From Bacillota bacterium (GTDB lineage: Bacteria; Bacillota; UBA994), in NCBI GenBank assembly GCA_018333655.1, contig JAGXTJ010000034.1, positions 12,716 through 76,715 on the forward strand: a DNA stretch of 64,000 nucleotides, written 5' to 3'. Each line of letters starts with the position of its first letter. Positions within the stretch are counted from its first letter, which is position 1. Positions 1 through 64,000 of this stretch are shown one piece after another. The translations under genes were made by a program, and so were the position numbers. The notes beneath the pieces were generated by a model. It saw only the letters and a list, made by a program, of their open reading frames with translations. It was not told the DNA's origin and searched no databases.

Positions 1-1957
1 GCCAACGTTCAGGGTGAACTGAGCCTGTAGGAGACCAAATAACGCCCTGCACCCGATTGGCGATCGCTGTAACTCCGGTGCGCTGGAACAGCCAGAAGTA
101 GGGCAGCTCGCGATTGAGGATGACGTCGATTTGCTGGTATATACGGCGGCGCTCAGCCATGTCGAGGGTGGCTCGGCCGGCATCGATAAGGGCATCAACC
201 TCCGCATTGCGGAATTGCGGGTCGTTAAAGCCGAGGGTGCGTCCAGCAGGGCTACGTGCAGCCTGAGAGGAGTGGAAGAAGCTGAACGGGTCGGGATCGA
301 CACCTAGTGACCACCCGCTCACGACTAAATCGAAGCGCCCGTGTTCCCAACGGTCAAGGAGGACCGACCATTCTAGAATTTCTTCAATTGTTTCTACGCC
401 GATGCGTCTCCAATAGCTGGCCATTAAGGTCACGACGTCGGTGCGAATGACATTGCCGGAATTTGTCTTGAGACGCAGGGTCAAACGCTGGCCGTCTTTC
501 ATACGCACGCCATCGCGGCTACCCGCCGGTACGCGCCAGCCCGCGGCATCCAGTAACTGCCGTGCTCTAACTGCGCTATGGGTGTATTCGTTAAGTCCCT
601 GTGCGCCAAAAGCCCAGGAAGTGGGAAGTTGGTGGCTGTGGATAACGCGGCCGCGGCGGTCAAGCACAGTTGCGATCATGGCTTCGCGATCGAGGCCTGT
701 CACTAGTGCTTCGCGCACCCGGCGGTCGCTTAAAATGGGGTGGTCAAGATTGACGGAGACATAGTCGTAAGCATGACTTGGCACTTCCCTAAAGTAGGCG
801 CGATTGGCGTGGTCGCGCAAAATGCGGTCGATGTGGTCGGTCATGAGGGCGCCGAACCAGTCTATGTCGCCGTTTTCCCAGGCGGCCTGCATAACGTTTA
901 GGTCAGGGTAGTTTCTAAAGATGACTGTTTCGATATAGGGGCGTGGCGACTGGAAAAACTGAGGGTTGCGTGTCATTTCGACAAACTGACCGGATACCCA
1001 GCGTGACAGTAGGTAGGGTCCGTTGGCGAGGGGGTTGCGGTTAAAGGCATGAGCGCGAAGTTCTCTTACTGGGACATTGCCGAGCACATGGTGCGGCAGT
1101 AGCCCTAGGCCGATGTTGAACAAGAAGGGGGCATCAACTTGCCGCATCTTGAAATCGACAATGCGGTCGTTGACGACAACGATCTCTTGCACATGGCGGA
1201 CGGCACCGCGCCGTGGTCCATCGTAGTCGGCATGTATGATTGAATCGAAGGTGAACTTGACGTCGCGTGCAGTAACGGGAACGCCGTCCTGCCACTTGGC
1301 GTTAGGGTTCAGCCAAAAGCGCCAGGTCAGTGTGGCGGGGTCCCATGCCCAACGGTCGGCGATGGCGTTCATGGGCTCGAGGTTCTCGCTTAGCCTGACA
1401 ATCCCCCAGTTGGTGCGTAAGTGGATCGCAGCCGAAGCTGTGTCGGAGGAGAGTATGGGGTTAAGAATGACTGGGTCCGCAGTGGCGCCAAATACCATGG
1501 AGCCGCCCACTCGAGGGGCAACATAGGGGGTGTGGTTGACCGTTACCGTCACTGCGCCGTCCCAAGTAACTTCTGCACCTAGCGCTTCAGCCACAAAGCG
1601 CAAGGGAACCATGGTCCTTCCCCCGACAATGGCGGGGGGTACCTCTAGTTGTCGCGATGGACCGTTTACCCAAGCGGTGCGGTTGCCAATTTGCAGCACC
1701 ACAGCCGATTCCCGCCGATAGGCGTTAATGGTGCTAGTGGCGTCTTCCCAGTGGACCTGTGCGCCGAGCGCTTCAAAGATGGCGCGCATGGGCACAAGGG
1801 TGCGTCCTTGCTCAATGCGTGGAGGCACTTCCATGGGTAGGGGCCTACCATTAATGAGGACGCGCCAGGGAGAGTTTGCTTGGGCGAAAGACAGGCCACT
1901 GAACAGTGCGACGACCATGAGAACGGCGAGAAGGCTGGCTAGGAATCGTTTGGGCAC
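1..1957 (-). CDS. Secreted solute-binding protein, family 5 (oligopeptide/nickel ABC-type SBP fold), with two N-terminal copper amine oxidase N-domain-like repeats. Partial: 3' end beyond window start
   Basis: Reverse-strand translation from GTG at 1957 (RBS GGAGTG upstream) gives a signal peptide (MPKRFLASLLAVLMVVALFSGLSFAQA). Two repeats follow that resemble CuAO N-terminal stalk domains (VPPRIEQGRTLVPMRAIFEALGAQVHWED; VPPAIVGGRTMVPLRFVAEALGAEVTWDG). After these comes a long SBP_bac_5-like body (e.g. HSHQLPTSWAFG..., WSLGVDPDPFSFFHSS). No stop codon before position 1. The + strand small ORFs over this span are antisense artefacts. Confidence 0.7.
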   Translation of the reverse strand, partial: MPKRFLASLLAVLMVVALFSGLSFAQANSPWRVLINGRPLPMEVPPRIEQGRTLVPMRAIFEALGAQVHWEDATSTINAYRRESAVVLQIGNRTAWVNGPSRQLEVPPAIVGGRTMVPLRFVAEALGAEVTWDGAVTVTVNHTPYVAPRVGGSMVFGATADPVILNPILSSDTASAAIHLRTNWGIVRLSENLEPMNAIADRWAWDPATLTWRFWLNPNAKWQDGVPVTARDVKFTFDSIIHADYDGPRRGAVRHVQEIVVVNDRIVDFKMRQVDAPFLFNIGLGLLPHHVLGNVPVRELRAHAFNRNPLANGPYLLSRWVSGQFVEMTRNPQFFQSPRPYIETVIFRNYPDLNVMQAAWENGDIDWFGALMTDHIDRILRDHANRAYFREVPSHAYDYVSVNLDHPILSDRRVREALVTGLDREAMIATVLDRRGRVIHSHQLPTSWAFGAQGLNEYTHSAVRARQLLDAAGWRVPAGSRDGVRMKDGQRLTLRLKTNSGNVIRTDVVTLMASYWRRIGVETIEEILEWSVLLDRWEHGRFDLVVSGWSLGVDPDPFSFFHSSQAARSPAGRTLGFNDPQFRNAEVDALIDAGRATLDMAERRRIYQQIDVILNRELPYFWLFQRTGVTAIANRVQGVIWSPTGSVHPERW

Positions 1958-2186
1958 AATTAATCACTCCTCTATTTGTTTTTGGGCAATGCCCCACTGG
2001 CAGGTTTTTGCGACAGGAAAAAAGTTCTTGTGCATAACATTTTAGCAACACAACAGGCCTTATAGTATTGAATATTGAGAAAGTAACAAAAACTTAATGT
2101 GATGATCGCAATTTCGACAATATTTGTGCAAGTTCCTGCATGTCGCTGCATATACTAAACAGGCATTAAGCAAAGGAGGTGTGGCC

Positions 2187-3554
2187 TTGGCAGAGAGGCG
2201 CGTTATGGTGACTATTTTATTGGTGGTGGTGCTATTTATCACATCACTAGGGGTGGGGAGTGCGATGCCACCGGCACATCGCATTGTCATTAATCTGCCA
2301 GCCTACCGGCTTTATCACTACGTAGGCGATGGGCGGGCAGGCGTGTACGATATTTCTATCGGCCATGTATCCACGCCTACCCCGGTAACGAGCAGTAATA
2401 GGCGCTTTGAGATTTTTCAAATGGTAAAAAACCCTGTGTGGCGTAATCCGCGTACGCGTCAGCTGGTGCCGCCTGGGCCTAGTAACCCTCTTGGTACGAG
2501 ATGGCTCGGTCTCATGAAAATTGACAGGGTAGTGCTCACCGGGCGCGAAACATGGGAAGCTTTGGCGCGTCAGTACAGAACCACGGTGACAGAAATATTG
2601 CGGGCCAACAACCTGCGCCAAGGTGCTGTGGTACGGGCGGGGCAGGTGGTGGAGATTCCTTATCACAATGGCTATGGTATTCATGGCACTAATGTACCTT
2701 TATCCATCGGTACGGCAGTATCGCTTGGCTGCATGCGCATGCGGAATGCAGACGTAGAAAGACTCTTTGACGCCTTGCCTAGTGGTCGTCGCGTTCCGGT
2801 AACAATTCTTTACGAGCCCTGGCGCGAGTACCGCGACTTGGTCTCTTTGGAGCCCTACATCGAAGTATTCTTTGATGTATATCGACGAGTGCCTGACTGG
2901 AGCGCAGGACTCACGGCAGCTGCGGCTCGCATCAATGCACCCATTTCGAGATGGCAACTCGAGGCGTTGCTGCAGCGATTTACAGGTTCGCACATCTTAA
3001 GTCACAGTCCCTTGGTGCACAACAACAACACCTTGGTCATGGTCGGTGCGCGCCATGTAGAGGGAGAATTCTACTTGCCGCCGAGAGTGGTGGAGCAGAT
3101 GCTAGGGGTCGAGTACCGTGCCGTCTACGGGGAGCATTTTCTGGGGGAGTGGCGGCTAAAGGAACGAGATATCTACCATAAGGAGACGGGGGTCCTGGTG
3201 TCGGCCCGTGTCATTTCGGAAATAGCAGGTAGAGCCTACTTCTTCGATGAGCTACGCAACACGCTTGAATTTTCCGTAACACGACTGGCTGTTCAGGGTA
3301 ATTTTCTTGGTTATAATCGTGTTTTGCTGCATCATGATGCTGGTCCGATGGTTGCTGTGGCGGATGTAGCGCCTCATCTCGGTCTTGCAGTGCAGGGGGC
3401 GCAAGAGGGACGAGTGCGAGTGGGGGGCCTTGAGTTAGTTGGTTTGTCTTTTGGTGAACAGACTTTTGTCTGTTTGCGCGAACTGCGCAGGCTGCCCCTA
3501 AACGCAGAGTGGGACCCGCGAAGCGGCTTGCTAGCCATCAGTCACAGGCGGTAG
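2187..3554 (+). CDS. L,D-transpeptidase (YkuD domain) with an internal LysM module and a long C-terminal extension; N-terminal TM/signal anchor
   Basis: TTG at 2187 lies 7 nt after GGAGG. YkuD signatures are present ([19 protein letters not shown]..., [42 protein letters not shown] with catalytic Cys). A LysM-like stretch ([37 protein letters not shown]) is inserted between them. Confidence 0.7.
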
Positions 3555-3567
3555 TCATGGCTTGTCC

Positions 3568-3599
3568 TAGGCATCAGTTAGCTCTGATGCCTTTTTTTC
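3568..3599 (+). terminator. Rho-independent terminator
   Basis: Hairpin aggcatcag/ctgatgcct followed by TTTTTTT, 14 nt after the stop of the L,D-transpeptidase gene. Confidence 0.7.
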
Positions 3600-3623
3600 G
3601 TTAAGGCTGTTATAATGAAATTG

Positions 3624-3649
3624 GGAACTCGCAGGACTTAGAAAGCGTC
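3624..3649 (+). promoter_or_regulatory. Candidate ECF-sigma-type (autoregulatory) promoter: GGAAC, 17-nt spacer, CGTC
   Basis: TGAAAT-tg-GGAAC at 3616-3628, 17-nt spacer, CGTC at 3646-3649. About 50 nt upstream of the ECF sigma start at 3701. Matches the -35 AAC / -10 CGT architecture of sigW/sigE-type promoters. Confidence 0.4.
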
Positions 3650-3700
3650 ATTATATAAAGCGGTTCAGATAAAGCGGTTGAGAAAGGGCGTGGCAGTATC

Positions 3701-4327
3701 TTGCGCTCTCATGAAGATGACAGAGAATTAGTAGCTAAGTCTCTAAGGGGAGATACCGAGGCTTTTCGGACGATTGTGGAACGCTATCAAGAACGAGTGT
3801 ACAATGTGGCCTTTCAAATGACTGGCAGCCATGAAGATAGCTTGGATCTCGCCCAAGATAGCTTTTTGCGGGTTTTTCGTGCGCTCAGCAGTTTTAAGGG
3901 TGATAGTTCGCTTGGCACTTGGATACATCGCATTGCCCATAATATTGTGATTGATGAGCTCCGCAAGCGCCGTAGGCGCCCTGTTGTAGCCATGAGTACG
4001 GATACCGTAGTGATTACAGAGGACGGCGAACACATGCTTGAGTGGAGCGCACCTATGGATGAGGCTCCTGAAGAGCAGTTGTTGCGCGCGGAAAAGAAGC
4101 GCGAAATTGAGCAAGCTCTGCAAAGAATTTCGCCCGAACATAGGTCGGTTCTCGTCATGAGAGACATTGAAGGTTTGACGTACGAGGAGGTTGCGGAAGT
4201 GCTGGGCCTTAACGTCGGTACAGTAAAATCGCGCCTCAATCGGGCGCGTTTAGCGTTACGAGAAAAACTCAAGGTAATGGAACAAGGCACAGGAATGCGG
4301 CGTCTAATAGAACAGAAGGGGGGGTAG
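3701..4327 (+). CDS. ECF (sigma-70 family, group IV) RNA polymerase sigma factor, SigW-like
   Basis: Region 2 and region 4 motifs are present: ELVAKSLRGDTEAFRTIVERYQERVYNVAFQMTG; IHRIAHNIVIDELRKRRRRP; VLVMRDIEGLTYEEVAEVLGLNVGTVKSRLNRARLALREKL. Confidence 0.85.
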   Translation: MRSHEDDRELVAKSLRGDTEAFRTIVERYQERVYNVAFQMTGSHEDSLDLAQDSFLRVFRALSSFKGDSSLGTWIHRIAHNIVIDELRKRRRRPVVAMSTDTVVITEDGEHMLEWSAPMDEAPEEQLLRAEKKREIEQALQRISPEHRSVLVMRDIEGLTYEEVAEVLGLNVGTVKSRLNRARLALREKLKVMEQGTGMRRLIEQKGG

Positions 4328-4332
4328 TAGAT

Positions 4333-4911
4333 ATGAACTGCACTTGGGTCAAAAACAATCTCTGCGACATATTGGACGGTCTACTGCCTTCTGACACTGA
4401 GGAACAGTATCAGGAGCACTTGGCTGACTGTGCTGAATGCCGCATGTTGCTGGCAGAAATTGCTCTCGACCAGCAAGCCTTGACTAGTTTGCCCCGTGTG
4501 TCTCCACCCGCCGAACTGATTGCCGGTGTACTAAGCGCTATTCGCCAGCCTGTAAAAAAAGCTCTCTGGCCATTTTTTGCCCCTCGCTTTGCCCCTGTAG
4601 CCGCCGCGCTAGCGATTATGGTCCTAGGTCTCAATTTCTGGATGGCCTACTTTCCCCATCCGTCAGCGACTCGCGAATCGGCCCTGATTGAGACGCAGAT
4701 GGCGCCGCGCCTGTTTGTGGCCGGAGGCGAGGAACCGGATTCAGAAGCCCCTGCAGCGACGGACAAGAGAATGGGCACAGCATCGCTAGATGCCGCCAGC
4801 GAAAGTGCCCTGCCAGAGCGGCCCTCGTTCCTCCTTGTATCATCTGCGCTCGGTGGCAGTATTTTCGTGGTGTGGGGTGCCATCGTCTTAGTCTGGTATA
4901 AGCGTTCGTAG
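4333..4911 (+). CDS. Anti-sigma factor, zinc-binding ZAS type (RsiW-like), single TM
   Basis: Lies 5 nt after the sigma gene. Has the HxxxCxxC motif (HLADCAECRM), a central TM helix (PVAAALAIMVLGLNFWMAYF), and a C-terminal TM helix. Confidence 0.7.
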   Translation: MNCTWVKNNLCDILDGLLPSDTEEQYQEHLADCAECRMLLAEIALDQQALTSLPRVSPPAELIAGVLSAIRQPVKKALWPFFAPRFAPVAAALAIMVLGLNFWMAYFPHPSATRESALIETQMAPRLFVAGGEEPDSEAPAATDKRMGTASLDAASESALPERPSFLLVSSALGGSIFVVWGAIVLVWYKRS

Positions 4912-4933
4912 GAACACATGCTTCATTGTTAAT

Positions 4934-5013
4934 GCGACAGCGGGGACGGTTCTTTTTGTCGGTTTTTGCGACAAAAAGAACCGTCCCCGCTGTCGTGCCG
5001 TCCCCGCTGTCGC
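4934..5013. repeat. REP-like perfect palindrome, copy 1: 27-bp stem, 7-nt loop, plus a 16-nt partial duplication of the right arm
   Basis: gcgacagcggggacggttctttttgtcg-gtttttg-cgacaaaaagaaccgtccccgctgtcg, then tg-ccgtccccgctgtcgc. Starts 23 nt after the anti-sigma stop. Near-identical copy at 16926-16988. Confidence 0.85.
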
Positions 5014-5104
5014 TAATGTTGGGTAAAGTTTGCATACGCCCTTGTCGTGACATGGTAAAAGCATGTAATATTGTAACCAGAGCTAAGTTGTAAGGGGGTA
5101 TTTT

Positions 5105-5875
5105 ATGATCAATTTGCAGACAACGGCCTTCCTAGATATTAAACTAGGTGACGGGCAACTGTCTTTTGGCGAGAGCGTAAAATCAGTGGAACCGGCTTGC
5201 CGTACGTTAGATGAAGCGCGCTATGCCTTTCTGGACGCCGAAGTAGCTGGAAGAACAGATCTATACTACATGTATCGCGACGTGGCGCGGGAGATTGATC
5301 GTGCTCACCTGGCTAAGTATGGTCTACGTTTTGACATCACCGTCATTATGCCTGGGCTTATTGGGCAAGAATTTAACAAGACTGTGGGGCATTATCATCC
5401 CGTCAAGAGTGGGACTACATACACCTATCCAGAAGTGTACGAAGTGCTCTCTGGCGAGGCGACATATCTTTTGCAGCGCCCAGGGCCTCTGGTGGGTAGA
5501 GTGGCAGACGCTTATGTGGTTGTAGCGCGAGCAGGCGACAAAGTCGTTATTCCGCCCGGGTATGGACACATCACCATTAACGCCAAAAGCGTCCCGCTGG
5601 TGATGACGAACTGGGTAGCGGCCGATTTCGCTTCGGTGTATGGCGAGATTAAGGACCTCCGCGGGGGAGCATACTACCTGCTAGAAAAGAACTCTACTTC
5701 TCTGTGGATGCCTAATCCCCGGTATACGGGACTGCCTGCTTTGCGGTTTAGGGCTCAAGAAGACTATGCTCAATTTGGCCTAAAGGCCAGTGAGCCTATG
5801 TACAAGCTGATTTTCGAGTCTCCAGAAAACTTGCGCTTCCTTACACATCCCGAAGAATTTGCTTGGGTAGAGTAG
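5105..5875 (+). CDS. Cupin-type glucose-6-phosphate isomerase (archaeal-type PGI family) candidate
   Basis: Cupin metal-site-like motifs TVGHYHPVKSGTTYTYPEVYEVLSGEATYLLQ and GDKVVIPPGYGHITIN. ATG with RBS AAGGGGG. Family assignment is from memory. Confidence 0.5.
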   Translation: MINLQTTAFLDIKLGDGQLSFGESVKSVEPACRTLDEARYAFLDAEVAGRTDLYYMYRDVAREIDRAHLAKYGLRFDITVIMPGLIGQEFNKTVGHYHPVKSGTTYTYPEVYEVLSGEATYLLQRPGPLVGRVADAYVVVARAGDKVVIPPGYGHITINAKSVPLVMTNWVAADFASVYGEIKDLRGGAYYLLEKNSTSLWMPNPRYTGLPALRFRAQEDYAQFGLKASEPMYKLIFESPENLRFLTHPEEFAWVE

Positions 5876-6045
5876 GAGATTCGCGTTTTCGTAGGCTTAG
5901 GCCACCGCACCCACAACGCCCGCCTGTGCACCTAGCAAGGCGGGCATTATCTTTACCCCCCGTCATACGCAACCTGTAAGGCTTTCTGCAGGTCAGCGGG
6001 GTTTGTAGTATACTAGCTTTAGTGATGATGTAGGATGGTGAGTTT

Positions 6046-8643
6046 ATGCCGCGCTTATTTTTGTTGGACGGATTCTCCCTAGCTTTTCGAGCTTTTTACG
6101 CCATAGACGTAGGGTTATCGACCAAGGATGGTCGTCCTACCAACGCCATATATGGTTTTGCGCTCATGCTCAACAAGCTGATTGAACACTACAAGCCAGA
6201 ATACATGGTGGCAGCCTTTGACCGTGGGCAACCTGTGGCCAGACTAGAGCGATACGCTGCCTACAAGGCGCAGCGTCCCAAGGCGCCTGAGGAATTGAGC
6301 CAGCAAATGGACTCCATCAAAGAGCTGCTCGCAGCATTCGGATGCCAAATATTAGAAGTAGAAGGCTACGAGGCGGATGATGTCATCGGCACTCTGACGG
6401 CAAGGGCTGAACAGGCGGGTATTCAGAGTGTGATTGTTACGAGTGACCGTGACAGCCTGCAGCTCGTTAGTCCACATGTTAAGGTTTTACTGACTAAGAA
6501 GGGTGTAAGCGAGACTGAACTTGTGGGTGAAAGTGAAGTGCGCGCCAAGTACGGCCTTGCTCCCGCCCAATTGATCGAGCTCAAAGCTTTTATGGGCGAC
6601 CCCTCAGACAATATTAAGGGAGTCAAGGGCATTGGTGAAAAGACGGCCCTCGCCCTTGTGCAGGAGTTTCACAGCGTGCAGGGTGTCTATGACAACATTG
6701 CCAATGTTAGCAAGGTAAGAGTGCGAGAGCTCTTGCAGGCAGGGCAGGAAGACGCTATGCTCAGCAAATTTCTCGCGACCATTGTCAGGGATGTCGCGTT
6801 CGATTTCGCCATGGAGGGCCTCTTGCCTAGAGAAACAGATGTCGCACGCTTAGCCATGCTGTACCGGGAGGTAGGGCTGAGTAGCTTGCTCTCACGGCTT
6901 CTAAGTCAGGCGCCTGCCCCCCTGCCTCCCGTTAATGACTCTCTTGTGGGAGAGGTGGTAGTGGCCAAGACGGCGGAGGACCTGACAGCCTATATTGCAC
7001 AGATTGACACGGCACGGCCAGTGGCCCTGTTTAAATCCGCGCCGCATTTCTTTGTGCTGGCTACTGGGAACCGCGCTCTAGCTGTGGAGACTCTAGGGCA
7101 GACTCTGCCGCCTAGCATGGAGAGGCTTCTGGCTGATGCTCGTCTGACGTGGGTAGTGAGCGGCTACAAGGAGCTCTTGGTGGACTTTAATAGGCGTGGC
7201 CTCACCTGGGCGGGTGAAGTTTTTGATATCGAGCTAGCAACCTACCTGCTCGACCCCACCCGTTCAAGCTACAGCGTGGGAGAGCTGGTGACACATTATC
7301 TAGATAAAACGATGGCTGACGATGCACAAGCTTTTGCTCTCCTCGCCCTAGAGCCAGTTTTAAGGGCGCAGCTTATCGAAAAAGAGCTTATCGACTTGTA
7401 CAGTCAAGTCGAGCTGCCTCTTAGTCGGGTGCTGGCTGAAATGGAGATCACCGGCATTGCGGTCGACAGTGGGGTTTTGCGAGAGATGGCCTGGCAAGCG
7501 AACCTGCGCCTTAAAGAAATCGTTACGGACATTTATGTTTTGGCGGGGGAGGAGTTTAACATCAGTTCCCCGAAGCAACTAGGGGTCATCCTCTTTGAAA
7601 AACTGAAGTTGCCCACTTCTAAAAAGACCAAAACCGGTTACTCCACCGATGCCGATGTCTTAGAGTCTTTAGCAGATCAACACCCTTTAGTCGGTAAGAT
7701 ACTTGAGCACCGTACGCTGGCCAAGCTGCATTCAACTTACTTGGAGGGACTACAAAAAGTAATTTCTCCTGTAGGCAGGATTCACACTACTTACAACCAG
7801 ACCGTAACCGCAACTGGGCGTTTGAGCAGCACAGAACCTAATTTGCAGAACATCCCCATCAGGCTGCCCGAGGGTCGGCTTATCCGCAAAGCCTTCAAGC
7901 CAGGGGCTAAGTTTACCCACATTTTAGCGGCTGATTATTCCCAGATTGAGCTACGCATCCTAGCGCATCTATCCAAGGACCCGATCTTGACCGCTGCTTT
8001 TTTACAGGGTGAAGACGTCCACCGCCGCACTGCCGCCGAAGTGTTCGGCGTAAGTCTAGATGAAGTCACCCCTAGCATGCGCGGGAGAGCTAAGGCCGTA
8101 AATTTTGGCATAGTCTATGGTATTAGTGATTATGGCCTGTCAAGGGACATCAAGGTAAGCCGCGCTGAAGCCAAGGCTTACATTGACAATTACTTCAAGC
8201 GCTATCGGGGCGTAAAGGAGTACATAGAGCGTACTATTGCCGAGGCCAGAGCTACAGGTTTTGTAACAACACTGCTGCATCGGCGGCGCTTTCTGCCCGA
8301 TATCAATAGCAAGAACTTCACTTTGCGCTCTTTTGCCGAGCGCACGGCTATGAATACGCCCATTCAGGGGACTGCAGCGGATTTGATCAAGCTTGCCATG
8401 GTAAAAATTGCTAGCGAACTCAAGCTTAAGGGTCTTTGCTCGCGCATGATTTTACAGGTGCACGATGAGCTAGTTTTTGAGACGACCGAAGCAGAGCTAA
8501 GCTTCTTAGCGCCCCTCGTGTGCCAAGCCATGGAGACAGCACTGGCACTAAGCGTTCCCTTGCAAGTGGACTTTAAGATGGGCTTAAACTGGTACGATCT
8601 TCGTCCCCTGACTATGGATAGGGCCGAGGCTCCACATGCCTGA
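6046..8643 (+). CDS. polA: DNA polymerase I
   Basis: 865 aa. 5'-3' exonuclease N-terminus (FLLDGFSLAFRAFYA). Pol A motifs KTGYSTDADVLESLA, RRTAAEVFG, RGRAKAVNFGIVYGISDYGLS, QVHDELVFE. Confidence 0.95.
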   Translation: MPRLFLLDGFSLAFRAFYAIDVGLSTKDGRPTNAIYGFALMLNKLIEHYKPEYMVAAFDRGQPVARLERYAAYKAQRPKAPEELSQQMDSIKELLAAFGCQILEVEGYEADDVIGTLTARAEQAGIQSVIVTSDRDSLQLVSPHVKVLLTKKGVSETELVGESEVRAKYGLAPAQLIELKAFMGDPSDNIKGVKGIGEKTALALVQEFHSVQGVYDNIANVSKVRVRELLQAGQEDAMLSKFLATIVRDVAFDFAMEGLLPRETDVARLAMLYREVGLSSLLSRLLSQAPAPLPPVNDSLVGEVVVAKTAEDLTAYIAQIDTARPVALFKSAPHFFVLATGNRALAVETLGQTLPPSMERLLADARLTWVVSGYKELLVDFNRRGLTWAGEVFDIELATYLLDPTRSSYSVGELVTHYLDKTMADDAQAFALLALEPVLRAQLIEKELIDLYSQVELPLSRVLAEMEITGIAVDSGVLREMAWQANLRLKEIVTDIYVLAGEEFNISSPKQLGVILFEKLKLPTSKKTKTGYSTDADVLESLADQHPLVGKILEHRTLAKLHSTYLEGLQKVISPVGRIHTTYNQTVTATGRLSSTEPNLQNIPIRLPEGRLIRKAFKPGAKFTHILAADYSQIELRILAHLSKDPILTAAFLQGEDVHRRTAAEVFGVSLDEVTPSMRGRAKAVNFGIVYGISDYGLSRDIKVSRAEAKAYIDNYFKRYRGVKEYIERTIAEARATGFVTTLLHRRRFLPDINSKNFTLRSFAERTAMNTPIQGTAADLIKLAMVKIASELKLKGLCSRMILQVHDELVFETTEAELSFLAPLVCQAMETALALSVPLQVDFKMGLNWYDLRPLTMDRAEAPHA

Positions 8644-9460
8644 ACTGCCCGAAGTTGAAACTATACGCCGTAGTTTGTTGCCACATCTTGTGGGCTTGCC
8701 TATCTTGGGGTGCGAGATTTACCTCCCCAAGTTGCTACAAAATCTCAGTGCAGAAGAGTTTAGCCAAAGCATTAGAGGTCGCCATGTAGAAGACATCTTA
8801 AGGCGTGGCAAGTACCTTGTGCTCAGGCTCTCAGGTGGATATACGCTGGTGGTTCATTTGCGCATGACCGGGCAGTTGCGGTTTGTTCACGAAGATGCGC
8901 CGTGCCCGCCACATACGCATATTGTGCTTAAGTTTGCGGCAGGAATGGTGCTGCGTTACACTGACATTCGTCAGTTTGGTTACTGGTTTTTGGCCCCGGA
9001 TAGCGGAATCGAGCAGGTGGCACGCCTAGAGCGGCTCGGTGTAGAGCCGCTAGCTCTAGATTTTACTGTTGGGCATCTCGAGGCGCTATTGCGCGGTCGT
9101 AGGGGTAAGATTAAGGCAGTGCTGCTTGACCAAGCGCGAATAGCGGGAGTAGGTAACATTTATGCCGACGAAGCCCTGTTTGGGGCTGGTCTGCACCCTG
9201 CGCGTGCTGCCGGTAGCCTTGCCCCGGAGGAAATTGCGCGTTTGCATAGGCACTTGCAGGAGGTGCTGAATCAAGGTATTCTTATGCGTGGCACTACTCT
9301 GCGCGACTATGTCGATGGCTCTGGCGAGAGTGGCGGTTTTCAGCATAAACTAAAAGTATATGGGCAGAAGGGCCAGCCTTGCTCAAAATGTCAGACGCCA
9401 ATTGCACGCTTGGTCATCGCAGGTAGGGGCACGCATCTCTGCCCCAACTGTCAGGTATAG
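8636..9460 (+). CDS. mutM: Formamidopyrimidine-DNA glycosylase
   Basis: Starts MPELPEVETIRRSL. C-terminal zinc finger CSKCQTPIARLVIAGRGTHLCPNCQ. 8-nt overlap with polA. Confidence 0.9.
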   Translation: MPELPEVETIRRSLLPHLVGLPILGCEIYLPKLLQNLSAEEFSQSIRGRHVEDILRRGKYLVLRLSGGYTLVVHLRMTGQLRFVHEDAPCPPHTHIVLKFAAGMVLRYTDIRQFGYWFLAPDSGIEQVARLERLGVEPLALDFTVGHLEALLRGRRGKIKAVLLDQARIAGVGNIYADEALFGAGLHPARAAGSLAPEEIARLHRHLQEVLNQGILMRGTTLRDYVDGSGESGGFQHKLKVYGQKGQPCSKCQTPIARLVIAGRGTHLCPNCQV

Positions 9461-9484
9461 GGCAACGAGAAGGGGAGAGAGGGC

Positions 9485-10087
9485 ATGGCAGTTCTTATTG
9501 GCATAACCGGGGGTATCGGTACAGGCAAGTCGACGGTGGCGGGTATGTTAGCCGCACTTAAAGTCCCCATCGTAGACGCCGACAAAGTCGCGGCTGAATT
9601 AATGCAGCCCGGTGAGGACGTATATAACGAAGTAGTGACTCACTTTGGGCGTACCATACTGCGACCAAATGGCATGATTGACAGGGCGAAGCTAGGAGCC
9701 CTTGTTTTTGCCGACGGCGAGAAGCGGCGCTTACTCGAGAGCCTGTCTCATGGCAGGATATGGTCTGAAATGATGGAAATATTTCGCTCGCTAGAAGTCG
9801 TGGGGCATTGCGCAGTAGCTTTTGAAGTGCCCCTCTTATTTGAGGCAAAATTAAACCAACTTGTAGATGAAGTATGGGTGGTTGTGTGCACGCATGAGAC
9901 CCAGCTCCAGCGTGTTATGGCGCGCGACCTCTCGGAAGAAGAAGCCCTGGTGCGCATGGCGACGCAGATGCCGCTAGCTGAGAAAATAGAACTTGCCCAC
10001 AGGGTGATATACACCGAGGGTAGCCTTGGGGACACTAAGATGCAAGTGGAGCGCTACTACATGAGCATTTGCGGAGGCGAAAACTAA
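9485..10087 (+). CDS. coaE: Dephospho-CoA kinase
   Basis: P-loop IGITGGIGTGKST and typical CoaE layout. Follows polA-mutM as in Bacillus. Confidence 0.85.
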   Translation: MAVLIGITGGIGTGKSTVAGMLAALKVPIVDADKVAAELMQPGEDVYNEVVTHFGRTILRPNGMIDRAKLGALVFADGEKRRLLESLSHGRIWSEMMEIFRSLEVVGHCAVAFEVPLLFEAKLNQLVDEVWVVVCTHETQLQRVMARDLSEEEALVRMATQMPLAEKIELAHRVIYTEGSLGDTKMQVERYYMSICGGEN

Positions 10088-10650
10088 GCGTGCGTCGGTA
10101 TGCCTTGTTGCTGACATTGGTCGCAGTCATGGTAGTTATGGCAGTACTCATCGCCCCGTCCCTGTGGCGCATTATCTACCCTTGGCCTTATCGAGACATA
10201 GTTCTGCGTTATGCCGAGCTACATGGCTTAGATCCCTTTCTAGTCGCGGCGGTCATACGGGTAGAGAGTAGCTTTAGAAGCAAGGCTGTATCGCCCAAAG
10301 GTGCGCGAGGGTTGATGCAAATTATTCCTACCACGGGGCAATGGATTGCCAGCCAAGTAGAGGTGCCAGATTACAGTGAAGATAGGCTCGACAACCCCGA
10401 GACTAACATTATGATGGGCACATGGTACTTAAGAAATCTTAAGGAACAGTTTGACGGCAACCTGGTCGTGGCGCTGGCCGCCTACAATGGAGGCAGAGGT
10501 AATGTCAAAAATTGGCTCAAAGAGGGTGTTTGGAGCGGCCAAGTGGCAGACATTGCGAGCATTCCCTTCTCAGAGACGCGACACTATGTTTGGCGCGTGC
10601 TGCGCATCCAACAAGTTTATCGCGAACTGTATGGCCGTAAAACACAATAA
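10069..10650 (+). CDS. Lytic transglycosylase (SLT domain), membrane anchored
   Basis: SLT catalytic motif AVIRVESSFRSKAVSPKGARGLMQIIPTTG, AYNGG. N-terminal TM helix. Start codon uncertain (TTG 10069 overlaps the coaE end). Confidence 0.75.
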   Translation: MRRRKLSVRRYALLLTLVAVMVVMAVLIAPSLWRIIYPWPYRDIVLRYAELHGLDPFLVAAVIRVESSFRSKAVSPKGARGLMQIIPTTGQWIASQVEVPDYSEDRLDNPETNIMMGTWYLRNLKEQFDGNLVVALAAYNGGRGNVKNWLKEGVWSGQVADIASIPFSETRHYVWRVLRIQQVYRELYGRKTQ

Positions 10651-10702
10651 TCTCCCTTGACACACGGACAGTTTGCTTGTAAGATAAGTATCGGCGGTTG
10701 AA

Positions 10703-10789
10703 GCCGAAGTGGTGGAACTGGCAGACGCGCTGCGTTCAGGGCGCAGTGAGTGAAAGCTCGTGTGGGTTCGAATCCCACCTTCGGCACCA
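10703..10789 (+). tRNA. tRNA-Leu (anticodon CAG), type II with long variable arm, CCA encoded
   Basis: Acceptor GCCGAAG/CTTCGGC. Anticodon stem-loop CTGCG-TTCAGGG-CGCAG. T-arm GGTTCGAATCC. Ends CACCA. Confidence 0.85.
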
Positions 10790-10817
10790 CTTACCTATTT
10801 TCAACGAGACATCAGCT

Positions 10818-10900
10818 GTCCGAGTGGCGGAACTGGCAGACGCGTACGTTTGAGGGGCGTATGGGAGACCATGTGGGTTCAAGTCCCACCTCGGACACCA
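10818..10900 (+). tRNA. tRNA-Leu (anticodon GAG), type II, CCA encoded
   Basis: Acceptor GTCCGAG/CTCGGAC. Anticodon loop TTGAGGG. T-arm GGTTCAAGTCC. Ends CACCA. Confidence 0.8.
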
Positions 10901-10907
10901 CAAAAAA

Positions 10908-10937
10908 CTAACACCAGGTAATACTGGTGTTTTTTTA
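10908..10937 (+). terminator. Rho-independent terminator after the tRNA pair
   Basis: acaccaggtaatactggtgt followed by TTTTTTT. Confidence 0.75.
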
Positions 10938-10968
10938 CTATACAAAGGAAGAAAGAGGCGTTGTGTTA

Positions 10969-11802
10969 ATGAGGCGCATTTTGTTTGCGGCTGTGATTGT
11001 GCTAGCTATACTTTCCCTCCTAGGTTGTCAGTCCCACTCGACTATACCAGCCCTCTTCACGGCACATTTTATTGATGTGGGCCAAGGCGACAGCATTCTC
11101 TTGCAGGCTGGTGCGCAGAACATACTTATCGATGCCGGTGACCGGGCGAGCGGTGCGCGGGTCGTTGCCTACTTGCGAGCCCAGGGCGTCCGCAAGATAG
11201 ACCTCTTAATCGCGACTCATCCACATGCAGATCATATTGGGGGACTAGAAGAAGTGTTTCAGCAAATGCCAGTGGCGCGCATCATCGATTCTGGGCAAGT
11301 ACATACCACGCAAACATTTTTAAACTACCTGAGGACAATTGACGACAAGAACATACCTTTCGAGACACCTGCTGGGCAGATTATCGAGTTGGCAGCCAAT
11401 GTAGAGCTTAGGGTTATTGGTCCGCTCCGAGCTTATGATAACTTGAACGATGGTTCAGTGGTCGTCATGGTTAGGGCAGGGACGGTCAGTCTTTTGCTCA
11501 CCGGCGATATGGAGAGTGACGCGGAGAGGGATCTGTTGCAGGCGGGGGGCTTGTCGGCTACAGTGCTCAAAGTCGGCCACCACGGCAGTAATACTTCGAG
11601 CACCACAGACTTTCTGCAGGCGGTGCGCCCAAGGGTAGCCATCATCTCGGTTGGAGCGGACAATTCGTTCGGCCACCCCTCCCCAGCCGTGCTTGCCCGC
11701 CTCAGGGAGGTAGGCGCTGACATCTACCGCACCGATAGACATGGCACTATAGTCCTCAGGACGGACGGGGAGACTTTTTCTATACGGACAGAGCGAAAAT
11801 AA
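10969..11802 (+). CDS. MBL-fold metallo-hydrolase lipoprotein (ComEC C-terminal-domain-like)
   Basis: Lipobox LSLLGCQS. Metallo-beta-lactamase motifs HFIDVGQGDSILL, LIATHPHADHIGG, KVGHHGS. Confidence 0.7.
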   Translation: MRRILFAAVIVLAILSLLGCQSHSTIPALFTAHFIDVGQGDSILLQAGAQNILIDAGDRASGARVVAYLRAQGVRKIDLLIATHPHADHIGGLEEVFQQMPVARIIDSGQVHTTQTFLNYLRTIDDKNIPFETPAGQIIELAANVELRVIGPLRAYDNLNDGSVVVMVRAGTVSLLLTGDMESDAERDLLQAGGLSATVLKVGHHGSNTSSTTDFLQAVRPRVAIISVGADNSFGHPSPAVLARLREVGADIYRTDRHGTIVLRTDGETFSIRTERK

Positions 11803-11824
11803 CCTAGGGGGTTTTGGCGTGAAG

Positions 11825-12043
11825 ATGATTGCCGTTGTGGATCGCATCGAGTCTCTGCAGGCAGTTCTTCTGCTCGGAGAAGAAGAGGTAAGGGTGTGCC
11901 TACCGTTGACTTGTTTACCGCCAATCAGCGAGGGGTCGGTACTCGACATTGCGATTACGCTCAATAAGTCCCAAGAAGAACAGCGACGATGCGAGGCTAC
12001 CATGCTTATGCAAAAGTTAAAGCGACCGCGCACAGAGACATAA
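11825..12043 (+). CDS. Small DUF3006-like protein, typical partner of MBL/ComEC-like genes
   Basis: IAVVDRIESLQAVLLLGEEEVRVCLPLTCLPPISEGSVLDI resembles DUF3006. Immediately downstream of the MBL gene. Confidence 0.45.
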   Translation: MIAVVDRIESLQAVLLLGEEEVRVCLPLTCLPPISEGSVLDIAITLNKSQEEQRRCEATMLMQKLKRPRTET

Positions 12044-12192
12044 GTCGGGGTGCTTCGCGGTTTGTCGCGCTAAAATGCCTCATTTGTCTGAATTTAGCGA
12101 AATGTTTTTTGTCACTAAAGTAACTCCATGGCAGGAACTCACAATATGGGTGTGGTATTCACCCTAAAAGTTGAGACGTGGAGGCGAGTTAG

Positions 12193-13005
12193 ATGCAAGA
12201 ACAGAGTGTTTACTACTGCGTGGTGCACGGAGATCGAAGGGATATGGCCTTTTCTTCGGACCGTGCCAAGCAAGAAATGGTTAATGCCCTGGCGGAGTGC
12301 AAAGCTTTCTCTAGTATCCATGTGTATGCCTTTGCTTTTTTGGAGTCACAAGTCCACCTCGCACTACAGGGCACAAGTAAGGGCTGTGTTGAGGTGGTCT
12401 CTCGGCTCTGTCCGACACGGGCAGGCGAGGGCCTAGGCGCGCGCTTTGAACGACATGTCTGTCATCCCGATCGGCGGCTTCTCACCCTTGCCGCCTACTT
12501 GCACCAGCTACCCGTGCGCTATGGGCACTGTCAGCACCCTAACTTAGCGCGTTATACCAGTCATTCCGCTTACTTGGGCGGAGAGAAATACCCGTTTGTA
12601 GATAGCGCAGCAATGCTCGCCTTACTTAGCCCCGACCGTAAAGAAGCCATTCGTCTTTATCTTGGCCTTTTGAAGAGAGAGGTAAGTCCCGCGGAGCTAG
12701 AGCAGGTATTTTGCCGCGAAGAGAATTCGCGTTCACATAGTGGCGTGCGGCATGTGCCAGATGTATTAGAGGCAATTGCTACGCATATTGAAGAGGTTAC
12801 GGGAGTGGCCCTAAGCATCATGCGCGGCAAGGGGCGCTCTCCACGCGTGGTCGAGGCGAGGCGTCGCCTGATCGCCAGTGCTGTTCTTGAGCATTCTGTC
12901 CCAGTCTCCGAAGTCGCGAAGTACTTGCATGTTCATCACTCCTATGTTTCGCGGCTGACCTTCTCACATTGTGACAGTGTGGGTAACGAAAGGCCTATCG
13001 CCTAA
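12193..13005 (+). CDS. IS200/IS605-family Y1 (HuH) transposase-like protein of the REP-associated (RayT-like) type, with C-terminal DnaA-domain-IV-like HTH
   Basis: SVYYCVVHGDRRDMAF, VYAFAFLESQVHLALQG (HuH motif), AAYLHQLPVRYGHCQHPNLARYTSHSAYLG (the RayT YI-x-NPV-like region). C-terminal LIASAVLEHSVPVSEVAKYLHVHHSYVSRL resembles DnaA C-terminal HTH. No TnpB/second ORF and no IS ends. The matching palindromes at 4934 and 16926 flank the region. Confidence 0.6.
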   Translation: MQEQSVYYCVVHGDRRDMAFSSDRAKQEMVNALAECKAFSSIHVYAFAFLESQVHLALQGTSKGCVEVVSRLCPTRAGEGLGARFERHVCHPDRRLLTLAAYLHQLPVRYGHCQHPNLARYTSHSAYLGGEKYPFVDSAAMLALLSPDRKEAIRLYLGLLKREVSPAELEQVFCREENSRSHSGVRHVPDVLEAIATHIEEVTGVALSIMRGKGRSPRVVEARRRLIASAVLEHSVPVSEVAKYLHVHHSYVSRLTFSHCDSVGNERPIA

Positions 13006-13071
13006 TTGCCTCTAGTGTGGGCATCTCTGCATAGTCTCCCAGTCTTTAGAGAAAAATACCCCTGAGGTCAG

Positions 13072-14631
13072 GTGAGGTCTGTGCGGAAGAAAGTAAGAGC
13101 ATTGCGAAAACCACTACCGGTCAAGGAATTTGCCAAGACTCCCACCGCGGAGGGCTGCTTCAGCGGCCATCTGGCTCATGATTGCGCCGGGTTAAAGGCC
13201 ATTTTGGCCAGCTCTGCCGATCTTAGAGAGCGCTTGTTAACCACCAGTAAAGGCACTCAGGGCGCGGTGCTCTACTTTGCCAATGTGGTCAATCTGCCCT
13301 TTGTCAGCGAATCCATCGTCGGGCCTCTGCAGAGACATGGGGGACGCTCTGACATGGAGTACATAGCGCAGCAGATTGTGCATGTGCCGGAATACAGTCT
13401 TGAGAGCGATCTGCAAAAAGTAGCCTGCGCTTTGTCCGATGGTGCTGTGGCCGTGCTCTTGGCGGGCGAAACATGTGTGCTACTAGTGCCGCTCTTTGCC
13501 ATGGAACACAGGCCGATTGAGCGAGCCATTCAAGAGGATATATTGATAGGCCCACACGAAAGCTTCTGCGAGAGTTTAGGCAGCAACATAGCCTTGCTGC
13601 GGCGCAGGATAGCGACTCCAGATTTTAAAGTAAAGGAACTGACTATTGGTCGTCGCTCGCGCACCACGGTGGCCATTTTGTACTTAGAACGCATTGCAGC
13701 AGCCAAGTTAGTCGACGAAATGGACGAGCGGCTACGGAGCATCGACATCGACTTTGCCTTAGGTATCACCTACTTAGCCGATTTTCTAGAGGACGACCCG
13801 AGGTCTGTCTTCCCTACTCTAAGGTCGACAGAAATCCCCGTCAGGGTAATGGCCGCACTAATGGAAGGGCGCGTCGCGGTCATGGCGGAGGGCGATAGTA
13901 GCGCGCTCATTGCGCCGACCTTTGCTCCAGAGTTCTTGCAGGCCTCCGAAGACTACTTTGACCGACCGATGTCGGGCACGTTTTTTCGCCTTATTAGGCT
14001 GGTGGGTCTGCTCCTCTCGGTTTTTCTCCCTGGCATGTGGATAGCGCTGGTGGCCTTTCACCATGGCATAATTCCGACTCCTCTATTTGACTCTATTGTC
14101 GCGGGCAGAGAGGGTGTCCCCCTGCCCACGGTACTTGAAATATTCGTGCTTATACTGGCCTTTGACCTGATCGTGGAATCGAGCACCAGGATGCCCACCC
14201 GCATTGGCCAGGCGCTTGGTATTGTCGGAGGCATAATTTTAGGGCAGGCGGCGGTGCAGGCGGGCTTAGTGAGCCCGGCCATGGTGATTGTCGCCGCCCT
14301 CACCGGGTTATCAATCTTCACGCAACCCTCTGTCACTTTTCTTTCACCACTACGTTTTCTCAAGTACCCCGTGCTTATCGCTGGTAGCATTTTAGGGGTA
14401 TTCGGTGTAGTCTGGGCACTAATCTATATTTTGATTGCTGTAACATCCTTGCGCTCCTTTGGTTATCCCTACATGTACCCCATAGCGCCCTTTAATTTGC
14501 GGGGGGCGATAGATGTTTTTGTCAGAGTGCCAAAGTTCATGCATCAAAAGCGGCCGTCAATACTGGCCTCGCCGGAGGAGATGCGCATGGACACCCCACT
14601 GCCCCGCCCCACACGCAGGAAAAAGCCATGA
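13072..14631 (+). CDS. Spore germination protein, GerA/KA family (A subunit)
   Basis: 519 aa. Soluble N-domain plus C-terminal 5-6 TM helices. Characteristic GerAA-like segments (VAILYLERIAAAKLVDEMDERL, FPTLRSTE, GRVAVMAEGDSSALIAPT). Confidence 0.85.
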   Translation: MRSVRKKVRALRKPLPVKEFAKTPTAEGCFSGHLAHDCAGLKAILASSADLRERLLTTSKGTQGAVLYFANVVNLPFVSESIVGPLQRHGGRSDMEYIAQQIVHVPEYSLESDLQKVACALSDGAVAVLLAGETCVLLVPLFAMEHRPIERAIQEDILIGPHESFCESLGSNIALLRRRIATPDFKVKELTIGRRSRTTVAILYLERIAAAKLVDEMDERLRSIDIDFALGITYLADFLEDDPRSVFPTLRSTEIPVRVMAALMEGRVAVMAEGDSSALIAPTFAPEFLQASEDYFDRPMSGTFFRLIRLVGLLLSVFLPGMWIALVAFHHGIIPTPLFDSIVAGREGVPLPTVLEIFVLILAFDLIVESSTRMPTRIGQALGIVGGIILGQAAVQAGLVSPAMVIVAALTGLSIFTQPSVTFLSPLRFLKYPVLIAGSILGVFGVVWALIYILIAVTSLRSFGYPYMYPIAPFNLRGAIDVFVRVPKFMHQKRPSILASPEEMRMDTPLPRPTRRKKP

Positions 14632-15710
14632 CCAAAATCAGCATAGGTCTGTCGCAGGGCTTCTTAATGATTGTGACGGTGACTGTGGGCACGGTTTTCT
14701 TCCCGGTGGCGGGTGTAGTTGTGCCGTTAGCCGGGGCTTCGGGCTGGATAGCGGTACTTCTCGCCTTTGCCGTGGCTTTGCCATGGTGTGCCATGGCCGC
14801 TTATCTCGCCCGCCACGGGCCGCCCGGCAACTGGGGAGGAGCCGTGTTGTCGTGGCTTGGGCCCGTGGTGGGGCGCATATTCTTGCTTTACTTTGCTTTT
14901 GTCTGGCTGTGGCTCGGTGGGTTACTGCTCGGGCAAACTGGTTTTGTTTTTCACGATATGGCTATGCCGCGCACACCGCCCGATGTCTTGAATTTTGCGT
15001 TACTGCTGCTGGTCGTGTTGGTGGACTACAAGGGGCTCGAGGTATTTGTGCGGACCATCGAAGCCTTGACGTGGCTAAGCATCATAGGTCTTTTGGGCTT
15101 TGTCGTCGGAGTGGTGCCGCTGACAGAGTTAGATAACTTGCTGCCGGTAATCGATGCCGCCCCCGCGCTCATTGCCCATGCCGCTCTGTTTTGCCTACCC
15201 TGGGCTATGGAAGGGGTGTTATTTGCTCTTTTCATGGGTGTGTTTCTGCGGCAGCGGTCAGGCCTGGGGGGGCTGTTTAGCCTTGCGGTCGGGGGGGCGG
15301 GAGTCTTACTGGCACTGATGACCGTGTTTACGCTCGGAGTACTGGGGAGGGGAGTCACAACTAGTTATCTCTACCCCACAGCCATACTGGCGCAAACCTC
15401 GCGTCCGGGCTTTTTCCTCGAGGGCATGGAGTTGTTTCTTTATCCGCTGTGGATTGTGGCGTCATTTGTGAAAATAGGGGCGGCGTTTACCATGGTTTCC
15501 CTGAGCCTAGCAGGAGTATGGTCGGGTTTTAGGCAGCCCTATCGTAGTTTGTTGCTTGGGGTGGTCTTCTTTATTATTGCCACGACACCCTCGCATATCT
15601 TTGCGCTTGTAGCCTCGATTTCTCGCGTCGACAATTCCTTCATAATGTCTTTTTATCTTATTCTGCCGTTACTCGCCTTGTGGGTGCGACTTAGGCGGCA
15701 CGAGGAGTGA
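14628..15710 (+). CDS. Spore germination protein, GerAB family (APC-type permease, B subunit)
   Basis: 360 aa, about 10 TM helices. Start MTKISIGLSQGFLMIV typical of GerAB. 4-nt overlap with the A subunit. Confidence 0.8.
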   Translation: MTKISIGLSQGFLMIVTVTVGTVFFPVAGVVVPLAGASGWIAVLLAFAVALPWCAMAAYLARHGPPGNWGGAVLSWLGPVVGRIFLLYFAFVWLWLGGLLLGQTGFVFHDMAMPRTPPDVLNFALLLLVVLVDYKGLEVFVRTIEALTWLSIIGLLGFVVGVVPLTELDNLLPVIDAAPALIAHAALFCLPWAMEGVLFALFMGVFLRQRSGLGGLFSLAVGGAGVLLALMTVFTLGVLGRGVTTSYLYPTAILAQTSRPGFFLEGMELFLYPLWIVASFVKIGAAFTMVSLSLAGVWSGFRQPYRSLLLGVVFFIIATTPSHIFALVASISRVDNSFIMSFYLILPLLALWVRLRRHEE

Positions 15711-15714
15711 GACA

Positions 15715-16917
15715 GTGAAAAGAGCCAAAATGCTACTTGTCGTCATTTTAAGCTTGCTCCTCGTTGGGTGCTGGGACCAGCAAGAGATTACCGCCCTCGC
15801 CTCCATTTCAGGATTAGGCTTTGATGTGGGCAGCTACGCCCACACCATGCGTATTTCGGTGTTAACATCACCGCCCCAACCATTCGGGGGTGGAGGTGGG
15901 GGGGGTGGTAGCAGACTGCGTGTTATCACCGTAGAAGCGGCATCCTTTACTGAGGGTATAACATTGCTGCAAGGACATTTGCGCCGCGAGCCGTTTTTTC
16001 TGCATCTCGGCTTTGTTGTCTTTGGCGAGGAGCTAGCTAAGAGCGGGCTCGATGGGGTGCTATCCGCCCTGCAGGGGCGTACGACGATTCGTGGCTCTGT
16101 GCCCGTCTTTGTGGCTCAGCAGACGGCAGAGGAGACGCTTAAGGCTCGCTCGGGGGGTGGGCATGCTCCCGGCGAAGATGTTGCTGATCTACGTGATAAT
16201 TTTGCTACGGCCCCACTAGGTCGCCACGTTAGTATTCACGAGGTGCGTAACACTTTGCTCGCACTGGGTAGTGAGCTAACCTTGCCCATCTTGGAGCTTG
16301 CTCCACTACGACTACAGGCTGGCGACGAAACTCCTGCGACTGGGGTCGGGGTCGCTGGCGAACAACTGCACGAGGTGTTTGTGCGGCGGATGGCTGTGTT
16401 TAGCCGCGACAGATGGGTGGCGGACTTAGATCAGTACTTAGTGCAGACCTTTGTCATGCTTAAGGGGGATACTAGAGTCGGCAGCGCTACCATTGTCGAC
16501 CCCGCCGATCCCACCAGTCATATGGGGCTTACTATTGTGAACTTCTCCGCGCGGTTTGATATCAAGAGTGGCGAAGAAACCGTCGAAATTACCATTTCGC
16601 CTCGCGTGCGGGCGGTAGTGCGCGAGGTTACAGGTACCTACAGCCTGCGAGATAGGGGGTTTGCGCCCATCGCCATGAACTTAGAGCAGGACATAGATCG
16701 CCAGGTACAGCAGGTGGTGGCCTTCTTGCAGGAAAACCAAGCCGATGCCTTAGGGTTTGGTCATATGCTGCGCCGTAGTAATCCCGCGGCGTGGTCTAAG
16801 CTAGAAGATCGTTGGAGCGAGGTTTTTCCGGCGGTGACTGTGCGCGTGAACACCGAGGTGAAAATAGAGGGCACGGCCATGGTGGCCAGATTCTTCGAAG
16901 TTAAGCGTGAGGACTAA
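15715..16917 (+). CDS. Spore germination lipoprotein, GerAC family (C subunit)
   Basis: Lipobox LLLVGCWD. Ger(x)C-like body. Contains a poly-Gly run (GGGGGGGGS). Confidence 0.8.
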   Translation: MKRAKMLLVVILSLLLVGCWDQQEITALASISGLGFDVGSYAHTMRISVLTSPPQPFGGGGGGGGSRLRVITVEAASFTEGITLLQGHLRREPFFLHLGFVVFGEELAKSGLDGVLSALQGRTTIRGSVPVFVAQQTAEETLKARSGGGHAPGEDVADLRDNFATAPLGRHVSIHEVRNTLLALGSELTLPILELAPLRLQAGDETPATGVGVAGEQLHEVFVRRMAVFSRDRWVADLDQYLVQTFVMLKGDTRVGSATIVDPADPTSHMGLTIVNFSARFDIKSGEETVEITISPRVRAVVREVTGTYSLRDRGFAPIAMNLEQDIDRQVQQVVAFLQENQADALGFGHMLRRSNPAAWSKLEDRWSEVFPAVTVRVNTEVKIEGTAMVARFFEVKRED

Positions 16918-16925
16918 TGCACTTT

Positions 16926-16988
16926 GCGACAGCGGGGACGGTTCTTTTTGTCGGTATTTGCGACAAAAAGAACCGTCCCCGCTGTCGC
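16926..16988. repeat. REP-like perfect palindrome, copy 2: 28-bp stem, 7-nt loop
   Basis: gcgacagcggggacggttctttttgtcg-gtatttg-cgacaaaaagaaccgtccccgctgtcgc. Stem identical to copy 1 (4934-4995); the loop differs by 1 nt. Starts 9 nt after the gerAC stop. Confidence 0.85.
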
Positions 16989-17038
16989 TGATCTCTTGGA
17001 CATAAACAAAGACCCCGCCGGATATACTCCCATGGGGG

Positions 17039-17560
17039 GTGTATATTTTGCGGGGTAAGTTGTTTTTCGCATTAGTCGCAGTAGTTGCGGCATTGCTTGG
17101 TGTTTGGACAGTCTATCAGAGCTATATTGATTCGTCTCCACTAGGGACAGATGGTAGAGAAGTAAGACTCTACTTTTCTAACCGCGAGGGCACGCAAGTC
17201 GTGGGCGAAAACAGGGCGCTGGCAGGGACAATTACGGCGGAGAAGATTGTTCGCGAGCTTATCAAAGGACCAGAGGCCCCTCACCTCTACCCGACTTTGC
17301 CGCCTAGCACGAGGCTCCTGAGTTTGCTTGTCCAAGGGCGAATTGCCTATGTAGACTTCTCGCGCGAGGTCCAAGACAATTTTCTGGGCGGCACGGCGGC
17401 TGAGTTGATGCTCGTGTACTCGGTGATTGCCTCCCTCACTGAAATGCCAGATATCGCGTCAGTGCAATTTCTCTTAGAGGGTCAAGTTAAAGAGAGTATT
17501 TGGGGGCATATCGACACTAGTGTCCCTCTGACACCAGACGCGCAGTTTATAGCCAGATAA
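17039..17560 (+). CDS. GerMN-domain (sporulation/germination) protein, membrane anchored
   Basis: N-terminal TM, then REVRLYFSN...LIKGPEAPHLYPTLPPSTRLLSL...AYVDFSREV...SVQFLLEGQ, typical of GerM-like domains. Confidence 0.55.
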   Translation: MYILRGKLFFALVAVVAALLGVWTVYQSYIDSSPLGTDGREVRLYFSNREGTQVVGENRALAGTITAEKIVRELIKGPEAPHLYPTLPPSTRLLSLLVQGRIAYVDFSREVQDNFLGGTAAELMLVYSVIASLTEMPDIASVQFLLEGQVKESIWGHIDTSVPLTPDAQFIAR

Positions 17561-18809
17561 ACCAGAGGAACGCTGCACCGATGGTGACTGCCACTATCGT
17601 CGTAGGCACGCCAATCTTCATAAATTCACCGAAAGAAACGCTATGCCCTTGCCGCCTCAACATGCCGACAGCGACCACGTTAGCTGAGGCACCGATAGGG
17701 GTGATATTGCCCCCTAGGCTAGTACTGAGGACAAAGGCAAACATAAAGAGCAAGGGATTAACGCCCATGCGTTCTGCTAGTAGCTGTGCTACCGGCAGCA
17801 TGGCAATGGTGTAGGGGATGTTGTCTACCAAGGCGGATACCGCCACGGAAACGACCACAATCAGCAGGAAGGCAGTAAGCAGGGAGTCACCCGCGAGAAC
17901 AGTCATGACATTGGCGACTTCCGTTATCACCCCCGTTACAGTGAGGCTACTAATGAGGACAAAGAGTCCGGCCAGTAAAAAGAAAGTCTGCCAGTCGAGC
18001 TTCGTCAATTCCATAGCAAAGAGGTCGTTGCTGTAGTTCCACAGTAGCGCCACTAGGCCGACCGCAACAGCAATGAGGCCCGGCAAGAAATCTGGTCTGC
18101 CCGGTACAAAAGAGGAACCGGCAAGCAGCATCACCAGTAAGCCTATAAAGAGCGTCGGTGTCCAAGAATAAACGCTAGGTAATTCCATCTTGCTGACAAA
18201 GCCTTTTGCATTGCGGAGAAACCTAAAAACGATGAACATGGCCGCGATAAAGCCGATTTGTACGGCGAAAAAGATGCCCGGCCTATTGTTTACCCAAAAG
18301 AAATCCATAAAAGTAAGGTTAGCGGCCGTAGCCAAGAGTATGCTTGGTGAGTCGCCGATCATGGTGGCTACCCCCTGCATGTTGGCGGCTATCGCTACCG
18401 AAATAAGTACGGGCACAGGTGAGGCTTTAACTTTGCGCGCTGTCTCTAAGGCTAGGGGCGCGACAATAAATACCGTCGCCACGTTCTCTACAACTGCGGA
18501 GAGCAGGCCAGAGAAGACGACAATAGATAGAAGAGAGAGCGCCGCGCTGCCGGAGGCGTTGACCATGCGCGTAGCCATGTAGGCTGGTGCTCCCGAGGCG
18601 ACAAACAGCTCGGCTAAAATCATGGTGCCGAAAAACAGTCCTAGAACATTCCAATTTAAGGCTTGCCAGGCTTGGTTTATGGTGATAATGCCCATCACCA
18701 CGAGGAGAAGTGACGCGCCCCAGACAAAGTAGAGTGAACGTTCTCGTTTTAGGATGAGCAAGAGATAGGTGAGGCCGAATACCAGGACAGCAATGGCTTG
18801 GTCGTTCAA
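17547..18809 (-). CDS. ArsB/NhaD-superfamily permease (CitMHS/DASS-like ion transporter)
   Basis: About 420 aa polytopic membrane protein. TTG start with GGAGGTG RBS 6 nt upstream; the longer 18956 start is unlikely. Confidence 0.55.
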   Translation of the reverse strand: MNDQAIAVLVFGLTYLLLILKRERSLYFVWGASLLLVVMGIITINQAWQALNWNVLGLFFGTMILAELFVASGAPAYMATRMVNASGSAALSLLSIVVFSGLLSAVVENVATVFIVAPLALETARKVKASPVPVLISVAIAANMQGVATMIGDSPSILLATAANLTFMDFFWVNNRPGIFFAVQIGFIAAMFIVFRFLRNAKGFVSKMELPSVYSWTPTLFIGLLVMLLAGSSFVPGRPDFLPGLIAVAVGLVALLWNYSNDLFAMELTKLDWQTFFLLAGLFVLISSLTVTGVITEVANVMTVLAGDSLLTAFLLIVVVSVAVSALVDNIPYTIAMLPVAQLLAERMGVNPLLFMFAFVLSTSLGGNITPIGASANVVAVGMLRRQGHSVSFGEFMKIGVPTTIVAVTIGAAFLWFIWL

Positions 18810-19024
18810 TTTAAACACCTCCGAAAATCTACACACATTACAAAGACCTCTGCCCGTTAGGACAGAGGTCTCGCTGCAAAGCATCGCTTTGTGCAGGGCC
18901 GGCGCGTCAGCGCGAGATGGCGACCATGCATTATTAGCTACTCCCCTCATGTGCACTAACAGTGTATCAGATTAGGTTGGCACTCACAACCCACTTTTAG
19001 TAGTATCCCCGCGCTCTCCTCGCA

Positions 19025-19053
19025 TTGACAAGCCCACATGGCTCAAGGATAAT
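19025..19053 (+). promoter_or_regulatory. SigA-type promoter candidate for murA (TTGACA, 17-nt spacer, GATAAT)
   Basis: TTGACA at 19025-19030, 17-nt spacer, GATAAT at 19048-19053, about 30 nt upstream of the murA ATG. Confidence 0.45.
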
Positions 19054-19085
19054 TGGGGGGTACAGATGTAAGTGAGGGTGAGAAA

Positions 19086-20333
19086 ATGAGCGCCATATTG
19101 GTCAAGGGTGGTAATAAACTTAAAGGCGAAGTGTCGGTCAATGGGTCTAAGTATGTGGCTCTCGCAGCTATACCAGCAGCGCTTTTAGCGAACAGCCAGG
19201 TTGTTCTGGAGAATATTCCGGACCTAAGTGACGTGCGCGTTTTCTGTGAGATTCTAGAGGGGATGGGGGCAAGGGCCTCCTTTGGGGGCGGAGTTGTCAC
19301 TATCGACCCTCGGGGACTACGCCACGCGGTTCCTAACCCGGCCTTAGTGAGGCAGTTGCGTGCTTCTTACTACCTGCTAGGTGCCCTGCTCGGCCGCTTT
19401 GGTGAGGCGGAAGTGGCCTTGCCTGGCGGTGATGATATCGGTCCCCGACCCATCGACCAGCATGTCAAGGGTCTGTGTGCACTAGGCGCCGAGACAAAGA
19501 TCCTGCACGGACATATTAAGGCGACATCGGTGGGGCTTAAAGGTGCCTCCGTCTATCTTGATGTGGCTAGCGTGGGGGCGACGATAAATATCATGCTCAG
19601 CGCGGTTCTTGCCGAAGGACAAACCATCATCGTCAACGCCTACCCGGCTCCGTGGATTATTGATCTCGCCAACATGCTTAATGCGATGGGGGCGAGAGTC
19701 TATGGGGCAGGCACAGAAACAATTCGCATTCAGGGTGTGAAAGCGCTCCATGGCTGCCAGCATGCCATTATTCCTGATCAGAGCGAGGCGGCCACCTTGA
19801 TGATTGCCGCTACCCTCACGGGGGGAGATGTAACGCTCCAAAATGTCATCCCCCTCCACTTGGGGTCAGTTACTGCTAAGCTACGCGAGACTGGGGCGGT
19901 AGTCTTACCTACGGAAGACAGTATTCGTGTCATCGGCCCACAGCGCCCTTCGGCCGTGAATGTCAAGACGCTGCCGTACCCAGGTTTCTTTACGGATTTT
20001 CAGGCACCCATGAGTACTCTTCTAACAGTGGCAGAAGGAACGAGCCTAGTCACAGAGACCATTTGGGAAGACCGCTTCAGGCATCTGGAAGAGTTGATCA
20101 ACATGGGGGCTAAAGTTCGTTTTGAAGGGCGTAGCGCTTACATAGAGGGCGTGCCGAAACTTACAGGCGCTCTCGTGCGTGGAACCGACTTACGGGCGGC
20201 GGCCTCGCTGGTCATGGCGGGCATGGTGGCCGAGGGGGAGACGCTGGTAGAAGGCATTATGCACATGGACAGAGGTTATGAAAAACTAGACCAAAAGCTG
20301 CGCGCGCTTGGGGCCGACATCACCCGGCAATAA
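19086..20333 (+). CDS. murA: UDP-N-acetylglucosamine 1-carboxyvinyltransferase
   Basis: MSAILVKGGNKLKGEVSVNGSKY...; EPSP/MurA fold signatures throughout. ATG 9 nt after RBS GAGGGTGAG. Confidence 0.9.
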   Translation: MSAILVKGGNKLKGEVSVNGSKYVALAAIPAALLANSQVVLENIPDLSDVRVFCEILEGMGARASFGGGVVTIDPRGLRHAVPNPALVRQLRASYYLLGALLGRFGEAEVALPGGDDIGPRPIDQHVKGLCALGAETKILHGHIKATSVGLKGASVYLDVASVGATINIMLSAVLAEGQTIIVNAYPAPWIIDLANMLNAMGARVYGAGTETIRIQGVKALHGCQHAIIPDQSEAATLMIAATLTGGDVTLQNVIPLHLGSVTAKLRETGAVVLPTEDSIRVIGPQRPSAVNVKTLPYPGFFTDFQAPMSTLLTVAEGTSLVTETIWEDRFRHLEELINMGAKVRFEGRSAYIEGVPKLTGALVRGTDLRAAASLVMAGMVAEGETLVEGIMHMDRGYEKLDQKLRALGADITRQ

Positions 20334-20416
20334 GGGCGTAATAAAAAAACTATTTGTCGTGAAAGGTATTTGTTGGTCGTGTAGCGAAGATATGTCTAGG
20401 TATTTGTTGGACATGG

Positions 20417-22237
20417 ATGGTGGTTACTATGAGTTCATCAAGATGGCGGACCTACCGGAGTCTCTTAGTCATGGTGTCGCTCTGCATTGCGGTGATTGTA
20501 ACTTATCTATGGCCTTTACCAGCACTTAACGCTTTGCTAGTTCTTGTGCTTGGCACGGTGGTTGGAGCTATTTACTACGGCTGGGTAGGCACGGGCATCG
20601 TCATGGCGGTGTATGCCGTGCCTGTAGCAGTTATGCACCTGCTAAATCGCGCGTCCATGGCGGAGTGGGCGTTGCTTTTGGCGACGATTTTTTTAGCCGT
20701 TCTCATAAGTTACCTTGCCATGCTCATCTCGGGACAAATTGTGCAGGAGCTTCGCCACAGGCGCCTAAAAACTCGCCAATTGCAGCGGGAGTTACGGCGC
20801 GTCAGATGTGTTTTGCATGCCACCGAGGAGATTATGAGGCGGTCTGACGTCCCAGATATTTTCGACACTGCCGTCAAGCGTGCGTGTAATATTTTGGGTG
20901 GCCATGGAGCGGGTGTCTGGCTATGGGAGGGCGAAAACTATACGCCGGTCTGCTTGGTAGAGTGGCCGAATGAAGTGCTGCCAAGTAGTTTTGTCGAGCG
21001 CAGAACAGAGCCAGCCAAGTATGAGGCTAGGCATTTTTATGAAGGCGGGCACAATGTGCTGCAGGCCACATTCCCCCATGGTGAGCATGCTGGCATTATC
21101 GCAGTTGTGGTCAAGGGTCCCCGACGTAAGTATAAAACAGCCCTGCAATCGCTCACTTCTTTAGCGCGTCTCCTAGGCGTCGCCTTGGCTAATGGCCGAA
21201 CTCTAGAGTCGCTGCGTGTATCAGCAGACTATCTCTCCCTGCTCAACGAACTAGGGCGGCGATTTGCGTCGAACTTGAGCTTAGAGGACTTGTTCAGTAC
21301 CATGTACCGCGAAGTGCGCAAAGTTATGGACGCGGAGGCCTTTTTTGTGGCCCTGTACAGTGCTCCGCAGCAAGAAATCGACTTGCGCTACATCTTTGAC
21401 CAAGGAACTAGAATTGCTCCGATGAAGTACTTATTGAACGACGGGCCTACATCGCGCGCCATCAAGTCACGAAAACCGGTGCTCTATCATGCTGATGCAC
21501 GTCTCATTCCTGGCGTGACGGTTATCGGTCTAGACACGCGCGTAGTGCAATCTGTGCTAGTGGTTCCTATATTTCTTGAGGACAAGGTCGTGGGTGCGCT
21601 TTCCGCACAGAGTTACAATGCCCACGCTTATTCCGAGGAGCATGTGCGCGTCTTATCCATTATTGCCAGCCAAGCCGCTATAGCTATAGACAATGCTAAA
21701 CTCTATGAGCAGACTCTAAACATAGCGATGAGTGATGGCATGACTGGGCTAGCCAATGCGCGCTCACTGCATCAATTTCTCGAGGACTTACTGCAAAACG
21801 CGCACACTAACGGCCGTGAGGTCTCGCTTCTCATGCTCGACTCCGACTGTCTAAAGTTAATAAACGATAAGTTTGGGCACCTAGCGGGTGATGACCACAT
21901 CATCAACCTGGCTGAGGTGCTGAGGGCCAATGTTAGAATTGGCGATTTGGTTGCGCGCTACGGCGGAGACGAGTTTGTCGTGGTTCTGCCTAATACCGCG
22001 ACTGAAGAAGCCTGCCTAATTGGCGATCGCATTCTCTCCGCTGTGCGCCAGACGCGGCATCAGGCAGGCAATATAAGCATGGCTGTCACCACGAGTGCCG
22101 GGGTAGCGACCTACCCCCACGACGCCACCACTGTCGACGAGTTGATTCGAGCTGCGGATGTAGCCATGTACCGCGCCAAAGAGGCTGGCAAAGACAGGGT
22201 AGTCTACGTGGGGGACCAGGTAGCTAGGACCGCCTAG
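20417..22237 (+). CDS. Membrane-anchored GAF-GGDEF diguanylate cyclase
   Basis: N-terminal TM helices and a GAF-like middle. GGDEF domain with intact RYGGDEF and an RxxD I-site (RIGD) 5 residues upstream. Confidence 0.8.
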   Translation: MVVTMSSSRWRTYRSLLVMVSLCIAVIVTYLWPLPALNALLVLVLGTVVGAIYYGWVGTGIVMAVYAVPVAVMHLLNRASMAEWALLLATIFLAVLISYLAMLISGQIVQELRHRRLKTRQLQRELRRVRCVLHATEEIMRRSDVPDIFDTAVKRACNILGGHGAGVWLWEGENYTPVCLVEWPNEVLPSSFVERRTEPAKYEARHFYEGGHNVLQATFPHGEHAGIIAVVVKGPRRKYKTALQSLTSLARLLGVALANGRTLESLRVSADYLSLLNELGRRFASNLSLEDLFSTMYREVRKVMDAEAFFVALYSAPQQEIDLRYIFDQGTRIAPMKYLLNDGPTSRAIKSRKPVLYHADARLIPGVTVIGLDTRVVQSVLVVPIFLEDKVVGALSAQSYNAHAYSEEHVRVLSIIASQAAIAIDNAKLYEQTLNIAMSDGMTGLANARSLHQFLEDLLQNAHTNGREVSLLMLDSDCLKLINDKFGHLAGDDHIINLAEVLRANVRIGDLVARYGGDEFVVVLPNTATEEACLIGDRILSAVRQTRHQAGNISMAVTTSAGVATYPHDATTVDELIRAADVAMYRAKEAGKDRVVYVGDQVARTA

Positions 22238-22691
22238 CCTTGCCGGAGATGTTGACGATGTCGATGGCGATAACGGTAGTTTTAGCCATCCCTGCGGCGG
22301 TAACGGGCGAAAACGGCACTTGTGCGTGTTTCTCAGTCAGCGCCGTTAAGGCCATCAATTTTTCCTCGGCATCACTTACAAAGCGTGCCACACCCTCTAC
22401 GATAGCACTGCGATAGTAGGTTCCATACTCGCATGCGCTGCCGCCACTTTTTATACCGTCTAGAAATGATACGGCAAAAGTGCACTGTGGGTTCTGGCGG
22501 AGGATTGTAATCTTGCGCCCCTCTGGTGCGCAGTGAAAGTAAATGCTTTGTTTATGCCAGACGAAATGAAGCGGAATGGCGTAGGGTATGTTATTCTCAG
22601 CAAGGGCTAAGTACCCAACAGTGGCCTCGCGCAAGTAACTCTGTGCTTCTTCATGGTCCACAGCGCGGTCAAGACGTCGCATATCCATCAT
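22224..22691 (-). CDS. Pyridoxamine 5'-phosphate oxidase-family (FMN-binding split-barrel) protein
   Basis: PNPOx-like split barrel (VGYLALAENNIPYAIPLHFVW...IYFHCAPEGRKITIL). Start ATG at 22691 with RBS GAGGAGG; the longer ORF-track start is unlikely. Confidence 0.6.
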   Translation of the reverse strand: MMDMRRLDRAVDHEEAQSYLREATVGYLALAENNIPYAIPLHFVWHKQSIYFHCAPEGRKITILRQNPQCTFAVSFLDGIKSGGSACEYGTYYRSAIVEGVARFVSDAEEKLMALTALTEKHAQVPFSPVTAAGMAKTTVIAIDIVNISGKARRS

Positions 22692-22780
22692 TTGTTTCCT
22701 CCTCATGGCGGTCTGTTGTTCGCCATATGCTAGCAATATGATATCTCTAAAACGGCGCTCTGGAAAGGAGGGGGATTTCG

Positions 22781-22993
22781 GTGGAGATCGTGATATGCCA
22801 ACTGACTCTCGAAGCCCTAGATAACAATCTTAAAGAGTACCTCACCCAAAACTGCGCGGACGACACTGTGCTAGTAGCTAAATGTATCGGATGTTGTGGG
22901 GAATGTGCCTCAACATATGTCGTTCTAGTTGATGGCGACCCTGTCGTGGCCAGTAGTCGCGAGAAATTGCTAGAGCGTTTGCACTCGCTTTAA
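22781..22993 (+). CDS. DUF1450-family small Cys-rich protein
   Basis: 70 aa. CIGCCGECA motif, VVLVDGDPV. GTG start after GGAGGGGG. Confidence 0.5.
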   Translation: MEIVICQLTLEALDNNLKEYLTQNCADDTVLVAKCIGCCGECASTYVVLVDGDPVVASSREKLLERLHSL

Positions 22994-23028
22994 AGACAAC
23001 GAGAGGGAAGCTAGAGGTGAAGGGCGCC

Positions 23029-23919
23029 ATGTGGCAAGGCATAGAGAGATGGTTGTCTTTTGACCCGGGCCGACGCGGCTTTGCGGGTAATTTGCGACCA
23101 GGTGACTTAGAACGTGGGACGAGGCGGCTGCAAAGTGCTAATAGCATTGCTGTCGCTACAGGGTTTTTCATCCCAGCGGCGCAGGCAGTAGAGAACGATG
23201 GCCCCTTGGGGGCTGTTTTTCTGGCTCGGGCACTGCTCGCTTTAGGTAAAGAGGTAGTTTTACTAGTTCCGGATACGGCAGAAGCGGCGTGCCAAGTGTT
23301 GTGCCAAGCGCTCGGCCTCAATTGCCGAGCGGTGCTCCTGTCGCCAGGACTCGTGAGCGAGCAGTTTATAGAGCAACTAGGTTGCGACACACTGGTCGTC
23401 ATCGAATACCCTGGTCAAGGGGGGGACAAAACCTGTCGCAATATGCGAGGCGCGGACATAACCCCGTACGTTCCGCTGCTTGATACGGCCTTCAACTACG
23501 CTAAACAGTGCGGTATCTTTACCATAGCGGTGGGGGATGGCGGCAATGAACTAGGTTGTGGCGGTAGAGGCAGTGTGGCGGTAGCACCCTGTGGCACCCC
23601 CATTGCGGCAGTGACTGAAGCAGAGGTGGTGCTCGCTGCTGGGCTAAGCAATTGGGGCGTTTATGCCCTCTTGGCAGCTTTGTCACTTCTAGAGAATAAG
23701 AATATGGTACCAACTCCGAGTGAGGAGCGTAGTCTCTTAGAGAAATTATGCCAGGTAGGAGTGGTAGACGGCTACCATTGCTTATGCCAAGCGACGGTAG
23801 ACGGGCAAGCAGCCGAGGTGTTAGCCGATGTACTACAAGATCTGCATAGAGCGGTGACAGATAGTCTTGACACACAGCGTAGCGTGGCTGTATCGTCAGT
23901 TTGGGTGGCAAACAGTTAA
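23029..23919 (+). CDS. Conserved hypothetical protein (possibly DUF4392 / D-glutamate-cyclase-C-like)
   Basis: Roughly 300 aa soluble ORF with IAVGDGGNELGCGG segment. Family assignment is uncertain. Confidence 0.3.
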   Translation: MWQGIERWLSFDPGRRGFAGNLRPGDLERGTRRLQSANSIAVATGFFIPAAQAVENDGPLGAVFLARALLALGKEVVLLVPDTAEAACQVLCQALGLNCRAVLLSPGLVSEQFIEQLGCDTLVVIEYPGQGGDKTCRNMRGADITPYVPLLDTAFNYAKQCGIFTIAVGDGGNELGCGGRGSVAVAPCGTPIAAVTEAEVVLAAGLSNWGVYALLAALSLLENKNMVPTPSEERSLLEKLCQVGVVDGYHCLCQATVDGQAAEVLADVLQDLHRAVTDSLDTQRSVAVSSVWVANS

Positions 23920-23936
23920 TGAGCAGGAGGAGAAAG

Positions 23937-24764
23937 ATGAATACCAAAGAAATCATGGCTTTAGCACTAGAGCTTGCCGGTCTTACAGAGGTACCCTCAG
24001 ACTCGGCCATTCTCGTGGCAGGTGAAAACATTAAGCGCGTACTGGTGGGCGTCGACATGGGCACAGCCGAAATTATGCTGGCCAAAGAGCTTAAAGTTGA
24101 TTTGGTCATCGGGCATCACCCCGTTGGCGGAACGGCTCGCACCGAATTTCCTGAGGTCATGAAACGCCAAGTAGACAAAATGGTGAGTGCTGGCATCCCA
24201 ATTAATAAAGCGCAAAAGGTCTTAGCCAAAAAGATGGGCGAAGTTGAGCGCGCTGGGCATGCCGCGAATTATGATCAGGCTTGGTCGGCGGCGAGGCTCC
24301 TCAACATGCCCCTTATTAGTCTTCATTCGCCAACCGATATACTGGCGGAACGGGCCGTCGAAAAGAAAATTGCCGACAAACTAGGTGACAATCCGCGTGC
24401 CACCTTGCAAGATGTCTTAGATGCCCTAGGGGAGATGCCGGAGTACCAAAAAACCCTGGCTAAACCAGTAATCAGGGTGGGTTCGCCCAAGGACTTTGTC
24501 GGCAAGCCACTCGTCATCATGGCAGGAGGCACTAATGGCGGGGTTGACGTCATTAAAGCATATTTTGAAGCCGGTATTGGCACCACTATCTCTATGCACA
24601 TGCCCGAGGACGTTATCAAGGCGGTTAAAGAGCAAAACATTGGCAACTGCATTGTGGCAGGGCACATGGCGAGCGACTCGGTGGGCATCAATATCTTTCT
24701 CGCAGCACTCGCGGAGAGAGGCATTGAGGTCTTACGCATGAGTGGAGTTATAGATCCCAAGTAA
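23937..24764 (+). CDS. Nif3-family dinuclear-metal-centre protein (YqfO/YbgI-like)
   Basis: DLVIGHHP motif and AGHMASD. Length and layout typical of Nif3. Confidence 0.6.
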   Translation: MNTKEIMALALELAGLTEVPSDSAILVAGENIKRVLVGVDMGTAEIMLAKELKVDLVIGHHPVGGTARTEFPEVMKRQVDKMVSAGIPINKAQKVLAKKMGEVERAGHAANYDQAWSAARLLNMPLISLHSPTDILAERAVEKKIADKLGDNPRATLQDVLDALGEMPEYQKTLAKPVIRVGSPKDFVGKPLVIMAGGTNGGVDVIKAYFEAGIGTTISMHMPEDVIKAVKEQNIGNCIVAGHMASDSVGINIFLAALAERGIEVLRMSGVIDPK

Positions 24765-24797
24765 ATGATAGAGAATTCTAGCCTAAGGAGGAAGTAG

Positions 24798-25976
24798 ATG
24801 CAAATTGCCGATCGCATTACGAGCATGCCCAAGTACCTGTTTGCAGAAATAGACAGGCTGAAGTGGGAGGCGCGGGCCAAGGGAGTCGACCTCATCAACT
24901 TGGGGGTGGGTGACCCAGATGTACCGACGCCGGATTTTATTGTCAATGCTATGGTTGATATTGTCAAAAATCAGCCTGCCACACATCAGTATCCGGAGTA
25001 CGATGGCGATCCAGCTTTTCGCCGCAGTGCCGCAGCCTACTTAAAAAAGCGCTTTTCACTCGATGTTCACCCTGACAAAGAGTTAGTAGCTTTGATTGGC
25101 TCCAAAGAAGGTATAGCCCATTTTGCTTTGGCGGTGGCAAACCCGGGTGACGTAGTTCTAGTGCCCGACCCTGCCTACCCAGTCTACTACATGTCGGCAG
25201 TTCTCGCGGGTGCCGAGCCATACCTTATGCCTTTGCTAGAAGAGAATGACTACCTGCCGGACTTTGCCGCCATACCCGCACACATACTGCGACGTGCCCG
25301 ACTAATGTACTTAAACTACCCCAATAATCCCACCGCCGCAGTGGCAGACCTGTCTTTTTTTGCTAAGGCGGTCGCTTTCGCCAAGGAACATAATATCGTC
25401 ATCTGCCACGATAACGCCTATGCCGAGATTACTTTTGACGGTTTTGTGGCCCCAAGCATACTGGAAGTACCGGGCGCCGAAGACTGCTGCATTGAGCTCT
25501 ACTCGCTGTCTAAGCCGCTCAACATGACAGGGTGGCGCATTGCTTTTGCCTATGGACAAGAGAAACTTATCGCGGCTCTCCGCAAGGTTAAAACGGCGAC
25601 TGACAGCGGGCCCTTCACGGCTATTCAGTTCGCGGCCATAGAGGGGTTAGCTAACCCCGACGCGACGATAGCCGGCATGCGCGATATCTATACGGCACGT
25701 CGTGACCGTGTTATCGCGCTGCTCAAGTCACTCGGGCTACCCTGTGCTTCGCCAAGGGCTTCGCTCTATGTGTGGCTACGAGTGCCAGAGCAGTTTCCTT
25801 CTTCGCAGGCCTTTTCCATGGCTCTTCTCGCTAGTCAAGGGGTAATTGTCTCTCCTGGCGTTGGTTTCGGGCAGTATGGGGAAGGTTACTTCCGCATATC
25901 GCTCACCACCCCCGATCATCGCCTCGACGAAGGACTCGAGCGCCTACGCAACTTCCTCTTAGAGAGCAAAAGTTAA
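24798..25976 (+). CDS. dapL: LL-diaminopimelate aminotransferase (DapL-type class I aminotransferase)
   Basis: KYLFAEIDRLK, LGVGDPDVPTP, LIGSKEGIAH, NYPNNPT, SLSKPLNMTGWRIAFA (PLP-Lys region). Closely resembles DapL sequences from memory. Confidence 0.7.
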   Translation: MQIADRITSMPKYLFAEIDRLKWEARAKGVDLINLGVGDPDVPTPDFIVNAMVDIVKNQPATHQYPEYDGDPAFRRSAAAYLKKRFSLDVHPDKELVALIGSKEGIAHFALAVANPGDVVLVPDPAYPVYYMSAVLAGAEPYLMPLLEENDYLPDFAAIPAHILRRARLMYLNYPNNPTAAVADLSFFAKAVAFAKEHNIVICHDNAYAEITFDGFVAPSILEVPGAEDCCIELYSLSKPLNMTGWRIAFAYGQEKLIAALRKVKTATDSGPFTAIQFAAIEGLANPDATIAGMRDIYTARRDRVIALLKSLGLPCASPRASLYVWLRVPEQFPSSQAFSMALLASQGVIVSPGVGFGQYGEGYFRISLTTPDHRLDEGLERLRNFLLESKS

Positions 25977-26007
25977 TTGGCTGCGGCTCTAACCATAGGT
26001 ATTTATA

Positions 26008-26043
26008 GGCTACCCCCACGCTACTCTAGGCGTGGGGGTAGCC
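26008..26043 (+). terminator. Terminator-like perfect 14-bp hairpin after dapL (U-tract replaced by intron insertion)
   Basis: ggctacccccacgc-tactctag-gcgtgggggtagcc. The intron 5' end GTGCG begins 3 nt later at 26047. Confidence 0.5.
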
Positions 26044-26046
26044 TAT

Positions 26047-27913
26047 GTGCGCCCGGCATGGGCGTTATCTCTAGGGTGAAAGTCCCGAACGGTGAAGGTA
26101 GCAGTAACCGTAGCTTAAGGCAAGGGTGTCCGCGGCGACGCGGAATCTGAAGGAAGCCGGCGGCAAACCTCTGGCCCGAGGAACACGAACCTCAAGTGAG
26201 GCTAGCGACAGGTGGATGAGTCTGCATAGTGAGACAAAGTCCTTGCTGCCAAAGTCTGTCGAGAGTAAATGAGGCGGGTAGATGGAGGGAAAGATAGCGC
26301 TCTTACCCGGGGAGACCTGCCAGCGTACCGACTAAGTTGGGAACTCGTACAGCAATGTGCGACTGAGCGGGCAGGAGTCAGCAGAGGCCATAGTACCCGC
26401 CTGCGGGGAAGGGCTGAACATGAAACGAGGTGAGCAAATGACAAGTTCGCGGAAAGAGCAAGGACAGCAGAAAACCCTTAACAGGGGCTCCTCACAGGAG
26501 GAAGTGGTGAATACACAGGGGACTGTGAGAGTGCAGAGCTCTTCCCCGGCACAAGTCAAGAGCTACACCTGCGGGACCGAGTATACCCTGCTGGAAGAGA
26601 TGTTGAAGCTAGATAACATGATGGCAGCCCTCAAGCGCGTAGAGCAGAACAAAGGAGCAGCCGGAGTAGATAAGGTAGACGTAAAATCCCTACGACCCTA
26701 CCTCAAAGAACACTGGCCTCGCATCAGAGGAGAGCTACTAGAGGGAACCTACAAGCCTCAGCCAGTCCGCCGAGTCGAAATCCCGAAATCCGACGGTGGC
26801 ATAAGGCTCTTAGGTATACCCACTCTAGTCGACCGTCTAATCCAACAGGGCCTCTCACAAGTTCTAACGCCAATCTTTGACCCCAGTTTCTCAAACAGTA
26901 GCTACGGCTTCAGGCCGAACCGTAGCACCCACCAGGCAGTCAAACAGGCAAAACAGTACATTGAGGACGGTTACAGGTACGTCGTTGACCTAGATCTGGA
27001 GAAATTCTTCGACCGAGTCAATCACGACATCCTAATGGCCCGAGTAGCCCGCAAGATCAAAGATAAGCGGATACTTGGACTCATCAGAGCCTACCTCAAT
27101 GCAGGAATTATGGCCAAGGGAGTATGCGTAAGAAGTGAACAGGGGGTTCCACAGGGTGGGCCACTTAGTCCAGCTCTATCGAATATAATCCTTGATGACT
27201 TGGATAAGGAGCTAGAGAGAAGGGGACACCGCTTTGTTCGTTACGCCGACGACTGTAATATTTACGTCAAGACGGAGCGAGCAGGGCAAAGAGTCATGGA
27301 GGGCGTAAAGAGATTTGTAGAGGATGAACTAAAACTCAAGGTCAACGAGCAGAAAAGTGCTGTTGACCGCCCATGGAAACGAAAGTTTCTAGGGTTCTCG
27401 TTCACAGCTGAGCGCAAAACACGTACACGTATAGCGCCCAAAGCCCGGGCAAGATTCGAGGACAAGGTGAGGGAACTCACCAATCGTTCGCGAAGCATGA
27501 GTATGGCGAAACGAATTGACCAGCTAAACGTGTACCTACGAGGATGGATGGGATACTTCTGCCTAGCTGACACGCGCAGCGTCATTGAGTCCCTAGACCA
27601 GTGGACTCGGCGACGCCTCCGTATGTGCTATTTAAAGCAGTGGAAGAAACCCAAAGCAGTCTACCATAACCTCGTCAAGCTTGGCCTAAGACCAGACTTC
27701 GCCAGAAACCTCAGTGGCTCAGGCAAAGGATACTGGCGATTAGCCAACACGCCGCAGATGAACATAGCCCTTGGTTTGGCCTTTTGGGCTAACCAAGGAC
27801 TATTGAGTTTGGTTCAGTTATATGACAAGCACCGTAGTGTTTCATGAACCGCCGTATACCGAACGGTACGTACGGTGGTGTGAGAGGACGGGGGTTAGTC
27901 ACCCCCTCCTACT
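26047..27913 (+). mobile_element. Group II intron, bacterial class C-like (inserted downstream of a terminator stem-loop); boundaries approximate
   Basis: 5' GTGCGCC at 26047. Intron-encoded RT ORF in domain IV. Domain V-like hairpin ccgccgtataccgaacggtacgtacggtgg at ~27856-27888. Domain VI-like stem to ~27913. Small size and no En domain in the IEP. Confidence 0.8.
26420..27847 (+). CDS. Group II intron reverse transcriptase/maturase (IEP)
   Basis: RT domains 0-7, including YADD (RFVRYADDCNIYV), and a maturase X domain (LRGWMGYFCLAD). ATG 26420 after GGGGAAGGG; the ORF-track 26357 start is probably too long. Confidence 0.9.
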   Translation: MKRGEQMTSSRKEQGQQKTLNRGSSQEEVVNTQGTVRVQSSSPAQVKSYTCGTEYTLLEEMLKLDNMMAALKRVEQNKGAAGVDKVDVKSLRPYLKEHWPRIRGELLEGTYKPQPVRRVEIPKSDGGIRLLGIPTLVDRLIQQGLSQVLTPIFDPSFSNSSYGFRPNRSTHQAVKQAKQYIEDGYRYVVDLDLEKFFDRVNHDILMARVARKIKDKRILGLIRAYLNAGIMAKGVCVRSEQGVPQGGPLSPALSNIILDDLDKELERRGHRFVRYADDCNIYVKTERAGQRVMEGVKRFVEDELKLKVNEQKSAVDRPWKRKFLGFSFTAERKTRTRIAPKARARFEDKVRELTNRSRSMSMAKRIDQLNVYLRGWMGYFCLADTRSVIESLDQWTRRRLRMCYLKQWKKPKAVYHNLVKLGLRPDFARNLSGSGKGYWRLANTPQMNIALGLAFWANQGLLSLVQLYDKHRSVS

Positions 27914-28014
27914 CGATTCACAGGCGAAATCTTCTTGCCACCAGCAGGAATAATTGTTCACAGGGCGAAGTAAAAGCTAGGACAAGCGAAGTATTTTGGA
28001 GGGGGGATTAAGGC

Positions 28015-29412
28015 GTGCTATCTAAACCGTTGCTAGAAGATGTCTTGCTGGCCGCACTCAGCACAGGAGGAGATTTTGCTGAAGTCTTTGTAGAAGATCG
28101 CTTCAGCACAACGCTCTCTATGGTCGGGGGCAAGGTGGACAGCGGTGTGTCAGGCCGCGACTATGGCATTGGCATTCGTATTCTCAAGGGAACAAACTAT
28201 GTCTATGCCTACACGAACGACTACGCTCGCGACAATCTCGTTAAGGTCGCGAAAGAGGCTGCGGCAGCTATACCTGGCCAGCTAGAGACAAGCGGACTCA
28301 CTTTGCGCTTTATGAAGGATGAGCCGCGGCAGATCAACCGCATCACCATCTATCCCCACGAGGTAGCCAAGGAGCGCAAGGTTGCTCTTATGACTCAGGC
28401 TTACCATGTAGCTAAAGGCTACGACCCAGTAATTTCTCAAGTTATGGTGCGTTACTTTGACGAAGACCAGAAAGTGCAAATTGCCAACTCTAGCGGTCTC
28501 TATGTTGAAGACCGCCGCGTGCGCACGCGCACGTCTATTACCGCCATTGCCTCTAAAGGGGCAGAAAAGCAGTCAGGGTTTTACGGCCCGGGTAGTCATA
28601 GGGGTTTTGAGTTCTACGATACTATTAACATCGACGATTACGCCCGCGAGGCAGCCAGAATAGCCACCACCATGATACACGCGCCTTATGCTCCTAGTGG
28701 GCGCATACCGGTTATTATCGACAACGAATTCGGCGGGGTTATTTTCCACGAGGCCTGTGGTCATAGCTTGGAAGCAACTTCGGTGGCCAAGAAGACGTCA
28801 GTGTTTGCGGACAAGTTAGGCGAAAAGATTGCCTCTGATGTCGTGAGCGCGGTGGATGACGGCACCATACCTAATGCTTGGGGCAGCCTCAATGTCGATG
28901 ACGAGGGGCATCTCTCACAGCGCAATCTACTTATTGAGAATGGTGTGCTTAAAGGGTACATGATCGACAAGTTTAACGGTCGCCGCATGAATATGCCTGC
29001 TACCGGCAATGCGCGTCGTCAGTCCTACAAGTTCGCACCTACCTCCCGCATGACGAACACCTTTATTTTACCGGGCAAAAGTACGCGCGATGAGATAATC
29101 GCGGCGACAGAATACGGCCTCTTCGCCCGCTACATGGGGGGCGGCTCGGTTAACCCAGCTACAGGCGAATTTAACTTTGCCGTCAATGAGGGCTACTTGG
29201 TCCGTAATGGCAAAATTGCCGAGCCGGTCAGGGGCGCTACTCTTATCGGCAAGGGGTCGGACGTGCTGATGTTAATCGACATGGTGGCAGACAATTTGGC
29301 CTGTGGGCAAGGTATGTGTGGCTCTATAAGCGGCTCTTTGCCTGCTGATGTTGGGCAGCCAACACTACGTGTCTCAGAAATGATTGTCGGTGGTAGAAAG
29401 GGGGACAAGTAA
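28015..29412 (+). CDS. tldD: Metalloprotease TldD
   Basis: HEACGHSLEA zinc motif; TldD/PmbA fold throughout. Confidence 0.85.
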   Translation: MLSKPLLEDVLLAALSTGGDFAEVFVEDRFSTTLSMVGGKVDSGVSGRDYGIGIRILKGTNYVYAYTNDYARDNLVKVAKEAAAAIPGQLETSGLTLRFMKDEPRQINRITIYPHEVAKERKVALMTQAYHVAKGYDPVISQVMVRYFDEDQKVQIANSSGLYVEDRRVRTRTSITAIASKGAEKQSGFYGPGSHRGFEFYDTINIDDYAREAARIATTMIHAPYAPSGRIPVIIDNEFGGVIFHEACGHSLEATSVAKKTSVFADKLGEKIASDVVSAVDDGTIPNAWGSLNVDDEGHLSQRNLLIENGVLKGYMIDKFNGRRMNMPATGNARRQSYKFAPTSRMTNTFILPGKSTRDEIIAATEYGLFARYMGGGSVNPATGEFNFAVNEGYLVRNGKIAEPVRGATLIGKGSDVLMLIDMVADNLACGQGMCGSISGSLPADVGQPTLRVSEMIVGGRKGDK

Positions 29413-30759
29413 GTGGAAGTGAGAGCATTCGTCGACCAACTCTTTGCTCTCGGTCATCGCCAAGGCTTTAGCGATATGGAGGCCTATGTGGCGATGCGCA
29501 ATCTCTTTCGCGTTGGGGTATTTAAGTCCGAAATAGATAGCTATACCCTAGCTGAGTCGCGCGGGCTGGCCTTTCGCGGCTTGATTAACGGCCGCATGGG
29601 GTATAGCTTTACCGAGAATCTGGCACTAGACTCCGTTAGAATGCTGGTCGAAGACGCCGCCGCCAATGCCTTGATTATTGACAGTGAAGACATAGAGGAG
29701 ATTTATAGCGGGGTTTTATCGGATACATACCACGAGCTAGACTCTTTTTCACCGGAGCTTGAAGAAGTGCCGGCGGCAGACAAAATAGCTTGGGCGAAAG
29801 ACTTGGAGCAAAAGGCCTATGCTTTGGATAGTAGGGTGTCCACCGTACAAGTCAGTATGGGCAACAGTTCTGGAGAGACGCGCATTATGAACACCCGGGG
29901 GTTAAATTTGGCCCACAAAGGAAACTTTGCCGATAGCTACATCGCGGTGGTGGCCAAGGAAGGTGACGACACTAAGAGCGCCTACGCCTTCTTCTCTTCG
30001 CGTGATTTCGCTAAGTTTGCGCATGCTGAACTAGCCAAAGAAGCGGTACAAGAGGCTACCTCTCTGCTTGGTGCCGAGTCAATTGCCTCTGGCACCTACA
30101 AGGTTCTCTTGCGGCACGATGTCGCTAGCGAGCTTCTCGCTACTTTTGCCTCATCCTTTTCTGCCGAGGCCGTGCAGAAAGGGCTCTCTCTCCTTAAAGA
30201 CAAGCTAGGTGAGGCCATCATGAGCTCGTCTATCACTATCATCGATGATCCCCTCCTCCCTGAACGGCCCAATTCTGCGCCTTTTGACGCCGAGGGCGTT
30301 GCCACCAAGACAAAAACAGTGGTGGGAGAGGGCAAGCTAGTTACTCTGCTGCACAATCTAAAAACGGCGAAGAAAGATGGCGTCGCCTCTACCGGCAATG
30401 CGCATAAGGCGGCGTTCAATGCCCCAGTAACAGTTGCCCCCACCAACCTCTATATTCAGGCGGGCGGCAAGGTGTACGCCGAACTCGTAGCAGAGTTAGA
30501 GAACGGCCTAGTAATCATCGCGGTGCAGGGTACTCATTCCGGTGCCAATCCTGTTTCGGGCGACTTTTCGCTGTCTGCCTACGGCTACCTAGTGGAGGAT
30601 GGCAAAGTAGTTCGCCCCGTCAACCAAATCACTATTGCGGGCAACTTCTTTGCTATGTTGTCAAATATTCAAGGTGTTGGCAACGACTTGCTGTTTAAGT
30701 ACGGTTCTGTGGCCTCCCCCTCCTTGCTTATCGGCTCTTTAGCCGTTTCTGGCAAGTAG
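29413..30759 (+). CDS. pmbA: TldE/PmbA protein
   Basis: PmbA/TldD family paralog directly after tldD (GYLVEDGKVVRPVNQITIAGN). Confidence 0.8.
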   Translation: MEVRAFVDQLFALGHRQGFSDMEAYVAMRNLFRVGVFKSEIDSYTLAESRGLAFRGLINGRMGYSFTENLALDSVRMLVEDAAANALIIDSEDIEEIYSGVLSDTYHELDSFSPELEEVPAADKIAWAKDLEQKAYALDSRVSTVQVSMGNSSGETRIMNTRGLNLAHKGNFADSYIAVVAKEGDDTKSAYAFFSSRDFAKFAHAELAKEAVQEATSLLGAESIASGTYKVLLRHDVASELLATFASSFSAEAVQKGLSLLKDKLGEAIMSSSITIIDDPLLPERPNSAPFDAEGVATKTKTVVGEGKLVTLLHNLKTAKKDGVASTGNAHKAAFNAPVTVAPTNLYIQAGGKVYAELVAELENGLVIIAVQGTHSGANPVSGDFSLSAYGYLVEDGKVVRPVNQITIAGNFFAMLSNIQGVGNDLLFKYGSVASPSLLIGSLAVSGK

Positions 30760-30791
30760 TAGCGGTAGTCAGCGAGAGCTATGGTAGTGAA

Positions 30792-30826
30792 AAGAGGCTG
30801 ACTCGAGTAATGCGAGTCGGCCTCTT
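30792..30826. terminator. Bidirectional terminator hairpin between convergent pmbA and rsmF-like genes
   Basis: aagaggctgactcg-agtaatg-cgagtcggcctctt (14-bp stem with 1 G-U pair). Flanking T/A-rich runs are weak. Confidence 0.45.
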
Positions 30827-32144
30827 AAAGCTTACGCAGTCCCTTGGGTAGATGATTCTTGACCTGCCCTTGTGAGGCCTTGCCAAGCCCAAGGGGGAAG
30901 CCCTCGCAGCAGATGAGAACCCAGCCTTCTACGTCGAGAGCACAGGGAATGACATGTCCGTGCAGGTAGGAGAGCAGTCTAGGGTCATCGCTTTTATAGT
31001 CAAGGCGCGGAAGATGGGGCGGAGTGAGAGATAGTGCGAAGGCATGGTCGGGGTGAAAGCGCTTCTCGTGTGCTGTGCCGAGCTTAAGACCAAGGCGAAC
31101 GATGCGTACCCCCACCAGGTCAGGCATGCCTCGCGGTATGCGGTAGAGGGTGTCGCCCTGGGCATGGAGGCGCGCGGAGTCTTGGGAGTATGACGGGCCC
31201 GCAAATTCTTGCATCAGTTTCACGGCTTTGCCGGGTGGCGCAGCCGGGCGAAACAAGCGCACTTTAGTCTCTGTTAGTGGTGTCGCTGTGTTCTTGGTCA
31301 GTACGGCACTAAACTGACCTTCGCCAGGCACTAGATGCGGCAGCAGGCGAACAGTTGGCTGATGTAACTGCAGCGAGCTCTCTTTGGCCGCCATATTCGC
31401 CAAAAGCCATTCATTTTCTTCCTCGGCAAAGGTGCAGGTTGAGTAGACCATTTTGCCACCACTGCGTAGCATGTGCAGGGCAGAAGTGAGGATCTCCTCT
31501 TGGCGGGCAGCCGAAGACGCTACGTGTTCGCTCCGCCAGCTTTGTCTTGCGGCGTAATCTTTGCGAAAGAGCCCTTCGCCAGAGCAAGGGGCATCGACTA
31601 GGATGCGGTCAAAATAGTTAGGCAGTGCCCGCGCTAGAACGGCAGGGGGTGAGTTAACCACCGCGAAATTGTCTGCACCGAAAGACTCGAGATTGTAAAC
31701 TAGGGTTTGGGCTCGCGCTGCGTCTACTTCATTGGCGACAAGCAAGCCCTGTCCCTGTAAATGAGCCAGTATTTGCGTGGCCTTGCCTCCTGGTGCCGCT
31801 GAGAGATCGAGTACTTTATGATGCGGTTCTACGTCTAGGGACTCTACTGGGTACATGGCGGACGCATCTTGGATATAGTAGAGTCCAGCCCAGTGCAGCG
31901 GATGCTGTCCGGGCTTTTCGTCACCAGCATAGTAGTAACCCGCACTGCACCAAGGGACTGGTGAAAGGTGAAAAGGCAGCCAGCGTAGAATATCTACAGG
32001 ACTTGTTTTCAGGGTATTAACTCGCAAGGCATAGGTGCGAGGTCCTTCTAGGGCGTCGAGCAATGCCTGCCCATGCTGGGGGTCTCGCGCCAGGATACGC
32101 GCCACAAACAGGGGGGGTAGTGATGGTAACGGCAGCCGAAGCAC
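30825..32144 (-). CDS. 16S rRNA m5C methyltransferase, RsmF/RsmB (NOL1/NOP2/Sun) family
   Basis: SAM-MTase motifs VLDLSAAPGGKATQI, ILVDAPCSGEGLFRK, MVYSTCTF. RVNTLK N-domain. The 5' end overlaps the divergent kinase gene by about 22 nt if the start at 32144 is correct. Confidence 0.75.
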   Translation of the reverse strand: MLRLPLPSLPPLFVARILARDPQHGQALLDALEGPRTYALRVNTLKTSPVDILRWLPFHLSPVPWCSAGYYYAGDEKPGQHPLHWAGLYYIQDASAMYPVESLDVEPHHKVLDLSAAPGGKATQILAHLQGQGLLVANEVDAARAQTLVYNLESFGADNFAVVNSPPAVLARALPNYFDRILVDAPCSGEGLFRKDYAARQSWRSEHVASSAARQEEILTSALHMLRSGGKMVYSTCTFAEEENEWLLANMAAKESSLQLHQPTVRLLPHLVPGEGQFSAVLTKNTATPLTETKVRLFRPAAPPGKAVKLMQEFAGPSYSQDSARLHAQGDTLYRIPRGMPDLVGVRIVRLGLKLGTAHEKRFHPDHAFALSLTPPHLPRLDYKSDDPRLLSYLHGHVIPCALDVEGWVLICCEGFPLGLGKASQGQVKNHLPKGLRKL

Positions 32145-33400
32145 CTTCTTTCCAGAGTAAGCTACTGCCTCTGCTCTACTTGGCCTCGCTCACTGTTTTT
32201 GTTAGCAATTTTAGTTACTTTCCCTTTGGTACCGCTTTTCGCTTCAGTCTCGCTGTGAGCGCCTTTGCTTTGTTCTTGCTCCTACGTTCTGATGTCAACC
32301 CCGCTGTGGGGGGGATAGTCACGGGAGTGGCCATTGTTCTTTTTCGCACCGTGCTCAGCACTTACATGGCGGGCCTGCCCATGGTGCCTGCCTTCTTGCG
32401 CCACTACCCCGCAGGTGTGTACTATCTCTGTTTCGGCAGTGGGTTACTCCTGGCGCGTCACCTCGTAAGTAGCACACCTCTGTACATTATTTCACTACTT
32501 GGTGCGCTCGACTTTTCCTCGAACATCGCTGAACTTATCTTGCGTGGTGATTTTGCTCTGCGCCTTGAGCCAACTATGTTCTACCTGCTTCTAGCGGTGG
32601 CTGCCATTCGAGCCACCTTAACTGGCTTAGCCTATACCGCCTACCTGCAAAAGGAAGATATTCTCAGGCGAGAACAAAGACAAAGGGAGTTTGAGCGCCT
32701 GCTGCTCCTGACCTCAGATGTTAACGGCGAATTGCTGTATTTTGAGCATGCTCTGGAGGATGTGGAGCGAGTAATGCACAAAAGTTACCAGCTGTATCAC
32801 AAACTGCGAGATGACAACCGCGACGAAGCGGCAATTGCGCTCGCGGTGACGCGAGAAATCCATGATGCCAAAAAAGACTTTGCCCGCCTAGGGGCACGCC
32901 TAAACGCAGTATTGCTGCGCGAGCGCGCCGACAAAAGTTTGGCCCTGCACACCTTAGTCGAAGTAGCAGTGAAAGCAAATCAAGCACTGGCCCTTGAGTT
33001 AGGGAAAAAAGTACAGATTCATTCTGAAATTACGGGTGCTGCGGACATCAGCAATTACCATCACGTTCTGTCAATAATCAATAACTTGATGAGTAATGCT
33101 GTCGATGCGATTGTGCATCAGGGCGAGGTTTGGCTCAAGTTGGAGGTTAATGCCAGTAGTTTAGCGGTGACGGTCGCCGATAATGGGGTAGGCATTAACT
33201 TAAGTGACCTGCCAATTATCTTTCGCCCAGGTTTTACGACGAAGTTCAACCCGCATAATGGACAAGCCTCTACCGGTCTTGGTTTAGCGCAGGTGCAGAA
33301 CATTGCGGAGAGTCTCGGTGGCAAGATCACTGTTCGGAGCGAAGTGGGGAGCGGCACCCTGTTTACAGTAACACTGCCTATAGGGGGAAGCTTTGTATGA
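32123..33400 (+). CDS. Sensor histidine kinase with polytopic membrane N-terminus (DcuS/CitA-type kinase core; GlnK/YcbA-like)
   Basis: About 6 TM helices. H-box-like REIHDAKKDF. HATPase_c G-boxes (DNGVGINLSDLPIIFRPGFTTK, GLGLAQVQNIAESLGGKITV). GlnK-like assignment is tentative. Confidence 0.65.
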   Translation: MVTAAEAPSFQSKLLPLLYLASLTVFVSNFSYFPFGTAFRFSLAVSAFALFLLLRSDVNPAVGGIVTGVAIVLFRTVLSTYMAGLPMVPAFLRHYPAGVYYLCFGSGLLLARHLVSSTPLYIISLLGALDFSSNIAELILRGDFALRLEPTMFYLLLAVAAIRATLTGLAYTAYLQKEDILRREQRQREFERLLLLTSDVNGELLYFEHALEDVERVMHKSYQLYHKLRDDNRDEAAIALAVTREIHDAKKDFARLGARLNAVLLRERADKSLALHTLVEVAVKANQALALELGKKVQIHSEITGAADISNYHHVLSIINNLMSNAVDAIVHQGEVWLKLEVNASSLAVTVADNGVGINLSDLPIIFRPGFTTKFNPHNGQASTGLGLAQVQNIAESLGGKITVRSEVGSGTLFTVTLPIGGSFV

Positions 33401-34257
33401 TAAAGTATCTCTTCTACATAGTTGATGACGATATCGCTATTAGGCGCATGCTTAGGGAGTTTGTCCGTGAGGGGCAGCTCGGCGAAGTAGTTGGTGAGGC
33501 CGAACGGGGCGATACAGCCCTGCAGTTCTTAGCCAGCACACCGGTCGACATTGTACTCGTTGACTTGCTGCTGCCGGACATGGATGGCATAACATTGGTG
33601 CGGTCAGTCAAGTCGAGAGGGGATACTGCCTGTGTGATGATTTCCGAGGTGCAGGCCAAAGACATGGTCGGCGAAGCCTACGAGGCTGGTATCGAGTTTT
33701 TTATCCACAAGCCACTTAACTCGCGAGAAGTACAGGCCGTGTTGGGCAAAGTTAGCGAGACTTTGCGCTTGAAAAGAGCGGTAGGGAATATCTATCGTTC
33801 AGTTTCTGAGATTGCCAGCGTGGAAAGGCCTGCGCCAAGGTCGCGCACCGACCGAGCGCGCGCTAAAATGAGAGGCGTACTGCACGACATGGGGATAGGT
33901 GGCGACAGCGGCGCCCGCGATCTAGAAGAGGCCGCGCTGTTCATTGCCAACTGTCAGGTAGGCGACATGTTCGCGGTGAAGGACTTGCTGTCCTTTGTCG
34001 CGGGGGAGAGTCAGACATCACAAAAAGCAGCCGAACAACGCATGCGGCGTGCGATTTCGGCTGCGCTCCGGCACTTGGCGGCGCTAGGGTTAGAAGATTA
34101 CGGCAACCCCCGTTTTGAGAACTACGCCGCAACCTTCTTTGATTTTAATGAAGTGCGCCGTGAGATGCGTAGTCTCGAAGGGGAGGAAACCTACGGCGGG
34201 AAAGTAAGCCTGAAAGGCTTTCTCTCTGCCTTGGCCCATTACTCACTTGCTCCTTAG
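33397..34257 (+). CDS. Response regulator (receiver domain plus uncharacterised C-terminal output domain; GlnL/YcbB-like)
   Basis: Receiver motifs IVDDD, DIVLVDLLLPDMDG, KP. 4-nt overlap with the kinase gene. C-terminal domain not recognised with certainty. Confidence 0.65.
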   Translation: MIKYLFYIVDDDIAIRRMLREFVREGQLGEVVGEAERGDTALQFLASTPVDIVLVDLLLPDMDGITLVRSVKSRGDTACVMISEVQAKDMVGEAYEAGIEFFIHKPLNSREVQAVLGKVSETLRLKRAVGNIYRSVSEIASVERPAPRSRTDRARAKMRGVLHDMGIGGDSGARDLEEAALFIANCQVGDMFAVKDLLSFVAGESQTSQKAAEQRMRRAISAALRHLAALGLEDYGNPRFENYAATFFDFNEVRREMRSLEGEETYGGKVSLKGFLSALAHYSLAP

Positions 34258-34258
34258 A

Positions 34259-35746
34259 CTAGCGGATAATCTTGATGTGCTCGGCAGTGGGGTCCTCAGT
34301 ACCGTAAATCTGGACATCGGCTTTCTTTAGTCTGCGTACATAGTCAATGATGTCCTGCGTCAAGATCTCGCCCGGGCAGATAAGGGGTATGCCCGGTGGG
34401 TAAGACATAAGCATTTCAGCGACGATTTTCCCTTTGGCCTGTTCTAGAGGTACGCGCTTACTGTCAGCATAAAAAGCTTCGCGGGGGAGGTAGGCGAGTG
34501 CGGGAATAGGTGGCAATTCAATCACCTGCTCGCGCACGTCTTGTACAGTGTACTTGCGCGCAATTTCAGAGAGCGCGTGCACTAGGGCTCGTACAGTTTC
34601 CTTGGTGTCAGCGATAGTGACCACACACAAAACGTTGTAGAGATCAGATAGATCCACCTGGATGTGGAAACCCTGACGCAGAATGCGCTCGATTTCAAAA
34701 CCGGTGATACCTAGGGCACGCACATTGATACAGAGCTTAGTGGGGTCGTAGTCATGGCAGCCAAGTTGCCCGACTAGGTCATTGCCATAAACATAGAGAC
34801 CGGGGATGTTGTTGTTAATCTCGTAACGTGCCCAGTTGGCAATGTTGATCGCGTGTGTCAACATCTCGTGTCCGCGGAAAAACGCTTGTTTGCGAGAGAC
34901 GTCAATGGAAGCTAAGAGGGGATAGGAAGGACTTGTTGTCTGGGTCAGATTGAGGGTGGTCTTGGTGTAGTCGTGGTCAACCAAGTCGCCCCGCGTCAAG
35001 AGTAAGCTGCTCTGTGTCATGGAGCCGAGCAGTTTGTGGGTGCTCAACGCCGCCATATCCGCACCTGCCTCCATAGCCGAAATTGGCAGGCCGGGGTGAA
35101 AACACAGATGTGCCCCATGAGCCTCATCGACCAAGACAGGAATTTCGTAATCCTCGGCGATTTCAACGATGCGTTCTAGCTCGGGGGCCATACCATAGAA
35201 AGTGGTGTTAGTAAGCAAAATGGCTTTAGACTCAGGATGCTGGCGCAAGGACTGGCGAACCTCATCCGCAGTAATAGCCATGGCAATGCCAAGGTAGTTG
35301 TCGACATAGGGCTGAATGTAGACGGGCTCGGCTCCGGTGAGAACAAGGGCAGAGACAACAGATTTATGAACATTGCGGGGTACAACTATCTTGTCCCCAG
35401 GGCGTAGCGTGGTCATCATCATGCAGTGAATGCCGGCGGTGGTGCCGTTACTGAGAAAATGAGCAAACTCCGCGCCAAAGGCCTCTGCCGCTAGTTCCTG
35501 GGCCTCGGCAATGGGGCCGTGTGGCTTGTAAATACTGTCTAAATCTGGCATGATAGTGAGATCGATGTTCATGATGTTTCGCCCTACAAAACGGGTGAAC
35601 TCAGGCAAACCTTTGCCGTGCTTGTGCCCAGGTACATGAAAAGAAAGTGTGCCTGCTCTCACATAGCTACGGAGCGCGTCAAATACGGGAGTTCGGCTTT
35701 GCCTGCGCTCAAGTGCAATGCGGGCTTGGTCTTTCCTATTTTTCAA
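34259..35746 (-). CDS. PLP-dependent Orn/Lys/Arg decarboxylase (Bacillus SpeA-type arginine decarboxylase family)
   Basis: SFHVPGHKHG, FLSNGTTAGI, PLP-Lys region ALSTHKLLGSMTQSSLL. TTG start at 35746 with GGAGG RBS; the ORF-track 35860 start is unlikely. Confidence 0.75.
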   Translation of the reverse strand: MKNRKDQARIALERRQSRTPVFDALRSYVRAGTLSFHVPGHKHGKGLPEFTRFVGRNIMNIDLTIMPDLDSIYKPHGPIAEAQELAAEAFGAEFAHFLSNGTTAGIHCMMMTTLRPGDKIVVPRNVHKSVVSALVLTGAEPVYIQPYVDNYLGIAMAITADEVRQSLRQHPESKAILLTNTTFYGMAPELERIVEIAEDYEIPVLVDEAHGAHLCFHPGLPISAMEAGADMAALSTHKLLGSMTQSSLLLTRGDLVDHDYTKTTLNLTQTTSPSYPLLASIDVSRKQAFFRGHEMLTHAINIANWARYEINNNIPGLYVYGNDLVGQLGCHDYDPTKLCINVRALGITGFEIERILRQGFHIQVDLSDLYNVLCVVTIADTKETVRALVHALSEIARKYTVQDVREQVIELPPIPALAYLPREAFYADSKRVPLEQAKGKIVAEMLMSYPPGIPLICPGEILTQDIIDYVRRLKKADVQIYGTEDPTAEHIKIIR

Positions 35747-35912
35747 TGTGCCGCCTCCTTCTGCCGCTCGCGCATCTTGGCGTGAGTTTGATGACTTATA
35801 CGCGTATAACGTTATATTAAACGCATAGGGGGGAATCTTCAATAGTTCTACAGCAGACATGGCAGGAAATTTTCAGTCCGCGGCAAAGAGCTGGTCAAAA
35901 CGGTGGTAAGGA

Positions 35913-38396
35913 GTGAGCAAAGTGGACGCGCGTATTATATCTCCCGAGGAGTATCTAGGGTTTGCAGTTGGGGCTGACCGCTGCCTTGCTGATTGGGAAC
36001 AAGTAGTGGGGTATTTTCGCCTGGCTGCAGAAGCGAGCCCGAGAATTGCCTTTTCCGTAATAGGTTCGTCTACTGAAGGGCGGCCGCTAGGTGTGGCGAC
36101 CATTACTTCGCCGGAGAATCACCTGCACTTAGAGGAGTTTCGCCAAGTGCAAAAGCTTCTCGCCGATCCAAGGCTACTTAGTAATGACGAAGCAGCTTTG
36201 CTTTTGGATTCAGGCAAGACAGTGGTGCTTATCACCTGTGGCATACATGCTACCGAAGTGGGAGCCGCGCAGATGAGCATGCAGCTTGCTTACGAGCTGG
36301 CGACAGGTGAAGATATAGAGACCAGAGAAATTCTTGCTAACACTATTCTTCTCCTCGTGCCCTCTCTAAATCCCGATGGGCTGGACTTAGTGGTCAATTG
36401 GTATAGAGAAACCCTAGGCACTCGTTTCGAAGGGACGGCCCCGCCTGTTCTCTATCACAAGTATGCGGGTCATGACAATAATCGAGATTGGTTTATGTTT
36501 ACGCAACAGGAGACTCGCCTTGCGGTCCTGCACTTGCACAACCATTGGCACCCGCAAATTGTACTGGATATGCACCAACAAAACGCAGACGGTCCTCGCA
36601 TGGTGTTGCCGCCCTATATTGACCCATACGACCCGAATGTCGACCCCCTTATTAGACAAAATGCCGCCTGGCTCGGTCAAGCTATAGCAGCAGAGCTTAC
36701 GGGCAGGGGTAAAACGGGGGTGATGACAAATGTAATTTATGATGCCTACTCCCCCAATCGCGCCTACCAACACTACCATGGCGGGGTGCGTATTCTTGCT
36801 GAGGTGGCCAGCGTGCGCCTTGCTACACCCATTGCTCTAGACTTCGGTGACTTACAGGCAGGTCGCGGACAGGACCCGAAAATTGCCACTTGGAATCATC
36901 CCGCAGTGTGGCAAGGAGGGGAATGGCGCCTTAGAGACATCGTAGAATATAGTAAGATTTGCGCGTGGGCCTGCTTGCAACATGCCGCCAAGTTTCGCCA
37001 GCAATGGTTGCGTAATTTTTATGCTGTGGGGTGCAAGGCCGTTGCCGCCAAAGAGAGCCCTTATGCCTACCTTGTTCCTCGTGAACAAAGGGACGCCCAA
37101 GTGGCGCGCGAAATGCTCGAAATACTCATGTTTGCTGGGGTTGAGCTTCATGAGGCAGGGCAAGCGTTTGTCGCTGACGGCATAGACTATGCAGCGGGAA
37201 CCCGGGTAGTCCTTATGCAGCAGCCCTATGGTTGTTTCGCCAAAACAATGTTAGAAAAGCAGACCTATCCCGACCTACGTCTTTATCCGGGTGGGCCACC
37301 AAGACGCCCTTACGATTCCACCGCCCATAGCTTGCCCATGCAAATGGGTGTGGTAGCAGTGGAAGTACGGGCAGCCTTTGTGGCCGAACTGACAAAAGTG
37401 ACGCACCTCTCGCCGTTTGTACGGTCTGGTCGGCCTAAGCCAAAAATGAAGTGGCTGTACATACGCCCCGAGGCGAACCGTAGCTTCACGGCCATTACGC
37501 AGATCATAAAAGCTGGTTACCGGGTGTATAGGTTGTTCTACGAGCTAGACTCGCCACGGCTTCCGCCAGGTACCTTTGTCGTTTCTTCCGCGGCCCACAG
37601 GCTGGCTGTAAACTTAAGTGAAAAGTACGGCCTGGAAATCGGCTACCTAGAACATCTAGACCTAGAGGGAGCAGAGCTGCTTAAGATACCCCGTATTGGT
37701 GTCTACAAGAGCCATGTGCCCAACCCAGACGAAGGTTGGCTGAGATTTGTGCTTCTGGAGTATGAATTTTGTTTTGACATTTTAGATGATGCCGCGATAC
37801 GCCACGGGGCTCTTGGCGAACATTATGACGCCATCATCTTACCGTCAGCGCTGACTAAAGTTTTCAGCGAAGGGCACGCACAGGGGACATATCCTGCTCC
37901 CTACACGGGTGGGCTGGGTACACTCGGTGCAAAGGCGCTCTACCTTTTTGTCGAGGGCGGGGGCACGGTAGTTGCTGTTGACGGTGCCTGTGAATGGGTA
38001 GTACGTGAGCTAGCCTTGCCCGTACGGAATGTCGTTGCTAATTTACCTGAGAGCGAGTTTTACGCTCCTGGTTCATTTCTGCGTGTAGCGCTAGACACAC
38101 ATCATCCTTTAGGGTACGGCATGCCTCGCGAGGCCATCGTGGTCTCTAACCATAGTCCGGCTTTCGCTGTAGACAATGGCGGCAAAATAATCGGAAGGTA
38201 CCCTGTGGGCAGCCCCCTTGCGGCTGGATGGTTACTTGGCGGCGAGAAACTACAGGGTAGAGCGGCGCTAGTAGAGTGTTCTCTTGGGCTAGGTAGAATC
38301 ATCTTATGTGGCTTTCGTCCTTATTTTCGGGCCCAAGCGAGAGGAACATACAAGGTGCTTTTTAATGCGTTACTGCACTCTGTCCTAGAAAGGTAG
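35913..38396 (+). CDS. Large M14-family zinc carboxypeptidase-like protein with extended C-terminal region
   Basis: HxxE zinc motif in ITCGIHATEVGA. Later His cluster HLHNHWHPQIVLDMHQQ. 827 aa. GTG start after AAGGAG. Confidence 0.6.
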   Translation: MSKVDARIISPEEYLGFAVGADRCLADWEQVVGYFRLAAEASPRIAFSVIGSSTEGRPLGVATITSPENHLHLEEFRQVQKLLADPRLLSNDEAALLLDSGKTVVLITCGIHATEVGAAQMSMQLAYELATGEDIETREILANTILLLVPSLNPDGLDLVVNWYRETLGTRFEGTAPPVLYHKYAGHDNNRDWFMFTQQETRLAVLHLHNHWHPQIVLDMHQQNADGPRMVLPPYIDPYDPNVDPLIRQNAAWLGQAIAAELTGRGKTGVMTNVIYDAYSPNRAYQHYHGGVRILAEVASVRLATPIALDFGDLQAGRGQDPKIATWNHPAVWQGGEWRLRDIVEYSKICAWACLQHAAKFRQQWLRNFYAVGCKAVAAKESPYAYLVPREQRDAQVAREMLEILMFAGVELHEAGQAFVADGIDYAAGTRVVLMQQPYGCFAKTMLEKQTYPDLRLYPGGPPRRPYDSTAHSLPMQMGVVAVEVRAAFVAELTKVTHLSPFVRSGRPKPKMKWLYIRPEANRSFTAITQIIKAGYRVYRLFYELDSPRLPPGTFVVSSAAHRLAVNLSEKYGLEIGYLEHLDLEGAELLKIPRIGVYKSHVPNPDEGWLRFVLLEYEFCFDILDDAAIRHGALGEHYDAIILPSALTKVFSEGHAQGTYPAPYTGGLGTLGAKALYLFVEGGGTVVAVDGACEWVVRELALPVRNVVANLPESEFYAPGSFLRVALDTHHPLGYGMPREAIVVSNHSPAFAVDNGGKIIGRYPVGSPLAAGWLLGGEKLQGRAALVECSLGLGRIILCGFRPYFRAQARGTYKVLFNALLHSVLER

Positions 38397-38485
38397 ATGG
38401 CGCAGGCGATTGGAAGGGACATCCATTTGCGAGGAAAGGCCTGCTCTGATATTCTAAGAGAAGATGGCGAGTGGAGGAGAAGTAC

Positions 38486-38860
38486 ATGGATTATCGTAAA
38501 ACGAAGGTGCAAGCAGTCATATTAAATGGGCACTATGTCCTCATGGTAAGAACGCCGGGGGGCATTTGGGGTTTACCGAGCGGTTATGCCGAAGAAGGAG
38601 AGACGCCGGATATCGCTCTCTTGCGTGTTGTCAGCGAGACTACCGGTTATGAGGTGCGGGTCAGAAAGCACCTCACGCGTGAGAAGCTGAACGACGAGAA
38701 CTGCAGGCTGTTGCTGACTTTTCTGGCGGAGGGTCTCTCTAAGCAGTACGACCCTAAGGCACATAGGGGCCCCCTCGAAGTAGATTGGCGAAGCATACGC
38801 TCGCCCGAGCTCAAAGAAGAAATCTATGACAAACACTTGGCGGGCAAAGAAAGAATTTAA
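38486..38860 (+). CDS. NUDIX hydrolase
   Basis: Nudix box GLPSGYAEEGETPDIALLRVVSETTGY. Confidence 0.7.
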   Translation: MDYRKTKVQAVILNGHYVLMVRTPGGIWGLPSGYAEEGETPDIALLRVVSETTGYEVRVRKHLTREKLNDENCRLLLTFLAEGLSKQYDPKAHRGPLEVDWRSIRSPELKEEIYDKHLAGKERI

Positions 38861-38886
38861 GGATAGGTAAGTAGGGAGGCGTGAAT

Positions 38887-40065
38887 ATGTCAGAGAAGTT
38901 GCGTTTTGTGGAAGAGGTAGTTAACGATCTCAAAGACAGCGGCTTGTACAATGATATTAAGGTAATCGGCAGTGCCCAAGGGGCCTGGATTGAGATTTTG
39001 GGCCAGAGGGTTCTCAATTTATGTTCTAACAACTACTTAGGCCTCGCTAACGACCCGCGTCTATGTCAGGCTGCCAGCGAGGCCATTGCGACTTTTGGTG
39101 TGGGCCCTGCAGCAGTGCGTAGCATCGCCGGCACGACGGCACTACATGAGGCCCTAGACAAGCAAGTTGCTCAGTTTAAGCGTGTTGAAGCTGCACTGAC
39201 ACTGCAGTCTGGTTTTATGGCCAATGTGGCTGTTATACCAGCTTTAGTGGGTAAGGGCGACACCATTGTCTCAGATGAGCTCAACCATGCCAGTATCATT
39301 GACGGTGCACGCCTAAGCCGCGCCGAGATAAAACCATACAAACATAATGACATGTCTTCACTAGAGGCTATACTCAGTGAAATCAAAACGGGGCGCATCT
39401 TGGTCATCAGCGATGGGGTCTTCAGCATGGACGGCGATATTGCGCCCTTGCCAGAGATCGTGGCCATAGCTGATCGTTTCGGCGCCATGACTATGGTAGA
39501 CGATGCCCACGGCGAAGGTGTTTTAGGCGAGAACGGGCGAGGCATTGTGGACCACTTTCACTTGCATGGTAAAGTTGACGTAGAGGTGGGCACTTTTTCT
39601 AAGGCTATTGGCACCATTGGTGGTTTTGCCGCAGGTAGCACTAACCTTATCAATTATCTGAAGCAAAAGGCCCGTCCTTTCTTGTTTAGCTCCGCACTCA
39701 CACCCGCCGATGTTGCTTCAACCTCTAAGGCGATAGAAATACTGACCGAGAGTGGCGCACTGGTCGAAAAATTATGGGAAAACGCTGCCTACTTCAAAAG
39801 CGGTATGAGCAGCCTAGGTTTTAATATCGGCATTAGTCAAACCCCCATCACCCCAGTTATGCTAGGTGATGTGCAGTTAGCGACGCAATTTAGCCGTGAG
39901 CTGTTCAAACGTGGTGTCTTTGCCACAAAAATAGGTTTCCCCACCGTGCCGCATGGTAAGGCACGCATCCGCGCCATGATCTCTGCTACCCATAGCCAAG
40001 AAGATCTCGACTTCGCCCTCGCCCAATTCGCCATCGTTGGCCGCGCCCTCTCCGTCATCTCTTAA
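38887..40065 (+). CDS. kbl: 2-amino-3-ketobutyrate CoA ligase / 8-amino-7-oxononanoate synthase family (Kbl-like)
   Basis: [57 protein letters not shown] (PLP-Lys), [21 protein letters not shown]. Closest to Kbl from memory. Confidence 0.7.
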
Positions 40066-40201
40066 CCTCCCCAATCCCCCCCTTTCCCAGTTCTCGTCTC
40101 TATCTTCTTGTTTCCTGCTTCTATCTTCTTACCTCTAACTTCTTGCCTCTTGTCTCTTGTTTCTTATCTCCTGCCTCTTGCCTCTTCTATCTAACCTCTA
40201 G
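40066..40201 (+). repeat. Polypyrimidine (C/T-only on + strand) low-complexity tract with degenerate ~21-nt periodicity
   Basis: Intergenic kbl-yhaM. cctccccaatcccccccctttccc...tctatcttcttg tttcctgcttc tatcttcttacc tctaacttcttg cctcttgtctcttg tttcttatctcctg cctcttgcctcttc tatctaacctctag. Almost no purines over about 135 nt. Confidence 0.8.
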
Positions 40202-40216
40202 TTAAGGCGGTGTCGT

Positions 40217-41203
40217 TTGAAAAAGATATACATCAGAGATCTTGCCGTGGGCATGCAAATCAAGAGTCCTTTTATTGTGGTCGATAGAAGGCTCATCAAT
40301 TACACCCGCAATGGGGCACCAGCTTGCGGGCTCGTCCTGACGCTCGGGGATAGGACGGGCAAAGCCTCGGCGGTTACCTGGCACGAGGCCCTTGTCAAAG
40401 ACTCATCCTACCGCAAAGATGATGTCGTGTTGGTCATGGGTAAGGTGCAGGACTACAAAGGCGAGAAGCAAATTTATCTGGAAGAAGTCTCTAAGGCCAA
40501 CTTGGCAGAAGTGAACGCCGAAGATTTTTGTGCTCCTCCACCACGGCCCATAGATGCGATGTGGCGCGAGCTAGAGGGGTACATGGCGACCATCAGTAAT
40601 CCCTATCTTAAAGCGCTGCTAGCGGCTTGCTTTGCTGACCCGCAAATTAAACATGCCTTTTGTCAGACCCCTGCCGGACGCGAAGTCCATCATGCCTACA
40701 CGGGGGGTCTCTTGCAACATACTCTAGAAGTTATCTCTTACGCGGAAAAGATGGTTGAAGTGCAAGGCAATTACCTGAATCGAGATTTGCTTCTAACGGG
40801 CGCAATTCTCCACGATTATGCTAAAGTGGACGAATACGAGCTGCGTGCTTTTACATATGACTTTACGGACCGCGGGAGGCTCATCGGGCATCTCGTACTA
40901 GGTTCGGAAAGAGTCGGTAAACTTGCTCTGGGCATAGAGAACTTCCCCCCGTTGCTTCGTGATGAACTTCAGCACATGATCTTAAGTCATCACGGGCACC
41001 GCGAATGGGGTTCTCCTGAAGAACCCAAGACCGCTAACGCCGTGGCCTTACACCTGGCAGATCTCACCAGTGGGAAGATAGGGCAGGTAGAGCGAATCAT
41101 TAAAGACACTTTGTCGCTTGGCGAACGTTGGTCCGCCTGGGACAAGCGACTAGAGTGCGCAATTTTAGCAGCTAACTGGGGAGGCGAGGATCATGAAGCG
41201 TAA
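40217..41203 (+). CDS. yhaM: 3'-5' exoribonuclease YhaM (OB-fold plus HD domain)
   Basis: N-terminal OB fold. HD motifs HHAYTGGLLQHTLEV, LHDYAKV, HMILSHHG. Confidence 0.75.
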   Translation: MKKIYIRDLAVGMQIKSPFIVVDRRLINYTRNGAPACGLVLTLGDRTGKASAVTWHEALVKDSSYRKDDVVLVMGKVQDYKGEKQIYLEEVSKANLAEVNAEDFCAPPPRPIDAMWRELEGYMATISNPYLKALLAACFADPQIKHAFCQTPAGREVHHAYTGGLLQHTLEVISYAEKMVEVQGNYLNRDLLLTGAILHDYAKVDEYELRAFTYDFTDRGRLIGHLVLGSERVGKLALGIENFPPLLRDELQHMILSHHGHREWGSPEEPKTANAVALHLADLTSGKIGQVERIIKDTLSLGERWSAWDKRLECAILAANWGGEDHEA

Positions 41204-41606
41204 TCTGTCCATTCTCTTGGTTGTCGTGGTCGTGGGCATCGTTTGGTACCTGTCTAGACCGGCGGTTCCCGCTATAAAGTCTGTCGCACCGCTTACCGAG
41301 TTCCATCAGGCCATCGAACGAGGGCGCCCGATTTTCATTATGTTTACGAAGACGGGTTGCAGTTCCTGTGTGGCCATGTATCCCATTGTGCAAACCCTCA
41401 AGGATGAATTTGAGGACCGTATGGCGATGATTGTTGCCGACATCGGGGACGACCAAGGCTGGGAATTGTCCAGAGAGTTTGACTTTAGGGCTGTACCGCA
41501 CTTTATTGTGATTGGCAATCAAGGGGGCCAAGATACCTATACCGGGCACACAACGGCAGAACAACTACGTGGAATGATAGAGGCAGCGTTGGCGTGGGCG
41601 CCTTAG
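41193..41606 (+). CDS. Membrane-anchored thioredoxin-like protein (CxxC = CSSC)
   Basis: N-terminal TM helix. FTKTGCSSCVAMYP thioredoxin-fold active site. Paired with ccdA downstream. Confidence 0.6.
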   Translation: MKRNLSILLVVVVVGIVWYLSRPAVPAIKSVAPLTEFHQAIERGRPIFIMFTKTGCSSCVAMYPIVQTLKDEFEDRMAMIVADIGDDQGWELSREFDFRAVPHFIVIGNQGGQDTYTGHTTAEQLRGMIEAALAWAP

Positions 41607-42271
41607 AGACTTTGCAGTCCCTGCTGACGGGCAATTTTCCGGTGGCCTTGTTGGCCTCTTTTTTCGCCGGACTACTCACAAGTTTTTCTCCTTGTGTCAT
41701 TGCCATGTCTCCTGTAGTGCTCGGCTATGTTGGTGCCTATGGTGGTAACAATAAATTGCGCAATTTACAGTTAGTCGTGTTCTTGGTAGTCGGCCTAGCA
41801 GTGGCCTTTGCCATACTCGGGCTCATTGCTGCGCTCATTGGGGGTATTTTCGGTCAGCTTTCTGACGTAGCGCCGCTAGTCCTCGGAGCCGTGCTGATCA
41901 TTGTGGGGCTAAACTTGATGAAACTAGTTACTATTCCAGCCCTTGGCCTAAAGAAATGGCCAGTCCGCGTCAGCGGCAGAGGCGGCGCATTTTTGACAGG
42001 GCTCTTTTTTGGTGTGGCGGCCTCGCCATGCGCTACTGGGTTTCTGGCCGTTATTATCAGCCTGGCAGCGGTCTCGGATCGCCCCCTGCAGAGTGCAGCC
42101 CTGCTCTTTGCCTACGGCCTAGGACATGGCGTCCCCCTCATAATCGTGGGACTGACCGCCGGAACTATTAAATCGTTGCGTCAATTTAGTCAGTACTGGG
42201 ATTATTTCTCTTATGTGGCAGGGTTGCTGTTCGTCGGTGTTGGTGTTTACCTGTTTGCCTTGTGGCTGTAG
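41594..42271 (+). CDS. ccdA: Cytochrome c-type biogenesis protein CcdA (DsbD-like thiol-disulfide transporter)
   Basis: Two conserved Cys in TM helices (SFSPCVIAM; AASPCATGF). 6 TM helices. Confidence 0.8.
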   Translation: MGALETLQSLLTGNFPVALLASFFAGLLTSFSPCVIAMSPVVLGYVGAYGGNNKLRNLQLVVFLVVGLAVAFAILGLIAALIGGIFGQLSDVAPLVLGAVLIIVGLNLMKLVTIPALGLKKWPVRVSGRGGAFLTGLFFGVAASPCATGFLAVIISLAAVSDRPLQSAALLFAYGLGHGVPLIIVGLTAGTIKSLRQFSQYWDYFSYVAGLLFVGVGVYLFALWL

Positions 42272-42296
42272 TCATAGTCATAACGTAGTTCGACAA

Positions 42297-42326
42297 GAAC
42301 CTGTGAGTCTTTCACAGGTTTTTTGC
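42297..42326 (+). terminator. Rho-independent terminator after ccdA
   Basis: aacctgtga-gtcttt-cacaggtt followed by TTTTT. Confidence 0.75.
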
Positions 42327-42368
42327 TATGGCATAAACTAAGGCAAAAGCAACAGGGGGTGGAGAAAT

Positions 42369-43505
42369 ATGAGGGTGCTATTCGCCCTGCCCCCAGCGCC
42401 AGCAGTTTCAGGGTTGTCCCTAGTGCGAATCTATGTCCTTCGCCTTGCGGCTGCTCTCGTTCGGCGGGGAATGAGTGCGTATGTGCTAATGCCACATAAC
42501 ACAGAGCCATCCTATCCAGAGGTGGCAGGGCTCAAAGTAATCTACTGGCCAGACAATGACAATCCGAGTTTGCGTGCCATCCTGAGGGAGATTCGACCCC
42601 ATGTCGTGCAGGTAGAAAACCGCCCGGAGCTAGTACCCGACATTCGCCAGGCCTTTTCTGGGCAATTGGTGCTCAACTTGCACCATCTATGGCCCCTAAG
42701 GAGGGAAAATATATCGCGAGATGCCTTGCGCGTGGCGCTATGCCTCGTAGACCACATTGTACTCGGCAGTTACTATGAGAAGAGTCTCTTCTTGGGTCGG
42801 TTTTTTGGTTTGCGCTGTCGCACCCATGTGGTCTATCCGGGGGTAGATGTGGAAGAATTCCGACCGTATACCGGCGACGCCGTACTGCAGCGCGAGAGAA
42901 CCCAGTGGCGTCAGCGCCTTGGTCTAGCAAAGCAGGATTTTGTCGTCCTCGCGGTGGGCCAGAGTGGCGCACAGTCGGGAATAGACATCGTTTTGCAGGC
43001 CGCCAAGCTAGCCAATATCAGGCATCTAAAGGTGCTCCTTGTGAATGCCAATCTCGATGACTTATCGACTACGGGGTATGTGAACCCAAGCTTAGCTCCT
43101 GCTCTAATTGCTCCCCCTGCTCGCCTATTTGACACCGCTAATGCGCGCGATTTACCCGCCCTCTACCGTGTTGCCGATGCCTTTGTCTCACCCAGTCAGG
43201 TGCGCACTTCACTGGGCATGGTCAACTTGGCGGCACAAGCGTCTGGCTTGCCTCTAGTGACCGGCCTGCGCGGAGGTATTGTGGAGATGGTGGACCATAG
43301 GTGGACGCTTCTCTTGCGCAAGCACGGTGAGGCCAGTGCTTGGGCCAACGCCCTGCTTACCATTCTGCGAAGTGAAAGACTGCAGACGGAGATGGCCTTT
43401 CGTGGTCGAGAATTTGCCAAAGGTTTTGGCTGGGAACAGAGCGCACGGGGCTTTTTGCCGCTCTATAGTGGTTTTGCGCCACCCCGACCCTTCGGTTCCA
43501 GCTAA
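42369..43505 (+). CDS. Glycosyltransferase family 4 (GT-B, group 1)
   Basis: C-terminal GT1 signature (FVSPSQVRTSLGMVNLAAQASGLPLVTGLRGGIVEMV). Start uncertain. Confidence 0.65.
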   Translation: MRVLFALPPAPAVSGLSLVRIYVLRLAAALVRRGMSAYVLMPHNTEPSYPEVAGLKVIYWPDNDNPSLRAILREIRPHVVQVENRPELVPDIRQAFSGQLVLNLHHLWPLRRENISRDALRVALCLVDHIVLGSYYEKSLFLGRFFGLRCRTHVVYPGVDVEEFRPYTGDAVLQRERTQWRQRLGLAKQDFVVLAVGQSGAQSGIDIVLQAAKLANIRHLKVLLVNANLDDLSTTGYVNPSLAPALIAPPARLFDTANARDLPALYRVADAFVSPSQVRTSLGMVNLAAQASGLPLVTGLRGGIVEMVDHRWTLLLRKHGEASAWANALLTILRSERLQTEMAFRGREFAKGFGWEQSARGFLPLYSGFAPPRPFGSS

Positions 43506-43600
43506 CTTTAGCGCGTAATAGTACGAATTGTGTCGCAAAGAAATGCTTGGCAATTTCGTGGCAAAATGTTATCATTTTATCAAAAGACAGGAGGGTGATG

Positions 43601-43843
43601 GTGGTGTTTGTCACCTTGGTTAGTACGGAAAAACAAGTCGCTGCCATAGTCCGTTTGCGCGATGATAGCCAGGTAGAGATTGCCACCGAACAAAAATCAC
43701 TCTCCGAACTGCTAAGTCAAATCTATCGACCCATGATGACCCCCATGGAGTTCGCGCTGGCCAATCACCTGCTCAACGGGTTTCGCGAGCTTGGCATTAC
43801 TTGGGAAGTAAGGCTGAGAGAAGAAAGTATGTGTATAGAGTAG
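43601..43843 (+). CDS. Small hypothetical protein (about 80 aa)
   Basis: ATG after GGAGGG RBS. No recognised family. Terminator-like hairpin downstream. Confidence 0.3.
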   Translation: MVFVTLVSTEKQVAAIVRLRDDSQVEIATEQKSLSELLSQIYRPMMTPMEFALANHLLNGFRELGITWEVRLREESMCIE

Positions 43844-43851
43844 GTGCCCGC

Positions 43852-43884
43852 AAACTGTCGACGCAGTTGTCGGCAGTTTTTTGT
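43852..43884 (+). terminator. Rho-independent terminator (imperfect stem)
   Basis: aactgtcgac-gcagt-tgtcggcagtt followed by TTTTTT. Confidence 0.5.
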
Positions 43885-43980
43885 TTGAGGCCGAGAAGAA
43901 ACTTAAGTGTTGAATGTGGTTAGCGAGTCTAGGGTGTGGTAGAATGGGCAATGGAGAGTGCAGATGCGGAGGGGTTTTTT

Positions 43981-45081
43981 ATGCGCGAAATCATCAAGTT
44001 AAGTCTAATACTTGCCATTATTTGCTCTGTTGCCGGCGCGGCATTAGCAGCCACCTATTCTGTAACGAGCAATATCATCGCTGAGCGGCAGCAGGCGGAG
44101 TTAAATATGCGCCTGCAGGAGCTCCTACCACTCGCGGATACTTTCACCCCTGTGGTGGCCGATGGCGTGACTTACTACCTGGCAACCCGCGCGGGGCAGC
44201 CTGCAGGGGCCGTGATGGTGGCGGCGGGCAGGGGATATGCCGGACCCATAGATTTGTTGGTGTCTTTTGCGGCTGATGGCAAGGTGCAGGGTGTTAAGGT
44301 CACCGGTCACAGTGAGACGGCGGGCATTGGAAATCGGGTAGAGACGCCAAGCTTTTTAAGACAGTTTGTTGGCAAAGAACAGGGGCAACCAGTTGCTATC
44401 GGCCAAGACATTGTCGCTGCTACAGGCGCTACAGTCTCGGCGCGTGGGGTCGCGGCAGGCGTGCGCCAGGCCATTGCCGACTTTAATGTGCATGTACTAC
44501 GCGCTCCCCCAACTATTGAAGAGTTCGACTTGTCGCGCGTGCGCGATGGCGTATATAAGGGAGAAGCTCCGGGCTTTTATGGCCCAGTCACGGTTGAGGT
44601 CACCGTTCTCGGCAGCAAAATCACACAAGTCACGGTTAGCCACGTTGATACGCCAGAGGTGGCAGATGAGGCTGCGGAGATCATTCCGCGTCGCATAGTT
44701 GACAAGCAGCATTTTCGGGTCGATGTAGTGTCAGGAGCGACCGCTACAAGTGAAGCCATCATGCTGGCGGTGCGAAATGCAGTACCAGAGCCCGTCTTAG
44801 AAATTAGCGAGTTGGCAGATGGCGAGTATGAGGGTGAAGGCGAAGGCTTAATGGGCCCCATCCGGGTTCGCGTTACAGTACAAGGTGGTAGGGTGGTCAA
44901 CATCGGAGTTCTGGCGCATAGCGAGACGCCCGACTATGCTGCCCGTGCTTTTCCGGTGATCACAGCGGCGGTCATGGAGAAACAGGCTCTGCAAGTTGAC
45001 GTCGTGAGTGGAGCGACCGCGGCGAGCGAGGGGCTACTGACTGCACTCAAAACAGCTCTAGAAAAAGCGCCGCTCAGGTAG
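43981..45081 (+). CDS. Membrane-anchored extracytoplasmic protein with three FMN_bind (RnfG/NqrC-type) domains
   Basis: N-terminal TM helix. Domain 1 RnfG-like (VTGHSETAGIG..., IVAATGATVSARGV). Domains 2 and 3 each carry a flavinylation-type motif (VDVVSGATATSEAI; VDVVSGATAASEGL). ATG 7 nt after GGAGGGG. Confidence 0.75.
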   Translation: MREIIKLSLILAIICSVAGAALAATYSVTSNIIAERQQAELNMRLQELLPLADTFTPVVADGVTYYLATRAGQPAGAVMVAAGRGYAGPIDLLVSFAADGKVQGVKVTGHSETAGIGNRVETPSFLRQFVGKEQGQPVAIGQDIVAATGATVSARGVAAGVRQAIADFNVHVLRAPPTIEEFDLSRVRDGVYKGEAPGFYGPVTVEVTVLGSKITQVTVSHVDTPEVADEAAEIIPRRIVDKQHFRVDVVSGATATSEAIMLAVRNAVPEPVLEISELADGEYEGEGEGLMGPIRVRVTVQGGRVVNIGVLAHSETPDYAARAFPVITAAVMEKQALQVDVVSGATAASEGLLTALKTALEKAPLR

Positions 45082-45107
45082 CGCAAGTAGTATTTGACTG
45101 ATTCATT

Positions 45108-45143
45108 AAGCTACCGTCTAGGGTGGTAGCTTTTCACTTTTTG
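45108..45143 (+). terminator. Rho-independent terminator between the FMN-binding gene and mrpE
   Basis: aagctacc-gtctagg-gtggtagctt followed by ttttcacttttt. Confidence 0.6.
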
Positions 45144-45154
45144 GAGGTGGCAAT

Positions 45155-45655
45155 GTGCCCAGTTGGAAACGCAGGTTAGGCTGGACTGTAGTCCTGTTCT
45201 TAACTTGGATACTATTTGCCCAGAGCTTTCATTGGCAATCGCTGATAACCGGGATTGTGGTAGCTTTTTTTGTCACAATGTGGAACGATGATTTGCTCCT
45301 TAGTCTAAGCAACGACTTACATGTAGAGCGTAGGACTATGGTCCAGTGGTTTATGTTTGCGGTGTGGTTAGTAATTGATATATGCAAAGCCGCCTGGCAA
45401 GTAGCTGTGGTTGCCTGTGCGTTTCGCATGGACATACAGCCCCAGTACGTAACGCATCCCATCAAAGTGCATGAACCTGCCATGCGCATGGTTCTGGCCA
45501 ATAGTATTACTCTGACACCAGGCACCCTTACTGTGGAGGCTCCGCAAAAGGGTGAGTTTGTGGTGCATGCCCTGACGGACGCGGCGGCCGAGGGCCTCAA
45601 AGACTGGCACATCGAGAATCGTCTGGTGGCCATAGAGAGGAGACTGCCTAGATGA
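45155..45655 (+). CDS. mrpE: Mrp-type cation/H+ antiporter subunit E
   Basis: MnhE-like (ITLTPGTLTVE). 4-nt overlap with the next gene. Confidence 0.75.
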   Translation: MPSWKRRLGWTVVLFLTWILFAQSFHWQSLITGIVVAFFVTMWNDDLLLSLSNDLHVERRTMVQWFMFAVWLVIDICKAAWQVAVVACAFRMDIQPQYVTHPIKVHEPAMRMVLANSITLTPGTLTVEAPQKGEFVVHALTDAAAEGLKDWHIENRLVAIERRLPR

Positions 45656-45921
45656 CATTATCGGCCTTGCTCATCACCTGCCTAGGGTTAGTTCTGCTCA
45701 CCTTTGCTGCCCTCTATCGCGCTGTGGCTGGGCCCACACCGGCAGATCGGGTGGTGGCCATTAACGTGATTGGCACAAAAACCATGGTCGTACTCATATT
45801 AATTGGTTATATTTTTCAGGAGGCTCCGTTCTATATCGACGTGGCCATGGTCTATGCGCTTATTAGTTTCTTGCTGACTATTGGCGTTGCGCGCTACCTC
45901 GAAAAAGGCACCATTGTGTGA
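45652..45921 (+). CDS. mrpF: Mrp antiporter subunit F
   Basis: 89 aa, 3 TM, MnhF-like. Confidence 0.7.
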   Translation: MTLSALLITCLGLVLLTFAALYRAVAGPTPADRVVAINVIGTKTMVVLILIGYIFQEAPFYIDVAMVYALISFLLTIGVARYLEKGTIV

Positions 45922-45936
45922 GGAAGGAGCAACAAC

Positions 45937-46251
45937 ATGATTAACTTGCTTGCTGAAATCATCGGCGTTGCCTTTCTATTGGCGGGGTTCTTTTTCTTTG
46001 CCGCCGGCACGCTTGGCCTTATTCGTTTCCCCGATGTCTTGACACGCATGCATGCCACCACCAAGTGCGATACTTTGGGCGCAGGGCTGATCCTGGTGGG
46101 GCTAATGTTCTTTTCGGATTCTGTCTACCTTATGTTGAAGTTGGCCGTAATTATTGTATTTCTGTGGATAGCCAACCCCACCGCCGCGCACTACATGGCT
46201 CGCGCGGTCTACCGCACCGAAGGGAGTGACGACAGTGCTGGCAGCGATTAA
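45937..46251 (+). CDS. mrpG: Mrp antiporter subunit G
   Basis: 104 aa, MnhG-like (ANPTAAHYMARA). Confidence 0.7.
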   Translation: MINLLAEIIGVAFLLAGFFFFAAGTLGLIRFPDVLTRMHATTKCDTLGAGLILVGLMFFSDSVYLMLKLAVIIVFLWIANPTAAHYMARAVYRTEGSDDSAGSD

Positions 46252-46477
46252 TATCCTCCTTTTGGTATTTTTGGTGATTTGTGCCGTTGTCGTAGCTCGC
46301 ATCAAGGATTTGCTCAGCGCGGTTATCATTTTTGGGGCTTACAGCATGGTCATGTCTATTATTTGGCAGCAGCTTCACTCGCCTGATATCGCGATCACGG
46401 AGGCAGCTATTGGTGCAGGCGCTACGTCGTTGCTATTCTTGGCCGCTATTAGCCGCACAAGGAGGCATGAAGAATGA
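46235..46477 (+). CDS. DUF4040 (MbhD / MrpA-C-terminal-like) small membrane subunit
   Basis: HSPDIAITEAAIGAGATSLLFL matches the DUF4040 core. Start GTG at 46235 or 46226. Confidence 0.6.
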   Translation: MLAAINILLLVFLVICAVVVARIKDLLSAVIIFGAYSMVMSIIWQQLHSPDIAITEAAIGAGATSLLFLAAISRTRRHEE

Positions 46478-46755
46478 AAAAAGTTTTGCCCGTACTTGTA
46501 CTGGCGGCCATTGGCGTTTTGCTGGTCTTGACTGTGGCCGAAATGCCGACCTTTGGCGATAGCTATGCCCCGGCGCACCGCGGAGTTATGGACAAATACT
46601 TGCAAGATAGCGCTGTGGACACGGGGGCGATCAACACAATTGCCGCCATCATTTTAGACTACCGCGCCTACGATACTTTGGGAGAAGCTACTGTGCTTTT
46701 CGTAGCTGTTTTGGCTGTTACTGCGGCGCTTCACGGGGGCGGACATCATGCATGA
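46474..46755 (+). CDS. MnhB-domain small subunit (MbhE-like)
   Basis: INTIAAIILDYRAYDTLGEATVLF motif. Confidence 0.6.
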   Translation: MKKVLPVLVLAAIGVLLVLTVAEMPTFGDSYAPAHRGVMDKYLQDSAVDTGAINTIAAIILDYRAYDTLGEATVLFVAVLAVTAALHGGGHHA

Positions 46756-47188
46756 TCTCATTCTTGAAGTTGTAAATCGCTTACTCTTGCCTTTCATTCA
46801 GCTTTTCGGCATGTACATTCTCTTTCACGGCCACCTCTCCCCTGGTGGAGGCTTCTCGGGTGGTGCCGTCATCGGGGCAAGCTTAATACTTTACAGCTTG
46901 ACATTCCGCTTTGCTAAAGTTAAACACCGCATGGACCATGACACCTCGGTCTTTTTTGAGGCGGCTGGTGCGCTAATTTACGTGGGGATAGGCTTTGTCG
47001 GCCTGTTTTTTGGCTACAACTACCTTACCAACAGAGGTGTTTTTCCCCTCGGCGTACCAGGGCAGCTATGGAGTAGCGGCATGATTCTCGTCATCACCCT
47101 CGCCCTAGGGGCCAAAGTGAGCGGCACGATTCTGTCACTATTCCAAGAACTCTTGGAAGGGGGGAGTGATGAACATGGTACTCCTTGA
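46748..47188 (+). CDS. mrpB: Mrp antiporter subunit B
   Basis: GHLSPGGGFSGG motif. Confidence 0.7.
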   Translation: MHDLILEVVNRLLLPFIQLFGMYILFHGHLSPGGGFSGGAVIGASLILYSLTFRFAKVKHRMDHDTSVFFEAAGALIYVGIGFVGLFFGYNYLTNRGVFPLGVPGQLWSSGMILVITLALGAKVSGTILSLFQELLEGGSDEHGTP

Positions 47189-47546
47189 ACGGCTGTACAC
47201 TAACATCTACTACTTAGTTGCGGTGGTGCTCTTTGTCATTGGGTTTCACACTATGCTCACTCACAAGAACCTCATCAAAAAATTGATGGCTCTAAATATC
47301 ATGGATACCGCCATTTTTCTCTTCTTTGTGGCCATTGGGTATCGTCAAGGCGGGCAGGCTCCTATACTCGTGCCTGGGGTCGAGAAGTTTGTCAACCCAA
47401 TCCCGTCCGCGCTAATTCTCACTGGTATAGTTATTTCTGTGAGCTTTACCGCCTTTGCGCTGGCACTGGTGGTCCTCCTTTACAAACACTATGGGACCCT
47501 TGATTCTGATGAAATAATCGCGATTAGAGGCAAAAAACATGTTTAG
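47175..47546 (+). CDS. mrpC: Mrp antiporter subunit C (NuoK-like)
   Basis: 3 TM. NuoK/MnhC-like (KNLIKKLMALNIMDTAIFLFFVAIG). Confidence 0.7.
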   Translation: MVLLERLYTNIYYLVAVVLFVIGFHTMLTHKNLIKKLMALNIMDTAIFLFFVAIGYRQGGQAPILVPGVEKFVNPIPSALILTGIVISVSFTAFALALVVLLYKHYGTLDSDEIIAIRGKKHV

Positions 47547-49005
47547 TATAAGTCATGCCCCTATTCTTATGGTCGTTACACTACTCATGACTGCGTTTGT
47601 CGTGCCGCTTGTGCGTAAGAACATGCGCCTAGCCAAAGGGCTTTTTCTTGGCGCCGGTCTCATAGTTGTTGCGCTAGCAGTATTAATTACCTTAGAGGTG
47701 CTACAGTCTGGCACCATGATTTATGCGGTGGGGGAATGGTCTGCACCGCATGGTATTGAGCTCGTGGTAGACGCCTTCGCGGCCTATGCTTCTTTGGTAG
47801 TTTCTGTTATTTCCTTTATTATATACTGGTTTATCGTTTTTGCCCCCCGTGAAGTCAACTATGAGGCGGGCTACTATGCCTTGATTCTACTACTGTCCGC
47901 GGCTATGCATGGCATTGTCATGGCTGGTGATATCTTTAATCTCTTTGTCTTTGTCGAGATTAGTTCACTGGCAGCGGTCGCTATTATTGCGGTAAAGGGA
48001 ACTAAGGAGAGTATCGAGGCCAGCTTTCGTTACCTGATGTTGAGCGCACTTGGTTCAGGGGGGCTCTTGTTTAGTATCGCCCTGCTCTTTATGATAACGG
48101 GGCATCTTAACATGGGCTACATGAGGGTAGCTCTCGCTACCACGGCAGGGCAGTACCCCTTGAACCTGTTGACGGCCCTAGCCTTTATGGTCATTGGGCT
48201 AGGCGTCAAGTCAGCGCTCTTCCCCCTTCATATCTGGTTGCCTGATGCCCATGCTAATGCCCCTACGGGCTCGAGTGCACTGCTCTCGGGGCTTGTCGTT
48301 AAAGTATATGTTATTGCCTTCATGCGCATCGCCTACATGTTGCTTGGCATGGATCTATTTTATATCTTGCCACTTCGCCAAATTCTCCTTGTTTTGGCGG
48401 CACTGGCCATTATAGCTGGCTCCGTATTCGCCATTGTGCAGGACAATATTAAGCGCCTTTTGGCATTTTCTACTGTTGCACAGGTTGGGTACATCTTTCT
48501 TGGGTTTTCTTTGCTAACCGCAAGGGCAGTAGAAGGTGCAATTTGGCACATTCTTATCCATGCCATCATGAAGACATTGTTGTTTTTGGCTGTTGGTGTG
48601 GTTATACAGCAGAGTGGGTACAAGAAAATCTCCCAGGTACATGGCCTGGCGCGCCGCATGCCGTTGACTTTTGCCTGCATCACCCTAGGTGCTTTGTCTA
48701 TGGTCGGTATACCGGGTACAGCGGGTTTTATCTCCAAGTTGTATCTCGCGCTAGGAGCGCTCGATGCTGGTCTGGTTATTTTTGCCGTACTAATTCTTAT
48801 TAGCAGTCTCTTGTCTGCAATCTACTATTTTCCCCTCATTATTACGGCCTACTTCGGACATGATGCTTCGCCGGATGTTAAGGAACCTAGTCTCGCCGTG
48901 CGCTTGCCGCTGGTCATTCTTTCCTTGGCAATTCTATTTTACGGCCTCATGCCCTCGATGTTGCTGCCTTTAGTGCGTCAAACGGCCTTGCTGATAACGC
49001 GTTAA
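47539..49005 (+). CDS. Antiporter-like subunit MrpD / NuoN-M family (proton-pumping membrane subunit)
   Basis: 488 aa, about 14 TM. Proton_antipo_M signatures (LFVFVEISSLAAVA, LPDAHANAPTGSSALLSG). Confidence 0.8.
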   Translation: MFSISHAPILMVVTLLMTAFVVPLVRKNMRLAKGLFLGAGLIVVALAVLITLEVLQSGTMIYAVGEWSAPHGIELVVDAFAAYASLVVSVISFIIYWFIVFAPREVNYEAGYYALILLLSAAMHGIVMAGDIFNLFVFVEISSLAAVAIIAVKGTKESIEASFRYLMLSALGSGGLLFSIALLFMITGHLNMGYMRVALATTAGQYPLNLLTALAFMVIGLGVKSALFPLHIWLPDAHANAPTGSSALLSGLVVKVYVIAFMRIAYMLLGMDLFYILPLRQILLVLAALAIIAGSVFAIVQDNIKRLLAFSTVAQVGYIFLGFSLLTARAVEGAIWHILIHAIMKTLLFLAVGVVIQQSGYKKISQVHGLARRMPLTFACITLGALSMVGIPGTAGFISKLYLALGALDAGLVIFAVLILISSLLSAIYYFPLIITAYFGHDASPDVKEPSLAVRLPLVILSLAILFYGLMPSMLLPLVRQTALLITR

Positions 49006-49021
49006 ATTTGGAGGGTTGGTC

Positions 49022-50503
49022 ATGAGTTTGTTACTTCAGTCGCCAGTTTTGGCGGTTATTATTCCCTTGCTGTTCTTTGTCGTCATTTACATGGTCGAGC
49101 GGCGCTCTTGGCGACTGCGCAATGCACTAGCTGTGCTCGCCCCACTCGCCTCGTTTGTGTTTTTAGCGAGCAACTACTCCCGTGTGCTCGCGGGAGAGAG
49201 AGTCTTGATTGAGTTTCCTGCGATACTGCCGCCACTAGGCATGTCTTTTAGTGTAGACTACCTCTCGCTACTTGTGGGTCTTGTGGTGTCGGGAGTGTGG
49301 TTCTTAGTGGCAGTCTATTCTACGGAGTACATGGTCAAGGAACATGCCAAGAACCGCTACTATCCCTTCTCGACCCTGACCTTGGCAGGAACCATGGGAG
49401 TGGTACTCAGTGGAGATCTGTTTACGCTCTTTTTGTTCTTTGAGCTGATGTCTCTCTCGGCGTATGTATTGGTAGTTCATGAAGAAACAGCCGAAGCCAT
49501 GCGGGCGGGGTATAAGTACCTGGTGCTCACTATTATCGGCGGGCTAGCCTTGTTTTTTGCCATTATCGCCGTCTTCGAAATTGCGGGCACGGTCTCTTTT
49601 GCCTCCGGTGGCTTTATTGCCGAGGCCAGCGGACTAGCAGTACTAGCCTTCTATGGCTTCCTTATTGGCTTTGGTATCAAGGCAGGGATAGTTCCCTTGC
49701 ATGTCTGGCTGCCCGAGGCACATCCTGTTGCTCCTAGCCCAGCTAGTGCTTTGCTTTCGGGCATTATGCTTAAGACCGGGGTTTACGGCCTCATACGTGT
49801 TGTCTTCAATGTATTCGGTCACGAGGTAGTAAGGGCGGGCGGTTTGGATACAGTTCTGCTAGGTTTAGCTGCCGTGACAATTTTTCTCGGCTCAGCGGTA
49901 GCCATCGCCCAAGATGATATAAAAAGGCGTCTTGCCTATTCGAGCGTTGGACAGATGGGCTATATCTTGCTCGGCATCGGGCTTTTGCAGGAGAGGGCTT
50001 TAATCGGGGCCATTTTTCATATCTTTGCCCACGCCATCATGAAGGCCACACTGTTTTTGTCGGCTGGAGCGATTATCTACAAGACCGGCAAGAGGCGTGT
50101 ATCGGAGTGGCGAGGCCTTGGCCGCGAGATGACGGTCACCATGGTCTCCTTCACCGTAGCCGCTCTCTCCATGATTGGCATTCCGCCCTTGGTTGGTTTT
50201 GTCTCGAAGTGGGAGTTGGCCCTAGGGTCACTTGACGCGGGGAGCTGGGGCTTTGTCATCCTGCTCTTGCTCAGCTCACTGATGAATTTTATCTACTACT
50301 TCCCTGTCATTCAAAATACCCTTTTTGGCGAGCAACACGCAGCCAAAGAGGTGTCCCCCAAAACTCGTGAATTACCTTTAGCCATGCTTGCGCCCATTGT
50401 CTTCATGGCTCTGGTCATTGTTTTTGTCGATCTCTTTCCGCAAAGCGGGGTGCTTGACTTGGCTAAGCGGGCAGCCCAGGCACTATTTCTCGTTGTTAAG
50501 TAA
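49022..50503 (+). CDS. Antiporter-like subunit MrpD / NuoM family (paralog 2)
   Basis: 494 aa. LFLFFELMSLSAYVLV, WLPEAHPVAPSPASALLSG. Confidence 0.8.
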   Translation: MSLLLQSPVLAVIIPLLFFVVIYMVERRSWRLRNALAVLAPLASFVFLASNYSRVLAGERVLIEFPAILPPLGMSFSVDYLSLLVGLVVSGVWFLVAVYSTEYMVKEHAKNRYYPFSTLTLAGTMGVVLSGDLFTLFLFFELMSLSAYVLVVHEETAEAMRAGYKYLVLTIIGGLALFFAIIAVFEIAGTVSFASGGFIAEASGLAVLAFYGFLIGFGIKAGIVPLHVWLPEAHPVAPSPASALLSGIMLKTGVYGLIRVVFNVFGHEVVRAGGLDTVLLGLAAVTIFLGSAVAIAQDDIKRRLAYSSVGQMGYILLGIGLLQERALIGAIFHIFAHAIMKATLFLSAGAIIYKTGKRRVSEWRGLGREMTVTMVSFTVAALSMIGIPPLVGFVSKWELALGSLDAGSWGFVILLLLSSLMNFIYYFPVIQNTLFGEQHAAKEVSPKTRELPLAMLAPIVFMALVIVFVDLFPQSGVLDLAKRAAQALFLVVK

Positions 50504-50514
50504 GGAGAGGGAAG

Positions 50515-52752
50515 ATGGATTCTCTGAACTTGTTGCTCTTAACTCCGACCATCATTCCCATTCTAGGTGCGGTGCTGATTTTATGCGGGACGGTGCGTTC
50601 TTGGTTGTGGCCTCGCCTTGTGGCGGTGGTGGCAGGGCTGCTTACGCTCTCCTCTACTGCTCTGATCTTCCAGCTCGGCCGAAACGGCACTGTACTAGAA
50701 CTCAATCTACTTCAAGTCGTAGACTATGGACTGAGCTTTCGTCCCTCCTTCTTGGGGTCGACTCTGGCCCTGCTTGTCGCGGGGTTATGGGTGCTGGCGA
50801 CCTTGTTCGCAGCTTCTTACCTGCAACACACACATTCGCCGCGGCGTTTTTTCTCTTTTTTTCTCCTCAGCATGAGCGGCTGCCTTGGCGTATTCTTGGC
50901 CGCGGATTACTTTACCCTCTTTGTCTTCTTTGAGTTTATGACCTTCACGGCCTATCCCCTAGTCGTTCATGCGGAAAACGATCACGCTCGCCGAGCGGGG
51001 GATATCTACCTCTACATGAGCGTCGCTGGTGGGCTAGTACTGCTATTTGGCGTCTTGCTACTGGTTTGGACGACGGGTACGGCCGAGATAACGCCGCAGC
51101 TGCATGTATTGCTGGAGAGAGGCGTCAACCCCTATGCCGTGGCCCTGATGTTTGTCGTAGGTTTTGGGCTCAAGATGGGCCTTGTTCCCCTCCATATCTG
51201 GCTGCCCTACACATACACCTCTGCCCCTGCCCCGGCAACGGCCATGCTTTCTGGTGCCATGAATAAAACTGGCGTCTATGGCCTGGTGACTTTTTTGACC
51301 ATCACTCTGGCCGGCAATTCCGCTACTCTCGCGAGTGCCGCTGCACGCGTACAGGAGAACCTCGGCTTGGTGTTAATGGTGGTGGGGCTGGCCACGATGT
51401 TAATCGGGGGCTATCTCGCCTTAATTCAAAACAACATCAAGCGCCTGCTGGCCTATTCGAGCGTTAGCCAGATGGGCTACATACTGCTGGCAGTGGCCTC
51501 AGTGATGTACCTCACCAAGGAAGGTGGCTTAGCTCACACGGCAGCCGTCTACCACGCCTTCAACCATGCCTTGTTCAGCACAGCCTTGTTTCTTTTGGCA
51601 GGCGTAATCTATCTTGCCGCAGGTAGCCTCCACTTGGAACGCCTGGGTGGCTTAGCACGTTTCCTGCCATTTACGGCGATTACTACTCTTATCGCCGCCT
51701 TGTCTGTACTGGGACTACCTGGTTTCGCTGGCTTTGGTAGCAAGACCTTAATCCATAAAGCCCTCGTAGCCGCAGCAGAGCATGGCGCCAGCCCGTGGTT
51801 GCTCCTAGCTGAAAAGCTATTTGTCGTAGGCAGTGCCATCACCGCCGCTTACTTCATCAAACTGTACTTGGGTGTGTTTTTTGGCCAGTTTAAAGGTGAG
51901 CGCCTGCGTAGCCGGCACGAAGGATGGCTCTCGCGGGGGGTTCTCACCCTCTTAAGTGTGAGTATGTTACTTGTCGGCGCCTTTCCGGGGGCTGTTATGC
52001 GTTTCTTTAGCCTTGCAGCGGAAGGAACCCTGGTTAATACAGCCTACTTGGCCAAGAAGCTGCCAACTATCAATTTTTGGACGGCCTATGCCTACGGTGG
52101 GGTGTTTTGGCCCTTTGTCATAGGTGCGGGTTTGTATATTTTGGCCAAGTACAGTGGCCTGTTTGGCTGGCGTTACCCGAAATGGCTGTCTATTGAGGGG
52201 GTTATTTTTCGTCCGGCCTACCAGGCCTTCCTCATTTTTTGCTGTCGCTACGCCACTAAGGCCGATGGGGGCATTTGCGATGTCTATGACAGGGGTGGTA
52301 CCATTTCTGGCCGTTTGTTGCGTCGTGTCAAGAGGTTTGACGACCTCATTGATGAAGGCTATGATGCGGTGGGGCACGGCACCACGCAACTTGTTGAACA
52401 GGCTAGGCAGCTCGATCAGGGCGTGGGCAAGATGTACAAAGTTGCGGGGCAGCGTGCGCAGGCCGTTGCACAGACTATGAGTGCTCTTGACGCTAGTGTG
52501 AGTGTTGGCTACGCCAAGGCCGGTGAGGCCGCCTTGCGCGTTACCGAAGGCCTGACAGAATTAGAGCAGTACGCCGAAGAGGGCGCGACTCAAGCAGCTG
52601 TAATCATCACTTCAAGAGAAGCTCTCGCTCCACGCGTCTCCGAAGACACCGCTTTCAACTTGCAGAACGTGACCATCGGGTCACTTATTGTCGCCGTGCT
52701 TTTGCTTATATTGCTGGCTATCCTGTACATCTTCGGCGGACAAGTTTTGTAG
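50515..52752 (+). CDS. Antiporter-like subunit, MrpA/NuoL family, with about 180-aa predicted helical extramembrane segment and a single C-terminal TM helix
   Basis: 745 aa. LFVFFEFMTFTAYPLV, WLPYTYTSAPAPATAMLSGAM. C-terminal region (GTTQLVEQARQLDQG...AEEGATQAAV) is followed by the TM helix IGSLIVAVLLLILLAILYIF. No MrpB-like fusion. Confidence 0.8.
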   Translation: MDSLNLLLLTPTIIPILGAVLILCGTVRSWLWPRLVAVVAGLLTLSSTALIFQLGRNGTVLELNLLQVVDYGLSFRPSFLGSTLALLVAGLWVLATLFAASYLQHTHSPRRFFSFFLLSMSGCLGVFLAADYFTLFVFFEFMTFTAYPLVVHAENDHARRAGDIYLYMSVAGGLVLLFGVLLLVWTTGTAEITPQLHVLLERGVNPYAVALMFVVGFGLKMGLVPLHIWLPYTYTSAPAPATAMLSGAMNKTGVYGLVTFLTITLAGNSATLASAAARVQENLGLVLMVVGLATMLIGGYLALIQNNIKRLLAYSSVSQMGYILLAVASVMYLTKEGGLAHTAAVYHAFNHALFSTALFLLAGVIYLAAGSLHLERLGGLARFLPFTAITTLIAALSVLGLPGFAGFGSKTLIHKALVAAAEHGASPWLLLAEKLFVVGSAITAAYFIKLYLGVFFGQFKGERLRSRHEGWLSRGVLTLLSVSMLLVGAFPGAVMRFFSLAAEGTLVNTAYLAKKLPTINFWTAYAYGGVFWPFVIGAGLYILAKYSGLFGWRYPKWLSIEGVIFRPAYQAFLIFCCRYATKADGGICDVYDRGGTISGRLLRRVKRFDDLIDEGYDAVGHGTTQLVEQARQLDQGVGKMYKVAGQRAQAVAQTMSALDASVSVGYAKAGEAALRVTEGLTELEQYAEEGATQAAVIITSREALAPRVSEDTAFNLQNVTIGSLIVAVLLLILLAILYIFGGQVL

Positions 52753-52768
52753 GAAGGGAGTGACAGTC

Positions 52769-53125
52769 TTGACCGCGTTCGACAAAAAAATAGCAGTAAT
52801 CATACTGCTAGTGGCACTTGTCATGATGGCGGGGGTACTTTACAGGCGTGTTGTGACCCCACCCGGTCAACAGTCTGTCATCTTGGTTGACAACAGGGTG
52901 GTGACCACGGTGGTTCTTGCTCCTAATGCGGAGAAAAGAGATTTCATGGTGCAAGGGGTGCGGGGCGAAAGTGTTATTCGTGTCGAAGGCTCCTACATTA
53001 GCATTGTGTCCTCGGCTTGCCCAGATCAGCTCTGTATAAAGATGGGTCGTAAGAGCCGCCCTGGCGAGGTCATCGTCTGCCTGCCTAACCGAGTGGTAGT
53101 CAGGATTGAGGGCAATGAGCACTAG
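52769..53125 (+). CDS. NusG_II (DUF1312) family membrane-anchored protein with CPxxxC motif
   Basis: TTG 6 nt after AGGGAGTG. N-terminal TM helix. ACPDQLCIKMGRKSRPGEVIVCLPNRVVVRIEG matches the PF07009-type signature. Starts 17 nt after the NuoL-like gene stop. Confidence 0.7.
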   Translation: MTAFDKKIAVIILLVALVMMAGVLYRRVVTPPGQQSVILVDNRVVTTVVLAPNAEKRDFMVQGVRGESVIRVEGSYISIVSSACPDQLCIKMGRKSRPGEVIVCLPNRVVVRIEGNEH

Positions 53126-54314
53126 CTTGCCCGGCCACAAAACCACTGGCAAACGCCCAGTGTAAATTGTAGCCCCCGCAGCGACCGTGCACGTCGAGAA
53201 CCTCTCCGGCGAAGTAAAGTCCCCCTTGCACTTTGGAGCACAGGGTGGCGGGGTCGACCTCATCTAGCGGAATACCCCCCCAGGTTGTCTGTGCTTGTTC
53301 CCAAGTGTGGAGCCCAACAATGGGAAAATCCCACCAGAAAAGCTGGCGGCTCAATCGTGCTAGCTCGGCCCGCGACAGGTCTCCGGCGAACTTCTTATGT
53401 TCTAAGCCAGCTTCTTTTAGAACAGGGAGGCAGAGCTGGTGGGGGAGGTAGCCTGCGAGCGCCTCGCTCGGGGCCTTGAACGAGAGTTCTCCCAGGTAAT
53501 GGCGCAAGAAACCGAGCAGTTTACTTTCGGTGGATTCTTCATATGCTAACTTCAGGCGTAAAGTAAGGCCCTGGCGATGACCTATGGCGCGTGAGAGGTC
53601 AAAAACAGGGATGCCAGAGAGGCCATAGTCAGTGAAAAGAACTTCGCCGTGCTCAGAGAGGCCTAGTTCTGGTATAGCCACTGTGGCCGCCAAGCGTAGC
53701 CCCGACAAGGTCTTGAGATGTGCAGATTGTAGCCGCAGTCCTACTAGGGCGGGGGAGGGAGCGAGTAGGCTATGCCCGAGGGCTTCTGCCAGTCGGTAGC
53801 CATCTCCAGTGCACCCAAGCTTTGGGGCGGCCATCCCACCTGTGGTGAGGAGCACCCGCAGGCCTTGGCTCTGCCCTGTGCCATGACGGAGAGTAAACCC
53901 TCGTGAAGTTGCTTCGATGCTGTGCACGGGGGAACTGACCGCGGTGGCAACCCCCTGGCGCGCTAGTTCGCTTAGAAGCACAGTCAGCACACTTGCGGCC
54001 TGCTTAGTGCGAGGGTACCATCTGCCCTCCTCACTGATGATGAGGAGACCTAGTTCGCCAAAAAAACGTTTTGCAGCTTGGTTGTCAAAACGCCGTAGAA
54101 CTTTTTCTGCTACTCCGACATTGGTGCTGACAAAATTATCTAACGACCAGTGGTCGTTGCCGAGGTTGCAGCGTCCATTACCGGTGGCCAGAATTTTTTT
54201 GCCGAGCTTGGCGTTTTTTTCGATGATGAGTACTTTCGCACCCCGTCTAGCGGCCACAATTGCCGCTACTAGCCCCGATGCTCCGCCACCAACAACCACT
54301 AAGTCATAAATCAT
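53100..54314 (-). CDS. FAD-dependent oxidoreductase, HI0933/BaiN (aminoacetone-oxidase-like) family
   Basis: Rossmann GxGxxG (DLVVVGGGASGLVAA). HI0933-like body. ATG at 54314; the ORF-track extension upstream is unlikely. Confidence 0.75.
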   Translation of the reverse strand: MIYDLVVVGGGASGLVAAIVAARRGAKVLIIEKNAKLGKKILATGNGRCNLGNDHWSLDNFVSTNVGVAEKVLRRFDNQAAKRFFGELGLLIISEEGRWYPRTKQAASVLTVLLSELARQGVATAVSSPVHSIEATSRGFTLRHGTGQSQGLRVLLTTGGMAAPKLGCTGDGYRLAEALGHSLLAPSPALVGLRLQSAHLKTLSGLRLAATVAIPELGLSEHGEVLFTDYGLSGIPVFDLSRAIGHRQGLTLRLKLAYEESTESKLLGFLRHYLGELSFKAPSEALAGYLPHQLCLPVLKEAGLEHKKFAGDLSRAELARLSRQLFWWDFPIVGLHTWEQAQTTWGGIPLDEVDPATLCSKVQGGLYFAGEVLDVHGRCGGYNLHWAFASGFVAGQASAHCPQS

Positions 54315-54387
54315 AGTAAGGATTCGCCTCCTACTTCTAGTTGACAGTCGAGGTTCTCGAGGTTTGTACAAGAAAGGACTAAGATTT

Positions 54388-55146
54388 ATGCGTGCATTAA
54401 TACAGGGCTTTATTTTAGGGCTGGTCGTTATCCTTCCCGGTATGAGCGGGGGAACAGTATTTCTTATCATGGGTCTTTATGAGAAAATGATCGCCGACTT
54501 GGTGCGTTTTAACTTGCGTCCCTATGTGCCGATATTCGGCGGCATGGTGGTTGGTATATTCGTAGGGGGCACCGTTTTTGCTCTCGTGTTTGAGAGATTT
54601 CGTGATGTGACGGTGGCCTTTCTCTTTGGCAGCCTCCTAGCTTCTGTACGCGCTGTGCTTGGCGGTGGGCCAAGCCCTAGTGTGCCACGCGTGCTTGCTA
54701 TGTTGGCAGGTTTAGCCGCAGGGCTCATCTTCGGGGCAGAACCCATGATGATGGCGCAGGAAGCGGTGGTGGTCAGTCCCCTTACTTTGCTCATCGGGGG
54801 TGCCTTGAGCACAGCAGCCATGGTTTTGCCGGGTGTGCCGGGTAGTTCCATACTTATTATAATGGGCATCTATGATACCATGCTCTACTATATCAAAGAA
54901 ATGATACTTGGGCAGTTAGCTATTTTTGCTGTAGGCAGTGTGGGGGGCCTATTTTTACTGGCCTATGTGCTCGACAAGCTCTATGCGCGCTATCGCGATC
55001 TTTTGTCCTACTTCTTCGCCGGGCTGATCCTAGGCTCAACTAGGGCCCTCCTGCCGACAGAGTTTACTCTCTTTGTCGTGCTGAGCTTCGTAGTAGGCTT
55101 CATGGTCATGTGGCCTCTTGGCGGCAAGGGGCAAGCTACAACCTAG
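54388..55146 (+). CDS. DUF368-family membrane protein (PopT-like polyprenyl-phosphate transporter family)
   Basis: Internal repeat with PGMSGGT...LPGVPGSS motifs typical of DUF368. Confidence 0.65.
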   Translation: MRALIQGFILGLVVILPGMSGGTVFLIMGLYEKMIADLVRFNLRPYVPIFGGMVVGIFVGGTVFALVFERFRDVTVAFLFGSLLASVRAVLGGGPSPSVPRVLAMLAGLAAGLIFGAEPMMMAQEAVVVSPLTLLIGGALSTAAMVLPGVPGSSILIIMGIYDTMLYYIKEMILGQLAIFAVGSVGGLFLLAYVLDKLYARYRDLLSYFFAGLILGSTRALLPTEFTLFVVLSFVVGFMVMWPLGGKGQATT

Positions 55147-55149
55147 TAT

Positions 55150-55941
55150 CTATACTGGGCGTCCCCTTACGGGCACCAGAGAGATTTGGGGGACGTTTTC
55201 ACTGGGGTGCGTAAATACTACTACTGGGCAGCCATAGACGGCCTCAATGAGCGGAGGACGCAGTACTTCTAGGGGAGTCCCCTTAGCAGTCAGTTCTCCC
55301 TGTGACAAGACCAAGAGTCGCTCACAGTATAGAGCGGCCAAGTTTATGTCGTGGAGTACCGTAATAATGGTCATGCCCTCTTGCGACAAAGACTTTAAGA
55401 GCGATAAGAGCTCCATCTGGTGCTTGATATCAAGATGCGCGGTCGGTTCGTCTAGCACGAGTAGGGGGCAGTCTTGGGCGAGGGCGGTAGCGATGCGCGC
55501 CCGCTGCTTTTCGCCGCCGCTCAAGGTGCTAAGGTGTCTACCCTCTAGGTCGATTATTCCCGCCTTGGCAAGTGCCTGATTGACCAGTTCCTCATCCCTT
55601 GGGGTCGCGCCCTGAAGTAGTGACTGGTGGGGTAGGCGGCCTAGGTGGGCCAGTTCTCGCACCGTTAAGTCGATGCCTAGCACACTCTCCTGTTCGACTA
55701 CCGCTAAGTGCTGCGCCATTGCTCGGTGCGAGAGCTTGGCCAGTGGGTAGCCAGCAAGCCACACCTCGCCACTTTGTGGGGTCAGCCAGCGGCTCATGAT
55801 TTTCACTAATGTCGATTTTCCGGAGCCGTTAGGTCCTATTATTCCGGTCAAAGTGCCTTTAGGGAACTCTGCGTTAATGTTCTTCAAGACAGGCCTATGG
55901 GCGAAACTAAAAGAAACATTAGAGATAACTAGCGGGTGCAT
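55150..55941 (-). CDS. ABC transporter ATP-binding protein (iron-siderophore/cobalamin type, FecE/BtuD-like)
   Basis: Walker A GPNGSGKST. Signature LSGGEKQR. Walker B LLVLDEP. Confidence 0.8.
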   Translation of the reverse strand: MHPLVISNVSFSFAHRPVLKNINAEFPKGTLTGIIGPNGSGKSTLVKIMSRWLTPQSGEVWLAGYPLAKLSHRAMAQHLAVVEQESVLGIDLTVRELAHLGRLPHQSLLQGATPRDEELVNQALAKAGIIDLEGRHLSTLSGGEKQRARIATALAQDCPLLVLDEPTAHLDIKHQMELLSLLKSLSQEGMTIITVLHDINLAALYCERLLVLSQGELTAKGTPLEVLRPPLIEAVYGCPVVVFTHPSENVPQISLVPVRGRPV

Positions 55942-56981
55942 TAGATCATCGCCTTTCGGCTTCTAGCAAGCAGGTATAAAAAGAAAGGTCCGCCCACCAA
56001 GGCCGTGATAATGCCAACTGGTAGCTCTGTCGGTCGCAGGATAAAGCGCGAGGCAATGTCAGCAGTGGTCATAAAAATAGCGCCGACCAAGGCGGAATAA
56101 GGCAGCAGGCGGCGATAATTTTCTCCGCCTAAAAGGCGTGCCATATGAGGAGTCATCAGGCCCACAAAGCCAATGACGCCACTGACAGCTACTGCGGCCG
56201 CTGTGAGCAGGGCGGTAGAACACAGGAGGAGGAAACGTACCCTTTCGACATTAACCCCCAGGTGATGCGCAGTCATGTCACCTAGGCTGATGGCCGTGAG
56301 GTAGCGGTGGTAGAAAAAAGCCAGCATGTATCCCGCTACAAGGTAAGGCGCCGCCAAAACTACATGGTGCCAGCCGCGTGCCGCAAAGCTACCCATTAGC
56401 CAGAAGAGCAGGGGATGGATTCTATTGCCGCTAAAGTATACCATGAGGGAAACTAGGGCCGAAAGAAAACTACTCATGGCTATGCCTGCCAGCAGTAACC
56501 CTAAGGTGGAACGGCCAGCTACGCGGCGGGCGAGCAGTAAGACGATGAGCAAAGTGACCACAGCGCCTATGAAGGCCATGGGTGTAATCGCGCCCAGCCC
56601 GAAGATGCTAAACTGCAAGCCAAGCAGCATGGCGGAGGCGGCCCCAAGACTAGCACCCGCCGAAACGCCCAAGATATGGGAGTCAGCGAGACCATTATGG
56701 AGAAGCCCCTGTAGGACGGCCCCTGCTGTGGCCAAGCCAGCGCCCACCATGGCGGCCAGTATTACGCGCGGCAGTCGTAGCCGAAAAATAACAATGGTTT
56801 CGTAGTCCCATTCTGTAGCCGGCTGGGACATTAACTGCACCAGGGCTGGCCCAAAACGGGCAGGGGCGATATCTACCGCCCCCAGCACCATGCCAGCAAG
56901 CATTACGAGCGCCAAAACTAGGGAGAGGGTGACGACTAGTCGCCCTCTCTTTAATTTCTCTACAACCCTGACTAACGCCAT
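55941..56981 (-). CDS. FecCD-family ABC permease (BtuC/FhuB-like)
   Basis: About 9-10 TM, FecCD-like. 1-nt overlap with the ATPase gene. Confidence 0.8.
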   Translation of the reverse strand: MALVRVVEKLKRGRLVVTLSLVLALVMLAGMVLGAVDIAPARFGPALVQLMSQPATEWDYETIVIFRLRLPRVILAAMVGAGLATAGAVLQGLLHNGLADSHILGVSAGASLGAASAMLLGLQFSIFGLGAITPMAFIGAVVTLLIVLLLARRVAGRSTLGLLLAGIAMSSFLSALVSLMVYFSGNRIHPLLFWLMGSFAARGWHHVVLAAPYLVAGYMLAFFYHRYLTAISLGDMTAHHLGVNVERVRFLLLCSTALLTAAAVAVSGVIGFVGLMTPHMARLLGGENYRRLLPYSALVGAIFMTTADIASRFILRPTELPVGIITALVGGPFFLYLLARSRKAMI

Positions 56982-57874
56982 AAGTCGGGGTGAAGTAGCC
57001 TGGCCATCTCGCGCAGGCCCAAGGCTAGGCGCGGACCTGGGCGCAGTACAAGGTCTTCGTTGACCAGGTAGACGCGATTGTTTGCTATAGCGGGCACAGT
57101 CTCCCAGTTCGCCCTTTGCTTAATGGCCTCCACAGTCTCTGGGCCATGCCCACGGAACATGACAGTTGGCTTTTGGGCCAGTATTTCTTCCAGTGACAAA
57201 ACGGGGAAGTTGGTGGCGGCGTTGCTAGCTAGGTTGATTCCGCCTGCCCGCGTGATGAGCTCATGGATAAAGGTATTGGGTCCGGCACTGGTGATAGGGT
57301 CATGCCAGATCTCAAAGTAGACCAATGGACGGCTGCCCTCTGCTAACCCCCGCGTCTTTTCCTCCACTTCGCGCATGGCAGCGGTCAGTTCCTGCTCAAT
57401 GGCTTGCGCTTGCCTTGTAGTACCTGTGGCCTGGCCCAAAAGGGCGGCGTTAGCGATTACTTGAGCAATGTTCTTGGGGTCTACAGCGAGAACCGGAATG
57501 TTTAACTGCTCTAGTTGTTCTACGACAGCCTGGTGCAGGCTAGCGGCAACGACTAGATCAGGCTTTACGCTGACAATTTTTTCTACCGAGGGGGGGCCAA
57601 AGCCGCCTACCTTTTCTTTGGTCTGTGCCAGAGCGGGATAGTTACAAAATTCAGTTACGCCCACAATTTTGTCACTTAGGCCGAGGGCAAAAAGCAACTC
57701 CGTGGTGCTTGGAGCCAGAGAAACGATGCGTACCGCCGGTTTCTCGAGGGTGATTTGGCGCCCGAAGTCATCCGTTAGGACGATAGGTCTTTGAAAAAGT
57801 GCTGTGATGGGTGCACAGCCGGCCGCAACAAGCGCCAGAATGGCGATTAGGGCCAACAGGGAAAGTTTTTTCAC
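56972..57874 (-). CDS. Periplasmic-binding-protein-type SBP for cobalamin/iron-siderophore (BtuF-like lipoprotein)
   Basis: Lipobox LVAAGCAP. Cluster A-II SBP fold. Sits downstream of a cobalamin riboswitch. Confidence 0.75.
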   Translation of the reverse strand: MKKLSLLALIAILALVAAGCAPITALFQRPIVLTDDFGRQITLEKPAVRIVSLAPSTTELLFALGLSDKIVGVTEFCNYPALAQTKEKVGGFGPPSVEKIVSVKPDLVVAASLHQAVVEQLEQLNIPVLAVDPKNIAQVIANAALLGQATGTTRQAQAIEQELTAAMREVEEKTRGLAEGSRPLVYFEIWHDPITSAGPNTFIHELITRAGGINLASNAATNFPVLSLEEILAQKPTVMFRGHGPETVEAIKQRANWETVPAIANNRVYLVNEDLVLRPGPRLALGLREMARLLHPDLWR

Positions 57875-57971
57875 AGAGAGACCTCCTTAATATTGTGAGA
57901 CGGTACGAAACACAAGAACAATGTAACAGTTTAGCAAGTCCACTTGTTAAGTTGCAGTACATCCCCTCTCC

Positions 57972-58005
57972 CATAAAGTAAAAATCCTCAACCTTGAGGT
58001 TGAGG
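57972..58005 (-). terminator. Riboswitch expression-platform terminator (minus strand)
   Basis: On the minus strand: CCTCAACC-TCAA-GGTTGAGG followed by ATTTTTACTTTAT. About 100 nt upstream of the btuF-like start. Confidence 0.55.
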
Positions 58006-58019
58006 ATAGGTAGAGCAAA

Positions 58020-58245
58020 AGGGGGCCCCCCATGGCTCTGACCCAGTCCCCTCGACCGAAGGACGGTGTCTGCATCGTGGGGGCAGGTCTCCTGGCTCTG
58101 GGATTCGCGCGCCCGGCTCCTTCCCGTCTGCTACTAGAGACAGTGGTCTTGCCGGGTACTACCCATTACAGTGGCGGGACCGCTCAGGACTTTAACCTGA
58201 TTCCCTTTTAATCCCCACAAACGGGGAACCTCCACAAAGGCTATT
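58020..58245 (-). promoter_or_regulatory. Cobalamin (AdoCbl) riboswitch
   Basis: Minus-strand reading contains AAGGGAATCAGGTTAAAGTCCTGAGCGGTCCCGCCACTGTAA (B12 box GCCACTG, + coordinates 58169-58175) and downstream GGGAAGGAGCCGG...CAGGAGACCTGCCC. Matches the cobalamin riboswitch consensus from memory. Confidence 0.7.
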
Positions 58246-58295
58246 TAATTGCACTACAAGTATAGCACATAAGGACATCGCGCAAAAGCTAGTCT

Positions 58296-58637
58296 TTACC
58301 TGCTGTGATGCGGGCACACTACGAGGTGAAAGTCGCCATAGAGATATGGTGTGCCATGTACGGGGCAGCTTGGTTTGCGATCGAGAAAGCGCAGAAAGAG
58401 CTCATGAGGTTGTAGCGGGTACTTGCCGTAAGTAACAGCAAAATACTCTGTTGCGTTTTGCACTACGTTTTGATTAAATCTACATGCGGCTACTTCCCAC
58501 TTGGTAGGCTCTGCAGGCGGGTCATTGGTGACGGCGGCCACGTCTAGTAGGCGGGTTGTAGCCACGGTGAGAATGATAGCGAGCAAAGTCACAACCATTA
58601 AGAGTTCGAGGAGCGAAAATCCTGCCTGTTGGCGCAT
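58296..58637 (-). CDS. Prepilin-type N-terminal cleavage/methylation domain protein (type IV pilin/pseudopilin-like), orphan
   Basis: MRQQAG|FSLLELLMVVTLLAIIL class III signal with Glu at +5. ATG 8 nt after GGAGG. Confidence 0.55.
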   Translation of the reverse strand: MRQQAGFSLLELLMVVTLLAIILTVATTRLLDVAAVTNDPPAEPTKWEVAACRFNQNVVQNATEYFAVTYGKYPLQPHELFLRFLDRKPSCPVHGTPYLYGDFHLVVCPHHSR

Positions 58638-58711
58638 TGCGAGAACCTCCTTTATAGAGAAGTGTTCCCGACTCGGCAACTAACAAGTACTGAAAGCAGG
58701 GGTGCGCACGC

Positions 58712-60163
58712 ATGTTAAAGCAATTGCTCGTTTTGGCGGATAAACTCCCCATCTATGTCGTGGGTGGAGCGGTGCGGGACTTGTACCTCGGCCGTACAAG
58801 TTGCGACTACGACTTACTAATTCCCGCGCCAGGGTTCATGACTCATCTCGGGGAGATCTCCCTGCTGCTAGGGCAGCAACCGTTTGCCCTGAGCCATGAA
58901 AACCAGCATTGGCGCTACCATAAGGAAGGTGCCGTACTTGACATCGCCCCGCTCTACAAGAGCCTGGGGGACGATCTAGCACGGCGCGACTTCACTGTCA
59001 ATGCTATGGCCATGGAGCTAAGAGACTTCTTGGCGAAAGATCTAGAAAAAGTTCATGATTATCACTTCGGGCGGGAGCACCTTGCCTCACGAACTCTAGT
59101 TCTCACCTCCCCTCTGGCTTTCACCTCTGATGCGCTGCGAATTTTACGCGCAGCACGCCTTAAAGCCGAACTTGGCTTTACCGTCAGTGGTCACCTGGAG
59201 GCAAAAGTTAGTGCCGCGCTCGAACCATTACGGCACTGCCCTGGGGAAAGGGTGTGGGCTGAACTAAAGAGGATTACAGTAGCTCCTTTTGCTATATCTG
59301 CCTACATGTGGCTAGAGCAGCAGGGGGTCTTGGCGGCGTTGTTCCCGGAGCTAGAAGCCGGAAAGGGAATTTCACAGAACCAGTATCACGCTTTTAGCGT
59401 GCATGAACATTCTTGGCGGGCCTTTTCCGGCTATGTAAACCTATGGCAAGCCCCTGATTTTCTCGAACAAACCGTCCGCGAATGCGTGGTGCGAGATCTA
59501 AGGTGCCTGCCCATGAATTTAGAGGCTGTTTGTAAGTTGGGGTCGCTCTTGCATGACATCGGTAAGCCGCCGTCTCGCGTGGTGCGCGCCGAAGGCAAAG
59601 TTACCTTCTACCGGCACGAGCAAATCGGCGCGGGGATGATTGGGCCCATGGTACAACGTTTACGCTTAGCAAGCAGAGAAGCCAAGCTGCTAGGCCGCTT
59701 TGTGCGGTGGCATACCTACTTGGCGCAGTTGTCACGTCAACCGCGCCTTCATGAAGGGCATCTCTTTCGCGTGGCCAGTCGACTAGGCGAGCACAGCGTT
59801 CCCATTGCGCTCTTTAGTGTGGCCGACCTACTCGCTAAAGGGGAAGAAATGGAAAGGGACGAAAGCTACAAGAGGGTTGTGGCCACCCTCAATCGCTTCT
59901 TGCAGGCCTGGTATTTTCAGCATGACGAAGTAATCCGCCCCTCACTCCCCCTGAACCCAGCGGAGCTTGCTATCGAGTTACAATTGACCCCGGGGAGCTG
60001 GCTGCAAGAGACGATGACTCATCTCGCAGAGCAAGCTGCACGGGGCCATGTAAAAACCAAGGAGCAAATGATAACGCTGGCAAAACAATTTTGCCAGCGT
60101 AGCGAAGATGTCTTAGCGAACTCGCGCATGACCTTGGTAAACAAGACCACGTCCTCCGTCTAA
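58712..60163 (+). CDS. cca: CCA-adding tRNA nucleotidyltransferase (PolyA_pol head plus HD domain)
   Basis: GGAVRD...DYD nucleotidyltransferase motif. RxxRF-like region (ALRILRAARL). HD domain LLHDIGK. Confidence 0.8.
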   Translation: MLKQLLVLADKLPIYVVGGAVRDLYLGRTSCDYDLLIPAPGFMTHLGEISLLLGQQPFALSHENQHWRYHKEGAVLDIAPLYKSLGDDLARRDFTVNAMAMELRDFLAKDLEKVHDYHFGREHLASRTLVLTSPLAFTSDALRILRAARLKAELGFTVSGHLEAKVSAALEPLRHCPGERVWAELKRITVAPFAISAYMWLEQQGVLAALFPELEAGKGISQNQYHAFSVHEHSWRAFSGYVNLWQAPDFLEQTVRECVVRDLRCLPMNLEAVCKLGSLLHDIGKPPSRVVRAEGKVTFYRHEQIGAGMIGPMVQRLRLASREAKLLGRFVRWHTYLAQLSRQPRLHEGHLFRVASRLGEHSVPIALFSVADLLAKGEEMERDESYKRVVATLNRFLQAWYFQHDEVIRPSLPLNPAELAIELQLTPGSWLQETMTHLAEQAARGHVKTKEQMITLAKQFCQRSEDVLANSRMTLVNKTTSSV

Positions 60164-61864
60164 GGTGACAATCTGCCCGTCTTTAAGAAGGCCGGTAGCG
60201 CCATTTATGCCTACAATCGTAGCCTTGTTGAGGTTAAGCCCCACGATAGCCCCGTGTGAGGTGAGGCCACCCTCCTCGGTGATCAGGCCAGCAGCTCGCT
60301 CTATGGCCGGAATGTAGTCGCTGTCGGTAGCGAACGTAACCAGTATATCACCCGCTTGTGTCTTGGCATTGGCCTCTGCCGCGTTCTTAGCAATCGTAAC
60401 TCGCCCTTCAGCGGTAATGGCGCCGATACCTGTGCCCTTAGCTAAGACATCGCCAACTACGTGTACCTTGAGCACATTGGTCGTGCCCGGCACACCCACA
60501 GGGATGCCCGCGGTGATCACTACCAAGTCGCCGTTTCTTATTAACCCCGCACTTAAGGCGCGCTGTACCGAACCGTCGATCAGGTCATCGGTAGTCGCGA
60601 TAGGTAGACCAACGAGAGGAGCGACCCCCCACTGCAGGTTCAGACGTCTTGCCACAGCGGCACTCGTGGTAATGGCAATGATGTGCGCGGCGGGGCGGTG
60701 CTTAGATACCATGCGTGCCGTCCAACCTGATTGGGTGGGCGTGATAATGGCCGCCGCGGTGAGTTCAGTAGCTACTTGTACGGTGGCGTGGCTAATGGCG
60801 TCGGTGACAGTGGAATTGCGCACCTGGCAGGCATCAACGTTAGCCTGGCCATATTGCAGTGCTTGTTCAGTGCGGAGAGCAAGGCGCGCCATGGTCTGCA
60901 CGGACAAAAGGGGGTACTTGCCGCTGGCAGTCTCTCCCGATAGCATAATGGCATCGGTACCATCAAAAATAGCATTAGCCACATCACTAGCCTCGGCACG
61001 CGTGGGGCGGGGATTACGCATCATGGAGTCGAGCATTTGCGTTGCCGTAATCACCGGCTTGCCAGCGCTGTTAGCTTTACGGATCATTTCTTTTTGTATG
61101 ATGGGCACTTCTTCGGCTGGAAATTCAACTCCCATATCGCCGCGTGCTACCATGAGACCATCGGCTACCTTCAGGATGGCATCGAGATTGTCAACGCCCT
61201 CCTTATTTTCAATCTTAGCAATAATGGGGATGTTGGCACCTAGCCCTTCGATAAAACGGCGCACCGCGTAAACATCATTGGCATTGCGCATGAAGGAAGC
61301 CGCTATGTAGTCAACGCCCTGTTCCACGCCGTAACGCAGGTCGGCTTCATCTTGTGGAGACAATACAGGGAGGTTAATACGCTTTCCGGGCACGTTAATA
61401 CCCTTGCGATTGCTCAACAGGCCGCCCACAATAACTTTGCAGACGACACTGTCGTGGGTGGTGTAGAGAACACTGAGCTCAAGCAGGCCATCATCCAAGA
61501 GCAGGCGGTCAAGGGGGGCGACATCTTGTGGCAGGCGCAGGTAGCTCACGCCTACTCGCTCCACACTGCCTGGCACCGCTTGGGTAGTGAGGGTAAAGGT
61601 GTTACCAGGAATAAGTTCAATAGGGCCGTCAGCGAAGGTGCCGATGCGAATCTCGGGGCCCTTGGTGTCTAGCATTATCGCGACATGCTTGCCTAGATCT
61701 TGTGCCGCTTGACGTAAATTGCCCAAACGTACCCCGTGTTCCGCATGGCTACCATGCGAAAAGTTTAGTCTCGCTACATCAAGCCCTGCTCTAATCAGGT
61801 CGCGCAACATTTCAGGGCTCTCGCTAGCTGGCCCAATGGTGCAGACAATCTTTGTTTTTCTCAT
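60113..61864 (-). CDS. pyk: Pyruvate kinase with C-terminal PEP-utilising mobile domain
   Basis: MRKTKIVCTIGPAS, ARLNFSHG, MVARGDLG-type motifs. PEP-utiliser-like C-terminus. ATG 8 nt after GGAGG. About 51-nt convergent overlap with cca. Confidence 0.9.
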   Translation of the reverse strand: MRKTKIVCTIGPASESPEMLRDLIRAGLDVARLNFSHGSHAEHGVRLGNLRQAAQDLGKHVAIMLDTKGPEIRIGTFADGPIELIPGNTFTLTTQAVPGSVERVGVSYLRLPQDVAPLDRLLLDDGLLELSVLYTTHDSVVCKVIVGGLLSNRKGINVPGKRINLPVLSPQDEADLRYGVEQGVDYIAASFMRNANDVYAVRRFIEGLGANIPIIAKIENKEGVDNLDAILKVADGLMVARGDMGVEFPAEEVPIIQKEMIRKANSAGKPVITATQMLDSMMRNPRPTRAEASDVANAIFDGTDAIMLSGETASGKYPLLSVQTMARLALRTEQALQYGQANVDACQVRNSTVTDAISHATVQVATELTAAAIITPTQSGWTARMVSKHRPAAHIIAITTSAAVARRLNLQWGVAPLVGLPIATTDDLIDGSVQRALSAGLIRNGDLVVITAGIPVGVPGTTNVLKVHVVGDVLAKGTGIGAITAEGRVTIAKNAAEANAKTQAGDILVTFATDSDYIPAIERAAGLITEEGGLTSHGAIVGLNLNKATIVGINGATGLLKDGQIVTLDGGRGLVYQGHARVR

Positions 61865-61963
61865 ACTTGCCGCCTCCCACCACAACTTGTCTTTATTCTA
61901 ACATATGGACCTATGTTTCAATGTGTATTTGTAATCTCCTGTATCAAGGTGCCCGCTTGCTCT

Positions 61964-62482
61964 CTAAAATATGATAATGCCCACGAGCCCCGCCGCAAGA
62001 AGAAGCAAAATTGGGTTAAATTTAGTGCGCAGCATCAGGATTAGCACGGTAACAGCAATGGCAGCGCTACGTATATCGTTAATCGTTAGTCTGCCCACCG
62101 AAATTGCTGCGGAGAATATGAGCACTACCACGACAGGACGAACGGCGGCCAAGGCGGCCTTTAATTGCGGTGCACCGTTAAAGCGCACGAAGAGGAAGGC
62201 GAAGGTCATGACGGTAAGAAGAGAAGGCGTAACTACCCCTAGGGTCGCCGCCGTGCCCCCAAACAGACCTCCCATTTTGTAGCCAACAAAGGTGGCTGAA
62301 TTGATAGCAATCGGACCAGGCGTAATTTCCGCTACTGCCAGGATATCGATGAATTGCTGTGCCGTGAGCCAGGCCTGATTGCGCACGACCTCTCGCTCAA
62401 TGAGCGGTATCATCGCGTAGCCACCGCCGAAGCTAAAGAGTCCAATCCTAAAGAAGCTTACAAAGAGTTCCCAGATGATCAT
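61964..62482 (-). CDS. chrA: Short-chain chromate transporter ChrA (C-terminal-half homolog, YwrA-like)
   Basis: ChrA half-protein (FGGGYAMIPLIEREVV). 4-nt overlap with the partner gene. Confidence 0.7.
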   Translation of the reverse strand: MIIWELFVSFFRIGLFSFGGGYAMIPLIEREVVRNQAWLTAQQFIDILAVAEITPGPIAINSATFVGYKMGGLFGGTAATLGVVTPSLLTVMTFAFLFVRFNGAPQLKAALAAVRPVVVVLIFSAAISVGRLTINDIRSAAIAVTVLILMLRTKFNPILLLLAAGLVGIIIF

Positions 62483-63072
62483 GGCGATGTTCCCGGGCGA
62501 CGCTGGCGATAGTGATAAACAAGGCCAAACAAGGCGGCGCCAGCAATAATGACAGCGGGGTGCCAGTTAGAATTTAGACTAATCAGCAGCGCTACCGCTG
62601 CGAGGCCCATGCTAAAGTTATCTACCAGCACTTTTTTACCGAGGGTGAGGGCAGCGGCAAAGATGAGGGCCACCACCGCCGGGCGAATGCCTTTAAAAAA
62701 ATCGAGCACAATGGGACCAGGCGTAGTCGCGGTAAGAGTAGCGGCCAGCAAGGTTATGATAATAAAGGAGGGCAAGACGGCGCCTAGGGTGGCTACGGCA
62801 ACACCGGGCAGGCCGAGAAGCTTGTAGCCCGTAAAAATGGCCGTGTTGATGGCAATCGCCCCCGGGCTCGACTGTGCAACGGCCAGCACGTCGATAAATT
62901 CCTGTTCGCTTTGCCATCCTCTTGTATGTACAATCTCGCGCTCTATAACTGGCAACATGGACAGCCCTCCGCCAAAAGTGAAAGCTCCAACTTTGCAGAA
63001 ACTCCAAAAAAGGGCGGTGAGGGTGGGGGGGGTAGGGTGCTCCAATGCAATCACTCTCCTAAACACATGCAC
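62479..63072 (-). CDS. chrA: Short-chain chromate transporter ChrA (N-terminal-half homolog, YwrB-like)
   Basis: FGGGLSMLPVIEREIV motif. Pairs with the downstream half as in B. subtilis ywrB-ywrA. Confidence 0.7.
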   Translation of the reverse strand: MHVFRRVIALEHPTPPTLTALFWSFCKVGAFTFGGGLSMLPVIEREIVHTRGWQSEQEFIDVLAVAQSSPGAIAINTAIFTGYKLLGLPGVAVATLGAVLPSFIIITLLAATLTATTPGPIVLDFFKGIRPAVVALIFAAALTLGKKVLVDNFSMGLAAVALLISLNSNWHPAVIIAGAALFGLVYHYRQRRPGTSP

Positions 63073-63200
63073 ATTATAGCATAAGGGGAACTCGTTTAGC
63101 GCATGGTTATCGTGAGAGTAGTTGCGGCCGACAGCAGGAAATCACTGTGCACTGTGGAACGAATAAATGTAGCATGACCAAGAGCAAGAGTGAATATAGG

Positions 63201-64000
63201 AGGGCATTTATGGAAATTAAGACGATCATGGTTGTAGGCGCGGGTCAAATGGGGAGTGGAATCGCTCAAGTAGCTGCCCAAAGTAATTACACAGTGCTCC
63301 TCTGCGACCTCTCGAGTGAGTACCTTAGCAGAGCCCAAGCAAACATAGCTAGGGTCTTGACTAAAGCAGTGGAGAAGGGCACTCTGTCTAATGACGAAAA
63401 AGAGGCCACCCTATCACGCCTCACGGTCACCACGGAAATGGACAGGGCTGTAGAGGCCGATCTCGTCATTGAAGCGGTGAGCGAGAATGTTGAAGTCAAA
63501 AAAGGGGTCTTTATAGAGCTAGATCGCACCTGCGCCCCCCATGCCATCTTAGCTAGTAATACTTCAAGCCTTTCTTTAACGCAGTTAGGGTCTTTCACTA
63601 AGCGCCCAGCGAAGGTCATTGGGCTGCATTTTATGAACCCGGTGCCCATCATGCAGTTGGTGGAAATTATACACGGGCAATCTACCAGTGACGAAACCGT
63701 GGCTGTAGCTAGCGAAGTGGTGCGCCGCATGGGCAAAACTGGTATACTAGTCAATGACCATCCAGGCTTCGTGGTCAATAGATTGCTAGTCCCCATGATC
63801 AATGAGGCGGCCTTCTGTTTGCAAGAAGGCGTAGCTAAAGCCGCCGATATCGACGCTATCATGAAGCTTGGCGCGAACCATTCCATGGGTCCGCTCAGCT
63901 TAGGAGACCTAATTGGTCTCGATGTATGCTTGGCCATTATGGAAGTCTTGCATCGCTCTCTGGGAGAAGATAAATATCGCCCTGCGCCGCTGCTACGCAA
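63201..64000 (+). CDS. hbd: 3-hydroxybutyryl-CoA dehydrogenase (partial, continues beyond window)
   Basis: MEIKTIMVVGAGQMGSGIAQ NAD Rossmann. 3HCDH motifs (SNTSSLS, HFMNPVP, NDHPGFVVNRLL). No stop before 64000. The minus-strand ORF 63287-64000 is antisense artefact. Confidence 0.85.

Follow-up and report, generated by a model that had tools for sequence, protein, structure and literature searches.

The gene cluster described here is probably a Group 3 Mrp cation/proton antiporter operon flanked on both sides by surviving ends of an rnf operon, namely an rnfG-like gene (rnfG*) upstream and nusG_II downstream. This arrangement speaks for an ion-cycling partnership of Rnf and Mrp rather than for an Mrp antiporter driven by flavins.

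Gene organisation

The window is the whole stretch of 64 kb of DNA that was analysed; its host is a spore-forming, Dethiobacter-like anaerobic Firmicute. Eleven genes between positions 45155 and 53125, ten for Mrp subunits and one for NusG_II, are encoded on the same strand (Table 1), and downstream of the flavoprotein gene neighbouring genes share 4-17 nt or lie 7-16 nt apart. A preliminary description of this DNA had counted ten co-directional genes in the interval; strand and spacing (at most 17 nt) hold, but the count does not. Pfam reproduced all of its domain calls above the gathering cut-offs, including the three FMN_bind domains, MrpEFG, the NuoK-like subunit, the three antiporter-like subunits and NusG_II. 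The naming of the subunits needs correction in part: the protein called MnhB is MbhE, and the one called MrpB is the PF04039 protein MnhB, whereas the DUF4040 protein is indeed MbhD. NCBIfam matches of MbhD and MbhE land on MrpA residues ~620-690 and ~690-785, respectively.

Table 1. Features of the rnfG*-mrp-nusG_II locus and its upstream region (window coordinates).
Feature	Position	Strand	Evidence or remark
Thioredoxin-like protein	41193..41606	+	
DsbD_TM (CcdA) protein	41594..42271	+	
Conserved small ORF, 79 aa	43604..43843	+	no Pfam family
Terminator-like hairpin and U-run after small ORF	43852..43879	+	12 pairs, then TTTGTTTGAG
Candidate extended -10 element	43937..43945	+	TGGTAGAAT, 36 nt before flavoprotein ATG
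RnfG-like membrane-anchored tri-FMN_bind protein, 366 aa	43981..45081	+	FMN_bind in three stretches, E 4e-46
[ST]GAT sites of the tri-FMN_bind gene	44422-44433, 44731-44742, 45007-45018	+	
Intercistronic hairpin (45108-45132) and U-run, flavoprotein gene/mrpE	45108..45143	+	hairpin scan
MrpE/MbhA-like subunit	45155..45655	+	MNHE, PF01899, 99 bits
MrpF/MbhB-like subunit	45652..45921	+	MrpF_PhaF, PF04066
MrpG/MbhC-like subunit	45937..46251	+	PhaG_MnhG, PF03334
MbhD/DUF4040, first half of MrpA C-terminal domain	46235..46477	+	PF13244
MbhE-like, second half of MrpA C-terminal domain	46474..46755	+	PF20501
MrpB/MnhB/MbhF-like subunit	46748..47188	+	PF04039; NF006248, 100.7 (cut-off 92)
MrpC/NuoK/MbhG-like subunit	47175..47546	+	Oxidored_q2, PF00420; NF005621 'antiporter subunit C', 113.5
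MrpD/NuoN-M-like antiporter-like subunit, 488 aa	47539..49005	+	Proton_antipo_M, PF00361, 219.6 bits
MrpD-like antiporter-like subunit, 493-495 aa	49022..50503	+	PF00361 and PF00662
Large MrpA-N/NuoL-like subunit, 745 aa	50515..52752	+	Proton_antipo_M, PF00361
NusG_II (DUF1312) membrane-anchored protein	52760..53125	+	PF07009, 89.6 bits

The order E-F-G, MrpB types, MrpC and MrpD types, with neither a fused MrpA nor a redox module, resembles the Group 3 Mrp systems of Pyrococcus furiosus, whose stand-alone Mrp is arranged as mrpEFGBB'CD (PMC8415708), and of Natranaerobius thermophilus, whose mrp cluster holds three mrpB-type genes (PMC5703873); Group 3 is the correct label, not the 'group-2-type' antiporter that had been offered as a fallback. 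In contrast to Group 3 Mrp with its one antiporter-like subunit, the window operon has three, the last of which carries an extension, and it is flanked by an RnfG-like flavoprotein and NusG_II. The order mbhA-H and the MbhD/MbhE split are shared with Mbh/Mbs (MbhA-I); the NuoK-like subunit, the antiporter-like subunits and the lateral-helix-type extension are shared with both Mbh/Mbs and respiratory complex I's membrane arm. Unlike Mbh and complex I, however, the 64 kb are without MbhM/NuoH, MbhJKLN, NuoBCDI, or NuoA/J as such. Neither an Rnf core, ApbE nor any other redox module was found in the window, in agreement with the earlier view that no redox module is encoded, and none of its genes provides a membrane electron path (RnfD/E/A, NuoH-like or hydrogenase). 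A search for RnfD gave no match assignable to the source MAG.

The predicted fold of the 745-aa subunit resembles that of MrpA and NuoL. The best Foldseek matches are the MrpA structures 9a6h_A, 7qru_A and 6z16_A (612-626 columns), alongside NuoL/NdhF, and E140, K220, K251, H347, H351 and K410 are invariant across 20 homologues. The extension seen earlier is borne out: residues 502-713 contain no hydrophobic segment, and a non-hydrophobic helical extension of ~160 aa precedes a terminal TM helix at 713-744. The AF2 model places long helices at 560-630 and 634-694, with a pLDDT of just 40-60 compared with ~90 for the core.

Judged from these homologies, the ten Mrp genes would encode a Group 3 (Mbh-order, split-MrpA) secondary Na+(K+)/H+ antiporter. 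MrpEFG would make up the Na+ side together with MrpB, MbhD and MbhE would correspond to the MrpA C-terminal domain, and MrpC, the two MrpD-like subunits and the MrpA-N/NuoL-like subunit would provide the proton paths, clamped together by the large subunit's long lateral helix.

The flavoprotein and NusG_II

By sequence, the upstream flavoprotein is an RnfG homologue. Its N-terminal FMN_bind domain scores 110.4 bits with TIGR01947, above the cut-off of 102, and amounts to a complete RnfG module; two more FMN_bind repeats follow, and each of the three domains has the [ST]GAT motif noted before (aa 148, 251 and 343). An RnfG module extended by FMN_bind repeats with SGAT sites is known from multi-flavinylated RnfGs (Meheust et al. 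2021, eLife; PMC8238504). The window protein aligns collinearly with multi-FMN RnfGs encoded in the rnf operons of loci L010, L061 and L046 (36-39% identity) and 37% identical to the RnfG of L100; it may be a paralogue or descendant of RnfG that has two extra FMN_bind domains. Unlike in multi-flavinylated Rnf complexes, rnfC, D, E, A and B as well as apbE occur neither at the locus nor elsewhere in the 64 kb. The first flavinylation motif, VAATGAT, lacks the Asp which RnfGs from rnf operons retain at -6, and therefore the protein may have ceased to act as a classical RnfG.

NusG_II contains the CPDQLC motif that had been spotted earlier and a third conserved Cys in CLPN. Its gene starts 7-16 nt past the stop of the large-subunit gene in all clade members, and its closest matches outside the clade come from rnf-mrp loci, with 55-62 bits versus 25-43 for others. 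nusG_II also recurs as an accessory gene in ApbE/FMN_bind clusters without Mrp: in ~20 metagenome loci NusG_II-Hpre stands alongside ApbE and FMN_bind with no Mrp, and the supplement of Meheust 2021 likewise shows NusG_II-Hpre accompanying ApbE and FMN_bind. The previously stated association of NusG_II with ApbE and FMN_bind is thereby upheld and includes Hpre_diP_synt_I genes. Omega values of 0.08 for the tri-FMN_bind gene and 0.10 for nusG_II reveal purifying selection, which the omega test also finds for the Mrp genes.

Transcription signals

The small ORF upstream of the flavoprotein gene is kept in L005 and L007, corresponds to a called gene of 76 aa in L008, and has an omega of 0.21 versus L005; its belonging to the flavoprotein-Mrp cluster is uncertain. 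Both the hairpin behind it and the candidate -10 element have counterparts in L005, a similar hairpin and the same sequence, respectively. The two-hexamer promoter scan did not report the -10 element, so we treat the promoter as putative.

The terminator-like hairpin between the flavoprotein gene and mrpE, already described, was recovered by the scan; its stem (GCTACCGTC..GGTGGTAGC) is kept in L005, L007 and L008 and absent from L006. The hairpin is followed after only 12 nt, within which the RBS GGAGGT falls, by the mrpE GTG; this leaves no space for a separate promoter. The hairpin is likely to be an attenuator or a processing site and not a full insulator, and co-transcription would proceed through it.

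Comparison with related loci

FMN_bind and NusG_II genes flank the Mrp genes in all recovered clade members (L005-L008 and L093), down to 47% large-subunit identity. In at least three lineages outside the clade (L010/L095, L096, L061, L100 and L175/L176) the same ten Mrp genes are part of a supercluster, in the order rnfCDGEAB - mrp - apbE - nusG_II - hpre; L096 has rnfC, all ten Mrp genes and then apbE, and L100 reads rnfCDGEAB-moaC-mrp. RnfD is only 47-52% identical between these lineages. Adjacent locus tags for Rnf (HUE98_01685-01710) and a multisubunit antiporter (HUE98_01720-01765) suggest that 'Ca. Contubernalis alkaliaceticus' has such a supercluster, too (PMC10608574). In the reduced variants L046 and L097, which are separate assemblies yet close kin (RnfD 86% identical), only two antiporter-like subunits follow directly after rnfB, and in L096, L061 and L046 RnfB is cut to ~100 aa with the PF04060 FeS domain only. 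No paper was found in the literature that remarks on complete rnf operons with Mrp antiporter genes in them.

L010 has a mean Mrp score ratio of 0.45 and no other locus exceeds 0.36, and the second MrpD-like subunit is 55% identical to its counterparts in rnf-mrp loci versus 37-40% in other Clostridia. On these similarity measures, the closest outside-clade relatives of the flavoprotein, Mrp and NusG_II all reside in the rnf-mrp supercluster. Since the nearest outgroups carry their Mrp genes inside complete rnf operons, the neighbours in the window represent an rnf operon's two ends. The window shares with the superclusters the Mrp subfamily and gene order, the type of RnfG upstream and the type of NusG_II downstream; unlike them, its clade has no more than rnfG*, mrp and nusG_II at this locus, without the Rnf core, apbE or hpre.

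These comparisons change the preliminary interpretation. The proposed undescribed flavoprotein-Mrp coupling gives way to a homologue of RnfG and the remnants of an rnf operon; the neighbours are nevertheless not incidental, given their conservation, selection and the lack of promoter space before mrpE. Their association with this Mrp type is clade-wide but not general, with ~35 Clostridia loci, cultured Clostridium species among them, having the same architecture without flavin genes. An Rnf core and apbE, absent from the 64 kb, do stand beside the same Mrp genes in the outgroups.

Alternative explanations

A hybrid redox-ion machine could be envisaged, in which Mrp physically associates with the tri-flavin RnfG-like protein and NusG_II, and the Rnf core is encoded elsewhere or does not exist. 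In the relatives, this would mean an Rnf-Mrp supercomplex with electron transfer coupled mechanically or electrostatically to the antiporter-like subunits, by analogy with the combination of hydrogenase and Mrp into Mbh and complex I. The clade-wide operon linkage with no room for a promoter before mrpE, the direct 15-nt junction in L006, the repeated embedding of Mrp genes inside rnf operons, the two antiporter-like subunits kept right behind rnfB in the reduced variants, the shortened RnfB proteins and the purifying selection on every part are all compatible with such a machine. We nonetheless consider it decidedly unlikely: the window locus encodes no transmembrane electron path, we know of no means by which extracytoplasmic flavins could power the antiporter-like subunits, the same Mrp architecture frequently has no flavin gene nearby, NusG_II is common in Mrp-free flavin clusters, and co-regulation of a Na+ pump with a Na+/H+ exchanger accounts equally for a shared operon. 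Flavinylation of the 'DsbD type' is very improbable. Here the flavoprotein would be served by the thioredoxin-like and DsbD_TM (CcdA) proteins, whose genes point in its direction 1.7 kb upstream, not by Rnf or Mrp; the pair is kept there in L005-L008 and L093, and Meheust 2021 assigns a DsbD system where PF02683 lies no more than five genes from an FMN_bind gene. However, RnfG-like genes and the pair are found together only in the window's clade, where the entire neighbourhood is syntenic, even an unrelated HD/OB gene; published DsbD systems feature DUF3570 and DUF4266, not FMN_bind proteins; and a glycosyltransferase gene, the small ORF and its terminator-like hairpin intervene.

It is also conceivable, albeit rather unlikely, that the neighbours are unrelated to Mrp, whose cluster would merely have been inserted into or beside a flavinylation or rnf locus. 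The flavoprotein and NusG_II would then serve only each other and an Rnf/ApbE system elsewhere, for instance by moving extracytoplasmic electrons across the Gram-positive wall, a role suggested for multi-flavinylated proteins. Such independence would agree with the hairpin and U-run before mrpE (kept in four of five relatives), with orphan RnfG-like homologues without Mrp (L091, L094, L098, L101 and L102), with the Mrp-free ApbE/FMN_bind clusters of NusG_II, with two Dethiobacteria MAGs that have rnf-apbE-hpre but no Mrp (L173 and L174), and with Meheust 2021, where multi-flavin proteins are treated and Mrp is never mentioned. Yet the insertion has been retained in several lineages, always in the same place; nusG_II follows the last Mrp gene closely in every clade member; a promoter of its own would not fit in front of mrpE; and a pairing of Rnf and Mrp is physiologically sensible (PMC2838876).

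Rnf and Mrp as probable partners

The favoured reading is an antiporter operon between retained rnf-operon ends. Sister lineages carry the Mrp subfamily between rnfB (or moaC) on one side and apbE-nusG_II-hpre on the other, nusG_II being an accessory normally found 3' of apbE at the tail of rnf or other flavinylation clusters. Gene loss would have removed the Rnf core, apbE and hpre from the locus in the window's clade, with rnfG*-mrp-nusG_II kept as one operon; the direction, loss of the Rnf core versus independent assembly, is suggested by similarity scores and not by a rooted phylogeny. That rnfG* and nusG_II were long kept with mrp after this loss hints at a tie closer than co-regulation, which counts against the favoured reading. 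The flavoprotein would serve Rnf or another electron source encoded elsewhere, and would not drive Mrp.

A precedent for a functional partnership is Methanosarcina acetivorans, with its Na+-pumping Rnf and its Mrp antiporter: on acetate both rnf and mrp are strongly expressed, mrp being induced ~8- to 12-fold, and neither occurs in the related M. mazei and M. barkeri (PMC2838876). There, however, the two clusters are separate and not one operon, and Mrp belongs to Group 1 (mrpABCDEFG). In the sister lineages of the window's clade, a ferredoxin:NAD+ Na+ pump and an antiporter that interconverts Na+ and H+ gradients would be encoded in a single transcription unit.

Gene content of the cluster

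ORF listing, translation and Pfam scans reproduced the genes named in the preliminary description, except that the stretch 45155-53125 holds eleven genes rather than ten. Downstream of the flavoprotein gene, the series runs MrpE, MrpF, MrpG, MbhD/DUF4040, MbhE, MnhB, a NuoK/MrpC-like subunit, three Proton_antipo_M proteins (488, about 493 and 745 aa) and, last, NusG_II. The gene calls of the identical locus in the NCBI MAG GCA_018336025.1 and in Logan SRR6212318 show that neighbouring genes in the cluster always either overlap, by 4-17 nt, or lie 7-16 nt apart. The remaining window genes have Firmicute housekeeping and sporulation functions; a group II intron (Rfam D1-D4 and domain V/VI matches) and a cobalamin riboswitch were also noted (see table).

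The homologues of MrpE, MrpF and MrpG (PF01899, PF04066 and PF03334) all score above the gathering cut-offs. MrpB-type domains and MrpC are likewise present (PF04039, PF13244, PF20501 and PF00420, with NF006248 above its cut-off), as are three PF00361 proteins; there is no fused MrpA, and the order is irregular (EFG-B-type-C-D-D-A'). MbhD and MbhE are separate genes for what is the C-terminal domain of MrpA; in NCBIfam alignments they together correspond to MrpA residues about 620-785. Judged by sequence, the ten membrane genes match the definition of Group-3 Mrp (CPA3). Their order is the same as in P. furiosus mrpEFGBB'CD and mbhA-H (PMC8415708), and the three mrpB-type genes recall the mrp cluster of Natranaerobius thermophilus, which has three as well (PMC5703873). 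A potential flavinylation motif in MbhD ('GAGATS') was dismissed on inspection, since it is part of a conserved DUF4040 transmembrane motif. The AT skew is strongly negative (-0.22 to -0.29) across the Mrp genes, which we ascribe to the T-rich codons that strongly hydrophobic proteins use; the skew dips in the same way at a spore germination permease gene.

In the 745-aa subunit, E140, K220, K251, H347, H351 and K410 are invariant across 20 homologues; these may be the charged residues of the proton channels, and by analogy with NuoL and MrpA they would lie in TM5, 7, 8 and 12. The best structural matches are MrpA (9a6h_A, 7qru_A and 6z16_A; 612-626 aligned columns) and NuoL/NdhF. In the AF2 model the pLDDT is about 90 in the core (residues 1-550) and only 40-60 in two long helices, at 560-630 and 634-694, which precede a terminal TM helix. 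Because of these helices, and because residues 502-713 contain no hydrophobic segment, the suggested likeness to the NuoL lateral helix is plausible, although the model has low confidence there. In other Clostridia with this architecture, the last subunit is generally long too (650-810 aa). An orphan large subunit of Dethiobacter alkaliphilus (P0029, 33% identity) has no Mrp neighbours and is therefore uninformative for synteny. The orphan 782-aa MrpA/NuoL-like subunit of D. alkaliphilus locus L009, with the same long C-terminal extension and no Mrp genes nearby, recalls Nt-Nha, the single-subunit antiporter of Natranaerobius thermophilus.

Features of the window and of related loci
Feature	Sequence	Position	Strand	Remarks
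Group II intron	window	26129-27917		496-aa ORF inside (26357-27847)
Conserved ORF, 79 aa	window	43604-43843		no Pfam family; upstream of flavoprotein gene; own terminator-like hairpin after it
Hairpin and U-run	window	43852-43879		
Flavoprotein gene, 366 aa	window	43981-45081	+	three FMN_bind stretches (Pfam, E 4e-46)
Hairpin and U-run	window	45108-45143		between flavoprotein gene and mrpE
HI0933-like FAD protein	window	53100-54314	-	converges on NusG_II
Peripla_BP_2/FecCD/ABC_tran operon	window	55150-57874	-	
Cobalamin riboswitch	window	58065-58248	-	upstream of the preceding operon
Negative AT skew	window	46001-52000		Mrp genes
Similar AT-skew dip	window	14001-16000		spore germination permease gene
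rnfD-G(559 aa)-E-A-B - Mrp x10 - apbE - nusG_II - hpre	L010/L095			
rnfC-D-G-E-A-B(101 aa) - Mrp x10 - apbE	L096			199-kb contig
rnf-Mrp layout as in L010/L096	L061			in part degraded
rex-fumarase-rnfCDGEAB - Mrp	L175/L176			contigs of 0.36 Mb and 1.1 Mb
rnfCDGEAB-moaC-Mrp	L100			
rnfD-G(multi-FMN)-E-A-B, two antiporter-like subunits (about 500, 740-750 aa), NusG_II, Hpre	L046	9400-14443		
Same layout	L097	about 12628-17700		
RnfB, about 100 aa	L096	12609-12914		
RnfB, about 100 aa	L046	9400-9696		
RnfB, about 100 aa	L061	5062-5370		
Orphan 782-aa subunit	L009	10001-12349		
apbE	L022	13330-14403		
apbE	L029	13465-14547		
RnfD/NqrB-type fusion and following genes	L092	3326-11560		soda-lake sediment contig

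The flanking flavoprotein and NusG_II

The flavoprotein matches TIGR01947 (rnfG) in NCBIfam at 110.4 bits (cut-off 102), with its residues 9-166 covering profile positions 2-183 of 187. In BLASTP it is collinear from residue 1 with the long RnfGs of genuine rnf operons, at 36-39% identity to those of L010, L061 and L046 and 37% to that of L100. It shares with the rnf-encoded RnfGs the linker DG-Y-G-G-GF-G---V-VT between successive FMN_bind repeats, whose number is five in L010, four in L046, L061 and L096, three in the window and in L005 of its own clade, and two in clade members L006 and L007 and in L100. Multi-flavinylated RnfGs of this kind have been described by Meheust et al. 2021 (PMC8238504). 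An N-terminal hydrophobic helix, MREIIKLSLILAIICSVAGAALAA, can be read from the sequence, and the three PF04205 stretches are accompanied by [ST]GA[ST] sites at aa 148, 251 and 343. These are the traits of multi-flavinylated extracytosolic proteins, the substrates of ApbE. The second and third sites have the canonical VDVVSGAT; the first reads VAATGAT and has lost the Asp at -6, which rnf-embedded RnfGs keep (D-A-I/R-SGAT). An identical protein in nr carries the label 'Dethiobacter sp.'.

NusG_II (PF07009, 89.6 bits) has an N-terminal hydrophobic helix, and the motif CPDxxC...CLP(N/H) is conserved in an alignment of 12 homologues. The company named earlier for this family (ApbE, FMN-binding proteins and Gx transporters) was borne out by about 20 metagenome loci in which NusG_II-Hpre_diP_synt_I occurs with apbE and multi-FMN_bind genes, with no Mrp there. 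Hpre_diP_synt_I and/or ApbE also stand beside NusG_II in L010, L046, L061 and L097; neither was found in the 64-kb window. In the part of the Meheust 2021 supplement that was searched, PF07009 has at least 12 occurrences and adjoins ApbE, and PF00361, PF01899 and PF13244 do not occur. From this recurrent company, an accessory role of NusG_II in the maturation or assembly of extracytoplasmic flavoproteins seems probable. The 3' ends of NusG_II and the HI0933-like gene overlap by 26 nt, and the convergent gene is kept in L005, L006, L008 (there after an inserted DAGK gene) and L093, not in L007.

No redox partner came to light in the window. With L010 queries, phmmer returned no match to RnfD, E, A, B or ApbE in the 64-kb window, Pfam detected no RnfC, RnfD or Rnf-Nqr domains in its larger ORFs, and an RnfD search of the protein database produced no match attributable to the source MAG. 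The statement that no redox module is encoded agrees with the lack of NuoH/MbhM-like or NuoB/D-like ([NiFe] or quinone module) genes in the cluster or among the annotated ORFs; a hydrogenase or formate dehydrogenase partner and NuoH-type genes were likewise not found in the window.

Operon structure and selection

Between the flavoprotein gene and mrpE, the stem at 45108-45132 (GCTACCGTC...GGTGGTAGC) is conserved in sequence in L005, L007 and L008; in L006 the hairpin is absent and mrpE starts 15 nt past the flavoprotein stop codon. In the window the mrpE GTG follows the U-run after only 12 nt, which include the RBS GGAGGT; short of a promoter within the coding sequence of the flavoprotein, transcription of mrp would have to pass the hairpin. 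Both this spacing and L006 make the hairpin unlikely to be a full insulator. The conservation of the stem, in loci whose proteins are only about 50-55% identical, exceeds the need of a generic terminator and could point to a regulatory or processing element. A conserved element, TGGTAGAAT, lies 36 nt upstream of the flavoprotein ATG and is a candidate promoter element. The 79-aa ORF occurs in several clade members with an omega of about 0.2.

In the comparison with L005, where dS is about 1-1.8 and thus near saturation, dN/dS is 0.08 for the flavoprotein, 0.10 for NusG_II and 0.03-0.08 for the Mrp genes; the values of the two flanking genes argue that they are functional, not decaying.

Relatives of the cluster and the rnf-mrp loci

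All five recovered loci of the window's own clade (L005-L008 and L093) keep the flavoprotein, the ten Mrp genes and NusG_II, with large subunits 47-79% identical to that of the window. Because synteny reaches further, to an HD/OB gene, thioredoxin and DsbD_TM, and in many cases also to a B12 transporter and the HI0933-like flavoprotein, linkage within the clade says little by itself about a functional tie. The closest outgroups carry these ten Mrp genes within rnf operons (see table). RnfD identity between these groups falls to 47-52%, so the arrangement spans at least three lineages; the MoaC of L100 is 71% identical to the MoaC after rnfB in a 'Dethiobacteria bacterium' MAG. In 'Ca. Contubernalis alkaliaceticus' (class Dethiobacteria), Rnf is assigned to HUE98_01685-01710 and a multisubunit antiporter to HUE98_01720-01765, and from the tag numbering (six genes, one gene, ten genes) we infer adjacency, on which the authors do not comment (PMC10608574). 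Neither a description of the rnf-mrp supercluster or its reduced RnfG-Mrp-NusG_II derivative nor a remark on them appeared in the literature searched.

Outside the clade, each of the three parts of the window cluster is most closely related to its counterpart in rnf-mrp loci. The mean Mrp score ratio is 0.45 for L010 and at most 0.36 for any other locus; the second MrpD-like subunit is 55% identical to its rnf-mrp counterpart versus 37-40% in other Clostridia, and NusG_II scores 55-62 bits in rnf-mrp loci versus 25-43 bits in gut flavinylation clusters. This similarity ranking, as distinct from rooted trees, suggests descent by loss from an rnf-mrp ancestor. The short RnfBs of L096, L046 and L061 consist of a membrane anchor and a PF04060 FeS domain and have no polyferredoxin part, which the RnfBs of L010, L100 and L175 (264-270 aa) retain. 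L046 and L097, separate assemblies of close relatives (RnfD 86% identical), lack MrpEFG, MrpB, MrpC and ApbE and possibly represent an Rnf with attached antiporter-like subunits.

The components also occur apart. About 35 Clostridia loci, including Lachnospiraceae, Oscillospiraceae, Clostridium homopropionicum, C. mobile and Clostridium sp. BSD9I1, have E-F-G-MbhD-(MbhE)-MnhB-NuoK-D-D-(D)-long-subunit and lack FMN_bind and NusG_II genes within 10 kb. In L022 and L029, from two related Clostridia/Lachnospiraceae genomes, apbE lies directly downstream of an 11-gene Mrp cluster, again with no FMN_bind protein detected within 10 kb. RnfG-like homologues occur as orphans (L091, L094, L098, L101 and L102), and two Dethiobacteria MAGs (L173 and L174) have rnf-moaC/apbE-hpre and no Mrp. 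On the contig L092, a gene for a 1128-aa fusion of an RnfD/NqrB-type membrane domain with Fer4 and molybdopterin (formate-dehydrogenase-like) domains comes before genes resembling NuoE, NuoF and NuoG-N and the gene of a 519-aa multi-FMN_bind protein.

Interpretation

The best-supported reading, which we consider probable from the comparison of loci, is an Mrp/CPA3 antiporter that is paired with Rnf in relatives, with the RnfG-like protein and NusG_II as the retained ends of an rnf operon. The product of the ten genes would then be a secondary antiporter that exchanges Na+(K+) for H+, serving pH and Na+ homeostasis and the interconversion of Na+ and H+ gradients in a Dethiobacter-like lineage, whose cultured relatives are natronophiles. 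That relatives carry Mrp embedded in their rnf operons agrees with a functional partnership between it and a Na+-translocating Rnf. Methanosarcina acetivorans offers a precedent: it expresses rnf and mrp strongly when grown on acetate, and related species have neither (PMC2838876). In the window clade the two proteins kept from the ends of the rnf-mrp operon most likely work with Rnf, ApbE or another electron source encoded elsewhere. The earlier proposal that the flavoprotein is coupled to Mrp finds partial support overall; taken singly, multi-flavin RnfGs, the Mrp module and the presence of NusG_II in flavin clusters were already known.

Orphan RnfG-like genes, NusG_II in flavin clusters without Mrp and rnf loci without Mrp would suit the view that the neighbours of Mrp are functionally unrelated to it, and conserved synteny within the clade says little against that view; with Mrp recurring inside rnf operons, we regard it as unlikely, though to be taken seriously. 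A physical flavin/Rnf-Mrp hybrid complex, with the RnfG-like tri-flavin protein and NusG_II as genuine partners, a single Rnf-Mrp supercomplex in relatives and the window clade as a stripped-down derivative, seems improbable; its counterpart would be the joining of hydrogenase and Mrp from which Mbh and complex I arose. The stand-alone loci, with the same Mrp architecture and no flavin gene nearby, speak against it. That DsbD/thioredoxin feeds the flavoprotein with electrons is very improbable, since these genes, though close by, occur together with RnfG-like ones only in the syntenic clade of the window itself.

Complex I, Mbh, Mbs and related enzymes owe their ion-translocating part to ancestral Mrp modules, for which, to our knowledge, the partners known so far are redox modules of the hydrogenase type. 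In the loci compared here, one Mrp subfamily has repeatedly become part of rnf operons, and one clade keeps Mrp in an operon with only RnfG-like and NusG_II genes. The loci also place NusG_II (DUF1312) more clearly among flavinylation systems. Test cases for physical Rnf-Mrp association are provided by the full superclusters, by the truncated RnfB and by the variants that have just two antiporter-like subunits. If the hybrid proved true, it would be a new modular respiratory machine in which Rnf-type flavin/Fe-S electron transfer is joined to Mrp antiporter-like subunits; at the least, the loci reveal a conserved genetic coupling of two main machines of the Na+ cycle, the Rnf pump and the Mrp Na+/H+ exchanger, in anaerobic/alkaliphilic Firmicutes.
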